Shown: positions 1-64,000 of the stretch, piece by piece | Numbering within the stretch: position 1 is the stretch's first letter | Layout: every line of letters starts with the position of its first letter | From: Selaginella moellendorffii | Lineage: Eukaryota > Plantae > Lycopodiophyta | DNA: 64,000 bases | Assembly (NCBI RefSeq): GCF_000143415.4 | Contig: NW_003314306.1 | Coordinates: 463,698-527,697 of the forward strand | Reading direction: 5' to 3' | Notes under the pieces: generated by a model | Told to the model about the DNA's origin: nothing | What the model saw: only the letters and a program-made list of their open reading frames with translations | Database searches by the model: none | Position numbers and translations under genes: made by a program

Positions 1-28
1 GATATTTCAAAGCACCCAATGCGATATA

Positions 29-168
29 GCCACGTGGAAGCTTACACAGCACACGCCAGCGTAGGCCAGCCACGGTATGCCACGGTTCTGCCACCTGGGA
101 TTACATGCCACCCTAAGGCCACGTGGATATCTGACACGCGTCAGAGTATCTCTGCTAAACACGTGGCA
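29..168 (+). promoter_or_regulatory. ABRE/G-box cluster with CE3-like element upstream of the AKR gene
   Basis: CACGTG at 31, 120 and 160 (the last is ACGTGGC). GACACGCGT at 133-141 is the reverse complement of CE3 ACGCGTGTC. Further GCCAC half-sites occur. All lie within 170 bp of the ATG at 196. Confidence 0.55.
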
Positions 169-195
169 GCATTATTTTAGGGTTCTAGTACAAGA

Positions 196-2076
196 ATGGC
201 CATGGTAGCGCGCATTTGGTCTTCATCTCTATTTCCAAAGGCGCTGTCCAAGAAATCGGCGAGGTAACTGCATTGGAGAGAAGAAGAGGATCAAGATTTG
301 GAGGTGTGACTCTCTTTTAGGCAGATCTTGCTCGCAAATGGCGTCGTCCCAGCAAGAGCATTGCTCCACCAAGCAGTCGTCGCTACTCCCTGGCTGCGCG
401 GATTCCAATGGCACCTCGCTCTTTGCAAAAATGTTCGCTACAACAGCTGGTAAGTGCGTGATTGTCTCGATCGAAGTTTTTTTCTTCTTTGATTTTCTTC
501 TTCAAGCAAGGAGATAATTTTCTTTCTTCTCTTTGCTTTTTCCATAGCAGCTTGTTCTTTCCTCTTTTCTTTCTGCTCGTCCCAAGTTTTTTTGTTTTGT
601 TCTCCTGAGGAGCGTGATTGTCTCGAGCGAAATTTTCTTCTTCTTTGATCTTCTTGTCGAACAACGATTCCTGTTGCTTTTTCATGGCAGCTTGTTCTTT
701 TCTTCTTTACTTTCGTGGTGCTCGTCTCATGTTTCTTGTTTTGTTTTCCTCAGGAGCTGGAAACTATCGGAGTCTTCCGGCACAAACTAGTACAGGCGAT
801 TTAACCGTCTCGTCCCTCGGACTAGGAACATACCTCGGTCCAGAGACCGATGTCGCGGATGAAGAGTACAAAAACGCTGTTTTGCGTGCTCTGGCGCTCG
901 GGATCAATGTGCTTGACTCGTAAGTTTGATCGCAACATTTTCATTTCGATCTTCTCCTGATCGATGCTTTGCCTGTTCTGTGTAGAGCGATAAACTACAG
1001 GAACATGAGGAGCGAGAGAGCCATAGGACTCGCTCTTGCTGAGGCCGTGTCCCGGGGAGTGGTAAAGAGAAATCAAGTCGTGGTTTGTACCAAGGGTGGC
1101 TTCTTAAGCTTTGATACAATCCGTCCTCCAAATCCTCGGGGCTGGATCGAAGAAAATTATGTCCGGCCTGGTATTTTTGCGTGGGAGGACTTCGTGGCTG
1201 GCTGTCACTGCATGAAACCAGAATACATCAAGAATCAGGTTGGAAGTTTTATGTATCTAGAACTTGACTCCTCTTTTTGTTTTCTTCTTTTGTTTTGTAG
1301 CTAGACAAGAGTCGAGCCAATCTGGGCTTAGAAACCATTGACGTTTACTACATCCACAATCCAGAAACTCAGCTCGGGGAGGTGTCCCGTGAAGAGTTTT
1401 ACAAGCGGATCAAGGCTGCGTTTACGGTGCTGGAAGAAGCTTGTAACGAAGGCAAGGTTGGGATCTATGGGATCGCAACATGGAATGGATTTCGAGTTCC
1501 ACCCGAGTCGAAGGGCCACCTTTCACTGGAAGAACTAGTTCGCGCTGCGTATGAAGCTGGTCAGTCGTTTCACTTGTTTGTAATGGTTTTTGTTCTGATC
1601 AAAGGTTTTTTGCTTGTTTTCCAGGAGGAGAAAGACACCACTTTAAGATCCTTCAGCTCCCATACAACATGGCGCTTCAGGAAGCAGCGAATAGCCAAAC
1701 GCAGCTCGTGCAAGGGATCAAAATGACATTGTTGCAAGCCGCGAAAGAGCTTGGTATCTCAGTCGCGACTTCAGCATCGCTGATGCAGGCAAGTTCTCAT
1801 GGAAAAGCTTGCACTTTTTCTTCTCTTTTTTCTTGCTTCGGTTCTTATAATGGCTCGTTTCGTTAGGCAAAGCTTTGTAACTCTATCCCGGCCGAGGTCC
1901 TCAAAGAATTCTCCCAAGGCGACAAGGCGCTCACTGGCGCTCAGTGTGCCTTACAGTTCGTGCGAACCACGCCAAACGTTCTTGTAGCACTCGCGGGCAT
2001 GCGCAGAGTAGAGCACGTCGAAGAGAACGCCAAGCTCATCGAGCTTTCGGCGGAGCCCAGCACACTTCACAATTGA
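196..2076 (+). CDS. Aldo/keto reductase (prokaryote-type subfamily) with probable organellar transit peptide; multi-exon
   Basis: Spliced model MAMVARIWSSSLFPK...LPGCADSNGTSLFAK...VSSLGLGTYLG...GINVLDSAINYRNMRSERAIG...TKGG...DVYYIHNPE...QLPYN...ALQFVRTTPNVLVALAGMRRVEHVEEN...HN*. Canonical short introns; stop TGA at 2074-2076. Confidence 0.9.
456..756 (+). repeat. Tandem duplication (~150 bp x2) of the intron body in AKR intron 2
   Basis: GCGTGATTGTCTCGA...GCAGCTTGTTCTTT...TGCTCGTC...TTGTTTTGTT occurs at ~456-611 and ~611-756. Confidence 0.8.
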
Positions 2077-2128
2077 AAACACCATTTCTTCGGTATGTCT
2101 TGAACCGGAATTATATTTCTATCGCAAG

Positions 2129-3977
2129 CTATAGCCTGGAGACATTAACTTTGATACCATTCACCATTGCTAACACCATGAGCAGCCTGTAGTGGACAAC
2201 GTGATCCTTCACTAGCTCAAAGTTAAAGAACCTCATGAGCATCGCGGCAGTGATCTTGGCCTGCAAGTAAGCGGCATCCTTTCCCAAGCAAATTCTCGGC
2301 CCGGCCTGGTAGAGTTTTCAAGTTTTAGCCGTGATGAACTAGAGATAAAGAGAGATCTCTCATACCTGGAATGCGGTGTAGACGAATGGTGATTGAGGCT
2401 GGTATTCGGAGTTTTTAATCCACCTCTCCGGCTTAAACTCTAGAGCGTCAGGTCCCCACAGAAACTCCATTCTTCCCATGGAGTATTGCACGTAAGCCAC
2501 AGAATCCCCACGTTTAACTTTAGTCCCGTCCGGAAGAACATCATCGTTGGCTGCATACTTTCCATCCTGGAGAAAGCTCAAGTTAGTCAGCTTTTTACTG
2601 GTGTAAAGAAAGCTTGGTGGGACTTACTCGTGGTACCGGCGGGTATAAACGAAGAGTCTCGCTGATGCACGCGTGCAAGTAGTGAAGCGTGCGAAGATTC
2701 TCAGTGGAGAGGAGCTGTGCGAAGGCACTGAAAGTCAGTGTGTTGCTCTCACTCCCAAAGGTCCGGTCTAACTCGAGGCGAATCTCTTTGGCCACTCGAG
2801 GATTGTTGCAAATGCAGTAGATAAACCAGGACAAAGTGATGGCCGTCGTGTCTCGTCCAGCAATTATGAAGTTGAGGATGGCGTCACGAAGCTCTCTGTC
2901 TTGATACGCATCGCTTGCTCCAGTGGAAGTCATGAATCGGGACAAGAGGTCCTGCCTTTCCTGGAAGACAAAACTGTAAGAAAAAGTCGTATTTGGGAGG
3001 AAAAAACTTACGTATTCCTTGCCAGATTTCTCGCAGGCTTCAATCTCTCGTCGTCGGTTTTCGATCACCTGGAACGTGAATGAGTCCAGTACCTGGATCT
3101 GGTTCTTTAGCTCCCGCTCAGAGCCCAGGTTGAGAGCTCGTAGGATTTTCCACACTGGCCCGATTAAGCGACGCACGATCAGCTCGTTAACTCGGTCAAA
3201 AGAAGCTGCGAAGGGAACTGCTGGTAAGGAAGGTGACAGAGTGTTTAGTTCCACTCCAAACGCAACCTCGCAGATAGAATCTAATGTCATTCGCATGGAT
3301 ATGTCCTGCCAAAGAAAAAAAATATTTCGAGCTTGAGATTGAAATGCTATTTCTCTCATAGACCATACCTGGAAGTCGAAAGAGGTTTTCGTGCTTGCAA
3401 TATTTTCCAACACTTCCATCATTCTCACAGCAGCCTTCTTGAAAACTTGGCCACTGTACTCGTTCACCTTCTTGGACGAAAATTCGTAGCTTGCAAGTTT
3501 GCGGTGCCGTTTCCACATCTCCCCGTCCGAATTGAAGATTCCATCTCCCATAAAGTCGTAGTTCCTGGCGCGCGAGACACGTCCCTACTCACCATACCGC
3601 AAGTAAGAACTTGAATCAGTAAAAACGAATCATACCTTGGGATAGTTAGCAAAATTTGTCTTGAGAATGTGCTCGACGTTGGCAGGGTCGATCGTGAGAA
3701 TGTTGTAGAAGGTCCCCCAGTCCACTGCAATCGTCCTACACTCGCTGCTGAAATAGCTAAGGAACCAGTCGTGAAGCACTGGGAAGTTCTTCACGACTTG
3801 GAAGTAAGAACCGACCAGAGGCCATCTCTTTGGTCCCTTGTGATTTCTTTTCTCCGCAGAAAGAAGCACCGCGAGGAAGACCGCAGCAGCAATTCCTGTG
3901 ATGAAAACCAGAGGATTTGGATAGGAAAGACCTTCGAAAACGCCGCTGATGTTACGAACTTTGTCGGTGGAGTTCAT
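2129..3977 (-). CDS. CYP704: Cytochrome P450, CYP86 clan, CYP704-like fatty acid omega-hydroxylase
   Basis: N-terminal TM anchor, [38 protein letters not shown]-helix [20 protein letters not shown] and heme motif [10 protein letters not shown]. Stop at 2129-2131. Confidence 0.9.
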
Positions 3978-4292
3978 GGCCGTGAGGGAGTTGAGGACGG
4001 AAGTGAAATGGATGGATCCCTCCCTCTTAAAGAGTGGTGGTAGGCAAGTCAGCAATACTGGGCTTAATCGCACTGATGGAGTTTTGTAGAGTGCGCGACA
4101 AAGTCCACGGCCTACAAAATCACAGTGTGAAGCGCGATGCAGCAAGTGATATAGAACAATACCTTGGAAGAAACCGCGATCTTACCGAATCTTAAGCCAT
4201 GAAACTTCGTTTCATTGAAAACAAGTCAGACTCCGCGTCAGCTTTAGAAAAACAGGACTTATCGACGAGAAAAATATATAAAACATTACACG

Positions 4293-4590
4293 ATGGAAAA
4301 ACAAGAGAAACTGTGAGGAAGTGGCACCATAAAAGAGTTATCTGGAGATGATTAGCCACTGCACCGTTGTTCACACTTATGAGATCATGATTCATCACGG
4401 AAAGTGTAGAGAACATATGCCTGGAAAAACATGAGAAGCTGTGAGAAATTGGCACCATAACACACTTATGAGATCATGATTCATCACGGAAAGTGTAGAG
4501 AACATATGCCTGGAAAAACATGAGAAGCTGTGAGAAATTGGCACCATAAAGATTTTACCTGGAGGTGATTCGCCATTACACGTTGTGAAA
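4293..4590. repeat. Compound tandem repeat; ~89 bp perfect duplication plus diverged flanking copies
   Basis: CACACTTATGAGATC...GGCACCATAA is identical at 4372-4460 and 4461-4549. Segment 4293-4371 resembles 4511-4590. Confidence 0.9.
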
Positions 4591-6495
4591 CTATTCATCA
4601 GCCAGCCAGTCATCAGATGACGAGGTAGGAGTGGACGACCAGAGGCGACAGGCGGCCAAGTTGTGAGGATCCAAACGAAGAATCAGTCGAGCAACTCTTC
4701 CTCCTCTTCCTACGTCTCCATGAATCTTACACGACCCCAGTAATGCCATCCAGGCAGCAGCATCCGGCTCAAACGGCATATAGCTCAGCACTTCCTCTGA
4801 GTCCTCGAGCTGCCCGAGCCGTCCCAGAAGATCAACGATACATCTGTAATGCTCTAAGCCGGGACGCAGTCCATAATCGTCCTGGAGCGAGTGGTAAAAC
4901 TCCAAGGCATCGGTCACCAATCCCGCGTGACTACTCGCGAACAAAACGCTCAGAAACGTAACTTGGTCGGATAGAACACCCTCCTGTTCCATCTCCCTGT
5001 AAACTCCGCAAGCTCTCATCCCGTGACCGTTCTCGGCAAAGCTTCCCATCATGGCGTTCCAGGTGATGAAGTTTCTCTTCTTCATCCCCTGGAAAAACTC
5101 GAGAGCCGAGTCCAAGCTTCCGCATTTCCCATACATGTTGACGAGCGCCGTCCCCACGACGAGGTCCGACTCGTAGCCGTGCTCGAGAATGCCCGAGTGA
5201 AGAAGCTTGCCTTGTTTCAATGCTAGCGAGTTTGAGCACGCGTCCAGAGCCGCAACGAACGAGGCCTTGTCGGGCTTCATGCCACTGTGACTTAGCTTCC
5301 AAAAGAGCTCCAGTGCCTCGGTGTTGAATCCATTGAGAGCGTAGGCCGAGATCATGGCGTTCCAGAGGATCACGTCCCCTTTTTCGTCTTCCCGCGACAG
5401 CTTCTCAAAAACTTGACTTGCCTCGTCCCAGCAACCAAAAGTTCCATAGAGCTTGACGAGAGCTGTTCCCATGATGATATCAACCGGAAGTTTGGAGTTG
5501 ATAACTTCTGCGTGGATGATCCGGCCAGTTGCAAGCTCCTCGAGCTCCGCGCACGAATCCAAGACGGTGACAAAGGTGACGCGATTCGGCTCCACTCCTT
5601 CCACTCCCATTATTCGAAAAAGCTCGATCGCCCTCTTGGCCTCGCCGTTCTGAGAGTAGACTGTGATGATCGCCGTCCACGAGACAACGTCGTGCTCGAG
5701 AAGGGGGATCCCCTCGAAAACTCTCCGCGCGTCCTCGACTCGTCCACACTTTCCATACATGTTGACGATCGACGTGAAAGCCATGGAGTCGAGCCTGGAG
5801 CTTAGAGCTGAATCCTCGATGGAAGAGTGAATCCCCTTGGCCAGAAAGAACTCTCCAAGGTTTGTGCAAGCGTCGATGACAGTGAGAAACGAGATCTCGT
5901 CAATATCGACTCCCTCGAGATCCATGATAGTGAAGAGATGAACAGCGTCTTTGCAATGCCCGTTCTGGGCATATGCCGCCATGAGAGAATTCCAGGATAC
6001 CACATCCCTCTCGAGCGTGTCATCGAACATCCTCTTGGCCTGCTGGACGAATCCATTCTGCCCGTAGGCATTGATCATCACATTGCAAGGGATGGCGCTG
6101 AGCTCCGGGATGGAATCGAAGAGCATCTTTGCCTGGCGCATAAACCCTAGCTGGGCAAATCCCCCGACTACCGCCGTCCACGCCACCGCGTTGTGGCACG
6201 GCATCCTGGCCAGCAAATCCCTCGCCTCCGCGAACAATCCATTCCTGTTGTGCGCCACCAGCAGCGCCGTCCAGGAGAAGACGTTCTTGCGGAAGATCCG
6301 GTGGAATGCCCGCTGCGCATCGCCCAGGCAGCCGCATTCGCCGTAGAGCTGCACGAGGAGATTGCCCGGGAACGTCTCCCCGTCCGATCCCGCCGCCCTG
6401 AGCTGATCGTGGATCCTCCTGCCGTCTGCGATGGCGCCGGCCTTGATCTTCTGCCTGAGAAGCGCGCAGTAGGCCGCGGAATCGGGATGCCTCAT
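4591..6495 (-). CDS. PLS-class pentatricopeptide repeat protein with truncated E extension (no DYW)
   Basis: Intronless 634-aa ORF with repeated NVFSWTAL/DVVSWN/ALVNMYGKCGSL motifs. HYRCIVDLLGRLGQL...WMALLGSCKIHGD marks the S2/E1 region. Confidence 0.93.
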   Translation of the reverse strand: MRHPDSAAYCALLRQKIKAGAIADGRRIHDQLRAAGSDGETFPGNLLVQLYGECGCLGDAQRAFHRIFRKNVFSWTALLVAHNRNGLFAEARDLLARMPCHNAVAWTAVVGGFAQLGFMRQAKMLFDSIPELSAIPCNVMINAYGQNGFVQQAKRMFDDTLERDVVSWNSLMAAYAQNGHCKDAVHLFTIMDLEGVDIDEISFLTVIDACTNLGEFFLAKGIHSSIEDSALSSRLDSMAFTSIVNMYGKCGRVEDARRVFEGIPLLEHDVVSWTAIITVYSQNGEAKRAIELFRIMGVEGVEPNRVTFVTVLDSCAELEELATGRIIHAEVINSKLPVDIIMGTALVKLYGTFGCWDEASQVFEKLSREDEKGDVILWNAMISAYALNGFNTEALELFWKLSHSGMKPDKASFVAALDACSNSLALKQGKLLHSGILEHGYESDLVVGTALVNMYGKCGSLDSALEFFQGMKKRNFITWNAMMGSFAENGHGMRACGVYREMEQEGVLSDQVTFLSVLFASSHAGLVTDALEFYHSLQDDYGLRPGLEHYRCIVDLLGRLGQLEDSEEVLSYMPFEPDAAAWMALLGSCKIHGDVGRGGRVARLILRLDPHNLAACRLWSSTPTSSSDDWLADE

Positions 6496-6806
6496 TCATC
6501 ATCGCGATCCCGCCAAGACCATATGCCCAAGAACCCTAAAATTTGCCCAGCAGCCCTAATTTCTCGTGACAATCGCCAAAATTATTTGGGCGGCGCTGGA
6601 TATTTGCTTCCTACATTTAGGAATAAAACCAAAGGGTACGGCTTTCCCTAGCCCGACGGAGCTTATTTACCAGCGATCGTGGCCGTCAATGCGGTGGTAG
6701 ATGGTAAATTCTCCATCTCTCGACCACGTGGAGCACACAAGCCGTGGCAAATTGACTCTAGGGTTTATAGATCGACCGCTCGGATCGTTCTAGGGCCGCG
6801 CATTCT

Positions 6807-9800
6807 ATGCTCGCAGCTGCTTGGAATCTCTGTCTGGCAGCTCCAATCGTCCGGAAAGGTCATCTCTCGCAATAGCAACCTCGCGATATCGATTTCAATG
6901 CAGATTCAGGCCTTTCGCCTCCCCGGCTGAGCTGCTTCCATCGCGTCCGATCCGTGCACTTCCGCGCCTCGATCGCTTTGCGGCAGCGACAGGAGATCGC
7001 AATGGGTGAGCGCGATGTCTGGAAATTTCTCCTCTGACGCGAAATTTGGCAGTGTCGGGGCATCCATTCGAGAGTATTCTCACTTCCTTGTCCAAGGACG
7101 ACGGTGGGGAGTATGGGAAATATTACAGCCTTCCAGACTTGCATGATCCACGAATTGGTATGCTGGTGTTCTCTCTTGATTTGATCTGTCTCAAATTTTC
7201 TCTCTTTTTCGTTCGATTGCACAGAGAAGCTGCCTTACTCGATCAAGATTTTGCTGGAATCGGCCATTCGAAACTGTGACAACTTCCAGGTTACAAAGGA
7301 CGATGTAGAGAAAATTGCCGACTGGGTTAACACTGCTCCAAAACTAGTGGAAATTCCTTTCAAGCCTGCTCGAGTTATCCTCCAGGTTTGGAAGCTAAGA
7401 ATCAAACAATTGTGATGTGACTTGTTCCAACTCTTGTGTATTTGTTTTTTTCTTTTTCCTTCAGGATTTCACTGGTGTACCAGCTCTGGTGGATCTAGCT
7501 GCAATGCGGGATGCTATGAAGAGGCTCGGTGGCGATCCCACAAAAATCAATCCTTTGGTAAAACCTTTGTTCTTTCTTCTCATGAGGAAAGTATTTTAAA
7601 TCTTGGTTCTTGCTTTTAGATACCTGTCGACCTCGTGATTGATCACTCCGTACAAGTCGATGTCGCTCGCTCGGCTAATGCTGTCGCGAGCAACATGCAG
7701 TTTGAGTTTAATCGCAACAAGGAAAGGTTTGCGTTTCTGAAGTGGGGATCAGTTGCCTTCAAAAACATGCTGGTGGTTCCTCCTGGTTCTGGTATTGTCC
7801 ATCAGGTATGAGCCCAGTTTTTAAATCTGGAAGTTTACATTTGTCATTATTGTCAGGTGAATCTGGAGTATCTCGCTCGAGTAGTGTTCAACAGAGATGG
7901 CTTTCTTTATCCGGATAGCTTGGTTGGTACTGATTCGCACACCACCATGATAGACGGACTTGGAGTTGCCGGATGGGGAGTTGGAGGAATCGAAGCGGAG
8001 GCAACAATGCTTGGACAGGTATTTTGATTCAGGATTTTGCAACATCTATCCGGATTTTTCAAATTCATCCATTTTTGTTACAGCCAATGAGCATGGTTCT
8101 TCCGGAAGTCGTGGGGTTTAAGCTAGTAGGCAAACTTCAGGCTGGAGTCACTGCAACAGATCTGGTCCTTACTGTAACGCAAATGTTGAGGAAACATGGT
8201 GTGGTTGGGAAGTTTGTCGAGTTTTACGGTCTGTATCTACTTGAGTTTTATACTCCTAACGTTTTCCTTTTATTTCAGGCGAGGGTGTCAGCTGCCTTTC
8301 ACTAGCTGACCGAGCAACTATTGCTAACATGTCACCGGAATATGGTGCTACTATGGGATTTTTCCCTGTCGATCAGATGACCTTAAATTATTTAAGCTTG
8401 ACAGGCCGTGATGCAGAGAAGGTAACTTTATACATTTCTAAAATAAAACCTTATGATTTAGTATAATAATACAGGTGAAAATGGTCGAAGCTTATTTGCG
8501 TGCAAATGATATGTTTGTGGACTATTCTCAGGTAACAAGATACTATAGAAATTTGCCTAACAGTTTTTTATTATTCGCGTAGAAACAACCTGAGACGGTC
8601 TATTCAGCATATCTAGAGCTCGATTTGGGAAGCGTTGAACCCTGCATTTCTGGACCTAAACGGTTAGCTTTTGTCGATTTTTGATGGCTCGCTCCTTCTC
8701 TAACATCCAACTTTTCTGTTAGTCCGCATGATCGGGTTTCTCTTAAGGACATGAAGGCTGATTGGCAGGCCTGCCTAGACAATAAAGTTGGCTTCAAAGG
8801 CTTTAACATTCCGAAGGATCTTCAGCACAAGACCGCTCAATTTACATACGAAGGGAAGCCGGCAGAGCTAAGACATGGGGATGTCGTCATTGCAGCGATT
8901 ACAAGCTGCACGAATACATCCAATCCCTACGTGATGCTTGGAGCTGGACTAGTTGCCAAGAAGGCAACGGAACTGGGACTCGAGGTATGCCATCAATATG
9001 TTCTCTAGATGGTTAACTTAGTTTTATAAGCAGGTTCGTCCCTGGATAAAAACAAGTCTTGCTCCTGGTTCAGGCGTTGTTACGAAGTACCTTATAAAAA
9101 GGTAATTGTTTCATTGCCGCATGCCTGTATTCTGAACCACATGTAAGTACTGCAGTGGTCTTTTGAAGTACCTTGATATGCAAGGATTTAGTGTTGTGGG
9201 ATATGGGTGCACTACCTGCATTGGAAACTCTGGCGAGCTGCATGAGGCTGTGGCTACAGCGATAGCGGATAATGGTACGTAGCTCTCTGCATTTCCTCTT
9301 GTTACTTACTGTCCTCTGTCAACAGATATTGTTGCTGCAGCGGTCTTATCGGGAAATAGGAATTTCGAAGGACGGGTGCATCCCTTAACGCGGGCCAACT
9401 ATTTGGCTTCTCCTCCTCTGGTTGTAGCTTATGCATTAGCAGGAACGGTAAGCCTTTGTTTTCAGCACAACCGTGTTTTTATGATTTTCTTTGCAGGTAA
9501 ACATCGACTTTGAGAAGGAACCCATCGGTGTTGGCCACTCTGGGAAACAAGTTTTCTTGAGAGACATTTGGCCAACGTCGGAAGAAGTCGCAAAAGTATG
9601 TATTGTGAATCACTTTCATCTGTTTTCTTAAAACTCGTTCACTTCCAGGTTGCAGAAGCTTCTGTGTTGCCCGAAATGTTCAAGTCTACATACGAATCCA
9701 TCACGAAGGGCAATACTATGTGGAATGACTTGCCTGCTCCTACTGGAGATCTCTACTCATGGGATCCTAAATCAACGTACATTCACGAGCCGCCATTTTT

Positions 9801-10727
9801 CAAGACCATGACTCGAGATCCACCCGGTGTTCATGGCGTTCACGACGCAGCCGTTTTGCTAAATCTCGGGGACAGTATCACTACCGATCATATTTCACCA
9901 GCCGGGAGCATCCACAAAGACAGTCCGGCTGCCAGATATTTGATGGAAAGAGGCGTCGAGAGGAAAGACTTCAACTCTTACGGCAGCCGACGTGGAAATG
10001 ACGAGGTTATGGTTCGTGGAACGTTCGCAAACATCAGAATTGTGAATAAGCTGCTCAAAGGTGAAGTGGGACCAAAAACCGTCCATCTTCCTTCTGGGGA
10101 ATGTCACTGGGTTTTCGATGTGGCGCAGGTATTTCTTCTATTTCATGTCTTTAAGAGAACTGAGGTTTCCTTTGCAGAAATATAAAGACGAAGGAAAGGA
10201 GATGGTGGTTCTTGCCGGAGCAGAATATGGCAGTGGCAGTTCACGAGATTGGGCAGCCAAAGGGCCCTTCCTTCAGGTTAGACCAATTAAGTTTTCAAGC
10301 TAAAGTCATGATAAAGTCATGAATCGCTTTGTTGGCAGGGAGTGAAAGCTGTCATCTCTAAGAGTTTCGAGAGAATTCACCGGAGCAACCTTGTTGGAAT
10401 GAGCATCATCCCTCTGTGCTACAAGAATGGCGAAGACGCAGAATCGCTTGGTCTTACTGGACATGAAACCTTCACCATCGAGCTGCCATCCACGATCGAG
10501 GAGATCAAGCCCGGGCAGGACGTGCTTGTGAAGACCAACACGGGGAAGGAGTTTACTTGCACACTTCGCTTTGATACGGAGGTATGAAAACTTTTCTTTT
10601 TTTTCTTTTTGCTAGTGGAGTTTTGATCTTTGGCTTTACACTTGGCTATGCACAGGTTGAGAAGACTTACTTTAATCACGGTGGAATCTTGCACTATGTG
10701 TTGCGGCAGCTACTTGGCAGTGCTTAG
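6807..10727 (+). CDS. ACO: Aconitate hydratase (aconitase), multi-exon
   Basis: SGHPFESIL..., [119 protein letters not shown]. The upstream ATG at 6807 is in frame after a 45-nt intron; a second ATG lies at 7002. Confidence 0.97.
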
Positions 10728-10806
10728 ACTAAAGGACTCTTTTGTGAATTTGGAATAACGTGCTTTTATTTCTCAAACAAATCTAAGTGTAGTAACATCC
10801 TTGCTC

Positions 10807-13800
10807 TCATGCTTGCAGCTCCTTGGCCAGCTCCTTTTTTAGTCTCAGCCTCTTCTTCTTGGAAGGCTTTGTGGACAACGCTGCCACAATGCTCTTCAAG
10901 GCCGACGCGATGCTGATGCTTGCCGGTGGTGGCGAGCTCTCTTGTTTAGTTTCTGCTGCTGGAGGGGTCGTAAGATCATCGATGTCTATCGCCTTCGTGG
11001 CTACTCCAGGTTCTTCTCCTTCGCTGATTACTGCTGGTTTTTCGGTTTTGCTAGCGGCTTTTGGATCCTCTTGTAGCAGCGGACTCTCTTCCTCGCTGGT
11101 GGGAGTCGTTTCCTCGACTTGCTCTTTGTCTTCCTTCTGAGCGTCTGCTAGCTCGTCTTCGACAGTGATGGGAGCTGCGTCATCTGGAGCAGTGATAGCT
11201 TTGTCTTTGGCTGGTGTGAAATCTTCTGGTACTCTTTCAGCTTCTTTCTCTTTCTCTTCCTCTTGAGTTCCTTCGTCTTTGGCAGTGATGGGAGCTGCTT
11301 CGTCTGGAACAATGAGATCTTTGTCTTCGCCTGGTGTGGAAACTTCTGGTACTGCTTTCTCTTTGTCTTCCTCCTGAGTTTCTGCGAGCTGAGTTCCATC
11401 GTCTTCGGCAGTAATGAGAGCTGCTTCGTCTAGAGCAATGTCGCCTTTGTCTTCGGCTGGTGTTGTTGCTTCTTCCTTGTCGTTCTCGTGGACGATGCTT
11501 GTTGTTTCGAGCTCCTTAGCCTTCTGATCCTCGCGATTCTCTGCTGGATGAGTTCCTTCACCAGCAGCTACCGCCGCTTCTTTCTCTTCGTCCGCAGATA
11601 CTATTGTTTCTTCAACTGTTGCTTCTTCATCTTTGCCCGCTTCTTGGTCCGGAAAGGTGACATCTGCGTCGTGAAATTCTTCCTTGTCCGGACTTATACC
11701 TTCTGCTACTTGAGTTTCGTCGTGCACCTCCTCCTTGTCCGGAATTGTATCTCCTGCTACTTGAGTTTCGTTGTGCACCTCTTCCATGTCCGGAATAAGA
11801 GTTTCCTTGTGCACCTCGTCCTTGTCCAGAATTATATCTTCGGCTACTTGAGTTTCGTCGTGCACCTCTTCCTTGTCCGGAATTATATCTTCGGCTACTT
11901 GAGCTTCATCGTGGATCTCTTCTCTGTCTGGAATTATGTCTTCTGCTGTCTGAGTGCTCGTGGAAAGAGCATCCGTTTGGAGAACTGTTGTTTCTTTCTC
12001 TTTCTCTCCGCTTGGATCTTGATCTTCTGCTACTTGAAATCTTTCCTCGCGTTTGTCAGTTGCTTCCATCTCCGAGTTTTCTGCGATCTTAGCCTGAGTT
12101 TCTTCACTGCTCACTGTTTCTTGCACCTTTTCTTCGTCGTCGCCAGCAGCTGGAACATTCCTGTCCACGGCTTCGTCTTTCAAAGGTTCGTGTTCAATCA
12201 GATTTGTTGACTCCTCGGTGTCTCTAATATCTTGCTCGCCTTCTTCAGTCCGACCTTCCACTGGATTTTGGATTGCTTCGTCACCACCTTCGACTGCCTT
12301 GTCCTCCCTGGCTTCGATAGCTCCCTCGACATCTTGGACTGTCGACGGCAAGTCTTCTCCCCCTTTATCATCAGCTTCACTTTGCAGCGTAATCTCCTCG
12401 TGTGGTTTCTCTCCGACTTCTTCAGCAGCTGTGTTCTCAATTCCATCTTGAAGCTCAAGTCCTCTGTCAGCCTCATCTGTCTTTAATAGCCCTTGACTTT
12501 CCAAAACCAGTTCGCCAGCAGACGCTTGATCGTTTCTAGTCGTCTCTTTGCCATCTGCGTCTATTGCTGCTTGATCCTCAGCTCCATCCAACTGTTCTCC
12601 TGCTTGCTTAGTGACCACACTTTCATCTGTTGCTGGTTCAACTTCCACAGCACTGCCTTCGTCTGTATCCTTACTTTCCTGGATGCTATGGTCTTCGGTA
12701 ACTCCAGAGTCCTCCAGCTTCTCAATTTGTGCATCTCTGCCTTCGTCAGCCTCAACTTTGGATTTGGCGTCATCGTCCAAAGTTGTCCCGCTTTCTTCTG
12801 TTGTCATCGTTGGTAGTTCGTCTTCGGTTCTCTTGTCAGCAACGGTATCTTTTGTTTCTTCCGATGATCCGGCAGCTAGTTCGTCGCCCTCGATTTTGTC
12901 TAGAGGTACTGCATCTTCAACGTTGGAACTTTCGACTTCCTGATCAGCCTTGTCTTCGGTTGGTGTCCCGTCAACTTGGTCTTGTCCGTGCAATGTGGTC
13001 TCATTCTCTGCTTCGTGGACTTGCTCAGCCTCGCGTGGTGTTTCTTCAGCCGCTTCTTTCTTGTCTTGAGCATCAGACTCTGGTGCAGCAGATACTTGAT
13101 CAGTTCCATGATCCTCGCCTGCGTCTACTTCGTGATCTCCACTGCTCGTCTTTTCTTCGACACTTTTGCTTCCAGATTCCTCTGCGGCGTCTATCTCCAC
13201 CATCGGTTCTGTTGCTAGTTGTTCCTCACTAACAGTTGCGCTTCCGTCTGGAACAGCTTCCTCGAGTATCCCAGATTTGTCAGCCAGCTCTTCTTTGGCT
13301 TGCACTTTACTTTCTGGATCTTCTGCCACATCGACCAGCTCATCAGCTCGTTCTTCCGTCCCTGTTGTTGATTCCACTGCAGCTTCATCCTCTTTTTCCA
13401 CTTCCCTGTTGTCAGCCATTTGCGATGATGTTCCCTGCTCCTCACCAGGCTTTTCGTTTCCTAGCGACGCAGCATCTGCTTCGTCCGATGCTGCACTCAA
13501 TGCTTGATCTGGGATCTCCTTAGTGACACTCTCTGGTGTTGTTGCAACGTCCTCATTGTGTCTACTGTCAACGGCTGCTGCTGCACCAGTAATCTCCGAC
13601 CCTGCTTCCTCAATTCTCGCGTTTTCATCGACCTTCTCTTTGCTTTCCCCAACTTTATCCTCGCTCTGCGCATCATCGATTTCCTGAGCCTCTGCTGGCT
13701 TTTCGGGATTATTGAGATCTCCAGCCTTCTCATCTTTCTCTTCGATTGTGGTGTTCTTCAAGGGCCTGCTTTCCAGTTGTTCAGAGTCTGCTACTGGTGC

Positions 13801-16800
13801 TTCGTTGTCTGCGTTTCCTGCTGCTTCGACCCTGTCTTCCAGCTGAAGCTCCTCCACTTGTGATTCTTCGTCGCTATTCAGCTCACTGTTTATTACGAGG
13901 TCCCGTGACTCCACCTCAAGTTGTTCTGCTGCTGGCTCTTCACGGTCCTTGGTTTCCTGCTTCTCTAATATCATTTCCGACGTAGATTCATCCGTGTCTG
14001 CTTCATTTGTTGCCGTCGCAGGGACTAGTTCAATCTCCCTTGCTACTTCTGGTGTTTCTGCAGTAGTTTCCATCTGGTCAGGCACTGTGTTTCCAGTCAC
14101 GCCTTCATCATTCGCTGACTCGACGGCTTCAATCTGCTCCATCACCTTAGAAGCGTCCTCGCTCGGTACCGTTTCCTCGATTTTCGCTTCATCGGCTGCT
14201 ACTTCCTTTTCCTCGGGAACTACTCCAATCACCTTAGTCGTCTCGGCCTCCATTTTCATTTCATCGTCCAATGCTTCCTTTTCCTCAGTGCTGGCGACGT
14301 CCTCCTCGATTTGATTACTCGTCTCTAAAGCAGCTGCTGTCTCCTTGATCTTCACGTCATTGTCTGCTGTTCCCTGAATCTTCTCCATCGGTGCTTCTAG
14401 AGAAGTTTCCACCTGGCCTGTTGCTTCCATTTTTACTACAACATCGGCTGTCTCGTCCTCGTTTGTGGCAGCTGCTATTTCTGAGAGATCTTCTACCTGG
14501 CTAGGCACTGTTTCCTCGACCTTCTCTTCATCTGCCGTCTCAGAAGTTGATATACACTCTGTGGCCGCTTCCACAGGATCGAGTGGTTTCTCCTCGTTTG
14601 GGATCGTTTTCTCAACTGGACTCGCATCAGTTTGTTCCTGCTGGACGGTCATTGATTCCTCCTCTGATTGTTGTTCCTCAGCATTCAATGATGTCTCTTC
14701 GAGGCTTGGTGATGGCTCGACTTCGACAGGGCTTCGTTCCGTAGTCTCTACTTCAGCGGGTTCTTCTGTAGTAAGTGGCTCGCTTGCTGCTTCTCCGGTT
14801 CCAGCTTCTTCCGATCCAGCTTCCACTTTTGTAGCCTGCTCCAACGGGTTGATATCAGCTTCGGGAGTTTGAACTGGCGCTCCGATTGTTGTAAGTTCTT
14901 CTGGGGCTATAGGTTGTTCGTCAACTTTTGCCTCCTCAGGGTCAGCGGGCGTTGCTTCTTTTTCCTTCGCTGGAACATCTTCTTCTGCTGTTGGATTCTC
15001 CACCTCGGTCGGTTTTGGTTCTTCCTCCACAGGTGCGTTTACTTCCTCCGTTGACTTGTCAACTGGCGTTGTTTGATCCACACTTTGTTCTGGTGTACTC
15101 TCTGCTGGTGCTTGCATAAGATCGGCTGCTTTCTCGGCCTCGTCTGGCGTTGCTTCCTCGACTGGATTCTCATCAGCTTGTCTTGGCTCTACGGCCGGCG
15201 ATATTTCACTGTCTTCCAGCGTGGTTTCAATCCTCTCTGCCTCGGCATTCAGTGAAGTCTCTTCGAGGCTTGGTTGTGGCTCGGTTTCGGCAGGAATTGG
15301 TTCGAGTTCCACGGTTTCGACCTTGGTGGTATCACCTGTGACGAGTGGCTCGGTTTCGGCAGGAATTGGTTCGGGTTCAACGGTTTCAGCCTTGGCGGGA
15401 TCACCTGAGATGAGTGGCTTGGTTTCAGCAGGGATTGGTTCGGGTTCCACGGTTTCAACCTTGGCGGGATCACCTGTGATGAGTGGCTCGCTTTCAGGGA
15501 TTGCGCTGTCTCCGTTTCCACCTTCTTCCGATCTGGCTACTTCCAGTGTTGGTGCTTCAACAAGTTCCTCCAGCGGCTTGATGTCAGCTTCGGGAGTTTC
15601 CACTGGCGCTCCGATGCTTGTAATAGAATTTAACTCGTCTATCAACGCAGCGTCTGTGCTGTCGCCAGCCTCTGGAAATATAACTTGTTCGTCGACTTTT
15701 TCCTCCTCTGTAGAAGCTGGTTGTTCTTCGGTGCTTGGTGTTTCGGTCAACTCTTCCCTGGGAGGTTTGGAAGTCTCGGCTGTTGTCTCATCCACATTTT
15801 GATGAGTGGCTTCTGCAGATGTCTCCACAGGTTCAACAACTTTCTCTTCCGGAGCTTCAACAAGCTCCTCCTCAGCTCGTTCTTCTGGAAAAGTTGTAGC
15901 AGCTTCTTCATCCCCGCCCGTTGCTACAGCTGGTTTGTGTGTTTCAAGAGCTATTTCCTGCTCCATCACTTCAACTGGCTCGTCCATAGCTGTTTCGTTC
16001 GGTTGAGACGGTTCTTGTGTCTCTACAGAAGTATCCAGCTCGCCAGCCACTGTCTCTTCAGCTTTTACATCGTTTGTTGTTTCCGGAATCTCCTCCACCA
16101 CCTTTGGTGCCTTTACTGTTTCTGAGAAAGTGTTTTCCTGGCCAGCCACTGTTTCCTCTTCATCAACCAGCTCCTTATTTTCTGTCACTGTTTCGCCAAG
16201 CACAGTATTTCCTTCGTGATCGGCTGCAACTTCATCCACCACCAGTGTTTCTATAGAAGTCTCCAAGTCACTAGGCATTGTTTCCTTAGTACTATTTTCA
16301 TGATCGGCTGCTTCCATCTCCTTTGGTGTTTCTAAAGATGCTTGCACGTCAGTTTCCTCGACCTGTTCTTTACTATCGGATGTTGTTTCCTTCTCGTCAG
16401 CGATGGCAGTCTGATCAGACACTGTTTCCTTAACTCCATCGTCCACTGGTTCCGTTTCCTCCGTGCCTGCAACGACTGCTGGTGTCTCAACACTCGTTCC
16501 TGTACCATCCTCTGTTTTCTTTTCCTCGTTGCTAGCGTCGTTTTCATGCGGAGTAACTTCTTCAGAAACTGTTTCTAAAGAAGTTTCTACCGCGTCCGAG
16601 AGTGTTTTGTCATTCGTTTCGTCATTATTCCCTTGTTCCTTCTCAGTGTTCCTGGCTCCACTTTCCTCCATCGCTTCCACCTTAACATCTTCATCAGGAA
16701 CAGTAAGCTCGCGTTCCCCATCAGGCAAGCTTTGACGCTCAATATCCTCTGTTATTTCAGCTACCGTATCCACGATGTCATCTCCTGCTGTGCCTTCAGT

Positions 16801-17956
16801 CGCTGAATCTTCTTGGCCATGATCTCCAGAGTTTCTTGCTGCATCAACAGTTACTGCTTCTTCAACCATGTCCGACTTTTCTTGCAAATCACTTCCGTCG
16901 CTTGTCGCTGGAATCGAGGCCAAAGTATCAACATCAGCTGCTGCTCCAACTTCTTCTTTCGCACTCGAGTTCTCCGGATTACCTCCCACTTCCAATGACG
17001 ATGTCCCTTCGGCTACTGTTTCATTCTCATGTTGACTACTCTGTTCCTCGATCTGATGTTCCAAATGACTTCCAGGGGACTTCTCTTCGTCAGGGATCTG
17101 GGCATCACTTTCTGCACGAGGTGCTGCTTGTTCGCTTGTTCCAACTTCGATGCCACCTTTTCCACTATCGTGAAAACTTTCATCAGAAGTGTTCCTGTTC
17201 TCAGATTCCCCGACGACTGATCCGCTTTCCTCTTCAGTTTTCGCTGAATTATCAACCTCGGCCAGACTTGGTTCGTCTAACTTGAGTTGATCCTTGCTTT
17301 GCTGTGGATCTGTTTCTTCCAGTGACTCTTGTCCACTCCCATTTTTCGTTACCTCTGCTACTCGATCCTCGGCTTCTAGCTTACTTCCAAGAGTCTGATC
17401 TTCGAGAAGAACCTTACCATCAAGATCTTCGCTTGCTACGTCCGTTTGTGAACTTGCCTTGTCTTCGTCGACACGATCTTTCACAACCTCTTGTACCCCG
17501 TGCTCGACTGGAGCAGGTTCCTCGACTGGGTTCATCTCAGCTCCTTCTCCGTCATCTTTACTTGCAATTAACGCTTGACCACCATTTTCTTCGACTTTAT
17601 CCACAAGTTTCTTCTCGTCCAGAGGTTCCACTAAAACAGCCGCCGGATTCTCTTCCTCAGACTTACCATCTTCGACAGGCTTTGATTCTTTTTCTCCAGA
17701 TCTAACGCTTAAGTCCTTTTTACTCTGATCACTGTCTACTCCACTCTTCTCCTTATCCAAAAAACTAACGCCGCTCAAAGAACTATTCTCACTCTTGCTT
17801 TCTAAAGCTAAGCCTTCGATGGCGATGCTCTCTTCGGCAGCCTACGAGAAGAATGCGATAGAAAAATCAAAATCTTGCCACTAAAATCTTATGCTAAAGA
17901 TCTCTAAGCCATACCTGGATCGCGTCGCTATTTACTTCCGCATCATCTAGGCCCAT
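10807..17956 (-). CDS. Giant acidic (Glu-rich) low-complexity protein A, ~2,358 aa, with basic C-terminal tail
   Basis: Exon 1 is 17956-17915 (MGLDDAEVNSDAIQ), followed by a GT-AG intron. Exon 2 (17841-10807) is a single open frame of ~7 kb with internal 17-aa and 20-aa repeats. Confidence 0.85.
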
Positions 17957-18712
17957 GGCAGAGGTATTCGATCAAAAACAGCACCACGGATCGATCGATC
18001 CTCCAATGAAAGAACAGATTCCGCCTCTGCTCCAAAAATCAAGCCCGGGATCGCAAAGATCGAACCGAAACTCGATCGATCGCTCGCCAGGCGCCAAGGA
18101 AAACCTATCTAGATCCACTGAGAAGAAATAATCGCCCTAAAATCTCATCATATATCCACATACACCGCCAACGTCTTGTCTCCTACAATATTCCTTCCAG
18201 AAAGGAATCGGATCAAAAAAATTGGGCGGGAAAATGCTTGCGTGTCAGGTCCACATGGCCCAGCATCTATCCACATCACCTTTCTTTTTGGTCGGCACCG
18301 TCCAAACTGTCCTCCACCCTGGCATGGGCCACACAGAGCTAGCTGTCCAGTCATTCTTTTCTCTTTTTTCCTGGCCACTAGGTGGAGAAGTTTAAATGGA
18401 GGATGATGTGGGCAATCCAAAAGGTGGCAAAGATTGGAATCCAAATTCTAAAAGATATTCACACCGACATAAAGCTGTCCAAGCTGACAATGATCTTTAG
18501 AATAGTTCTTTGGTTGCATGCAAGCTAGCATTTATATTCCTTCCCACCACATCGGCGAGAATAATATACAGAGCTTATCAACCAAACACAATTTTCTTTA
18601 TACTATATAACTGTATGTACAGAGCTTCTTATCCAAACCATGAGCTCTCCGTAGAGAGAGCTGTTTCGCGTTTTTCAGTTATTTCATATTGGCTCTGTGT
18701 TTTGTCATGCGA

Positions 18713-21700
18713 TCAACTGCTTGCTTCTACTTTTGCTGTTTCATCTGATAGTTTTGTTTCCGAGGTTGTTTCGTGATGGGCTGGTTCAACAAAGTCAACG
18801 GGCTTGTCTTCCTGAGATTCTTTCGTAGTTTCAGTTTCGGTTTTGCTTTCACGTTCGGTTTCGGTTTCAGGTTCTGCTGGCATCTCATCCTCGTGCGTCT
18901 CATGGTTTGCTTCCTCTGCAATTGACTTTGGGTTTGACGTCAGCTCTTCCACTTTTTCAGGGTCAGCAGCCGTTGACATTGTACTCTCTTCTTCTTTCTT
19001 GGTAGGAACGTCTTCTGCTACTGCTGCTGAATTCTCCACCTCGGTCGCTTGTGGTTCATCGTCCAAACTTGGTGCGTTTACTTCCTCCGTTGACTTCTCG
19101 CCAAGGTCAACTAGTGTTGTTTGATCCACACTTTGTTCTGGTGTACTTTGTTCTAGTGTAGTATCTGCTGGTGCATTCTCAACCTCATCTGGCGCTGTTT
19201 CCACGACTGGATTCTCGTCAGCTTGTCCCGGCTCTAGGGCCGCTAGTACTTCGTTGTCTTTCGGAGTGGTTTCAATCTGCTCTGGCTCCTCAACTGGTTC
19301 GTGTTCCGCGGCATTCAGTGGAGTCTCCTCGAGGCTTGGTGCTGTCTCGGTTTCGCCAGGGATTGGTTCGGGTTCCACGGTTTCAACCTTGGCGGGATCA
19401 CCTGTGATGAGTGGCTGGCTTTCCGGCATTGCACGGTCTCCGGTTCCAGCTTCTTCAGATCCGGCTACTTCCAGGCTTGGTGCATCAAGTTCTTCCAGTG
19501 GCTTGATGTCAGCTTCGGGAGTTTCCGCTGGGTCTTCCACCGCCGCTTCAATGTTTGTAGTAGGATTTGATTCTTCTATTGATGCAGCGTCTGTGCTCTC
19601 GCCACCTTCTGGGAATATAACTTGTTCGCCAACTTTTTCCTCCTCTACCGAAGCTGGTTGTTCTTCTGTGCTTGGTGTTTCAATAGACTCTTCCGTGGGA
19701 GATTTGGAACTCTCGGCTGTTGTTTCATCCACATTTTGATGCGACACTTCCTTGGGTTCTCCAGGCGTCTCCACAACTCCAGCAGCATTCTCTTCTGCAG
19801 TTCCAACGAGCTTCTCCTCAGCTGGTTCATGTGGAGGAATTGTAACAGCTTGTTCTGGCTCTTGTATCTCTAGAGCTCTTTCCTCCTCCTGTGCTTCAGC
19901 AGGCTTGTCCATTTCAGTAGCTGGTTTGTTCAGACCAGTCGTTTGATCAGCCAGTTCCTGTGTGTCGTCCTCTACGTGTTTCTCTGCAGGCTCCTCCATT
20001 GGTTCATCTGCTTGAGCTGCTGCCTCTGTTTCAAGAGTTTTGTCATCTTCCGTCGTGGCAGCCGGTTCCTTTGCTTCCAGTTCCTGTGTTTCATTGTTGG
20101 TTGTCTCGTGCTTTTCCGGAATCTCCTGTTTTAGTTCGTCCGGCTTCGTAGTTTGGACTGCTTCTTGTGTCACAGGAGTTCCTTCAGAAGGCTCCACCAT
20201 TGCAGGAACTGGCTCATCCACACTGGTTAATTCTGCAGCTGGTTCATCCAAACTAGTTCTTTCAGCTTGCTCCTGTGTCTCACTGGCTGGTTCGTCTACT
20301 TGTTTTTCAGGAACCTCCACTGGATCATCCATCACGACCGCTGGATCGAGCTCGTCCTTGCTCGTTACTGGTTCCTGTGTTTCAAGAGCTCTTTCGTCTG
20401 CTTCTTGTTCCCCGGGCTCTTCCACAGTCACAGCTGGTTGTGGTTCCTCACTTGGTGTTTGAGCAACTGTTTCCTCTTCAGCCTGTTTCAGAACTTCAAC
20501 AGGCTCATTAGCTGGTTCATCCACAGCTGGCGTCTCAAGAAGTGGCTCTTCTGAAGCTGTGTCTTCAGCAGGTTCCTCTAACTTAGCAGCTGCTTCCTCC
20601 TCGCTTGTCGTTTGAACCGTTTCAGGAACTGCTTGTTGTTCTGGAAGTTCGCCTGGCTCATTTGGAGTAGGAGCTGGTTCATCCGCAACTGGCTGGTGAA
20701 CTTCAACAGGCTCCTCCACGGAAGATGGTTCTTTCTCACTCGTTTGATCCTTTGCATGTTGCTCTGGAACTTCGACTGGTTCAGCATCTAGAGTAGAAGC
20801 TGGTTGATCCACAACCGGCTCATCCGCCACCACAGATGATGGTTCCTTCTCACTCGTCGTTTCATCCTCTGCAAGTTGCTCCAAAACTTCAACTGGCTCA
20901 ACATCTAGATGCGAAGCTGGTTGATCCACAACCGGCTCGTCTGCCACCACAGAAGATGGTTCCTTCTCACTCGTCGTCTCAACAGTCTGGTCCTCTGCAT
21001 GTTGTTCTTGAACTTCAACTGGCTCAGCATCTAGAGTAGAAGCCGGTTGATCCACAACTGGCTCGTCTGCCACCACAGAAGATGGTTCCTTCTCACTTGT
21101 CGTTTCATCCTTTGCAAGTTGTTCCGGAACTTCGACTGGCTCAGCATCTAGATGTGAAGCTGGTTGATCCACAACTGGCTCGTCGGCCACCACAGAAGAT
21201 GGTTCCTTCTCACTTGTTTCAACAGTCGAAGATGGTTCCTTCTCACTTGTCGTTTCATCCTTTGCAAGTTGTTCTGGAACTTCGACCGGCTCAGCATCTG
21301 GTTGATCCACAACTGGCTCGTCCGCCACCACAGAAGATGATTCCTTCTCACTCGCAACGGTCTCGTCCTCTGCAAGTTGTTCCGGAACTTCGACTGGAAC
21401 TTCAACTGGCTTTGCATCTAGAGTAGAAGCTGGTTGATCCACAACTGGCTCGTCCGAAGCTGTGACTTCAACGGGTTCCACCACCAAAGAAGATGGTTCC
21501 TTCTCACTCGTTGTTTCAATAGTCTCATCCTCTGCATGTTCTTCTGGAACTTCGACTGGCTCTGGATCTGGTTGATTCACAACTGACTCATCCGAAGCTG
21601 TAACTTCCACCGGTTCCAATGGTTCCTTCGTAGTTTCATCCTCTGCATGTTGCTCTGGAACTTCGACTGCCTCACCTAGAGCAGAAGCTGGTTCATCCAC

Positions 21701-24700
21701 AACTTGCTCGTCGGCCATAGAAGGTGGTTCCTTCTCACGAGTCGTTTGAACAGTCTCATCCTCTGCATGTTGTTTTGGAAGTTCGACTGGCTCAGCATCT
21801 AGCGTAGAAGCTGGTTGATCCAGAACTGCGTCCGAAGCTGTGACTTCAGCAGGTTCCTCCACCACCAATGGTTCCCTCTTGCTCGTGGTCTCATCCTCTG
21901 CATGTTGCTCTGGAACTTCGACTGCCTCACCTAGAGCAGAAGCTGGTTCATCCACAACTGGCTCGTCCAAAGCTGTGGCTTCCTCCGCCATAGAAGATGG
22001 TTCTTTCTCACTAGTCTCATCCTTTGCATGTTGTTCCGGGACTTCGACTGGCATAGCAGCTTGTTCATCCACGGGGGATGTCTCAACGGGCTCCTCCAAA
22101 GTTTCGACTTCGGCAGGCTCCTCCTCACGTGTTGCTTGAACTGTTTCCGTCACCAGTTCTTCTGGATGTTGTCCTGGAACTTCAACAGGTTCATCTTGAG
22201 TAGGAGCTGGTTCGTCCACGACGGGTGACTTTACTGGCTCTTCAGGAGCCTCCTCCAACTTAGCTGATGGTTCCTCCTTGCTCGTGGTTGGAGCTATTTC
22301 ATCCTCTAAATGCTGTTCCGGAACTTTGACAGGATATGAAGCTTCAACTTCAGCAGGCTCCTCCACATTAGCAGATGGTTCCTCCTCGCTCGTCGTTGGA
22401 ACTGTTTCAACCCCCGGTTCCTTCAAATCTTGTTCTGGAACTTCGACAGGTTCATCTCGAGTAGGAGCTGGTTCATCCACGACAGGTGCCTCCGCTGGCT
22501 CTTCCAAAGCTTCACCTTCCTCCAGCTTAGCAGTTGATGGTTCCTCAGTCACGAGTTCCTTCAAATTTTGTTCTAAAACTTCAGCAGGCTCGTGAGCTGG
22601 TTCGTCCACGGGGGATGTCTCCACCGGCTCTTGCGAAGCTTCACCATCAGCAGGTTCCTTCAACTTACCCTCGGCTGGATCCTCCACAGTCGTTGTCTCT
22701 GGCGTCCCAAGAGCTGGTTTTTCAGCCTCGGCTGGTTCCTCCACAGTCGTCGTCTCTGGCGTCCCAAGAGCTCGTTCTTCAACCTCGGCTGGTTCCTCCA
22801 CAGTCGTCGTCTCTGGCGGCTCAAGAGCTCGTTCTTCAACCTCGGCTGGTTCCTCCGCAGTCGTCGTCTTTGGCGTCCCAAGAGCTGGTTGTTCAACCTC
22901 GGCTGTTTCCATAGTTGGTTCTTGTTCTTCCGTTTTTGCTTCAACAGTTTCCTCTAAAGCTGGCTCAGAGGCTGCTGCTTCCTCTTTACCAATAGCGTCA
23001 TCCGTAGTTGACGTAGTAGTATCCAGCTTATCCTCGGCCGGTTTCTCCGTCTCTGGCGTCCCATCTTCAACCTCGGCTGGTTCCATCGTCCCGATGGTTA
23101 GTTCTTGCAGATCACGATCCGTTGATGCTGGTTCTTCTGCTTTTCCTTCAACAGGTTCCTCCAAAGCTGGCTCAGATATTGTTGCGTCCTCTTTACCAAT
23201 AGCGTCATCCATAGTCTCCAACTCATCCTCGGCTGGTTCTTCCACTGTCGTCCCAAGAGCTGGTTCTTCAACCTCGGGCGGTTTCTCCGTCTCTGGCGTC
23301 TCATCTTCAACCTCGGCTGGTTCCATTGTCCCGATGGTTGGTTCTTGCAGATCACGATCAGTTGATGCTGGTTCTTCTGATTTTCCTTCAACAGGTTCCT
23401 CCAAACCTGGCTCAGATGCTGTTGCATCCTCTTTACCAATAGCGTCATCCATAGTCTCCAACTCATCCTCGGCTGGTTCTTCCACTGTCGTTGTCTCTGG
23501 CGTCCCAAGAGCTGGTTCTTCAACCTCGGCTGGTTCCATTGTCTCGATGGTTGGTTCTTGCAGATCACGATCAGTTGATGCTGGTTCTTCAGCCAAAGTC
23601 ACTGGTTGATCAGTGCTCTCTTCAACCACGCTAGGAGGCTCAGCTTTGGCTTCAAGAACTTGATACTCAGGTTCTTCCGCAGCTTCAACTTGAGGCTCAT
23701 CTGCTAGTGATTTCGTTCGTTCAGTTTCTTCACCAGTTTCTTCCTGCGTCTCGGCAGTTGGCGCTGCTTCAACACTTGTTTCAACTCCCGTGTCCTCTTT
23801 CCTGTCAAGTTCAGCCCCAGCCTTCTCATCTGAAACAGCTTCCACGGTTGGAGCAGCGTCGTCAACTGTTGCATCGGGTGAAACTTCAGTTTCGACGTCA
23901 GGAGCGGAGCTCGTAACCTCGGAGTTCTCCGTGATATCAGGTGCCGTTGTCGCAGGAATATTAAAAGTTTCCGGTGCAACTTCTCTAGACTCTTCGTTTG
24001 GTTCGAGAGTATCCTCTTCCTTGACCTCCAAAGTATCAGGTCCTTGAGCTCCAGCCGTTTCTGGAGGAGGCTCGACGCCTCCTTCTTCACTTAGCACAGC
24101 CTCTTCAGACGGTGTAGCGTCAAGAGCCACTGTCGTGTCTTCTAACGCAGAACTTTCCTCACTCTCAACAGGCTGAGTAGTAGAAGCAGCCGCTTTAGCA
24201 CCTGTTTCCTCCGGCAAGCTCACTGGAGCTGCTTCTTCTTTCGCAGCACCGGCACTGTCCAAATTGGTTTCCTCGCTCACAGGTTCTTCACGATCCTTTG
24301 ACTCAACCTCAATCTTGCTATCTTCAACCTGTGGCGTCTCTTCTTCAGTTGGAATTTCTTCCGTTTTTTCTTCCATTGGCGGCACAATTTCGGCCTGAGC
24401 AGCACTCTCGCTGTCCACTTTTTCCTCAACTTGAGGAGGAGCTTCGTCCATTTGCAGTTCTTTGTCACCGCTAGACACATTGTCGGTTTCATGCATGGTT
24501 TCTGGTGTAGCAGCCTCGAACTCTTCGGCTTGAGTAGGAACTTCTTCCGTTTTCCCTTGATTATCTTTGCTTTCAGGCACTTTGTCGACTGTCTCTGCCG
24601 CCAGAGTTTCCTCCGCTTTCGGTTCGGTTTCTTCGACCTCGGCCTCGATGTGGGTTTCCGGCATCTGTTCGGGTTGATCGACATCTTCAGCTTTAACTTC

Positions 24701-26101
24701 ACTTTCTCCACTTTCTGCTACATTCTCGCGCTTGGCTTCCGTTGTCTCTGGAGCAGTAGCTACATGGTCTTCAGGCTCGTCAACATTTCCTTCCACTGTC
24801 CCTCCGGTTTCGATGTTCTGTGGTACTTTTTCGTCCGCAGCAGCAGCCTTGCCTTCAACTCCCACCGTCGAATCTACGGGAGCTTCATCCGAAGGTAATG
24901 ATTCGGGTACTTCCTTCTCCTCTGATGGTTTATCTGTCAAGTCTTCTAACTCCGACCTGGCTTGAGGAACGTTTTCTTTGTCCATGACATCGGGTGAAAC
25001 GCCGCCACCTTGAAGAGCGGCTTCTTTGGCATCGATCTCCGCCGCTGGACTAAGTTGGTCGTCGATACCTCGATCACTGACGGCTTCCTTGTTTTCATCC
25101 GTAGTTTCGTGTTTTCTAGTATCCTGTCCAGTATCTTCAGTAGCTTTGGTGTCTTCTGTCATAACTGGCGAGTCATCAGACGTTGGAGCCTCAGGCGGAA
25201 CATCTTTCAGAGCCTCGGAGACAACAGCGGGAGAATCAATTGCCATCGCTTCAGATAGTGGACTTTGATCGTGTTTGGGATCATTGCTTGAATCATCGGT
25301 GCTCAAGGGCGCGTCAGCCGCTGGAACTTTAGAAAAGCTCTCCGGGGGAAGTACCACTTGTTGGGGTAAATCATGAAAGACTTCCTGACCTTGAGGACTT
25401 TCGGGTTCCTGGAAACTCTAAACAGCTCAAGAAAAGGCATGCGATATTGGAGAACATCATCTTACCGCTTCAACTCTAGACATTCCAACTGGAGACTCCT
25501 CAGCTTTTCCAGGAATCTCACGCTGTTGGGTGATATGGTCAGCAATTAATACTTCGCAGCTCTATGGACAAGAGTACCTCTTTATTGATATCGTTCTCAG
25601 GCTTATAGAAATCCTCCACGACGGTCTTGAGTCCTCCCAGATATCTTGCTGCACGAGAAAATCCCAGTAGAGTTGGATAAGATCAAACAAGAAACTCGGT
25701 TGTTTACCTTTACCTTCACTGCTACTCTCTCCATTGGAAGACAAGGGAAGTGAAGATCTCTCTGACGAATCTGGCGATCGACGAGATGGACTCGACTTCA
25801 CAGGCATCGAAAACCCGTCTAGTTGCTGGACAAGATCATGAAAAACCTCCTCCTCTTGGCCCTCCTCTTCGTGCTCATCCATTCCTTTGATTTCCTCCTT
25901 CTGGATGGTCTCAAAGTCATCTTTTGGTTCGTCGTGGATTAACTTCTTGCCAGTCTCCTGCAAGATCAGATCCAAAACAAATGAGAAATCCAGACCACCA
26001 CGATAGATCGAAGTTACTTTGATCTTTGTGGCGACTTTGGAGGCCGCCTTGGACGTTCTGTGGTGGCCGTCATCCTTCTCTTTGCGTTGAGCGTTTCCCA
26101 T
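18713..26101 (-). CDS. Giant acidic Glu/Pro-rich repeat protein B, ~2,380 aa, N-terminus MGNAQRK
   Basis: Four short 5' exons (26101-26018, 25957-25708, ~25649-25578, ~25523-25467) splice into a ~6.7 kb last exon. That exon has many EEPAEVE and ADEPVVDQPAS..EPVEVPEQ repeats. Confidence 0.85.
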
Positions 26102-27023
26102 GATGAATCAGAAGAACACACAACTATGTAAAACAATGATAGTAGAAATCTCTCGCTGCTCCTCCGTGCAAGGGGCTTGCTTCGTGCAAGCTTCTAAGAA
26201 AAACCGGAGCAAGGGAACAAAAACGCGAATGAAATCCAAGCTTGCGATCAAAAAACAGTGCAAGTATGAATCACGGTCTCTAAAATCCCTGTCGAGAAAG
26301 AGGAAAAGAATCTATATACACGAGCACGCACACCGATCTCTACGAAACCAGCAAAATTTACACAAGAAAGCGCTGAATGCCGGATTCTAGCACGAAAAAA
26401 TCACTCCAGATTCACAAAATTACGCCAGCGCCAGGATCTAAGCCCCTCCCTCTCGCCACAACTTTCCTCTTCGATGGCGCCACGATAAACCCTACAGTGA
26501 AAAAACTGTGAAGGCCGGACCAATGCCAGCTATGAGCGGCGATCGTGGCCGTCCATCTGAGAACGATCCAGGCCGTTCACTGACATTGTAAAGAGAAAAT
26601 ATTCTTCCTTCCCCACAAGAATGACTTTCAAGGAGATCACGTAGTTGGCTTGGATCTTTTTAGAATTAAACAAAGTGATTATCCTAAAAATCGCTTTGCT
26701 GGAATGAGTAGAGAATAAAATTTATTCGATGGCCTTTGCTGGAAAGAAGCAATGCGAGAAAAAAAAACAATAGAAAGTCGGTCTCTAAAAAACAAGCTTT
26801 TCTTGTCTCTTTGCCTCCACAGTGCGTCAACGAAGAACTTCAAACCGGGAGAGATCTGGGAGCTCTACCTTTTGGAAGAACAATTTGGACGGAGAGAGAT
26901 CTCGCGGCGGATCAATAGAAACTTCAAAAACTTGAGTGTGTTCTTGGTGTGTCTCGCGGGAAACGAATCTCCGGCTCTTAAGACGTAACCATAGCCATTT
27001 TAGATAAGCACCTAGCGAAACAT

Positions 27024-28235
27024 TTAGTAAGCCATCCAGGGAAGAAACGCAAAGAGACTCTGAAGAATGGTTGGATGGTTTCCTCTTGTCAGTACCCACC
27101 TAAGCAACCCAGGCAAGGTAGTGAACACACCTGCATCACCGGGGACCTCGGAGATCCGCGACACGAGCCACGCCTTGGCGGTCGCGGTGTGCATCGGTAG
27201 CATGCTCACAATCTCCCGTCGCAAGAGTCTGCAATCAAAGAAGGGAAATGGTTTCAAGTTAGAGTGATCGTTCTCGTTTCATGGAAGAAAAACTTATACT
27301 CATTCCAAACTACACAATCGTTTGAGAAATCGTCAAACTTTGCAAGCGAGCACGTCAACAATCCTCCGAAAGAAACGCGATCTTCTTACGCACAACAACG
27401 AAAAAAAAAAGTGCAGCGTCCAAATAGAAAACTCACAGCGAAACATAGAAAGACATTTGGTAGGAAACTCATGTACCGTCTTCAGGAAAAAAAAAACCAA
27501 ACAAAGAAAAAAATAGATGAAAAACTCAAACCCAGCAAACAATAAGACCCCTTCCAAACTACGGAACTGTTTGAGAGATCATCAAATTTTGCACGTGAGC
27601 ACATCAGCAATCCTCGGAAAGAAGAGCTAAAAATTAGACCACCTTATGCACAGCAAAAGAAGGAAAATAAAAATAAAAATGCAGCTTCCAAATAGAACTC
27701 ACAACGAAAACATAAATATAAACAAAAGACCTTTCGAAAGAAACCCATGTATCGTCACACAACTCGAGCACACAAAGAAACGATGTAAAAACTTAACCCG
27801 GAAACAATAAGACCCAAAACAAAATGCTATAGTCAGTCCAATTGTTTGAGAGATCAAGATTTTGCAAGCAAGCACGCCGGAAAGAAGAGTTAAAAATTAG
27901 ATCTTCTTACTAAAGGAAAACAAATGCAAACAAAAAAAAGGAAAGAGATTTCCTTTCAGGAAGAAAAACACAACCCGAGCAAACAAAGAAAAAATAAACA
28001 GATCTTCGAACAACAATGAAAGAACTTAACCAGAGAACAATAAGAGCCACCCAAAACAAAGAAAAACATGCAAGAGGAAGCAAATTTACCCCGAAGAACG
28101 AACGCCGCCCAAGGGATTGCGCTGAGGCGCGCGGGCGCGAAAGAGCGGCGGCGCCTGAGGCCGGGCGGAGCGCGCAGCGGAGGCGGCATTGGCGAACGCC
28201 GCCCTCGCGAATCGTCCAGCACTTCTTGCAGCCAT
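27024..28235 (-). CDS. NFD6/NOXY2-like small organellar protein, copy 1
   Basis: Exon 1 MAARSAGRFARAAFANAA... (Ala/Arg-rich presequence). Exon 2 LLRREIVSMLPMHTATAKAWLVSRIS matches the family motif MLP(Y/L)H(T/S)ATA. The 3' end may splice further to 26827. Confidence 0.75.
27318..27910. repeat. ~250-275 bp degenerate tandem repeat (x3) in the NFD6-like intron
   Basis: GTTTGAGA(A/G)ATC..AA..TTTGCA.G..AGCAC recurs at ~27320, ~27569 and ~27844. Confidence 0.7.
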
Positions 28236-28433
28236 ATCCTCCCTCTCATGCAGGGTTTAGGGTTTGGGGGAGACCTGACAGAACATTCCCCCCCGTCACC
28301 GAATATGCCGTCAAGCCAAGCGGCAATAAGCAATTCCATCAATTTAATTAGCAGCAATGTTCTTCGTTCCTGATTCTTTTTTCTCGTTTTTCTTCGCGAT
28401 TTTTCCTTCTTTTTTTTGTGTGTTGTAGCCGAT

Positions 28434-29040
28434 TTAAGCACTACATTCTTCCACCTGGAACATCTTGAGGACCGTTCTAAACACTCCCGCGTCGACTGGA
28501 ATATCAGATATCCTCGACACCAGCCACGCTTTCGCGGTGGCGGAATGGAACGGGAGCATTGTGGAAACCTCTCGCCGCAGCCTGCATTAGCCAAGAAAAA
28601 AAAAATCCTTGTGTGAGAGTTGCGATTCGATGACCATAAACAAGATTTATCAAACAATGCATGCAACGCTGCGCTGATAGAAAAATCGACCAAAACACGA
28701 ACCAAGCATGAAGAAAACCAAACGATTCAGGAAAAACGAGACCACTAATCAACTAACGAAACAAGCTTACCATTGCCGCAAGATGAGAGAGAACAAGAGC
28801 AACAAGAATTCACAGAAGAAAAGAAACCAAAAAATGCAGCATTGAGACCTCATCCAAATGCGGGAAAGGAGAAATTTCACCCTGGATTGGAACTTACACT
28901 GGCGAATTCATTCGATTGGCGAGGCTGCCCCGCCTGGGAGCGGCGAATCCCAATGGCGGAGGCGGCCGCGGGCCGGCGGCGGGCCGGCGCTGCGCCGCAT
29001 TGAAGAAAGCCCTCCTCGCGAAGCCCGTCCTTGCTGCCAT
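28434..29040 (-). CDS. NFD6/NOXY2-like small organellar protein, copy 2
   Basis: Exon 1 MAARTGFARRAFFNAA...; exon 2 LRREVSTMLPFHSATAKAWLVSRISDIPVDAG...CSA*. Telobox TAGGGTTT lies just upstream. Confidence 0.75.
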
Positions 29041-29375
29041 ACACCCAAACCATTAGGGTTTAGGGTTTGAGCCACAAGGAACATTCGAAAGAATATCCAC
29101 CGCGAGGAATATACCCATAGGAAAAGAATATTCGATAGCGCAAATTCTTTGCGTCTTTGTTTCTTTGGTTCAAGAACAATAACTTTGCAGAAAGATTTCA
29201 TGGCGGCGATTTTTTCTTCACTCGTTTCTCAGCGATTTCTTCTTTCTTGTGTCGAGTTCGTTCTTGCTCCCGTAGTGATGGGACGTGGAATTTGGACACG
29301 CTGCAGCACTCTGTCTGAAGACCACAGTTAAAACACGCTTTCTTTCCCGGGGGGCGGAAAAAAAATATGAAATCC

Positions 29376-30174
29376 TCAAGAACATGCAAGCCAGGCAAAC
29401 CTGCTTTGGAGGAACTCTGCTGCAAAACTTTTTTTTTTTTCAGAGTCTATGGTGAGCACAGTTTCGTACACACCTGCGTCGACAAGTATCTCCGAAATCC
29501 TCGAAACAAGCCACGCGTTTGCCGTCACCGAGTGCATCGGCTGCATTGTCAGCACCTCGCGGCGCAACCTGGAGACATACCCGCAAAAACAAAGTTTTTC
29601 AGTCCACTTTCCCCGTCAATGTTATCTACAATGACGGGAGAGCTTCAGTGCTGCTTAGCTAAGCCTCCAAAACCCAAAAACAATGGCGGCGTGTCCATCG
29701 CAGAGTGACACTCCTCAGGAAAGGATGCCACCGAGACAAAGAATAAAATCATCACAGCAAACTCTGGATTCTAGAACACCAAGTAGAACTAAACTTGTGC
29801 AAAATCATTCCAGCACAAGCAACGCCATAATTCACCCCCAAAAAGGAAAGCCACCGAGACAAAGAACAAAATCATGCACTGTGACATGCGAAAAGACCAT
29901 TCTTCGTACTTGTGCTGCAAAATCCCTATCTAGAACAATGCAGCACCAGAAATGCGACAATTCCAGCAAGAAAGACGCCTTCCCTGCCATCTACTCTAGA
30001 ATCAATCCAAAGCGATTCTTACCCGGACGATTGCAAGCGAGCAATGCGCGCGCCGCTCCTGGAACTAGCGAATCCAAACCCCGGCTGCGGCTGCGCGGGC
30101 CTGGCCGCCGGCCGCGGCGCAGCGGCATTGAAGAATGCCCTGCGCGCAAAGCGCCCCGCGCTCCTGGCAGCCAT
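29376..30174 (-). CDS. NFD6/NOXY2-like small organellar protein, copy 3
   Basis: Exon 1 MAARSAGRFARRAFFNAA...; exon 2 LRREVLTMQPMHSVTANAWLVSRISEILVDAG. Telobox upstream; 3' end uncertain. Confidence 0.72.
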
Positions 30175-30259
30175 AATCCCTAGCTAGGGTTTAGGGCTTC
30201 TCCAGATGCTCTAGAATATCCTCCCGCCGGTTCCCGGTTCGAATATCTTTGTTCTGGCA

Positions 30260-30395
30260 GACGCGTGGCCCAATCCTCGGCATCGGACACGTGCCATGCT
30301 TGAAGATCGCCGACGGCCAACACGTGTCTTGTAAAGATCTTGAAGATATTTGGAACTTTCCACGTGTTTGCCCGGCAAATATCTCACACGTCACT
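30260..30395 (+). promoter_or_regulatory. ABRE/CE3-like cluster in the bidirectional region upstream of the DOG1-like gene
   Basis: ACGCGTGGC at 30261; CACGTG at 30288, 30321 (ACGTGTC) and 30361; CACGTC at 30387. Confidence 0.55.
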
Positions 30396-30826
30396 GAAAA
30401 GCGTGTATTAGTGCTTAATGGTTTTCAGCGTATAGAAGCGAGGCTTTAGGGCACCTGGCAACAAATCCTTGGCAGTGCGTTGAGCGCGATTGTAAGTTTG
30501 ATCATATTTCCTCCATTCTTGAGATGGTTTTTCTGCTATGAAATCTTCGATGGCTGCCTCGCATTTGGATCTCCTATGCTTTGGTTTGAATCGTGGTTTG
30601 AATCATCCACAGATCGCCATTCTATCGGTGTGTTTTCTTCCGGGATATTGGAACTCTAATGCTTGCATTCTCAAATATTTGTCGTATTTTTTCTTGTGGA
30701 TCATTGCTTGTTCTTTCGGATCATTGGCAAAAGAAGTACTGATTTGGAAGCAATGCAGAGAACTCCGGACTTTGGTGATCTCGATCGACTGAGTACAACT
30801 TTACTTCCTGGATTTGAGAAAAAAAA

Positions 30827-31839
30827 ATGGCGTCGGCGAGTAGCAGCAGTGGCGGTGCCTGGGACGAGCTCAAGATCCAGATGAAGGACCTCCGAGCTCT
30901 GCTCCACAGCTCCAGCTTGATCGAGAGGAGGATCAAATGCGAAGTGAAAAGGATCCTCAACACTACCATCTCCAACTACGAGGACCCTCACCGCTACGAA
31001 AACTCCAACACTGTTCTTGAAATACTTTCAGGTATGATTCGCTATAGATCTTTGCACTTTTCCTTTTTGAAAAAGAAAACGATAGAAAAACAAGAGCTAG
31101 ATTTTTTTGCCTGCTCTCTGGGATCTCATTCTCTTCTGTTTGAATGGTCTAGCTCCTTCTTGCCAGGTTCTCTGATGGGATCATTCACCATCACTCCCCA
31201 TACTGTATGAGTTCCGTATCTATACTGAGAGACACACTGTACAGGTCGAGGCATCTCACCGCTAGAGGCAGCGTTTATGTGGATGGGTGCTTGGAGGCCA
31301 TCAGCTGCGATCTCGCTGGTTTTCTCGGTCATGGGACTCAAGAACCAGGGCCTCAACTTGAACATCACCGATCCAGGAACTTTGGGGGGATCAGTCCCAG
31401 CTCTCAGCGAAGAACAGCTCTCCCAGCTCCAGACTTTCCGGGATCTTACGAGCCAAGCCGAGAAGGATCTCACGGAAGAACTCGCGACTGTCCAGGTGAG
31501 CTAAGCACTTCGGTTTTCCCTCAAGTGATCGTTTGATCTTTGCAGATGATGCTGGCGGATCAGGACGTGGTGACTGATCTCTTGAAGGACGACGAAGGAG
31601 AGGAGGGATCGTCGTCCAGCTCCTCCAAGCTCAAGGAGACGCTCCATTCTAAAATCTCTAGCCTTCGCGATGTTTTAAAGCGGGCCGACCAGCTTCGCAT
31701 CAAGACGCTGCTTGAGCTCCACTCTGTGCTGGCTCCCATCCAAGCAGCGCAATGTAGCATCGTCGCTTTTGAGGTCGCGTTTGCGATGCGCTCCTTAAAT
31801 TCAGCCACACCACCCACAACATCGTGTCCTCGCAAATGA
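30827..31839 (+). CDS. DOG1-domain protein (DOG1-like, no bZIP)
   Basis: Three exons (30827-31031, 31245-31495, 31545-31839) give ILSGRGISPLEAAFMWMGAWRPS...LSEEQLSQL...QAEKDLTEELATVQ...ADQLRIKTLLEL..VLAPIQAAQ. These are diagnostic DOG1 motifs. Confidence 0.88.
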
Positions 31840-34800
31840 TTCCCCAAAAACAGAATGACCAATGACCCCTGTCTGTGCAAATAATAAAGTGTATTTAGGT
31901 CATTGTTAGTTTTAATCTGTTATCATGTAATAGAAAATCTATACAGGGTAATTTAAATTTATAGTGGGAGAGCTCCTTGCATAATTCTTGAAGAGAATTT
32001 CTATGCAAGAATGTAAGAACTTAAAAGAGTTTCATGGACAGGGATATGCTCTTTGATCTTGTGCACAACACTTGAAAGGAGAACTCACATACCTGGATGC
32101 TCACAGTAAATTTGTCTGTATCACACAGCTCCCTCTTGGTCAGGAGTTGTAACTAGGAATTCCTCCATAGAATGGACTTCCACTTCCTCTAGAGCTGAAG
32201 CTTTAAAGCAACATAGCCATTTCAGTTTATCAGGTAGAACCTTAAAGTTCATGGTTCGCTGTGTGACCTTTGGAGCTGGACTTGGACAGCCCTGCATTGC
32301 TTACAGTTGACTTAGCAAGCTTTAGAATGCAATGCTGCACTGTATCAGAAACAGATCCTCTCATCGGTCTAGATTCCCTCCCTGTGTAAATTTGGGGCAT
32401 CTCGACCAAGAGATCAAATGTGTCTACCAAATGTGTCCGATCAGCCCATGGTGAGCAGTAGACTGAAAGAGACGAATTCTCGGCGGGAGAGATTGCCATT
32501 AGGAAGGATGATGCCAAAGCTTTAATTAAATTGTTTTCGCGCGGAAGAACAGAAAAACATTGGAATATCTTGCAACGATCAACATTTCAAACTCCTTGGC
32601 TATAGTGCCTGCCCAACGCCCTGGAACTTCCTAGAAAGCATGGAGCTTTCTAGAATATAAGTCCAGGCCCTAGCCCCACCTCTCGCAATCGTTTCCCTTT
32701 TGCCAGTAGCTCTCATCACCACACTACTGGTTTAGCTTATGGGTGAGAGCTACATGGCTCATAGTTATGCTCTTGGGACTGATTGTGTGGCCGTTTTGTT
32801 GTCTTGCACAGGTGGTGAGTTTCGTGAATGCCACTGCCATCACCAACATCTCCAACGAACGTCGTGATGCGCACTGGGATCGGTCGTCAATGCTATATCA
32901 GATCAGTCTCTATCAGGAAAAGCATAGTGGAGCATATCGTCGCTAGGCAAGAAAATGGATGGACGCAGCTCCAGTGGATCTGAGGGCAATAGCGCTATTG
33001 CCCTCAGATTCACTGGAGCTGTTCACCTCGGTTTTCTTGCCTAGCGACCGATCCGATCAAGACTCTGATGTGACATTGGCGACCCATCCCGGTGCGCACC
33101 TCTCTGCTGTTTGCGAGCAACCAAAGCAGCAGCAACGTCCCAAGGGGCCACCAGCATGATGGAGATGTCGAGTGCCGCTTGTTCATCCTTTGCTTCATTT
33201 TGGAATAGAACTCCCCATTGAGATTTTTCTTCTGCTTTGGCTTTGATCTTGAAACTTCTGCACACTATGTAACTCGAGGAATGCGCGTTCAAGAATCGAC
33301 ACATTTCTATCTCATGATTCTCTTGTAGAACACTTCCATTCTGTAGCGCAGCTCGGAAGGATGCCAATAGCACAAAGAAAGAACACAAGAGGACACGAAC
33401 AGAGCTTTTCTGCCCGTCTTACAAGCAACAAGCTGGCGAAAACAGTGAGGTACTTCAAAACTCTAATGCTCAAGCTTTTCATGAGAGTTTTGTGATTATT
33501 TCAGTGAACAGGCTAACTCGCTACGCCATGGAGTTCATGACAGCCTCCTTCATGCGCTTCCCAAAACACTTGCTCGATATTCTTTCGAGTCATGCCACTC
33601 TCTTGAGCGATTCCAGAAGTTGAGACGTGAGGCTATGTTCGCCCCAGTCTCACATGTAAGATGTCTGAGGTGACGAATTCCTTTTGGCAAATTGCTTGTT
33701 CTTTAGAACTATGTTTTTTCTTTGGTTGATTGAGAAGAATGAGGGAACGAACCTAGGGACACGTGATCCGCATAGATTGGCGTGAACGTCGCCGGATCAT
33801 AGTTCATCCTCTTCTGTCTACAGCACTGAGTGACAAGGTGCCACAGATTCCTAACCACAGATTCGAAGTTGCTATTGCCACCATCTCCAGGTTCTCCGGG
33901 ACAGCAAACATCAGCACAGGCTTGCGCCTTTGCCGGGTTCCGGATGCATGCTCATTTGAGGAAGCTCAAATGGTGGTCGAATGAAGCCTTGACTCACATT
34001 GCGTTTCCTTCTATGTGATTTTTCTACACGTTTTTCATGTCCCCGCGACGAGACGCGACGCCCATGAACAGCCCCCCAGTTGCGTATTATGTTGTTCCCA
34101 TCCTTTTACCTTACCCTGTAAGTTCAGCCCCCAAAAATGCAGTGAAGGAAGCTGTCGTTGATTACCAGAAATTTGGACAAGCTATCGAAAATGCGGAAGA
34201 TTGCAGAGATGAGAAACGACGTGATGGGACGCCTTATACCTTGAAGATACTTCTCTTGCAATCTTCGTTTGCATATAGTGTTGTGATTCACAGCAGCGGA
34301 GGCGATTACTACGCCTCATCCGGCCCACTCTTTTTGGCAAAACTCTCAGGCGGAATGATCGCCTTTCTTCCTTCCAAACATTAGGCCACACTTGGCAATG
34401 ATCCCGTTCGTCCCACGTTTTGGGAGGCCAATGCGATGATCATCAGGACGCTGCGCCGCGGCATCCTGATGCATTGCGTACATTTGCATTAGAAAGTTTT
34501 AGAAAAAAAATGCTGCGCTGCGGCATCTCCGGAAACAGTTCGTGGCATGGAAACTGATCGCAGTTATACAAGAGATCATCGGCCAAATCCTCTCTGAGCC
34601 TATGATCAGCCCCCCCTATGCTCGAAGTTTTCTTAACTTGTTTTCGCGCGCGAATTATAGATGAGATCTGGGCCGTCCGTTTGAAGATCCCTTGGAATAT
34701 TTTGCAACGAATTCAAACTCCTCTTCTCGGCATTGGTTTCTTGTCGCTCCATTTTGCATTAATTCCCGCCCTTGTTAAGAGCCCAGGCCTTGTGCTCAAA

Positions 34801-34996
34801 ACGCGAGCATAGTTTCCCTTCAGCGCTCTCTCGTTTCACCGCACATACGGTAAACCACCGCAGCTAAGAGGAACCTCAATGGGGAATCCTTGAAGAAAAA
34901 GCAACACCTCGGCAAACATAGTGTCATTGTTGGATGAAACTGCTGAGCTTATTTCAAATATGCTAGAACCAAGTTCCAACTCCATTTGCCAGGGAG

Positions 34997-36703
34997 TCAT
35001 CGAGAGGCATCACGCCCAGCGTATAGGATTTCTTCGTTGTTCACGATATCATCAATCTCACTTCCGGTGAGATCGCCGAAAGTCCATCCATTTTCGACCA
35101 GCGGAGCATCTCCAAGAGTACCAGCCTTGTCTTTCTGGCTTGCTTCAACCATACCAAGCTTGGGCTCTTCTTTTCCAATTGCAGTCGCATTCGCTTCGCG
35201 AGCTCGGTTTCCAGTCGCAGTAGCATTGGCATCGCGAGCTCGGTTTCCAGCAGCAGTAACTCGTGATGGCGTTTCGCCACCCGCGATACTACGTCCGCTC
35301 GCAATCTCGATTTTCCCAGTATCAATACCGTTCACTACCATCGCGAAAGTTCTCACTCCGCCAACATTTGGAACAGTTGCCATCCCATCCGATCTGTTCT
35401 CCCCATTCGCAGCATGATCCTTTCCAGCAACTGGAGGAGCTTCCACCTTGCTGTTCTTCCCATTCGCAGTGTGATCCTCTCCAGCAACTGGAAAAGCTTC
35501 CACTTCACTGTTCTTCCGTTCTTTTCGAGCAACTGGAGGAGCTTCCACTTCACTGTTCTCTCCATTCGCAGTATGATCCTTTCCAGCAACTGGATGATCT
35601 TCCACTTTCCTGTTCTCGGTATGATCCTTTCCAGCAACTGGAGGAGCGTCCAGTTCCGCCAGTGGAGGAGCTACGACCACCTTCCCCAGAACCGGATAGA
35701 CTTGCGACTTAAACACCGTCTTCCTGATCGTGAACCCCGGCAACACCGAAAACGCCACGCTCCCCCCGATCGCCAGCCTCTCCTCATCATCCTCGACCTC
35801 CTCGAGATCATCCGCGGTGATCACGCTCTCCATGAACGCCGGCTCAATCTTCCTTCCACTCGCTACGCGCAGAATCCTCGCAGCTGGGTAGAACGAGAAG
35901 GCCAAGCGATGGAGCTTCCACACCGATAGCGCCACCTTCTCGAACTGCGATCCATGCTTTGCCTCGTCGAAGCCGGGGATCTTCCCCCGGAGCTCCTCCA
36001 TCTTGGCCACCGCAAAGACCTCCACTCGATACTCGGGACAAGCTTGGAACTCCTGGAAGTAGCGGCGGCGCAGCTTCTCCGGATCGAGGAACTCGGTGAA
36101 GCCGCCATCCAGGCCAAAGGTCTCAGCTTCGAAGCCCGCGAAGAACACGTCGCCCAGCGCTGCGCGGACGGCGATCTTGCGGTGGAGCGGCCGCGCAAAG
36201 ACGACCGAGGAAAGACCCGCCGCTAGAAACTGGGATGGAAGAATCGATGCGAGATTCTGGATCGCCTCGTTGGCCTGCGCTAGGGCCGCCTCGAAGAGCG
36301 TCGGCGTCGCGGACGAATCGGAGTAGGATCCCCCGAAAGATTGCTCCGAAATCTGGCGCTCCAGTCCGTCGATCTTGCGCTCTAGCTCGCTGGCCATGGA
36401 TAGCGCCCTCTCCGTGTTCTTCTTCTCGAGTTCCAAAGCCCTGGAGTTGGTCTCGCGGATGCGCTGGATTTGCCACTGTAATCGCCGATTCTGCTCGTGG
36501 ATTTCGCGAAGTTCTTGATCGAGCGAACAACATCGCTGATCCAGCAGCCCATTCCTCCGCTCGAGCTCCTTGCAGTGCTGATCCTGATCAAGGAGGCGCT
36601 GTTGGAGCGCGCCATTGACACTGACCTGGGATTCGAGATCATCCTCGAGCTTTCTCTTCTTCATCGCGAAGAGCGTCCCGAAGATCGAAGAGACGAACCA
36701 CAT
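34997..36703 (-). CDS. GIL1/IRK-interacting-protein-like protein with N-terminal coiled coil and repetitive C-terminal extension
   Basis: Intronless 568 aa. FEKVALSVWKLHRLAFSF...FMESV...VAFSVLPGFTIRKTVFKSQVY is the GIL1/IRKI C-terminal domain, followed by APPVAGKDHTANGENSEVE repeats. Confidence 0.8.
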   Translation of the reverse strand: MWFVSSIFGTLFAMKKRKLEDDLESQVSVNGALQQRLLDQDQHCKELERRNGLLDQRCCSLDQELREIHEQNRRLQWQIQRIRETNSRALELEKKNTERALSMASELERKIDGLERQISEQSFGGSYSDSSATPTLFEAALAQANEAIQNLASILPSQFLAAGLSSVVFARPLHRKIAVRAALGDVFFAGFEAETFGLDGGFTEFLDPEKLRRRYFQEFQACPEYRVEVFAVAKMEELRGKIPGFDEAKHGSQFEKVALSVWKLHRLAFSFYPAARILRVASGRKIEPAFMESVITADDLEEVEDDEERLAIGGSVAFSVLPGFTIRKTVFKSQVYPVLGKVVVAPPLAELDAPPVAGKDHTENRKVEDHPVAGKDHTANGENSEVEAPPVARKERKNSEVEAFPVAGEDHTANGKNSKVEAPPVAGKDHAANGENRSDGMATVPNVGGVRTFAMVVNGIDTGKIEIASGRSIAGGETPSRVTAAGNRARDANATATGNRAREANATAIGKEEPKLGMVEASQKDKAGTLGDAPLVENGWTFGDLTGSEIDDIVNNEEILYAGRDASR

Positions 36704-36830
36704 ACTAAAACTCTGGCGCTCTCTTCGCCCATCGCCGGCGCTTATAAAAGCGCTTCATATGAGCGTGATGTCACGTCCTAGTCTAAAAGCCCTCTAAACC
36801 CAAGAACCCTAAACCCTAGGTAGAGAGAAT

Positions 36831-37631
36831 ATGGCATCGCGCATGGCGGGTCGGGCATTTGGGCGGCGCATTCTCCAGGCGGCGCCGTCGGCGTCGCGGC
36901 GGTCGGCGCCATTTGGATTCGCGGGCGCCGCGCCTCGCAATCCAGTAAGATCCAGGTAAATCCCTTTGTGGGTGTCACAGATTCTTGCTTCTTTGTGATC
37001 CCGAATCTCTCCTCTTTTGCGAATTCTCTTGTCCAGCCACTTTACGAGTACATTCGTTATTCTTCTCTCCTCCTCTTTGCAAATTCTCTTGTCCAGCCAC
37101 TTTGCGAGTTACATTCGTTATTCTTCTGTCCTCCTCGTTGCAAATTCTCTCGTCCAGCCACTTCGCGAGTTACATTCTAGTTGCCATTCCCTTCTCTTTT
37201 TGCTCAAACTTTGCAAGGTTTTCTAGCTTTCTCGTGTGCTGCCGCAAGCTTTCTAAGTTACCTTGCTTAGAGTTTTCTCTTCTGGCAGCTTCCCGATTAG
37301 CTTGCGAAGTATCGTGACGATTTATCTTTGCTGTTGCCTCTTTGGAGATCAAAGTCTCTTGTGTGCTCTTCCACTGCGAAGTTACATTAGAGTTTTCTCT
37401 TGTTGGTATGAATGACTATTACACACGTCGTTGCTCTCTCAAGTGGCAACTTTGAGAGCCTGTGACAAATCTCGATCTCTGCCTGGCAGGATCTTCCGGC
37501 GGGAGCTTCTGTCGATGCGGCCGCTCCACAGCGCGACGGCCGACTGCTGGATGGTGTCGCGGATCTCGGGCTGCGCAACCTGCTATGAAGGTGATCTCAG
37601 CTGTCTCTTGGTTCGTTCTCGGATATGGTAG
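36831..37631 (+). CDS. NFD6/NOXY2-like small organellar protein, copy 4 (more diverged)
   Basis: Exon 1 (36831-36955) MASRMAGRAFGRRILQ...; exon 2 RIFRRELLSMRPLHSATADCWMVSRISG...W*. AAACCCTA teloboxes lie upstream. Confidence 0.72.
37008..37180. repeat. ~60 bp tandem repeat x3 in intron
   Basis: CTCCTCTTTGCAAATTCTCTTGTCCAGCCACTTTGCGAGTTACATTCGTTATTCTT-like unit repeated three times. Confidence 0.85.
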
Positions 37632-37913
37632 AAACTGTTGCCATCACTTTAATATCAAAGGTGGGTGTTTCAGGCATCTATCTCAAGTGGTTGACGATGT
37701 GCCTCGAGAATTCGCAGTCGGTGGCAACAACATGATCAAGTGAAAGAAACCAAGACGAGAAATACCTCCTGTGGTGCCAGCTTTGCCTGGACTTGTCATC
37801 AGTTTAGTTATCTTGTTCTCATGCTTGTTCTCAAGAACTATCTGCAATTATTCAAGTGCACACATTTTTCTCCTTCGTGTTAAACGGAAATTTCTAAGTA
37901 CCTTGCTTTGCTG

Positions 37914-40900
37914 CTACCATCGGTTGCCAAACTGTCCATCCCACTCTCGAAGCTGGTCGAGGTATCCAGCGTTATAAGATAAATTAACCTGCGGAGGATT
38001 GTCAAAAAAACGCTTGACAACAACACTTGACATATAGAAGCATACCTCCTCCAGAGTACTCACGAAGTCCTGTGTTGTAAGTGGCCTTAGTTCTTGAGGC
38101 AGTGGCTGTCCAAAAGCATTTCTTTTGGCCTGAAAACGAGGATGAGTTCACGAAACAGTAAATTGAAATTGGAAGCAAGTCATTTACTTTCTCTAACTCC
38201 AGCATTTCTCGAACAGGCCGATACGCTGCAGCCACAGTTAAGTTCTGAAAGGAAGCAATAAACGTTATGAATCACAAACAACTTAAGAGTGACACCTTCA
38301 AGTCATTTGCGCTATAGCCATCAGTTAATTCTGCTACTCCTTTAAAGTCGAAGCCATTCTCAATCTCCTCCTTGGCAAGCAGCACAACAAGGATTTTTTC
38401 ACGGCTTGATAAATCTGGAAGATCCACGCACAATCTGCCATCAGAGAGATGAGCAACAATGTCGTTTTACTATTGAAAGTAGACCTTTTCGGGAACTTTT
38501 GAATGACTGATTCGTCCAAATGGAAGGGTCGGCATGTAGCTGCCATCACCACAACTGGCTCTGCTATTCCTGACATGAGCCGATCCCATCCATAGATAAA
38601 CTCGAACTTGAACCTCGTCATTGCTTCTCCAGCTTGTATGGCGAAAATACTGTCGATCTGATGACAGCGCTTACAAGAATAGAACAAAAATGAAAGTGAA
38701 ATGCACCTCATCGAGAAAAATAATTGATGGAGCCAGCCTGCGTGCAATTGAAAACCAGGGCTCTGGTCATCCGCTTCGGATCCTCAAGCCACTGCACCAC
38801 AGAAGCTTCAGTGCCAAACTCACAACCTCTATTAAGGGTACCTTGTACTCAATAGAATTGCCTCTAAGCCAAAATAAGTTCGCGGAAGACTGGGCTGCAA
38901 CGGCCTTTGTCAAGTAAGTCTTCCCAGTACCAGGCGGTCCATATAAAAGTACACCTTTGCAAGGCTATCCAGGCGTCAGAGACACAAAGGTCGTAAGCTT
39001 TCAAGACTTACACATGCCAACGCTCCCTTGGCAAAATGTTCTGGTCTCAGGAGGGGCACCACAACATGCTCTCCAAGAATTTTCTTCACATCCTCAAGTG
39101 CACCAACGTCATCAAATTTCGGTGTGCCGTTTGGCGCCAATATTGTAGACAACACAGCTTCTTCGAACTCGTCTTTTGCTACTAGCTGTCAAACAAAATT
39201 AAAAGCAGTCAAATTTGATACAAGCAAATACCTTAGGACCTTGCGCATGCTTGAGCCGTCTCAGCTTGAGAAGCGCTCTATCCAAGCTGCAAACCTGCAT
39301 TATCGATCTGATTAAACAGCACAATCTTCCACGTACCTGCCTGCCGAAAGAGAAGTTTTGGCAGTCGATTTGTCTACGTGAATATTCTGTGAGTTTGAAT
39401 ATTCGTAGCTCACTGCCCAACTTACAACGTACTCGGCCTCTGTAGTAACTTCAGTTCCTCAGCGTTCCTTCCAAAGAAGAATCGGCTTACCCGAGTATGT
39501 GAGAAGGAAGTCACATATTTGAAACTCCATAAATTCCAAACACACCAGGTTGTGGGACGTCAGAACCTGAAGAAACACTTAACAAATAAAAAATGAATGG
39601 AAAAATAGAAACCTGAACCTTCTGTAATAGTTGGATATTCTTATTCGCAGTAACACGCTCACCGTCTTGCAAAAGAAGCGCTTTCCATCTCCAGAAGTCT
39701 AGATCATCCTATGAGCTGCCAGAATCAGCTCAAGCCTAAACAGTCGTGTAAACGATACCTTTGGAGGAAAAATATCGACCACATTGGCGAATAAGTTATG
39801 TATACTCTTCAAGCTCTTCCTTTTAACCTGAAAAAAGCTGTCAAATGACAACGAGTGACAATTATAACTAGTTACCACAGAAAGAGGCTCATCTGCATCG
39901 GAAGTGAAGGTGGCAATAAGAGCGACGTTTCCAATCACTTTGTCCAATTGCCTTTGTAAATTGTCAATGATCTCCTGCTTCCAAGCTACAGGGACTGCTC
40001 TTTCAAACCATTGCTCAAGTTCCGGGAAGTACACAATCAAAGGCTTAGCGCTTCTACTTATCTGTAAAAATAAGATGAAAAAAAATCCAAGCATAAAAGA
40101 CAGGATACCTCGCACAAAGCGCTGATAGTGGCTTGCCATGCTGCAAGGAACATTGTATTTCCAGATTGATCCTTGTCAAAATCAGACGCTAAAGCAAGGC
40201 TGTTAACATATTCTCGGTAAAGTAAAAAAACGAGCTTACCATAATGCCATTCAATGGGAGGACTTCTTCGAATGTCCTCGAACCTTGTTGTTAACTTGAG
40301 TGCGTCCTCCGTCGCATCAAAGAGGATCCCAATCTTTCCAGAAACACTTTCAGAGACGGCAATGACTCGACCTCTACAATCAGTCTCAACAAATAAGTAA
40401 ATAAATATCGTAAAACTGAAAAACGCTACCTTTGCCTTTCGTCCCTTTTGCTTACGACACGATCACCTGAAAGCAGCATCTATGTCATTTAGGCAAATTG
40501 TAAAAGCTCTTACCTTTCCTGAACCCATATTTGAAGCCCGTCACCTTCAATGGTGTACCACATGTTCAGTAGAATACAGAGGCAGTATTACAAACTGTTA
40601 CCTTCGACATATCATCATCTGCTTCAACTGCATCAGTATAACCATCACCGTGATCCTGAAAGGAACACAAATTCTCGTAAGTCAAATGGACTGATAACAA
40701 AACAAAAATACACGAGAAACGAAGATGGATGGACATACAAGTTCTGGCAAGGAACCAGAACCTCAAGCACATACTTGAGGAGCAAGATCTGTACTATCGA
40801 GCATTAGTAACGCTACGCCTTGATCATGAGCAATTGCTTTCACCAGCATTTCCTGGTACATTTCCGAATCTTTCACACAAAAAGTCAGAGAGTTCGTTTT

Positions 40901-41418
40901 CACTTTGGCATTGAGGCTTACTTTGTGGACCATTCAGCAAGATCGTATTGCTGGAGGCACAAAGGCCGGACAAGTGACTCGCTCGTCTAGATTGATCGAG
41001 GCACGATCCCAGCGCCTCAACTAGGAAATCCCGAGTGACATCACTGGACACAATTTGCAACAGTTAGCATACCAGCAACGCGAAATAAGATTATATACCT
41101 CAGGTAATATGGAAACTTCGTCAAAGAAGCGTTGATTCTCTCGGCGGGCTGTATTTTCTCCACGAAATACTTCTTCAGTGACAGCTTCAAACCTGTCCCG
41201 ACCGCTTTTCTATACTCGAAAGCTTCCCTTGCGACAGTCACGTCTCTCTCGAGCCGTTCCCGTTCCTGCTGTGCCTCGCACAACGCCTTGGATGCCAAGT
41301 CCACTTTCCGTTCGGCCTCGCAGAGATCCTTGCATTTAAGTTCCTCCCTCCGCCTCTCGAAATCTAGCAAGTCATCAAACTCGTCACCATCCTGCTGAGC
41401 ACCAAGAGCTCCATCCAC
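37914..41418 (-). pseudogene. Plant long-form MSP1/ATAD1-like AAA+ ATPase (At1g50140/At3g19740-like) with a single +1 frameshift
   Basis: About 18 exons give FPYYLSDVTRDFL, ILLNGPQNSEMYQEMLVKAIAH, PLIVYFPELEQWFERAVP, FDDVGALEDVK, Walker A GPPGTGKT and Walker B IIFLDE. Exon 38791-38707 is 85 nt (one extra G at ~38755). Stop at 37914. Confidence 0.85.
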
Positions 41419-41479
41419 CTGAAAAAACGCAAACATTATATGGCAGAAAACGGCAAAAAAAAAAAAAAACCAAACTTAC

Positions 41480-42332
41480 AGGTCCATTCCTGAATCCCAC
41501 GCATCCGTCTTGAGACCGCATAAGCAACTTAGCACGCTTCTTATCAACTTTAGCAAGCTCAGCCAGCCTGCGCTGCCAGTCGACGTTCCTCTCCCTCTCC
41601 ACCTCTTTGAGCAAATCTCCATATCCATCACCGGCCGCGACACCCACGCCCGAATCCCGTTTCCTCTTGGTCGCCCTCGTCATCTTCTTCCCAGAGCCCA
41701 GCCGTGGACTCAAGCCAGCAGCATTCGAGAACTCCTGGTAGCTGCTCGTCTCCGCCGCTTGGCCCGCCACCACGTTTGAGTTCTCACTCGGCGAAGCGTC
41801 CAGGCCAGTCTCCCCAGGACCCTCGAGAAGAAGAGTGTGACCACCTCTTCCAAAAGAGTTCCCGGACTGTGGCGACGTAGTAGGCAAGCTCGCGGCCGGA
41901 ATGTTGAAGATCAAGTCGCCACCATTGTCGAGAACCACGACGTCCTCCTCGTCACTCCCCTCGGTATCCTCTCCACAGCCATCGCCCACGGCGGGCTGTC
42001 CAGAGATGGGCGAAGCTCCCGCGGCGGAGAGCTTGGTGGTGTTGCCAAAGAGCTTGTTCATCACCACGTAAAACTCCCAGGGAGAGGTGTGGCCAGTGGG
42101 AGCGTACTTCATCCTCTCGCGCTTGTAGCGCTTCTTGAGGTTGTCCACCTTGGTCCGGCATTGCTGCTCGTTCATGCTGATGCCACAGAACTCGTTCACC
42201 TTGTTGGAGACCTCGGTCCACTGCGCCATGGTGAGATTGCCCATGTTGCTCTTGGTCCACACGTCCTTGAAGCACTCGAGCAGCATGATCGCGTGCATAA
42301 AAGGCCAGGAATCTCGGTTGGCCTTGCGCTTG

Positions 42333-42371
<39 letters not shown>

Positions 42372-42827
42372 TGGCACTGTGATTGCTGCTGCTGCTGGGG
42401 ATGGCTGGAATCGCCATTGGCGGCATTGCTCATCCCTGGCGAGAAAAATCACACTGTGAGCTCCGCACAGATCGATAGAATTGACAATCCCGAGGATAAT
42501 TCTTAAAATCTAGCTGACAGGGATGGAAGAAACAAGAAATCTCAGGCGCTTGGATCGAGATGAAAATCTAGGCGAGAGAGGAAACGAAAGATTTTTGAAA
42601 ATCTAGCCGAGAAATCTCTGGAATCTAGGCTCTTGGATCGAGATAGAAATCTAGGCGAGAGAGGAACCGAAAGATTTTCGAAAATCTAGCCGAGAGAGGG
42701 AATGTCTAGCGCCGCGCATTCGCAGAAGCGCACATTTCTCACCTGACATCGATGCCGCCCCCGCCGCTGCCGCCGCCTCGCCCTTGCGCGCCCGGGCGGC
42801 AGCATCCAGGCTAACGTTTAGATCCAT
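41480..42827 (-). CDS. Trihelix (Myb/SANT-like) transcription-factor exons, apparently spliced in frame to the AAA ATPase
   Basis: Exon 1 MDLNVSLDAAA... (ATG 42827). Exon 2 has polyQ, W..LLECFKDVW...QWTEVS...QCRTKVDNLKKRYKRE...PWEFY..M and a C-terminal coiled coil. Donor at 41479. Confidence 0.85.
42335..42397 (-). repeat. CAG trinucleotide (polyQ) tract
   Basis: (CTG)n on the + strand encodes QQQQQSQCQQQQQQQQQQQQQ. Confidence 0.95.
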
Positions 42828-42879
42828 CCCCTTTTAGGGCTCTTCAAATTGGAGAGAGAATTTAGGGTTCTTGGGCTCA

Positions 42880-43469
42880 ATGGCAGGGAGGGGGGGCAAA
42901 GCGCAGGAAGGCGGCAAGCGCAAGCGCGGAATGTTTAGCAAAGAATGTAAGCATGGAATTTCTCATCTCTTTCGGTTTCTTTGGATCGATCGATCGCTCG
43001 CGCTTTTGCAGTGAGGCTCATGATGTATGGATTTGGAGACGATATTTGTGTAAGCTCGCTTTCTTGTTCTAGTTTCTCTCTAAGCTCGTCTTAAAAGACT
43101 CCTACAGCCTCTTCAAGAATCGGTAGCTCTTATGGAGGACATGATGATCGAATATATCACTGATATGGTGTGCTTCGTTTTTTTCTTCTTACCTTTGCTA
43201 ACTAGAATTTTTTCCAGGTTCACAAGGCTCAAGAAGTATCCTCGAAGAGAGGAAAGCTCACAACAGAAGACGTGATGTTTCTCGTCCGCAAGGTAACGAT
43301 TTAATCTTTGTTTAGCGAAATGGTCATCGAGCTTCTATTATTCCAGGACATCCGCAAGTATGCCCGTGTGAAAGAGCTCTTGTCCATGAACGAGGAACTA
43401 AAACGTGCCAGGAAAGTTCTAAACGAGGACCTGGACGAGCAAAAGCTTGCCGCGCTAGAAACCCAGTGA
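42880..43469 (+). CDS. TAF13: Transcription initiation factor TFIID subunit 13
   Basis: Five exons give KRKRGMFSKELRLMMYGFGDD..PLQESVALMEDMMIEYITDMVHKAQ...RGKLTTEDVMFLVRKDIRKYARVKELLSMNEELKRARK. Confidence 0.95.
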
Positions 43470-43955
43470 AGAAGGCGACGCTAGCTCGTCGACAAGTAGC
43501 AGTAATTTATGCGGTAAGTAGCATACGTCCAGCGAAGAAGACAGTGACAAAAGTAAAAGCAATTCAAGCTTGACATAGATAGGTAGATGAATCCGGGTGA
43601 TTCATACAGACGGGGATATAGATTGGTCGACCGATCCGGATGGTTGGTTCATACAGGTGTTCAAAAAGATCACTCCTTTTGGTCATCTTCGTGGGAAGCA
43701 GTAGGGATGGCCAGGTTATGACAGGAATCTGTCATTACAGCACGGTGGAGGAGATGCCACCATTCGAATCCGTGCTTCGGATATCCTTCAAGACAAAAAG
43801 AGCCGACACGAGTTTCACGGAAAACTCGTACTGAGAGTCCGAGGCGGCGTCTTTCGTGTGAGAGGCAAGGCAACTTATAAGTAGCAGCAGCAGCAGCAGC
43901 AGAAAGCAGCAGCAGCGGTTTCATTCTTCTTTCGCTTGTGTGTGACTTCTTTGTC

Positions 43956-44492
43956 ATGGCGGCAGGACTGAAAAGCAGCAGCGTTCCGTTTCACGCTCTG
44001 GGTGTGAATTCCAGCGCCAAAAAGGCAGCTCCGTCGAGCAAAGGTGTCAGAGCATACAGGGACTCGAAGTATGAAGCCAAAGGTTCTCAAGCTCTCGCTC
44101 TCCCGAATGGAGTGCACAGCATGAAGTCCGACAGAAGCTCTCGGGGGAATCACTTTCAAGCTCTCGAGACATCTCCCAGTGGCACGCAAGCTATCCAACA
44201 CTCTCGCAGCGATTCCCAAGTTCTCGACTTGATCAACTCCACAGCAGCGAGCTCTCGTCCTTGGTGGAGTCCACTTTTCGATTTCTCCAGAGAGGTCTAC
44301 GACTTGGATGCTTCTACTGACGAGATTGGCGATGAGATTCAAGCAGGGAAAGCTCCGAGCCGGGAAGTTCCGCTAGAACCAGAAGAGAAATTCAAGCTGC
44401 TAAGATCTCAGCTCCGGGAATCTGAGAGCTGGCACGACACCATGTATCACTCGGCCATAGCTTCACGCCTCGCAACTAGAGCTCGAGATTGA
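43956..44492 (+). CDS. Conserved plant protein of unknown function (At1g52720/At3g15630-like)
   Basis: Motifs WWSPLFDFS and EEKFKLLR...SWHDTMYHSAIASRLA. A TATA at ~43877 and (GCA)n lie in the leader. Confidence 0.8.
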   Translation: MAAGLKSSSVPFHALGVNSSAKKAAPSSKGVRAYRDSKYEAKGSQALALPNGVHSMKSDRSSRGNHFQALETSPSGTQAIQHSRSDSQVLDLINSTAASSRPWWSPLFDFSREVYDLDASTDEIGDEIQAGKAPSREVPLEPEEKFKLLRSQLRESESWHDTMYHSAIASRLATRARD

Positions 44493-44628
44493 GCTCGAGA
44501 TTGGTAGATAAAATCGATCGCATTCTTTGTTTTAATTCTTTTGCAAGTGTACATACACGATGATGAATACTACAACATATCGCCTTTGGGCGTTTACAAA
44601 TGTGTGTGTGTTCGTTGCGTTGTTTTTG

Positions 44629-46352
44629 CTATGGCTGCTTTACTCTCACTCTCCTTCCAGTACCGTCGGTTCCATCCGCCAAGTGTGTCCATACGGACCT
44701 TCGTTTAGATCCGGGCCTTAGTTCGTCGTCGTCGCCTCCTTCCACTCCAGCCACCGTTCTTAGCAATTCCGATTGCAATGACGGGCAGCTCTCCTTCAAG
44801 TAGTCGAAGCCATCGCTTTGGATCACGGCTAGAAAGACGAAACGAAAAGAAACTTCAGTCGAAGAAGAGAAACAAAATGGAGATATCAAACCTGCCAAGT
44901 TGGAAGCGGCAAACTTGAGGCAAACTCTCTTGAGTTGCGTCGCATGGTGCTGCTCCGCTAGAGCTAGTGTCGTCGCCACTGTGTCTATGCTCACGTCCTC
45001 GCAGAGCTTTGCCTCGCAAACTATCCTCAGCCGGTCCAGTCCATAGCGATCAGCCGCGGCGAGCAAATGTTGAGCCATCATCGTGGAGGCCAAAGATGTT
45101 GACGAGTAAGAGCTCGAGGACAGCACCTCACTCGCATCTGGAAGCGCATCCCTGTATATAAAGTAAAGCATTGCCTGGAGAAACAAAAACGCTGTCAATC
45201 AGTTCGAGGCTTAGAATCGCTTACATACCTCGAAAACCGGAGCCTTGATATCTTCCAGTTGTAACAACTTAACGTTGGAGTCACTGAGAGGCCCGTTGAG
45301 TTGCGCTCGAAAAACGGGAGATCGAGCCGCCAGGACCATCTTGTGCGCGTGGAACACCTCTCCGTCCACCTCAAAAGTAATGTCCGATCCCTCTCCAGAC
45401 TCCAAAAGTGCTCCAAAGTGGCGGCCAATGTCCGACTCTGGCACTGGCAGACTTTGCTGACGCAAAGCCTGCATTGACGAGACAACCACGCCAACAGTGC
45501 AGGTGATGGAAAGGCTATCATCTTTCAGATAATCCGAGGTCTCTAGCACCGCGCGGCGAAAGAAACGTTTATAGCCCCTGTAAGTCGAGAAAGCTTGACT
45601 GAGTTAGAAATGTCGAGATGGGGATAAAAGAAAATTGAAAATCCTTGAGCTGGAATGCAAGAGAGTATATTTCATGCCGGCCTTGTCAAAGACGCTATCC
45701 ATTCCAACTTGGAGCTGGAAAATTCCCGTTGATCAATACGTGCTAAGCAAGTGACTAATGCACAGACCCCGAGGAAAACGCAAGCAGTCGTCTACTGAAA
45801 ACTCAAGTCACGCTACAATCGGCATAAAGTGCGCACAAAGCATAGAATCCAGACCCGACTGTCACAAGGAAGAAAACCAGCTAGCTAGCAAACCAAAGAT
45901 CACAAGGAAGAAAACCAAAGCAAAAGCGAAAGAATTACGTACCACATACTCCCTCGATACTTGAGAGTGTAAGGACCACTCTCAAGCGATCGATCAAAGT
46001 GGCTGTGAACCTTGTGCTTGTCTTTGCCACTCTGATCCAAGAGCGTCAGCTCAAACAGCGCTCTCACGTCCGTGCCTTCGCTCGCGAGAGCTATAAACAC
46101 CGAGACGTAGAGGGAGCTATCCTCCGTGTTCTTGCCGTCTGGATAGAAGTAGACCGCCCACTGGTAATTCCCCACCGAGAAGGTGTTGCTAGAGATGTAC
46201 TTGCCGACGCCCATCCCCTTGGCAAGGGAGTAGCCATTGATGGTGAAGTGATGCGAGCCATTCACAGTCTCGGTCACGGAGCGTGATCGCGAGGACGCGG
46301 CGATGGATGGATTGGCCGCGGCAGTGGCTCCCTCCTCCGGATCTCGTGCCAT
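44629..46352 (-). CDS. BPM: BTB/POZ and MATH domain protein (CUL3 adaptor)
   Basis: [29 protein letters not shown]...[14 protein letters not shown] (MATH); [15 protein letters not shown] (BTB); [11 protein letters not shown]...[12 protein letters not shown]. Confidence 0.96.
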
Positions 46353-48139
46353 GGACGAGAAATTTCACCCCCGGATTCTTCACAACCGCATGAAGGCACT
46401 AAACCCTAGAGTACCTCGATCGATCGATCGCCTGCCTCGCGCGTGCTAGAATTCCAGGCGCGCACGAGCATCCCTAGAAACGCGAGCCCTCGCGCGCACG
46501 CACGCGTTTCTTGCGCCGCCGTGCGTACGCCCTAAAAGACAGAGAGACCATTAAATTAGTTAATTTAATTGTAATGTGATTAGATTTTATAAATTCTAAC
46601 GTAACAGTTTAACTTAATGGTAATTTGTTCAGACGAGAAATTACCATTAAATTAGCTTAATGATAAAATTAGCATTTTCTTTGTATTTTTCCTTAAAATC
46701 CTAATGTTACACTTTTCTAGCATTAAAAGTAAGACTTTTCTTTAGGGCTTTAGCACACATGTGGTAGAGTTCCCTATTTAATTTCTTCCTTATCTCAGAC
46801 TGTGCAAAATGATGCTAAGATCAAAAAGAGCATGATCTTGCCAATGTGCCAATCAATCAATTGCTAAGCTCTCAAGCTGTGCAATCAATCAATCTATGTG
46901 CTACTAGAGTTTTGAGGGATTGATAATTAATCAATTGCACTCAATCGTTACAATCACTAGTTTAAGGGGAAAGAGATAGAGTATGTTATATGTGGTATTA
47001 GAGTAAATGGCATGGGTTCAATTTCTATTATTTAATGGCTACTTAAAAATATAATATACTTCTAAGTAAAGTATATTCCTACTCCTAAATTTGAAATCAT
47101 ACATATGAGGCATCGATACATATGCCTTTCCTATTATGGAGCATCTATGGATAAAGTTAAGAAATATACTCTAAAATTTGAAATTATATATATTGAGTAT
47201 CCATACATATGTCTTTTCTCTTTTGGAGCATCCATAAATGGAGGTAGGACTATAGTATAGGTAAATTATTAGTTGACTCACTTGAAATAACTAATCTATA
47301 CAATGGAAGGATTAATAAATTTAGTGTGGAAATGACCCCTATCTTAGTAGGGGTTATTAATTAATAATATACCTCTTACAATATAAAGGTTATATTAGAT
47401 AATTTATAAAATAACTAGTCTATACAATAGAAGGATTGATAGATTCCCTTTGGCTCAATAGTGGTTATTAATCACTATCCATAGCTCAATATCAAAAGCT
47501 TAGTTATGTGGATAGTTTATAAATTTGAGAAATTATGGATTTTTCTTTTATCGTTAGAGAATTTTAGAAAGTCCCAAATCTATGTTGGTATGTTAGGATT
47601 GCATTAGATGTGGCAATGGATACCTATAGTGCCCATTAGATTTTAAGGAATATCCTTCAAGTTTTTTATAAGGATCTGTAGGAATATTTGATTTCATGTG
47701 CATAATATACATTTTTATTTATAGAATATTCAATTTCACATATAAAATATTCTTTTAAAACTAATATGTGATGCCACATGGAATGTTTTACATGCAATAT
47801 GAACTTTTTTCACATAGCACCAATTTACAAATAATATGCTATAGAGTGTGGCTAGTGTTCTCTTTGATGGAGCAAGTGGCAGTACAATTTTAGAGGTCAG
47901 GCAAAACCAATAGGCCATAGTAGCTATCAAATGGAGTTTCTATGGATGCTCATGGCATAGATGGCATGGATATTATTGCATAGTGCCTAATCTACATCCT
48001 AGGCAAATGTGTGAGAGAGTATAGAGAGGAGGGGAATTGCAAGTGTGGCTTCTAGAGCACCATCTGTTTTTTTTCTTTATATCTTTGAGGATATATTATA
48101 TATCTATTCAAGAGAGGGAACTTTGTGATGGGAATTTTC

Positions 48140-50295
48140 CTATGGTCTACTTCTTCACTATGTGACTGCATCTTTGGTCATTACATTAGAGGATTGCTCC
48201 TTTTCCTTCCACCATCCAAGACTTTAGGACAACATTTTGGAACACTGTGGCCTTACACGAGCCTCATGGTCACTCTCCCCACTTTCCTCCTTTGGGTGCT
48301 TTAGCCATGGGGCTAGAGTGAGGTTCCGTTGAGCCACACTAGGTATCAAAATAAGTAATGCCACCCACGCTTGAACTGGGAGCATTGATTATTTAATCTC
48401 CTAGGAGGAATTAGAGTTAGCTCTTGAACACTCACTAAACTACCTTATTTGTTAGCACGTATTCACTCTAACCTTGGACTTCCCAATGGTTATTTCATCA
48501 CCCAACACTTGGGTACAACCTTCCTGGGCCAAATTAGCCTTTCCTAGCCAAACTAGCTCCATTAGGGTCTAACCCCCATACTCTCCCTACTATACCCCAT
48601 CTAAGGGACGATTGTTTTGGGCTTTCATCCAACAACCTGTATTAGTATTCGGACTTGAACTTAGACTTGGACTTGGACTCAGACTCAAACTTGGTCTCGG
48701 TCCCGGTTTTGGACTCGGACTTAGTCTCGGTCTCAGTCTCAGTTCCATCTCGAATTCCATTTCAGACTCCATTTTGGGTCCATCTCAGGTTTCATCTCGG
48801 GTCCATCTCAGACTTCAGCTCATGTCCATCTCAAACTCCATCTCAAATCCATCTCAGACTCTATCTCGAACTCCATCTCGGGTCTATCTTGAACTCCATT
48901 TTAGACTCTTCCATGTGTCATGTGTTGGTCCTTTTGTGTCCCCTTTTCTAGAGACTCATTTGTTTCTCATTTCATGCTCTATCCTCAAGCATTTTATTGA
49001 GAGGTCCACTCTTGCTCTTGACCGTTCGAGTCGGAGCTTTTTAATCCAAGTATGTTACACTTTTTTGGCTTCTGCCTCAGCCACTAACATATGGCACCCT
49101 TTTGGCTCCACTTTGGGGCTTAGGGATTTGTGTTTCACAACTTCACCACCCATAAATAAAATTTGATGTCCTCGTTGAACAATAAACCATTTTATAAAGT
49201 AACACCAGCATATATTACCCTTTTCATCTTTGGCACCTAGCTAATATTTATCAATAGTCTGACACTGAAGGCTCACCATACCTTGTCCATCCTCTAAGGA
49301 GTATAATCTCTCCAATTTAGAAACTCATTAAACCATTTATAGTAGTCCTTCTCTTTTTGTTTATTTAGTTCATGCTAAACGTGTTAGAGATACTGTCTCT
49401 ATTTTAATTTGAATACTCATTCAGGAATAGCCTCAACCTCTACCAACATAACTTTTGCACTTTGGAACTTTTAATTTTGACTTTTCAAATTTAATTCTCT
49501 AGGTGTCTCTAACACCTGACATTGCATGTGTTGTGCAAACTCAGCTTCCCTATCTTAAAAAGTTCTTTATTTGAGGGCACCATCATCCTCTAATCTATTT
49601 GGTGCCACTTTATGCACTAAGTTTCATTTTTCTATAATTTGTGTTAAAGTTGTCCACGGCCCTATCATTTGGCTACCTTGCCCTCCTTCCCTTAGAGCTT
49701 TTGCTTCGCTAAATTGGAGTATTTAGGAATCCATTCTTGGAAATATATTTCCTTTTCCACAATCTATTAGCACTAAACACATGAGTGTTCCTTGCCTAAC
49801 CTTTCCATTTAGATTCCTTCTAATGATTTCTATAGCCCATTCTTATCCCTTAGTTTTCTACTCTTATCCTTTGATTGTTGCACCAAGCAACATAGGATCA
49901 CTCCCTCCATCCTCGAGGTATCTTTTTAGTTCCATAGCAAATATTTTGTTTTGCCAAGTCCAAATGGTGTTCACCCCTAATAAATCTCTTTAGCATTTTC
50001 TGTTGTGGGCTCTATCCACAGCCCTACTTTGTGACCATCCCATGGATCTCTCCTAAAAACACATTTCTTTGGACTCACTATGCCATTGCATTGACATAAC
50101 TCATTTCCCTTTGGTATTCTTCCCACTTGGTCACTTTGACTAAACCATACCATTATTAACAGTTCAAATAAACACTTTAAACTAAGAACTTTATTCCTTA
50201 ACCTCACAAAGACATTATCCTTGCTCACCTAGTGATTTAGCCTTGACACCTTAACAGATTTACTAATCGGTACTAAGTCTTTCAGACTTTTAACT
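48140..50295 (-). mobile_element. Degenerate LTR-retrotransposon internal (gag-like) region, copy 1
   Basis: 48149-49088 is homologous to 53599-54357. It contains 6/12-bp (GGACTT / ACTCCATCTCGG) repeats, is CpG-depleted and has many stops. Confidence 0.6.
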
Positions 50296-50691
50296 TGTTG
50301 ACCATGACCCTGGGGGCATCCCCACACTTGGCAGTGCACCCAAGTTAGCCCTTCCGACCAAGGGTCCATAGCAACTAAGATTGAATGTCCCCATCTCATT
50401 CACCACGTCCTTGGTGCCACTTGCACCAAAGTTGTTCAAGTTAGATATATTGAGCTTTCACATTAAGCAATCTAGCCGTATTACGACTCCAGGGCATCCC
50501 CTATTTGGCGGTGTGCCCAAGCCAATCTCCTTACTGAGAGTCTATAACCACCAAAAAATGAATGTCCTTATATTCCAACCCATCACTATGCCCTAGTGCA
50601 TTAGGACTTGAACCCAAGCACTAAAGGGTTGGGACTCAAACCCAACCTCCATATATGCATTTATAGACGGCATCACCCAAGATGCCTAGCA
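50296..50691 (-). mobile_element. Putative LTR of the minus-strand gypsy-like element
   Basis: On the minus strand a PPT-like GGGGGAG precedes TG..., a TATA (TCTATAAAT) follows, and the segment ends ...CAACA. Confidence 0.4.
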
Positions 50692-53600
50692 TGACTCCCC
50701 ACACTAGTGCACTAATTTATACTTAAAGTGCATTACAAATCACAGCTTAGGAACTTAGTTTCTCCGTATTGCTAAATCTTTTCACTTAATAAGTTTGTGA
50801 TCATGCATAGATTCCTCTATGTTTGGCCCTATGGGCTACCCCTTTTGAAGTTAATACCATCAACTAAGGTATTTGTTCCCTCGAATTGCCAATATCGCTT
50901 AGCAAGTCATCTGACCACCGTAATATGGTTCATGCATAAGTGTGAAAGTCCTTAACCATCAATTTTCATTCAAAGTTATCCCTTTGAACACTCAGGAATT
51001 ACTTCCCCAATCTTAGTAGCCTTGCATTATAGCAAGTTTCAAGACCACGCTTCTACTGTGCCACTCCAATTTCACGTGTTCTATGAACCATTTACACTTC
51101 GTTTTTTAGGTACTAAGCTACCTAGAATTGTCTATGGGAACCTTGAAGGAACTCTATCCTTTAGCTTGTTAATGTTTCTCCTTTCACAAACTTTCTAATT
51201 GCCATATAATCTAACATGGACAATTTCGCCAATTATAACATACTTGAGCACCCATTTGATTCTTCATTCCCAACTCACATAACCACCTTTAGTTATGCCC
51301 TTCGATTTTTATAGTTCAGTTTTATCCCTTTATTACTTACTTTTTGGCCTCATACATTTCCTTCAGTTATTCTCCTCTAAACTAGAAGGATAGTTTTGCA
51401 TTTTCTACCATGCTTTAGCAAATCTTCTTAAGGATGAATCTACCTAATAGCTTAGGGAGTGGTTCCTCAATTCGGGTATGCTCACCTTGTAATTTCACAC
51501 ACTGGGATTAATGTGTAAGCAACCAAAAGGAACAATTCAAGAGACAATCTATAGAAGTTTAAATATAGAGGGAAAGGGCCCATGAATAAGAGTGCACCCC
51601 CTTTTCCAATCGGTTAAGGGTCTTGGGATATTTGGGGTTAAGCATCCTTGGGTTTGAATAGTACTGGGTTGGGTGACTTCTCAGGAAGTCTAAATTCAGG
51701 AGTTTATATTTGGTATTAGAGGGGTCTCGGACTCTGTTGGTTGGCTAAGGGAATCACACCATATATTAATTGACATCTAGCAGGTCCAATTTACTCCTAC
51801 TGGGCTCGACTCGGGGGGTAGAGTGTCAAGAGAGCGAGGCTCTCAAGAAAGTTGCGGTTCTCAACTTCTGTTCACGAGGGCATGAACTTGTAGGGAAGCA
51901 TGGTGGGTTGTAAGCAACAAAAGGGAACAATTTGCACCCCTTTTTCCAATCGGTTAAGAGTTTTGGGATATTTAGGGTTAAGCGTCCTTGAGTTTGAATA
52001 ATACTGCGCTGGGTGACCTCCTGAGAAGTCCAAATTTAGGAGCTTACATAATGTTGCTACTTATGGGCCTTTATATGCTTATCACTAGCCTTGATCCCTT
52101 TTTGGGTTTGTCCAATTCGGATATATAAACTTCTCCCATCTTTCCAACTTTAAACATTTGGATAGCATTTATTATCCATCATTTGCTAAGGATTTAGTCC
52201 CTTAGGCCTTATCTACTGCCCTCATAACATTAAACACCACTTCCTAGTATTTTAGAATGTTTGAATGTCCCAATGATAGCCTTCTTTAATAATGAGCATT
52301 CCCTTTACGATATTGATTAATTATATTGCAATATAAATAATTTATCCCTCATAAAGGTATATTTAACTTTCTTATCCCAATAAGAAGTTTTGGGTAGTTA
52401 CCTTCTACCAATTTAATCAATTATTTTGCACCTTTTACTTAGTTGCTTAATAGTTGTCAAGTCCTATAACTCATTGTTGTTGCCTCCACACCTTTATCAT
52501 TATTTGAGTCACCACACTCCAATTATATGCCCTCCAATTTAGGCTATACCATTTCCATTTCCATTAGAATTTCTTTGGGAAGGGGTTCTCATGAATCTGC
52601 CAACTTGACCTCAAGGCATCATGCCTTGGCACATTTTGTGTCTCTACACTATCGGCTCCACGAGCCTAACTTTATGACACTTCTTACTTATGTTTAGATC
52701 TTTGCTAAAACAAATATAGTTGTTTCTCATGCCAATTATTTGTTAGCACTGCATTATAGAGTTTACACACAACTTTGTGTTAAAGTTATTTTTTTTTGGA
52801 AACACCTTTCCCACGGCTTTAGTATGGCACATTTTGCCATCAATAAGATACCCACTACTATTATACTTGGATCTTATGATCCTCCCCATCCTTCGTGAGG
52901 CACAATACATCTCAGTCCAAATGTTTTTACCAATCCCTTAGAACCATTCCTTAACTCTACTTGAGTTATTCAGCTTTTTGCACTTTGTTAATCCGATAAC
53001 TCGTAAGCTTCTACTTTTGAGATGCCAACTTACTGGAATACAACTTTTTGTATTCATGTCCTACTCATAAGGACCTTCACTGTAAGTGTTACTCCAACAC
53101 TTAATTATTTTCCATTTCCTGTGGGCTACCTTTGCCTCTTAGAACTATCTGTTTATATGATGAAAATACTAATTCATCCTCTAAACACACCCCCAACTCT
53201 TTAGGTTTGTTCCAGCATTTATAAAAGGTAGCCCTGGCTACCATTTCAAAGACTTGTGTTCTTATATGTATTCAGTCATTAATTCTGGTCTCAAATTCAT
53301 TAGCCTCAACTATATATGGATAATTTTATGACTCCTTTATTGTTTTGGAGTTTTTATCTTTCTCGTGATCCTAATTATAGTTGTTTACCACAACTATATT
53401 AGCTAGTTTACTAAATTAAATGCTCATCTAGATCACATCCTCAACATTCTTAGGATGCCCACAGACATAGAGAATAACCTTCCCCAATATCCCTTTTTCG
53501 GTCCTCACTAAATCCCTTTCTATCCATGGTTGTGTTTGTCAACACTGCCACTGGATCAAGGCCCATAGGCCTAACCACTAAGTCCTCTTGTTCTCTGGAA

Positions 53601-54357
53601 CTTCCTCACCATATGACTGCATCTTTTGTCACTACACCAGAGGACTCCTCCTCTTCCTTTCCACCATTCGGGATTTTAAGATAACATTTCGGAACATTAT
53701 AGCTCTACATGGGGTTCATAGGTACTCTCCCCACCTTCTACCTTTAGGTGCTCTAGCCATAGGGCTAGAGTGAGGTTCCATTGAGCCATACCAAGTATCC
53801 AAGTAGGTAGTGCCACCCACATTTGAACTAGGAGTATCGACCATTCGATCTCCCGGGGGGAACTAGAGTCAGCTCTTGAACACTTCACCAAGCTACCCCA
53901 CTTGTCAGTTTCTATTCACTTTAGCATTGAACTTTCTAGTGGTTATCTCATCACCCAGCACCTAGGTACAACCTTCTTGGGCCAAAGGGCCAAATTAGCT
54001 CCACTAGGGTCCAACCCCTACACTCTCCCTATTATACTTTTGGAACCCCTTGTAGCTCCCCAGGGAACGATCACTTTGGGCTTTCACCCATCAGCTTGTA
54101 TTAGTATTCAGACTCAAACTTGAACCTTTAGATTCCATCTCGAACTCCATCTCGGGTCTATCTCAGACTCCATTTCAGACTCCATCTCAGGTCCATGTCA
54201 GACTCCATCTCAGGTCCATGTCAGACTCCATCTTGGACTCTTCCACATGTCATGTGTTGGTCCTCTTATGTCCCCTTTTCTAGAGACTCACTTGTTTCTC
54301 ACTTCATGCTCAGTCCTCAAGCATTTTATCGTTTGGCTTCCGCCTCAGCCACTACCA
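50692..54357 (-). mobile_element. Degenerate gypsy-like gag-pol remnant (copy 2), interrupted by a Cassandra TRIM
   Basis: The gag-like segment is shared with 48149-49088. Heavily mutated pol-like sequence lies downstream. Confidence 0.5.
51514..52048 (+). mobile_element. Cassandra-type TRIM (non-autonomous LTR element with 5S-rRNA-derived LTR core)
   Basis: LTRs at 51514-51708 and 51909-52048 (TGTAAGC...CTTACA), PBS TGGTATTAGAG (tRNA-iMet type), PPT AGGGAAGCATGGTGGG and 5-bp TSD TAATG. 5S-like core at 51636-51690. Confidence 0.9.
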
Positions 54358-54891
54358 TGTAAATATATCCCAAAATATCCCAATACCCTAACCGATTGGA
54401 AAAAGGGGGTGCATTCTTGTTCATGGGATCTTTCCTTCTATATTTGAAACTTTATGGATCATCTCTCAAGTCATTCTTTTTGGTTGCTTACAATCCACCA
54501 CACTTCCTTACAAGTTCATGCCTCATGAATGGAAGTTGAGAGTTGTAGCTCTCCCAAGAGCCTTGCTCTCTTAACACCCTACCCCTCGGGTTGAGCCCAA
54601 TCGAAGCAAATTGGATCTGCCAGATGTCAATTAACATAAGGTGTAATTCCCCTAACCAACCAACAGAGTTGGCCCCAAGACCCTTCTAATACTAAATGTA
54701 AGTTCCTGAGTTTGAATTTCCCAAGAGATCACCCAACCCAAAACTATTCAAACCCAATGACGTTTAACCCCAAATATCCTAAGACCTTTTACTGATTGAA
54801 AATGGGGGTGCACTCTTGTTTATGGGTCCTTTCCCTTTATATTTGAACTTATATGGATTGTCTCCCTAGTCATTTCCTTTGGTTGCTTACA
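54358..54891 (-). mobile_element. Second Cassandra-type TRIM (3' LTR internally deleted)
   Basis: LTR at 54697-54891, a ~200-bp internal domain homologous to 51709-51908, and a short LTR at 54358-54492. No matching TSD. Confidence 0.85.
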
Positions 54892-55861
54892 CTAGTATCA
54901 AGTGAACCCTTTGATGATACTCCCGAAAAAAAGATAGATGGGTCATTGACTTATTCACACAAGTACCCTCCACTACTGATGCAACTCTTTATTTCCAGAA
55001 AGTATTTTAGTATTTAGACCTTCTATTGTAGCAACACTAATAGGATGTTGTTAATGCTAAGGTCTCCACCCACAAAATAGAGTTTACCAATCTGGAAAAC
55101 GCTAACAACACTGATAAGTGTGATCAACTTCATCACACATTTAACAGTGGATATCACAACCACGACCATATCCTCCCCCTTGTCCTGTAACTCGGCTAGC
55201 ACCATAATCAACCTCCATTGAAACAAAATTATTTCCCATAGGAAATGGAGTTAAAGGATGTGTAACAAGAAGTGGAAGAGATGACGTTTCATAATTGTCA
55301 AGGGTGGCTAGACTAAATCTATATACAAATCTTATAAGATTTTGATGAAAAATTGGCCACAACATTCCTAACTTCATCTGCTTCGACATATTTAGCTCCA
55401 CACGAACCAATTTAGACTTTCAATTTTTTTAATTGCATCAATTGAGTATACTTTTTTATTATTGATTTGGCACTTAGCTAATGATATATCAATATAGTTA
55501 GAATGTGGGATTGGACATGTGGGATAAAGCACTACAAGTCTAATCTAGCATAATTAACTGATATTCTTTTAAAAATTACATTCAGTTAAACCTTCTAATT
55601 GATATAGTGGGAAGGTATAATTGGAGTTTTAGTATAAAAGTTCCTTAAATACCTCAGCCCTAACAAAATGATAATAGAAGGTAAAACAAGTTCTAACACA
55701 ATTAATAGTACAATATCAATACAAAAATTAAAAGAACATTACTAAGAATCTTTAAGCTTAGATATAATCTAAAAGTTAAGTAGTTAAATATTTAAAATTA
55801 ATCTATAAAGAACATTTAAATTATAAATTATTATAAAATATATTTAATTTTATTCATTAGT

Positions 55862-56755
55862 ATGATTAAGAATATATTGATTCTTTTATCTTTTATTTAT
55901 TTATGTCATACAAAATATAATCCATATGTTGAATGGGGGAGAAATGGTTCTTTACTTGATGATGAAATTGGAATGATTGTTCATGATGGGTTTAGTGTTC
56001 TTGCAGATCAAATTTCATGGGGAAGAAACCCTGAATATCCAAGTAATTATGAAAATATGCATGGTATTAAGTTTGATAGGGGTTTCATTTTTGTAATTTT
56101 TCAACGACTTGATGGAAATCCACCTTATTGTTCATCAGGAAGAGATTCAAACATAAAAGTAACAGGTGATTCATTAAGAAATGGATTTATGAGTCTTTTA
56201 AATAATTATCATAATGATATTATTACTGCTCGTTCAACTAAATGTAGAATTGCTTTAAGAAAGTTCTGTATTGAATATTTTGTCATCTTTAATCATATTA
56301 ATATTTCTGAAGTAATTATATCCAGTAAGTATATACCAAATAATCCTATAAGTCATGATTGTGATATTACTTTAACTACTTTGAATGTTGGGTTTAAAAA
56401 CAATCTTATTTATACAGGACAATTTATATCATCTCAAAATCAAAAGAATATTTTATATCTACGATCAGATTGTACTATTACTTTATATTCAGAGAGAAAT
56501 CTTTTATGGGAATCTGATAATGATGAAAAATATTATGGTGTTTGTATACTTATTCTTCAATATGATGGTAATCTTGTTTTGTATACTGAAAAAAAACAAG
56601 TAATATGGTCTATTAAGAAGTATTGTTTAAATTGTTTTATTATTACTTTTCTAACTGTACAAAATGATTGTAATTTAGTTGTTTATGAAGCAAAAGCACC
56701 TAATAAGGTTTGGTGGACAACAAATACAAATAATCATCTTGGTTGTCTACAATAA
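55862..56755 (+). CDS. Secreted protein with C-terminal bulb-type (GNA/B-lectin) mannose-binding domain and unknown N-terminal domain
   Basis: Intronless 297 aa with a hydrophobic signal (MIKNILILLSFIYLC). QxDxNxVxY sites QYDGNLVLY and QNDCNLVVY; LYTGQFISS...W.(S/T).N/T B-lectin signatures. Confidence 0.8.
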   Translation: MIKNILILLSFIYLCHTKYNPYVEWGRNGSLLDDEIGMIVHDGFSVLADQISWGRNPEYPSNYENMHGIKFDRGFIFVIFQRLDGNPPYCSSGRDSNIKVTGDSLRNGFMSLLNNYHNDIITARSTKCRIALRKFCIEYFVIFNHINISEVIISSKYIPNNPISHDCDITLTTLNVGFKNNLIYTGQFISSQNQKNILYLRSDCTITLYSERNLLWESDNDEKYYGVCILILQYDGNLVLYTEKKQVIWSIKKYCLNCFIITFLTVQNDCNLVVYEAKAPNKVWWTTNTNNHLGCLQ

Positions 56756-57229
56756 TAATAGTTAAAAATCTATGAACTAAATTATAATTGATTTCAGTTT
56801 ATTGTCTAATTGTGTAGTAGCATAATGCATTAATTATAATAAGATATATATTCATATTAAACATATATTCAGTTCCAATATTATATATAAATTTATTATT
56901 TAAGCATCTATCCTTAATCTACCTAGCTTTTACAAAAATATAAAGACACACTTTTAAGGTCAGGTATGTTTAGATCAAGAGAAATTAATGATTTATAAAT
57001 TTAGATCAAAGTTAAGAATAAAAGAAAGACAAAATATTCTACATTCTGACCAAACACTTGGCTATTTCATATATAATTCCTTGTCCAATGGTGAATTCAG
57101 AAAAGCTATTTTCATGTCCATATTATAGGTGTGAAAATTAAACTAAGCTGCAAAAGTTATGTATGCTTGTGGCCTTGGGAAGTGGACATCTAAAATTGGT
57201 GAGAAACCTTGAGCCATGTACCTATATAA

Positions 57230-57480
57230 TATTGACTTTGTTTTATGGGAATTGAGCTTTTCCTCCATGACTTTCTACCAGTTTTCAGCCTCAATGTTAT
57301 TAATGACTTCTTTGTACATTTGTGGTGCTTGTATTGACACCAAAGAGAAAATTGGCCAAGACTTCTGTGAGTAAGTGGATTGACTAAGGTGATCTTCACA
57401 AAAATCATTGAGATTGAATACCAAATCCCTCATCAACTTCTCTTCTTCTGGGAGTCTATCAAGTTAGTGTCCTTTGAAAC
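57230..57480 (-). mobile_element. Ty1/copia pol fragment (pre-RT region)
   Basis: A minus frame reads PQMYKEVINNIEAENW*KVMEEKLNSHK, matching copia EPxTYxEA...W..AM.EE..SL. Confidence 0.55.
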
Positions 57481-58699
57481 TAAAAGATTTAGTTTTTCAA
57501 GAAATTTATAATATTTTAGTTATACTTTAATTTTATTAAATTAGTTAGCCATATTACTTTGAAATAAAGTTTTCTAGTTTTAGGCTTGTATTGCCCAAAT
57601 TGCAAGATCTGATGTAATGTTTATTCATACCCATTGGATAAGTTTTATTAAAATTAATTCAACTTGGAATCTTAAAACACTCAACAACTCAATCAAACTT
57701 ATGTCTCTCAAGCATTAAACCTTGGTTGTAGAGTTTTAAAAAACTTAAATCTACAAAGATGCATAATAGTACTTAAGTACTAATAACATTTCCATATCCC
57801 AGAGAACAAAGGGACTTAGTGGTTGGACCTATGGGCCTTGATCTAGTGGCAATGTTAGCAAACATGGCCATGAACAAAAAAAGACTTGGTGGGGACTGAA
57901 AAAAGGATATTAAGGAAGGTTATTCCCCATATCTGTGGGCATCTTAAGGATGCTGAGGAGTGGATATGGGATGACCACTCATGGACAGATGGCCCAGTCT
58001 TTGAAAGATGGGACTGTGATGTAGATGGTGTCACGTGAAGCACTTGGACCAAGTGTAAAGGTTGAGTGGCATGGATGCTATTATTGAGGCTAGCAAGCCC
58101 TAAGTCCTAAATTAGACTTATGAAAGTTGTGAATGAGACTCTTTCAAGTGGTCGGAGGCGTAGTTAAGTGACTAAAGTAAAATAGAAAAATTAATCGCTT
58201 ATAATTAGTTCATCAAGTGTTTACTTTTTAAGCTCATTTCTATAACAAGAGGTCTTTTATTATTCTCTCCGTGTTAGTTAATATAGCTCGAGTTTATCTT
58301 CTATTGCTCAGTTTGTTACCACATGTTGCCATCTACATTTGCATTGTGTAGTAAAGTTAGTTTTCATTCTGTGTGGCAATGACCATACACACGTATGTGT
58401 ACGGGATGAGGTGGATCTAGTTGTGTGTATGAGTGATCTCGAGGTTGAGTTACAATCATTGTGGGTAGTGCTGAGTTAAGCTTTTAACCTCATCCTTGGT
58501 ATGGATTAATTGCAACGCAATCATGTTAAATATGATTTTAATACTTCTCTTCTTTGTTTTATACTTCTTTATATTTCTTCCATTCCTCTTATTTCTATTC
58601 TTCTTCATCCCTCTGCTCTTACCTCTACTTCCATCACTTTTATTTAACTATTACTTCTTCCTATGTTTCCATTTTGTTTCTCTATTCCCTTTTCCGATC

Positions 58700-61600
58700 C
58701 CTCTGATGATCTTTGTGTTGTAGCAATTGACTAGCTTATGAAGGAGTATGTTAAACTCTTTGAATTTGATTTGTCGTTTGGAGCTAAGATTGCAACATAT
58801 CATTCTATTCCAACTGGGGGATGCTCATTTAATCAAGGTTTATATTTGTCATTGGTCACTAAAAAGATTTAAGATTTTATGTATAAATGTTAAGGAGATA
58901 TTGGAAAAGGGTGTTATTTAAAAGTTATGGAGTTCTTAGGCATGTGAACCTCATCTTGTGATAAAGTTTGATAGGAACATTTATTCTGCATTAACTATCG
59001 TTTGTTAAAAAAAGTGACAATCCTAAATGTGTACCCTCTTCCTCATACTAATGATCTCTTGGATTGTCTGGGGAAAAGTTGTTAGTTTATCAAGTTAGAT
59101 CATACTCTAAGTATTAGCAAATGCCAATGGCTAAAGAAAATATTTTTAATATTACTTTTCATACACCAATTGGTTTGTATAAGTTTTTGGTGATGTTATT
59201 TGGTTTGAACAATGTTTCAATAAATTTGTAGTGAATGATGGATGATGTTTTTTGTGACATGTCGAAAGTGACTACTGACTTCATCAATAATGTCTTGATC
59301 CACTCAAAGGGGATGTGAGAGGAACACATCCATCATGTTTGTAAGGTGTTGGATCAACTATGGGAAACTAGTTTAAAACTAAAGTAGTTAAATTGCATAT
59401 TTAGGTCCAAGGACATAATTTATCTTGGTTACCATATTTTCTTGTGAGGGCTTACAAGTTGATCCTGTCAAACTTATGGCTGTTTTAAAATTCCCTACTC
59501 CAAAATGTGTGAATGACGTGTTAGACTTCTTAGCCAAGGTGTAGTATTTATGTTATTTTGTTGATCATCTTTTTTATCCCATTATAGCATTTCAAGCATT
59601 GCTAAAGTTATCCACGTCATTTTTCATTTGGTTTATGGACTGTGAGTGGGCATTTATGAATTTCAAAAAGTTAATGACGACTTCTCCAATTTTGGTGTAT
59701 CCTGAGTACACTTGACCTTTCATTTTGTGTGTAAATGCTTTTAATATCAATTTTGGAGGTGTGTTGATACAAAAGAGCTTGATTGTGCCTAGTCAGTGCT
59801 ATCCTATTGCATACATTAGCCGTACATTACAACTAGCAAAGGTGAAGTACTCCATGATAAAAAAGGAGTGTTTAACAATAGTTTGGGGTTTTGAGAAACT
59901 TCATACATATTTATGGCTCTTAAACATTATTAGAAGGTGATCATGTTGCAATTACTTCATTATTGAAGTGGAAGAATTTGGTTGGTTGTACTACTCGGTG
60001 GGCTTAGAAGCTTTAAACATATGATTTTGAAGTTATTCATCACCCAAGGAGTTTTATAGTTGATCCCTTTCTCAAGCTCCTTTTCCTTCTTTACTTTCTT
60101 CTCATATTTTTGATAAATCTGTTGTTCCAGGTCCTCTAGATTTTTTAAACAAGGATTCTGTGCTCTTAGTGGTTGTTGTACTTGACGTTTAGTGTCCATA
60201 AAGTGTAGAGCAAGATTTACCTTCTCTTGACAAGGTTCATGTGATTCAAAAGATTAAGCTATAGATTCAAAAACTTTGTGATAGATTTGAGAATCCTGCA
60301 TCACTTATTGATGATTTGCCATTTCAGCATTTATATTTTCATATCGCCTTGAGGATGGTTTTTTTTTTTTTTTTTGTGAGGATAGATGCTGATGATCATT
60401 TATGGCTAGTGGTGCCTTCAATCTTTATTCCATGCTTTCTCCATATCTACCATGATTCTCCTATTCTAGATGGGCATATAGAATATTGTCGTGTGGCTAA
60501 GAAATGTAACCTCTTAAATTTAGACTTCCCGGGAGGTCACCCAGCCCAATACTATTCAAACCCAAGGATATTTAACCCCAAGTATTTTAATACCCAAGTA
60601 TCTTAGTATGGAAATGGGGGTGCACTCTTATTCATAGGCTATTTCTTTTTATATTTGAATCCCATGGATCGTTTCTCAAATCATTATCTTTAGTTGTTTA
60701 CAAGAAATTGCATAGGTTTTTCTATTAGCCAAAGATGCAACGTGGTGTTATGCATAGCTGCATTTGGTGCCAAGCTTGTAATACTCCTCTTATGCTATGG
60801 AAAGATGGTTAGAGTCAATTGCAATTTTTTATTTGTTTGAGCTTGTGGCATTTGATTTAATGGGGCTTTTTCCACAATTAACTGCTAGCAATGAGTATGT
60901 CATTATTGCTTCTGACTACTTGACTTGCTAAGTGGAAGTTAGTGCTCTTGCTAATGCATCTGCAATTGTTGTTAGATACTTCCTCCTCAATCGAATAATA
61001 TTTTAGAATTTCTATCCAAAGCTGATCCTTTTGGATAATGGTCTTACATTTATAACTATATTGGAGATACACCACACTTTCATGAGTGTTTATCATCCAC
61101 AGTTAGGTGGTTGGTGGAATGGCTTGTTTGGACTTTCAAAGGGATGATTGCAAAGTACATGAAGCCTTAGCATTTGGATTGGGATGGTTATTTATTATTT
61201 CTTTAGTATGTGTATGTCACAAAGGTGTAGAGTTCTATTAATGCTTCACCATCCTATATTATCATAATCTAATACTATAAATGAAGTTGGGTTTATCTTC
61301 GCAATTGCCACAAGCTGCTGATGTTAGGTCATGGGATTAGTATTTGATGAGCATTCTTCCACTTGTCTGAACAAAGTTTGTTGAACACTTGGGCCACATA
61401 TAAGTGGGACAACAATGGCACTACAACTCCTATTATCGTCCACCTGCAAAGTATAAAGTAAATGACTTGGTGTTAGTCCATTTTCCCAAATCTTACAGTA
61501 TATGGTTTATCTAAAGGTTCCTTGCTCAGTGGAAATGACAGTATTGGATGTTGCAACAAGTGGGATCACAAGTTTATAAAGTTCAATATGATGTCCAACA

Positions 61601-61959
61601 TGCCAATCTTCCAAAATTTTTGCATGTGTAGCAGTTGAAATGCTTCGTACAAAGGGATCAAAAACAATTGGCAGCACCTACAGATCCATCAATGCCTCCT
61701 CCTGATATTCCTCTAGATCCCACCCCATCTATGAGAGAACCTTGACAGTCTTCCATCATTTCAAGAAGAGGGGATGATGTGAGATCCAAGTGTACAAATA
61801 CGATACCGTATACTAATATTAGCATAGTGGGATTTTAGTAGCCATTAAATAAATTTTAATTTGGACCATTTAGTTCTATATATAAGTTAGGGTTTTTGGG
61901 TTTATAGTATATGGAAGTATTAGTTTGCAAGACCACACTCATGAACAAATTTTATCACA
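58700..61959 (+). mobile_element. Degenerate Ty3/gypsy retrotransposon (RT-RNaseH-IN, PPT, 3' LTR)
   Basis: CINYRLL..VT...YPLP..DLLD (RT); PIAYISRTL...YSMIKKECLTIVWGFEK (RNase H); H..H..C..C zinc finger and YHPQ (integrase). PPT AAGAAGAGGGGA precedes TGTGA...TCACA at 61779-61959. Confidence 0.88.
60505..60702 (-). mobile_element. Cassandra-type solo LTR inserted in the gypsy integrase zinc finger
   Basis: TG...CA ends, 5S-like TGGGTGACCTCCCGGGAAGTC on the minus strand, and a perfect TSD AGAAA. Confidence 0.88.
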
Positions 61960-64000
61960 TGAAAATCCCCTCCTTTCGGATTAATGGAAGACCATCAAGG
62001 TTCTTTTATAGATGAACTAAGATCTGGAGGAACGTCAGAAGGAGGCATTGGCAGATCCCTTTGTATGAAGCATTTCAACCGCTGCACATGCATAATTTCT
62101 AGAGGATCGGTTTGTTGGATGTTATGCCAAACCTCATAAACTTGTTGCAATACCCAATATGGTCCTTTTCACAAAGCAAAGAGCCCCTTAGATAAACTTA
62201 GTACTGTAAGATGGGGAAAACAAACTAACACTAAGTCATCCATTTTATACTTTATAGGTGGATAATGATAAGAGTTATAGCGCCATTGTTGTCCCATTTG
62301 TATGCAACTTGAGTGTTCAGTAGATTTTTCTCAGACAAGTGCAAGAATGCTCGTCAAATACTGATCTCATGACTTAGCATCAGCAGCTCGTGGTAATCGC
62401 GAAGGTAAACCTAACTCCATTGGTAATATTGGATTATGACCATATAGAAATTTATATGGTGAAACACCAATAGAACTCTACACCTCTATGACATATTTAT
62501 ACCAAAGAAATGGCAAATAACCATCCCAATCCGAATGCTAAAAGTTCATGTACTTCGTAATCATTCCTTTAAATGTCCAAACCACCCATTCCACCAAACC
62601 ATTTGACTGTGGATGATAAGCACTCGTGAAAGTGTGGCTTATCCTCAACTGAGACGTCAAAACGTGAAATGCCTTAACCATAAATGCGGGATCATTATCC
62701 GAAAAAATCTACTCTAGAAAAGAATGCTAGAACACCACTCGATTGAAGAAGAAGTATTCAGCAACATTTGCAAAGGCACTAGCAAAAGCACCAACTTCCA
62801 CCCAACGAGTCAAATGATCAGAAGCAATAATAACATATTCATTGCTAGCAACCGATTGTGGAGAAGGTCCCATAAGATCAAATGCCACCAACTTAAACAA
62901 ACAAGAAATTGCAATTCACTCCAACCGTCCTTTTGCGGCATGAGGGGGAGTATTACAAGCCTGGCACCAAATGCAGTTACACACATATTGGATAACATCA
63001 CGTCACATCTTTAACCAATAGAAAAACTTATGTAGCTTCTTGGTCACACAACGATGTTCCATATGCTCATCTAGAATAGAAGAATCATGGTAGGCATGGC
63101 GAAATTGTGGAATAAAAACGGAAGGAACCACCAGCTATAAAGGATTATCAGGAACTATCCTCACAAAATAAAGAAGGCCGTCTTCAAGGTGATATTGAGA
63201 ATGTAAATGCCAGAATGGCAAGTCATCAGTAAGTGATGCAAAATTCTCAAACTCATCTTGAAGCCTTTGAATCCACAACTTAATATTTTGAGCCTCATGA
63301 ACCTTATCAAAAGAAGATAAATCTTGCTTTGCACCTTGTGGACACTGAACGTCAAGTACAACAATTGCCGACAGCATAGAATCCTCATCGAGAAAATCTA
63401 TGGTAGAATAACAGACTCATCAAAAATATGAGAAGAGAGTGAAGAAGGAAGAGGAGTTTGAGAAAGGGCATTATCATCAGCCATAGAATTCCTCGGGGGA
63501 TGAACAATATCAAAATCATATATCTAAAGCTTCAAAGCTTACCAAGCAATACAACTGTAAGCTCCTAAATTTGGACTTCCTGATAAGTCACCCAACCTAG
63601 TATTATTCAAACCTAAGGATGTTTAACCTTAACTATCCCAAGACCTTTAACCAATTGGAAAAGGTAATGCACTTTTGTTCATGGGCCCTTTCTTTTTATA
63701 TTTGAACCCCATAGATCATCTCTCAAATCATTTTTTTTGGTTGTTTACAATGACCAACCAGGTTCTTCCGCTTTAATAATGAAGTAACAACAACATAATC
63801 ACCCTTTAGTAACGTCCGAGAACTATGTAGATATGCATGAAGTTTCTTAAAACCCTAGACTACTGTTAAACACTCCTTTGTCGTGGAGTAGTTCATCTCT
63901 CGTAGTTGTAATATATAGCTTATATACACAATGGGATGGTGCTAACTAGGCACACTTGGGCTCTCTTGTATGCACACACCTCCAAGACTATATCAAAAGC
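61960..64000 (-). mobile_element. Degenerate Ty3/gypsy retrotransposon, inverted paralog (RNaseH-IN-PPT); runs off the window
   Basis: Minus strand reads HPIVYISY...NYSTTKECLTVV, HDSSILDEH...CIWCQAC, AYHPQSNGLVE, then PPT AAAGGAGGGGA. Homologous to 59.7-61.8 kb. Confidence 0.88.
63556..63749 (-). mobile_element. Cassandra-type solo LTR inserted in gypsy RNase H-IN linker
   Basis: TG...CA ends and a 5S-like core. Flanks ACAAC/ATGAC are a degenerate TSD. Confidence 0.85.

Follow-up and report, generated by a model that had tools for sequence, protein, structure and literature searches.

The question raised by this locus is what two neighboring genes for giant acidic proteins might do, and whether their products are, as the original prediction proposed, long tethers between the ER and another membrane. 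The window, a stretch of 64,000 nucleotides, is from Selaginella moellendorffii and represents the second haplotype of scaffold GL377597.1. Both genes, termed A and B here, lie in tandem on the minus strand and encode products of 2,358 and 2,385 aa, respectively (Table 1). Two adjacent giant acidic proteins are thus found where they had been proposed, with small corrections to their termini. B does begin with MGNAQRK, and A does carry a basic tail, but RLRLKK is not the end of the A chain, which runs on with ELAKELQA to the stop codon. A, too, starts with Met-Gly (MGLDDAE). NCBI holds an allele of A, P0001, which is named "titin-like", is 2,369 aa long, and is 93-95% identical to A. A single intron-split gene that spans A and B was considered and rejected: the stop codon of B (18713-18715) is followed by ∼750 nt without an open frame. 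This reading is also ruled out by the ATG and first intron that A has of its own, which equal the separate model at NCBI.

Table 1. Positions of the two genes, their sequence modules, and their repeats in the window
Feature	Positions	Strand	Remarks
Gene A	10807-17956	-	product 2,358 aa; NCBI allele P0001 has the same N- and C-termini
Gene A exon 1	17915-17956	-	ATG 17954-17956; reads MGLDDAEVNSDAIQ
Gene A intron	17842-17914	-	73 nt, GT-AG
Gene A exon 2	10807-17841	-	includes TGA stop (10807-10809)
Motif A1, DESFHDS	17164-17184	-	identical in the other haplotype
A/B common block, A copy	14955-15909	-	A exon 2 residues 645-962
Three 23-aa repeats within the common block of A	15276-15495	-	TRF
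Acidic 17-aa repeat array of A, PDKEEVHDETQVAEDII type	11667-11947	-	51-nt period, ∼5.5 units
Motif A2, DKEEFHDADV	11659-11688	-	last unit of the 17-aa array; conserved in P0001
A C-terminal tail, 36 aa	10810-10917	-	only positively charged stretch of A
A tail helix 1, IASALKSIVAALS	10873-10911	-	followed by Pro
A tail basic helix, KKKRLRLKKELAKELQ	10813-10860	-	after Pro
Gene B coding region	18713-26101	-	product 2,385 aa; ATG 26099-26101, start MGNAQRK
Gene B, five exons	26018-26101, 25708-25957, 25578-25648, 25466-25522, 18713-25408 (with stop)	-	
B exon 1, Met-Gly and Lys/Arg-rich stretch (MGNAQRKEKDDGHHRTSKAASKVATKIK)	26018-26101	-	same amino acids in the other haplotype
Motif B1, GQEEEVFHDLVQQ	25823-25861	-	F-H-D codons 25835-25843, B exon 2; conserved in the other haplotype
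Motif B2, GQEVFHDLPQQ	25358-25390	-	F-H-D codons 25370-25378, start of B exon 5
B internal tandem repeats	20716-23491	-	copy number varies between haplotypes
A/B common block, B copy	18988-19855	-	B exon 5 residues 1852-2140

The four introns of B are short (60, 59, 55, and 57 nt), and all are GT-AG. Transcript contigs and reads were examined over 24000-26500, the 5′ part of gene B. Splice joints for all four introns are present in transcript contigs from four runs of four studies, and transcripts of B were found in runs of several studies. The 5′UTR extends to at least 26472, and its transcript-covered part contains no upstream ATG.

Asp and Glu make up 29.5% of A, with a net charge of about -511, and 29.8% of B, which contains 11% Pro and has a net charge near -550; Trp is absent from both. 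The proposal that neither protein has a folded domain held in every comparison, as did the expectation that both are disordered. No Pfam family reached threshold in A or B, and a PDB sequence search returned no relatives of either. The charge-hydropathy plot places both proteins far into the disordered side, where the tail of A is the only exception among all 100-aa windows, and AlphaFold2 models of two pieces agree with this, pLDDT being < 60 outside the terminal helices. Homology searches and folding were done exon by exon or by pieces. Tandem repeats inside B have units of 117/243 nt (20716-21214), 57 nt (22669-22910), and 240 nt (23032-23491). A and B share a block with 76-81% nucleotide identity and 70% amino-acid identity (dS 0.25, dN/dS 0.65). 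The NCBI name reflects composition only: the PEVK region of titin is likewise Pro/Glu/Val-rich, repetitive, disordered, and very long, whereas A and B lack Ig, FN3, and kinase domains and B is almost without Lys. The A-domain of Toc159 and other long plant acidic regions are likewise very acidic, fast-evolving, disordered, and variable in length, but these regions join folded GTPase and membrane domains, whereas A and B contain nothing folded.

Relatives were sought in several libraries. A word search with all of A found only the allele P0001, as did an exhaustive HMMER search of 1.84 billion representative proteins with its N-terminal 1,200 aa; the C-terminal 280 aa of A gave no relative apart from P0001, B exon 5 gave no match, and the ESM Atlas search by features was blank for exon 2 of B and for the A tail. 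Compared locally by phmmer, A finds B at 8.6e-58 for an equal database size, but the library search did not list B, whose own NCBI model is evidently absent from the protein libraries. These libraries therefore cover Selaginella incompletely and may lack other lycophytes as well. As far as the searches reach, the gene pair appears to be restricted to S. moellendorffii; as it stands, it is uncharacterized, fast-evolving, and species-restricted.

Comparison of the two haplotypes gives allelic dN/dS of 0.77 for A and 0.56 for B, values equally expected of a dispensable gene, vs 0.20 for a neighboring PPR gene. The alleles differ by nine in-frame indels in A and six in B (67 aa in B), with no frame breaks. 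The bodies of A and B thus evolve almost neutrally, and their exact sequence probably matters little. These ratios, the frequent in-frame indels, and the absence of relatives from every library searched are what would be seen if A and B were fast-evolving orphans with little or no specific function, that is, repeat-expanded frames that are transcribed and tolerated as harmless. We regard this as unlikely: each of the two paralogues has kept a frame of ∼7 kb intact on either haplotype, dN/dS does not reach 1, several independent transcript data sets yield spliced, assembled contigs of B, and the E-x-F-H-D peptide described below is constrained at the peptide level.

The charge pattern is not uniform along the chains. 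Net-positive 20-aa windows are confined to the last ∼40 residues of A and, in B, to exon 1 together with the Ser/Arg portion of exon 2: one basic terminal module per protein. The tail of A reaches a charge of +8 per 20 aa; its helices are predicted with pLDDT > 90 (AlphaFold2), and the hydrophobic moment of helix 1, 0.45, is matched by 0.5% of shuffles. A transmembrane tail anchor was rejected on hydropathy: such an anchor is expected as a ∼19-residue segment with a Kyte-Doolittle mean of about 1.6 or more, and the maxima over 19 residues are 1.27 in the A tail, for a segment that contains a Lys, and 0.67 in exon 5 of B. Neither a signal peptide nor a transmembrane segment was found in A or B. 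The PROSITE pattern PS00008 for myristoylation, G-{EDRKHPFYW}-x(2)-[STAGCN]-{P} after Met removal, is permissive. The start of A (G-L-D-D-A-E) fits it; that of B, for which Gly2 myristoylation had been proposed, does not, since G-N-A-Q-R-K has Arg at the small-residue position, and the pattern is no proof either way.

Animal MARCKS, BASP1, and GAP-43 and plant PCaP1/DREPP are acidic disordered proteins that are acylated and anchored by a basic patch, and PCaP1 is a Glu-rich Ca2+ binder. The MARCKS-type design resembles B, with its Met-Gly N-terminus, basic stretch, and acidic Glu/Ala/Pro-rich disordered chain, and the tail of A is similar to the basic amphipathic effector-like segment of such proteins. 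In contrast, A and B are ten times longer than MARCKS/PCaP1-type proteins, bear no sequence relation to them, and, in the case of B, misfit the PROSITE pattern. Scanning Pfam with E values up to 1 gave no match to the DREPP/PCaP1 family, PF05558.

A membrane is one of two destinations that the tail of A would suit. The basic helix that the original prediction took for a membrane-targeting element is present, but its KKKRLRLKK fits a classical nuclear localization signal (NLS) equally well. A and B could then be nuclear polyanions that act as chaperones of histones or other basic proteins, or as counter-ions, with K-P-S-K-K-K-R-L-R-L-K-K as the NLS of A and the acidic-hydrophobic B1 helix resembling an acidic activation or interaction element. 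Histone and basic-protein chaperones are typically extremely acidic, K-K-K-R lies inside the only basic stretch of A, and B1 is predicted to be an amphipathic helix within an acidic tract. The C-terminus of B, however, has no comparable NLS-like cluster, its basic stretch comes instead after Met-Gly, and an extended chain of ∼250 kDa would be unusual for such chaperones, so a nuclear role for the pair seems improbable.

The second nonuniform element is the F-H-D motif, which had been said to recur four times in these Phe-poor proteins. The four occurrences, among 19 Phe in all, compare with 0.024 expected by composition (Poisson P ∼1e-8), although they are partly dependent, in that A2 is a V-to-F variant of the EEVHDE repeat unit and B1 and B2 are copies of one 11-mer and hence not independent. 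More than two F-H-D were seen in 0 of 3,000 shuffles. In all four motifs a Glu stands two residues before the Phe, which makes E-x-F-H-D common to all; the core of B1 is written EEEVFHDL. B1 and B2 have G-Q-E-V-F-H-D-L-x-Q-Q in common and differ by six synonymous changes and one nonsynonymous change, and the Leu after F-H-D is kept via different codons, CTT and TTA. Because the B copies keep the peptide despite six synonymous codon differences, E-x-F-H-D is a real, constrained short linear motif. All four motif Phe are kept in both haplotypes, vs polymorphism at 6 of 16 other Phe positions, a comparison of little power (P ∼0.16 given the rate at the other Phe). A literature search for the motif peptide strings returned nothing relevant. 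Both B motifs lie inside the first ∼170 residues, adjoining the Met-Gly basic end.

We tentatively favor the explanation that A and B are lineage-restricted polyanionic chains, each docked by one basic end and equipped with a partner-binding motif. It starts from what is directly supported, namely the gene models, the expression of B, the composition, the lack of detectable relatives, the motif's enrichment and constraint, and the location of the basic ends. Docking to a membrane, a function as brush or buffer, and the partner's identity are what we infer beyond this. The ∼2,200 residues of Glu/Asp/Pro/Ala/Thr/Val repeats would probably work by bulk charge and length; they could form a "brush" that acts electrostatically or entropically as a spacer, and could bind cations (Ca2+/Mg2+) with high capacity. 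Specific function would sit in the short modules. The docking module would be the N-terminal Met-Gly and Lys/Arg-rich ∼30 residues in B and the C-terminal amphipathic helix, Pro, and polybasic helix in A; the basic end would dock the chain on an anionic surface, for which the cytosolic face of a membrane is the likeliest candidate. The two E-x-F-H-D copies per protein may recruit a partner, for which VAP27 is one candidate. If the modules work in this way, A and B would rank among the largest single-chain polyanions of plants anchored by a tiny terminal module, and would offer a clean natural system to separate bulk charge and length from short motifs.

The candidate partner leads back to the tether. 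As originally conceived, E-x-F-H-D would be a FFAT-like motif that binds the MSP domain of VAP27, the basic or lipidated ends would bind another membrane, and the proteins would be long ER-to-membrane tethers. The Mikitova-Levine FFAT table counts suboptimal elements over flank charge and positions 1-5 and 7, with a cut-off of ∼2 for detectable ER targeting; ORP2A, at 2.5, failed as a monomer (Table S2A, PMC3261905). Our implementation applies this 2012 table and reproduced seven of eight published scores (PMC3261905). The motifs score 4.5 (A2 and B1), 5.0 (A1), and 6.0 (B2), and the best score of shuffled A/B sequences is typically 3.5. Under the published scoring, F-H-D as FFAT therefore does no better than shuffled sequence, and poor scores of this kind leave the ER-tether idea unproven. 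At core position 2, where FFAT motifs have Phe or Tyr, all four motifs have Phe, and at position 4, where Asp/Glu or phospho-Ser/Thr is expected, all four have Asp. Position 5, which calls for a small residue (Ala/Cys or Ser/Thr), is Ala in A2, Ser in A1, and Leu in both B motifs (a penalty of 1); Leu at this position was found in none of the validated motifs in the retrieved part of a review table. The surroundings of the motifs are acidic and disordered, but B1 is predicted to be helical (pLDDT 74-85, AlphaFold2), whereas FFAT motifs bind in an extended conformation.

Precedent for the core comes from Arabidopsis, where the FFAT-like motif of ORP2a/2b, S-F-H-D-T-x-E, conferred ER targeting when supplied as a tandem dimer, an effect lost when positions 2-3 were changed to Ala-Ala (PMC3261905), and where mutation of the FFAT-like motif in ORP2A abolishes VAP27-1 coimmunoprecipitation and binding (PMC9618059). 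The same F-H-D core follows an acidic tract in both cases, A1 reading S-F-H-D-S, and in ORP2A/ORP2B, too, the motif is in a disordered region with more than one motif per protein (the second lies upstream). Compared with ORP2A, with a flank charge of 4.5, the motifs A1, A2, and B2 have weaker flanks; A and B contain neither an ORD nor a PH domain and are not homologous to the ORPs. The ORP2A mutant study (PMC9618059) proposes that large acidic patches aid the binding of suboptimal motifs, two motifs per protein could add avidity, and A has modules close to both ends. Both B motifs, however, adjoin the N-terminal anchor, so that the far end of the 2,200-aa chain of B offers no further point of attachment, and a chain of ∼2,400 residues would have a contour of ∼0.9 μm, far in excess of a 10-30 nm contact gap. 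Thus, the disordered polyanions, the basic ends, and the precedent for the F-H-D core survive from the tether model, whereas the FFAT scores and the placement of the B motifs speak against it, and we judge it to have little likelihood as a whole.

More doubtful still is the combination in which end-anchored polyanions bind VAP27 through weak, multivalent FFAT-like F-H-D motifs and serve as a spacer or cation reservoir at ER-membrane contact zones. If it were true, the huge acidic body would itself be the "acidic tract" that enables a poor core motif, and a lycophyte-specific pair would set the spacing or the ion milieu at these zones. The F-H-D core common to ORP2A and A/B offers a cheap direct test, and even a negative binding outcome would be informative on FFAT-like degeneration in a strongly acidic context. 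A link to autophagic membranes, or a role as autophagy cargo or receptor, through the V-F-H-D-L peptides of B as ATG8-interacting (AIM/LIR) motifs, is similarly remote: B1 and B2 do match [W/F/Y]-x-x-[L/I/V] with an upstream Glu and retain the Leu through both codons, but this pattern is short and common, and A1 (F-H-D-S) and A2 (F-H-D-A) have no hydrophobic fourth residue, so that one partner for all four motifs would not be ATG8.

The tandem minus-strand genes A and B encode giant acidic chains of 2,358 and 2,385 aa, respectively. The minus-strand frame at 10807-17841 matches a single database protein, P0001, which is the NCBI "titin-like" allele of A (2,369 aa, 93% identical), and both the N- and C-terminus of our model of A agree with it. 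For B, transcript contigs were examined over 24000-26500, the 5′ part of the gene, where all four GT-AG joints agree among contigs from four runs, each of a different study. The transcripts extend to at least 26472 and the 5′UTR that they cover contains no upstream ATG, so MGNAQRK is the real start of B. Relative to the window, this 5′UTR carries a 10-nt insertion at 26394 and a 1-nt insertion at 26249, each in contigs of two runs, which probably represent the other haplotype. B closes with a stop codon followed by about 750 nt of non-coding DNA up to the ATG of A, and the NCBI annotation of contig GL377597.1 (L001) also has two separate genes. The window and L001 are collinear at 96-98% nucleotide identity with numerous small indels, which, when taken with the P0001 match, indicates that the window represents either the second haplotype or a different assembly of Selaginella moellendorffii. 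On one side of the pair, L001 has genes encoding aconitase, a PPR protein, and a dual-specificity phosphatase, and on the opposite side a small unannotated gene; none of them suggests a functional link to A or B. Over the last 18 kb of the window (46000-64000), the G+C content drops from about 48% to 29-40%.

Gene models of A and B and neighboring genes placed by collinearity with the genes called in L001
Feature	Position	Strand	Remark
Gene A ATG	17954-17956	-	start codon
A exon 1		-	14 codons, MGLDDAEVNSDAIQ; then 73-nt GT-AG intron
A last exon	ends TGA 10807-10809	-	single long exon, 7,035 nt
Gene B ATG	26099-26101	-	MGNAQRK start
B exon 1	26018-26101	-	transcript splice joint
B exon 2	25708-25957	-	transcript splice joints
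B exon 3	25578-25648	-	transcript splice joints
B exon 4	25466-25522	-	transcript splice joints
B exon 5	18713-25408	-	transcript splice joint
Aconitase, 949 aa	about 6800-10730	+	converges on 3′ end of A
PPR protein, 634 aa	4591-6495	-	beyond aconitase
Dual-specificity phosphatase	2595-3551	-	beyond PPR gene

Glu accounts for 20% of A and 23% of B, Asp for 9% and 7%, and Pro for 11% of B, giving the largest exons net charges of about -511 (A) and -546 (B). Phe is scarce (9 and 10 residues), Trp is absent from both, and Cys occurs at most once. On a charge-hydropathy plot both proteins lie far into the disordered side, and only the last 100 residues of A cross the boundary. Protein searches and folding were run exon by exon; no Pfam family scored above threshold and no PDB relatives were found, and the name "titin-like" reflects composition only. 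Tandem repeats have units of 17, 23, and roughly 40 aa in A and of 19, 39/81, and 80 aa in B. One block of about 300 aa is common to both (76-81% nucleotide and 70% amino-acid identity, dS 0.25, dN/dS 0.65), outside of which A and B are alike in composition only. Comparison of the haplotypes gives a dN/dS of 0.77 in A, 0.56 in B, and 0.20 in the neighboring PPR gene. A has undergone nine in-frame indel events (53 aa) and B six (67 aa), with no frame breaks, so the proteins are length-polymorphic within the species. The repeat copy number of B varies between haplotypes (window 20700-23500 versus L001:4600-7400). No relatives outside the species were returned by word-based protein searches with A and B, by exhaustive HMMER of the first 1,200 residues of A against 1.84 billion representatives, or by Atlas features, and there is no evidence that either belongs to a known family. 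The NCBI product of B (2,318 aa; L001:2062-9244) is seemingly absent from both large protein libraries, as neither a word search queried with B nor the exhaustive search with A listed it, although A against B scores 8.6e-58 in a local phmmer; blank Selaginella protein searches are therefore to be read with care.

The recurrent F-H-D motif is real: A and B together contain four copies versus 0.024 expected, with Glu two residues ahead of Phe in each. These copies are only partly independent. In A, the second copy, A2, closes an array of EEVHDE repeats and has Phe in place of Val, and the two copies in B, B1 and B2, belong to copies of one 11-mer, G-Q-E-V-F-H-D-L-x-Q-Q, that differ by six synonymous codons and one replacement. 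Retention of the 11-mer through six synonymous changes, with a background dN/dS of about 0.6, argues for selection on the peptide. The motif Phe is unchanged in both haplotypes in all four copies versus 6 of 16 other Phe positions that are polymorphic, a difference that is consistent with constraint, though it does not reach significance.

The original prediction took these motifs for FFAT-like, making A and B candidate VAP27-binding tethers at the ER. Precedent exists, as Arabidopsis ORP2a/2b carry S-F-H-D-T-x-E (score 2.5), which targets the ER as a tandem dimer, not as a monomer, with targeting by the dimer abolished by Ala at positions 2-3 (PMC3261905), and in planta ORP2A no longer binds VAP27-1 once its FFAT-like motif is mutated (PMC9618059). 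An F-H-D core is thus used by a plant VAP27 partner, and large acidic patches have been proposed to help poor cores bind (PMC3261905). However, in our own implementation of the Mikitova and Levine table (PMC3261905, Table S2A), which reproduced 7 of 8 printed scores, A2 and B1 have 4.5 suboptimal elements, A1 has 5.0, and B2 has 6.0, against a cut-off of about 2 for detectable ER targeting (PMC3261905); shuffled A and B typically hold a window scoring 3.5. On a later scale (0 perfect, 2.5 OK, 4 weak, 7 poor; PMC12411717), all four would be weak to poor. The tether model fails this sole quantitative test available. Furthermore, position 5 is Leu in B1 and B2, and B1 is predicted to be helical by AlphaFold2. 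Both B motifs lie within the first ~170 residues, adjoining the sole basic end of B, leaving B without an attachment point at its far end, and chains of this length would probably reach well beyond a 10-30 nm contact gap. We consider VAP27 tethering unlikely. The B motifs also fit an ATG8-interacting pattern, F-x-x-L after acidic residues, but those in A do not.

Net-positive 20-residue windows occur in only two places in about 4,700 residues, one per protein: exon 1 plus the Ser/Arg part of exon 2 in B, and the final ~40 residues (up to +8) in A. In the single-sequence AlphaFold2 prediction, the last 200 residues of A are disordered up to a pair of helices, IASALKSIVAALS and KKKRLRLKKELAKELQ, which are joined by Pro and have a pLDDT above 90. 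The first, unlike the second, is significantly amphipathic, with a hydrophobic moment of 0.45 that 0.5% of shuffles attain, and hydropathy is too low for a transmembrane helix throughout A and B. The K-K-K-R-L-R-L-K-K of A also fits a textbook nuclear localization signal. Gly2 myristoylation had been stressed for B, and the permissive PROSITE pattern, which proves neither case, gives the reverse: G-L-D-D-A-E of A fits, while G-N-A-Q-R-K of B fails.

The giant acidic disordered pair, its F-H-D motifs, and its terminal modules stand as originally observed. The reading that we rank as the most likely, though tentatively, is of a species-restricted polyanionic pair whose bodies would act by charge and length while drifting almost neutrally; each chain would be docked by its single basic terminal module and carries a constrained E-x-F-H-D peptide that may serve to bind some partner. 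The closest working analogues are MARCKS, BASP1, and PCaP1, which are small acylated acidic proteins anchored by a basic patch. Exon 3 of B (71 nt) encodes a non-acidic stretch, RYLGGLKTVVEDFYKPENDINKE, that holds two of the four Tyr residues of B (the other two are in exon 5). This stretch shows 100% identity across haplotypes and could be a further small functional module.

Follow-up and report, generated by a model that had tools for sequence, protein, structure and literature searches.

A Selaginella moellendorffii gene joining a Myb/SANT-like (trihelix) module to a diverged DUF7751 AAA ATPase duplicate, with a putative scaffold role

Do the trihelix exons and the AAA ATPase exons that follow one another in frame in the genome of Selaginella moellendorffii form a single gene, and what might its protein do? 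Linkage of a sequence-specific DNA-binding domain to an AAA+ motor is rare among chimeric genes. In the window (the whole 64,000-nucleotide stretch of DNA that was analysed), the minus strand from 42827 to 37914 holds one 24-exon gene (Table 1), which is the copy of locus LOC9638407 on the second haplotype. Its trihelix and AAA exons are joined in frame and are transcribed and spliced into a single mRNA, which makes the gene a genuine chimera. Comparison with the other haplotype, which had been proposed in the preliminary description of this DNA, reveals the same architecture in RefSeq XP_024537501/2 (P0151/P0001; scaffold GL377597.1), labelled "uncharacterized protein LOC9638407" (1129 aa). 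A published discussion of the fusion was not found in the literature. LOC9638407 is a real, so far lineage-specific-looking chimera of a Myb/SANT-like (trihelix) module and a diverged DUF7751 AAA duplicate; exon capture is its probable origin, and a scaffold or switch its probable role.

The two halves meet at exons 2 and 3. Exon 2, joined to exon 1 by a phase 1 splice, ends with AGG AAT GGA CCT (RNGP) at 41480 before a GTAAGT donor, and exon 3 opens at 41418 in phase 0 with GTG GAT GGA GCT (VDGALGAQQ). This junction with its 61-nt GT-AG intron had been read correctly from the letters, and RNA across it, a check set beforehand, has now been found: spliced contigs from four independent studies bridge the joint between 41481 and 41418. 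The longest view is given by X7 record 11 (3786 nt), which starts at 42316, reaches 38296 at the least and has a further 760 nt or so of contig after that; this 3.8-kb contig extends from the polyQ region across every one of the AAA exons. X3 record 9, X1 record 3 and X2 record 7 cross the junction too. The runs are presumed to be RNA, and the precise removal of 23 GT-AG introns leaves little doubt about it, while contigs built from short reads cannot prove single molecules spanning cap to poly(A). All 23 introns are GT-AG on both haplotypes. The AAA exons number 22 (exons 3–24) instead of the approximately 18 counted earlier, and an intron in the 3'-UTR is added to them. Intron 1, which contains an 83-nt tandem duplication at 42538–42695, is kept unspliced in lower-depth contigs of X1 and X2. 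As had also been claimed, the AAA part lacks its own start and promoter: no Met occurs in exons 3 and 4, and about 100 bp upstream there is a TAF13-like gene in head-to-head orientation; neither a separate 5' exon nor promoter space for the AAA part is present in the window sequence. A single promoter, shared with this head-to-head TAF13-like gene, drives the 24-exon mRNA.

Table 1. Features of the trihelix-AAA gene, in positions of the window
Feature	Position	Strand	Evidence or remark
Coding exon 1, MDLNVSL...SMS, ATG at 42827, ends in phase 1	42743–42827	-	sequence identical in RefSeq P0151; splice 42742|42434 to exon 2 in RNA contig X3 record 10
Intron 1, 307 nt, GT-AG	42436–42742	-	spliced in RNA contig X3 record 10
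Exon 2: polyQ, Myb/SANT-like (trihelix) domain, acidic low-complexity stretch, KRKR basic clusters; ends ...RNGP	41480–42435	-	
CAG (polyQ) array	42334–42397	-	12 nt (4 Q) longer than in other haplotype
Myb_DNA-bind_4 (trihelix-type) domain	42050–42313	-	Pfam, alignment, AF2 model
Fusion intron, 61 nt, GT-AG, phase 0	41419–41479	-	absent from contigs of X1, X2, X3, X7
Exon 3, Met-free	41099–41418	-	
Exons 4–16 (exon 10, 40109–40188; exon 16, 39232–39286): degenerate N-terminal AAA-like domain and middle region	39232–41043	-	splice joints in RNA contigs
Exons 17–20: AAA ATPase core	38485–39185	-	Pfam AAA, 92.5 bits
Walker A GPPGTGKT, intact	38917–38940	-	
Extra G (GG for G), exon 19	38755–38756	-	missing from other haplotype and RNA contigs
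Walker B IIFLDE	38707–38724	-	in frame only without the extra G
Sensor-1 position (Cys for Asn) through Arg-finger positions (Gln-Lys for Arg-Arg)	38496–38534	-	
Exons 21–24: AAA lid and C-terminal helix; stop TAG 37914–37916	37914–38434	-	
3'-UTR intron, 60 nt, GT-AG	37842–37901	-	seen in all four runs

The polyQ tract and the trihelix domain had been described rightly. Pfam assigns Myb_DNA-bind_4 (PF13837) to the window protein with 47.8 bits (cut-off 27, E 1.9e-12, 88 of 89 profile positions) and to P0151 with 43.2 bits, again above the cut-off. Among 30 sequences W14, L22, W43 and E77 never vary and G36, Q62, S88 and W90 hardly do, and the window protein retains all of them; the Trp, Leu, Trp, Glu and Ser-x-Trp positions that are invariant in plant trihelix/Myb_DNA-bind_4 proteins (GT-1 type fold) are conserved in the fusion. 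An AF2 model of the domain (pLDDT 78) has four helices (16–32, 40–54, 60–81 and 93–100), and Foldseek ranks Arabidopsis GT-1 (2JMW), the match with the best fit, second (probability 0.99, rmsd 2.0 Å over 65 columns, TM 0.65 by target), with an E of only 0.53 and no match reaching 0.001. The closest relatives, proteins of 140–435 aa from ferns, liverworts and angiosperms, are uncharacterised and all lack an AAA domain, and identity to any relative is only 27–37% in the domain alignment. Exhaustive HMMER and word searches returned no close stand-alone relative of this half, and no close S. moellendorffii paralog of it was found. Exon 2 also encodes a charged stretch, a possible coiled coil. Exon 1 begins with MDLNVSL as described, but its reading as an EAR-like motif finds no support: residues 2–7 (DLNVSL) fit neither DLNxxP, there being no Pro at position 6, nor LxLxL (L-x-V-x-L). 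No orthologs were found in which conservation of MDLNVSL could be gauged.

Homology to the AAA family begins within exon 3, at its last ~34 codons (LKLSLKKYF...FPYYL), after ~72 charged, possibly coiled-coil codons without a detectable homolog. A maximum-likelihood tree, comparing a DUF7751 clade of 15 with two other long-AAA subfamilies, places the AAA half within the ~1000-aa land-plant DUF7751 AAA subfamily (support 100/100) and leaves open its place inside the clade, where it forms a long branch (2.69 against a median of 0.26, about 10 times). The land-plant DUF7751 long AAAs (S. moellendorffii LOC9643713, which is P0280, Diphasiastrum P0158 and Ceratodon P0155/6) are uncharacterised, and the names ATAD1, MSP1, spastin and katanin attached to them are automatic database labels. 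From FPYYLS on, they and the fusion share one layout: the degenerate N-terminal AAA-like domain comes first, followed by a middle region and then a single canonical AAA core with its lid. Identity is 34–39% over about 75% of the AAA part, and 38% to the canonical paralog LOC9643713, with homology from near aa 420. The DUF7751 profile (PF24933) has no match in P0151 at E<=0.01, against 32.8 bits in P0158 and 28 bits in P0156; the region is still alignable by BLASTP. FPYYLS and ILLNGPQNS line up with family motifs, the latter with the degenerate first P-loop (xLLxGPxGS); ILLNGPQ thus stands where a P-loop would be, a degeneration common to the whole subfamily. The second domain exceeds the Pfam AAA (PF00004) cut-off of 21.2 bits by far, and AAA_lid_3 is also above its cut-off.

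The assignment to an MSP1/ATAD1 type, made in the preliminary description, stands only as a clade-level resemblance. Among single-domain PDB entries two score best and nearly equally, spastin with 181 bits (the alignment reaching the very C-terminus) and Msp1 (6pdw) with 178 bits. This near-tie shows apparent membership of the meiotic clade, not Msp1 orthology; the fusion has the pore-loop Trp and the C-terminal helix that characterise this clade. MSP1 proper is rejected: it is a single AAA of about 360–400 aa, whereas the fusion has 1129–1133 aa and two AAA-like domains, and its family is DUF7751. Msp1/ATAD1 is a membrane-anchored extractase, while the fusion is three times longer, has an extra degenerate AAA-like domain and lacks an anchor, as no hydrophobic segment is present (top 19-residue Kyte–Doolittle average 1.3, against 2.0 at residue 6 in DAA1-like outgroup proteins).

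The motor is visibly remodelled. Walker A, Walker B, the lid and the sensor-2 region are retained, whereas sensor-1 reads ATCRP for ATNRP and the Arg fingers IQKFPKR for IRRLPRR, the canonical residues being invariant in all 16 homologs (of 17 compared) that reach this region and also in the VAT alignment. In pore loop 1, KWLED replaces KWFGD/E, with the Trp kept and Gly changed to Glu; GARG of the DUF7751 long AAAs has become AIQA; and the conserved C-terminal tail (GEGGSRK..FGF) is missing. The sensor-1 Asn, the Arg fingers, the pore-loop Gly and the tail are invariant in the 16 compared homologs covering these regions. Neither the "complete" AAA ATPase nor the "remodeller" of the earlier reading fits well with these replacements, and the window copy as assembled is in addition frameshifted (see below). 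The Arg fingers and sensor-1 needed by an extraction cycle of the Msp1/spastin type are absent, so that retention of the Walker motifs together with these losses points to a scaffold or switch; the AAA core is most likely an ATP-binding, oligomerising one, not a processive unfoldase or extractase.

As for the origin, the evidence supports that the AAA half is a duplicate from an AAA family that otherwise forms separate proteins, and that it has lost its own N-terminus, in agreement with the suggestion of an AAA duplicate joined to a trihelix gene. A trihelix module of ~350 aa is spliced in frame onto this diverged duplicate of the ~1000-aa ATPase; the joint would have arisen when a GT donor just before the stop of the upstream gene began splicing to an acceptor site within the 5' region of the duplicate. 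The canonical N-terminus, possibly an organelle presequence, would thereby have been replaced by the upstream exons: the DUF7751 long AAAs start with ~160–280 basic, presequence-like aa, and the fusion has ~420 aa with the trihelix domain instead. The presequence reading is drawn from composition only; the first 50 aa contain 6–13 K/R and 0–4 D/E in the canonical family, against 3 and 4 in the fusion. The fusion possesses basic clusters (RKRK and KRKR), and by these NLS-like clusters the protein is probably nuclear and DNA-bound.

Could the chimera be something less than a gene? That two unrelated loci were misassembled or misannotated into one is next to impossible, since the gene has one structure in two haplotypes that were assembled independently (97.3% identity over 11.7 kb) and RNA contigs of the four studies cross every junction; nothing was found in its favour, and a base-level error is conceivable only for the extra G at 38755/6. 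It is also very improbable that the trihelix and AAA proteins are made by two stand-alone neighbouring genes, with the fusion mRNA as a minor by-product of read-through transcription. Left unspliced, the fusion intron of the window would indeed end a trihelix protein 33 codons later (stop at 41384), and contig assembly drops rare isoforms, so that a minor form could escape notice. None of the four runs, however, has a contig over this intron, and depth at its bin drops exactly as full splicing predicts. In the other haplotype this intron has 57 nt and no in-frame stop, so that even unspliced RNA encodes the fusion. The missing start, 5' exon and promoter space of the AAA part, and the beginning of AAA homology inside exon 3, speak against separate genes as well. 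Run by run, the contigs of the trihelix part and those of the AAA part have mean word depths in a similar range, although one flat figure per contig cannot rank gene parts.

A more serious alternative, still clearly the less likely one, is a decaying chimera. This would be a fusion that arose recently by accident, whose transcript still undergoes splicing and whose reading frame stays open in one haplotype or more, while the AAA half, perhaps the whole protein, has lost any selected function and drifts towards the state of a pseudogene. The tenfold terminal AAA branch, the loss of otherwise invariant motor residues and tail, and the failure to find an ortholog would fit with it. So would the extra G, which the preliminary description missed: it brings a stop 27 codons into exon 19, at the exon's end and before Walker B, so that the window copy as assembled has 957 aa, versus 1133 without it. 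A true frameshift in this allele would suggest a dispensable gene; the chances of a broken allele and of a base-calling error are about even; the G is left out in all four RNA runs and missing from the other haplotype (L001), and the 1129-codon frame is open in that haplotype and in the RNA contigs. Between the haplotypes there are 14 synonymous and 13 nonsynonymous changes, and the pN/pS (omega) of 0.27 (P=0.0008 vs neutrality) argues against neutral decay; that of the AAA half alone is 0.36 (P=0.03). Introns differ by 2.3% per base with indels counted (35 in introns) and exons by 0.8% substitutions, and 46 of 46 splice-site dinucleotides are kept. SNP alleles of both haplotypes are present among the transcript contigs, which indicates no strong mRNA decay of one allele. 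The retained Walker motifs, lid and sensor-2 region are likewise at odds with decay.

For a functional chimera, a bolder reading is conceivable but doubtful, namely that through the fusion an AAA machine otherwise directed to an organelle has been sent to chromatin, where it would be a subunit tethered to DNA and unable to hydrolyse ATP. In an ATP-dependent oligomer, as many as six trihelix domains might be held on DNA, forming a multivalent clamp or repressor gated by nucleotide; alternatively, the protein might co-assemble with LOC9643713 and poison or redirect it. If true, this would be a new route to a transcription regulator from an unfoldase scaffold. In any case the gene offers a clean natural case, with both parent families identifiable and a single phase-0 intron as the junction; it displays the change in an enzyme domain after capture, in which nucleotide-binding motifs are kept and hydrolysis and threading residues are lost, and lends itself to the study of how exon capture may create new regulators in a compact plant genome. 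Its reach is that of one species and of a model already in RefSeq, unnamed and undiscussed, with a putative function.

The earlier suggestion of a lineage-specific fusion appears correct so far: the AAA fusion is seen in one species only, and no second trihelix+AAA protein turned up in any organism searched by exhaustive HMMER and word searches. A precedent for an N-terminal Myb_DNA-bind_4 in frame with an enzyme module is provided by the plant trihelix-amino-acid-kinase fusions (P0150 and P0083, Myb_DNA-bind_4 with AA_kinase), in which the partner enzyme differs. That fusion is presumably widespread in plants (Arabidopsis At3g10030).

The fusion gene lies on the minus strand, and its 24 coding exons extend from 42827 to 37914 in the window. 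Exon 2 ends in AGG AAT GGA CCT, with 41480 as the final coding base, and is followed by the donor GTAAGT, while exon 3 begins at 41418 with GTG GAT GGA GCT, so that the two exons join in phase 0. Reading of the sequence thus confirms the junction claimed in the preliminary description, including its 61-nt intron. In the exon model, in which GT-AG sites were checked against RNA joints, a 307-nt intron separates exons 1 and 2, and the AAA part comprises 22 exons instead of the earlier count of about 18. Met is absent from exons 3 and 4, and AAA-family homology is first recognisable inside exon 3. The polyQ tract is present as described, its length differing by 12 nt between haplotypes; the supposed EAR-like motif, MDLNVSL, matches neither EAR consensus. 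Coverage of the spliced 3' UTR reaches about 37800; about 650 bp farther downstream, at 37006-37177, a 61-nt unit in 2.9 tandem copies (92% match) creates several spurious ORFs, which overlap and occur on both strands. Another repeat, an 83-nt unit in 1.9 copies (92% match, 42538-42695), lies within intron 1, where an RNA contig of run X2 has 10 nt missing at 42659.

Features of the fusion gene and its neighbour (window coordinates)
Feature	Position	Strand	Remarks
TAF13-like (TFIID-18kDa) gene	42871-43470	+	Pfam match of ORF; head-to-head, ~100 bp from fusion ATG
Exon 1	42827-42743	-	ATG at 42827, MDLNVSL; ends in phase 1
CAG array (polyQ)	42334-42397	-	TRF
Myb_DNA-bind_4	in exon 2	-	Pfam 47.8 bits, cut-off 27, E 1.9e-12
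Fusion intron	41479-41419	-	61 nt, T-rich, ends CAG
Exon 10	40188-40109	-	joint 40188/40240 in 4 of 4 runs
Exon 16	39286-39232	-	contig-length arithmetic of X7 record 11 and RefSeq protein
3'-UTR intron	37901-37842	-	60 nt

A run search found about 40-55% of the 31-mers of the stretch in 20 sequencing runs from 10 studies. Their records merely guess 'RNA', and they are regarded as transcriptomes because this share approximates the exonic fraction and the assemblies measure 20-60 Mb. Runs X16 and X17, which carry the labels of other organisms (B and C), contain about 40% of the 31-mers, equal to the S. moellendorffii transcriptomes; this is due to a wrong label, to contamination or to a very closely related source organism. 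Spliced contigs from four studies bridge the 41480/41418 junction, passing directly from exon 2 to exon 3 (X1 record 3, X2 record 7, X3 record 9 and X7 record 11). In X7 record 11, record positions 45-880 correspond to 41481-42316 and 882-1201 to 41099-41418, and the contig goes on through the AAA exons at least as far as 38296 (record position 3026), its remaining 760 nt or so being enough to reach the 3' end. None of the contigs of the four runs covers the fusion intron, and the depth of the bin that holds it falls by exactly the share of the intron in every run. At least 15 other GT-AG introns are precise joints in all four runs; the splice between exons 1 and 2 is found in X3 record 10, whereas some contigs of lower depth in X1 and X2 retain intron 1. 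Within each run, contigs from the two halves have mean word depths of one range, contig depth being unable to rank parts of a gene. The contigs are built from short reads, from which end-to-end single molecules are not provable; two separate transcripts are excluded as the source of the joint, because the removed intron links both halves. Loose contig ends at 41943, 42404 and 42755, which had suggested a paralog, are at low-complexity CAG/GAG/GCG sites with little added depth, and were taken as unrelated transcripts.

The same gene is present in the other haplotype. Exhaustive HMMER search with exon 2 gave a single strong match (1128 aa, 99% identity, residues 30-342), XP_024537502.1 (P0001), whose cluster contains two further entries, XP_024537501.1 and SELMODRAFT_106157. 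Both XP entries are named 'uncharacterized protein LOC9638407' of Selaginella moellendorffii, and SELMODRAFT_106157 is a partial GenBank model of 310 aa. The corresponding locus (L001, scaffold GL377597.1) has gene neighbours matching those of the window and is 97.3% identical to it over 11.7 kb, from which the window is taken to be the other haplotype. Beyond this block, 32200-34900 and 47500-51900 are 85-94% identical to L001 with many indels, indicating uneven haplotype divergence around the fusion locus. All 23 introns are GT-AG in both haplotypes. In L001 the fusion intron (11327-11383) is 57 nt vs 61 nt owing to T-run variation, and it has no in-frame stop, so that unspliced RNA of this allele would still encode the fusion. 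The TAF13-like gene also stands head-to-head with the fusion gene in L001, 53 bp apart. One X3 transcript contig crosses the 5' ends of both genes, suggesting either overlapping 5' UTRs or a common bidirectional promoter.

The two haplotypes differ in exon 19 by a frameshift that had escaped the preliminary description (window, CCCTGGTTTT; L001, CCCTGTTTT). With the extra G, the frame runs ...ALVFNCTQAGSINYFSR and then reaches a stop ahead of Walker B, leaving 957 aa in the window. Without it, the frame runs ...ALFSIARRLAPSIIFLDE, in agreement with RefSeq and the family, to give 1133 aa. RNA contigs of all four sets omit one base at 38755, which is weak evidence because each contig bubble is resolved independently. 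SNP alleles of both haplotypes are present in the transcript contigs; this speaks against a strong effect of nonsense-mediated decay on the window allele and leans to a base-calling error. On balance, a broken allele and a base-calling error at 38755/6 are about equally probable.

Searches used the exons of the window and, for the full length, the RefSeq protein XP_024537501 (P0151) from the other haplotype, of which residues 348-1129 were the query for the AAA half. The matches, 34-39% identical, are land-plant AAA proteins of about 1000 aa that carry DUF7751. P0001 is the only one of the 120 listed matches in which PF13837 and PF00004 occur together. Long proteins matched in the trihelix search contain no AAA domain; what they have instead are repeats, zinc fingers or an amino-acid-kinase domain. 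Missing orthologs are weak evidence, because protein databases are poor in lycophyte proteomes and the protein cluster includes none of the species' own transcript contigs, those of S. moellendorffii. The canonical paralog LOC9643713 (P0280, 999 aa) shows 55% identity to its Diphasiastrum ortholog and 38% to the fusion, with homology beginning near fusion residue 420. In a maximum-likelihood tree, the fusion falls inside the DUF7751 AAA subfamily with 100/100 support, which covers membership and not placement within the clade; its terminal branch measures 2.69, whereas that of the canonical paralog is 0.69 and the median is 0.26. In sequence comparison with PDB, the top single-domain matches are spastin (181 bits) and Msp1 (178 bits), scores that denote membership of the meiotic clade and not Msp1 orthology. 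Msp1 has a membrane anchor whereas the fusion has none, and the assignment as MSP1/ATAD1-type is not supported. Neither the locus and its accessions nor a fusion of trihelix and AAA is mentioned in any paper found, and the canonical subfamily, searched by the identifiers of two putative Arabidopsis orthologs, appears in the literature only in gene lists.

The fusion was aligned with 17 homologs from bryophytes to angiosperms, two other long-AAA subfamilies included; one of the 17, an isoform from Physcomitrium, is truncated and has no sequence from directly behind Walker B to the end of the sensor-2 region.

ATPase motifs of the fusion protein (family, invariant in homologs covering the feature)
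Motif	Family	Fusion
Walker A	GPPGTGKT	GPPGTGKT, kept
Walker B	DE	DE, kept
Segment after Walker B	GARG	AIQA
Pore loop	KWFGD/E	KWLED
Sensor-1	ATNRP	ATCRP
Arg fingers	RRLPRR	QKFPKR
Lid motif	SGSD	SAND
Lid and sensor-2 region	present	kept
C-terminal tail	GEGGSRK..FGF	absent

From the kept and lost motifs, the fusion protein can probably bind nucleotide, and by the same alignment it is without the features that AAA rings need for ATP hydrolysis in trans and for gripping a threaded chain. Neither the "complete" ATPase nor the "remodeller" envisaged earlier is supported by these data: the window frame as assembled is broken before Walker B, and sensor-1, Arg fingers, pore loop and C-terminal tail are altered or lost.

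The trihelix domain of the fusion retains every invariant position of a 30-sequence alignment, and its model contains four helices (pLDDT 78). The best geometric match is the trihelix domain of Arabidopsis GT-1 (2JMW; rmsd 2.0 Å, probability 0.99), but with an E-value of 0.53. After P0001, the best exon 2 matches share 23-39% identity over the domain only; these weaker matches, 140-435 aa long, come from ferns, liverworts and angiosperms; they are uncharacterised and named 'Myb/SANT-like DNA-binding domain-containing'. A stand-alone trihelix parent in Selaginella was sought as well: a word search limited to 174-555-aa proteins was empty, and the exhaustive search had only relatives of at most 39% identity. 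Origin of the domain from a PIF/Harbinger Myb-like transposon is unsupported, no transposase being present in the neighbourhoods of two fern relatives.

Over their first 50 aa, N-termini of the canonical family contain 6-13 K/R and 0-4 D/E; they are basic, nearly devoid of acidic residues and look like organelle presequences, and a charged linker connects them to FPYYLS. The fusion has, in place of this N-terminus and linker, about 420 aa comprising exon 1, polyQ, the trihelix domain, an acidic stretch, two basic clusters (RKRK and KRKR) and a charged, possibly coiled-coil stretch. In the simplest history, a duplicate of the AAA gene would have come to lie downstream of a small trihelix gene, would have lost its own first exon(s), and would then have been captured through splicing of the GTAAGT donor just before the trihelix stop to an acceptor in the 5' part of the duplicate. 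The chimera and its lineage-specific origin by promoter capture, as proposed earlier, are supported. Most likely, the protein is located in the nucleus and bound to DNA, its AAA half working as an ATP-binding oligomerising or scaffold module and not as a motor. That the chimera is still spliced but functionally dying is rather unlikely. Besides the replaced motifs and the frame of the window allele, the coding differences between the haplotypes bear on this alternative. Of the 27 SNPs, classed by walking codons over exon boundaries with the extra G skipped, 14 are synonymous and 13 change the amino acid. The coding sequence as a whole has an omega of 0.27 (binomial P against neutrality, 0.0008); the AAA half alone gives 0.36 (P = 0.03) and the trihelix half 0.14. 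In addition, 2.3% of intron positions differ (indel columns counted) vs 0.8% substitutions in exons. These values, from small counts, point to purifying selection on both halves. An independent trihelix-enzyme fusion is represented by two plant proteins among the weaker trihelix matches (P0150 and P0083), in which Myb_DNA-bind_4 is combined with an amino-acid-kinase domain.
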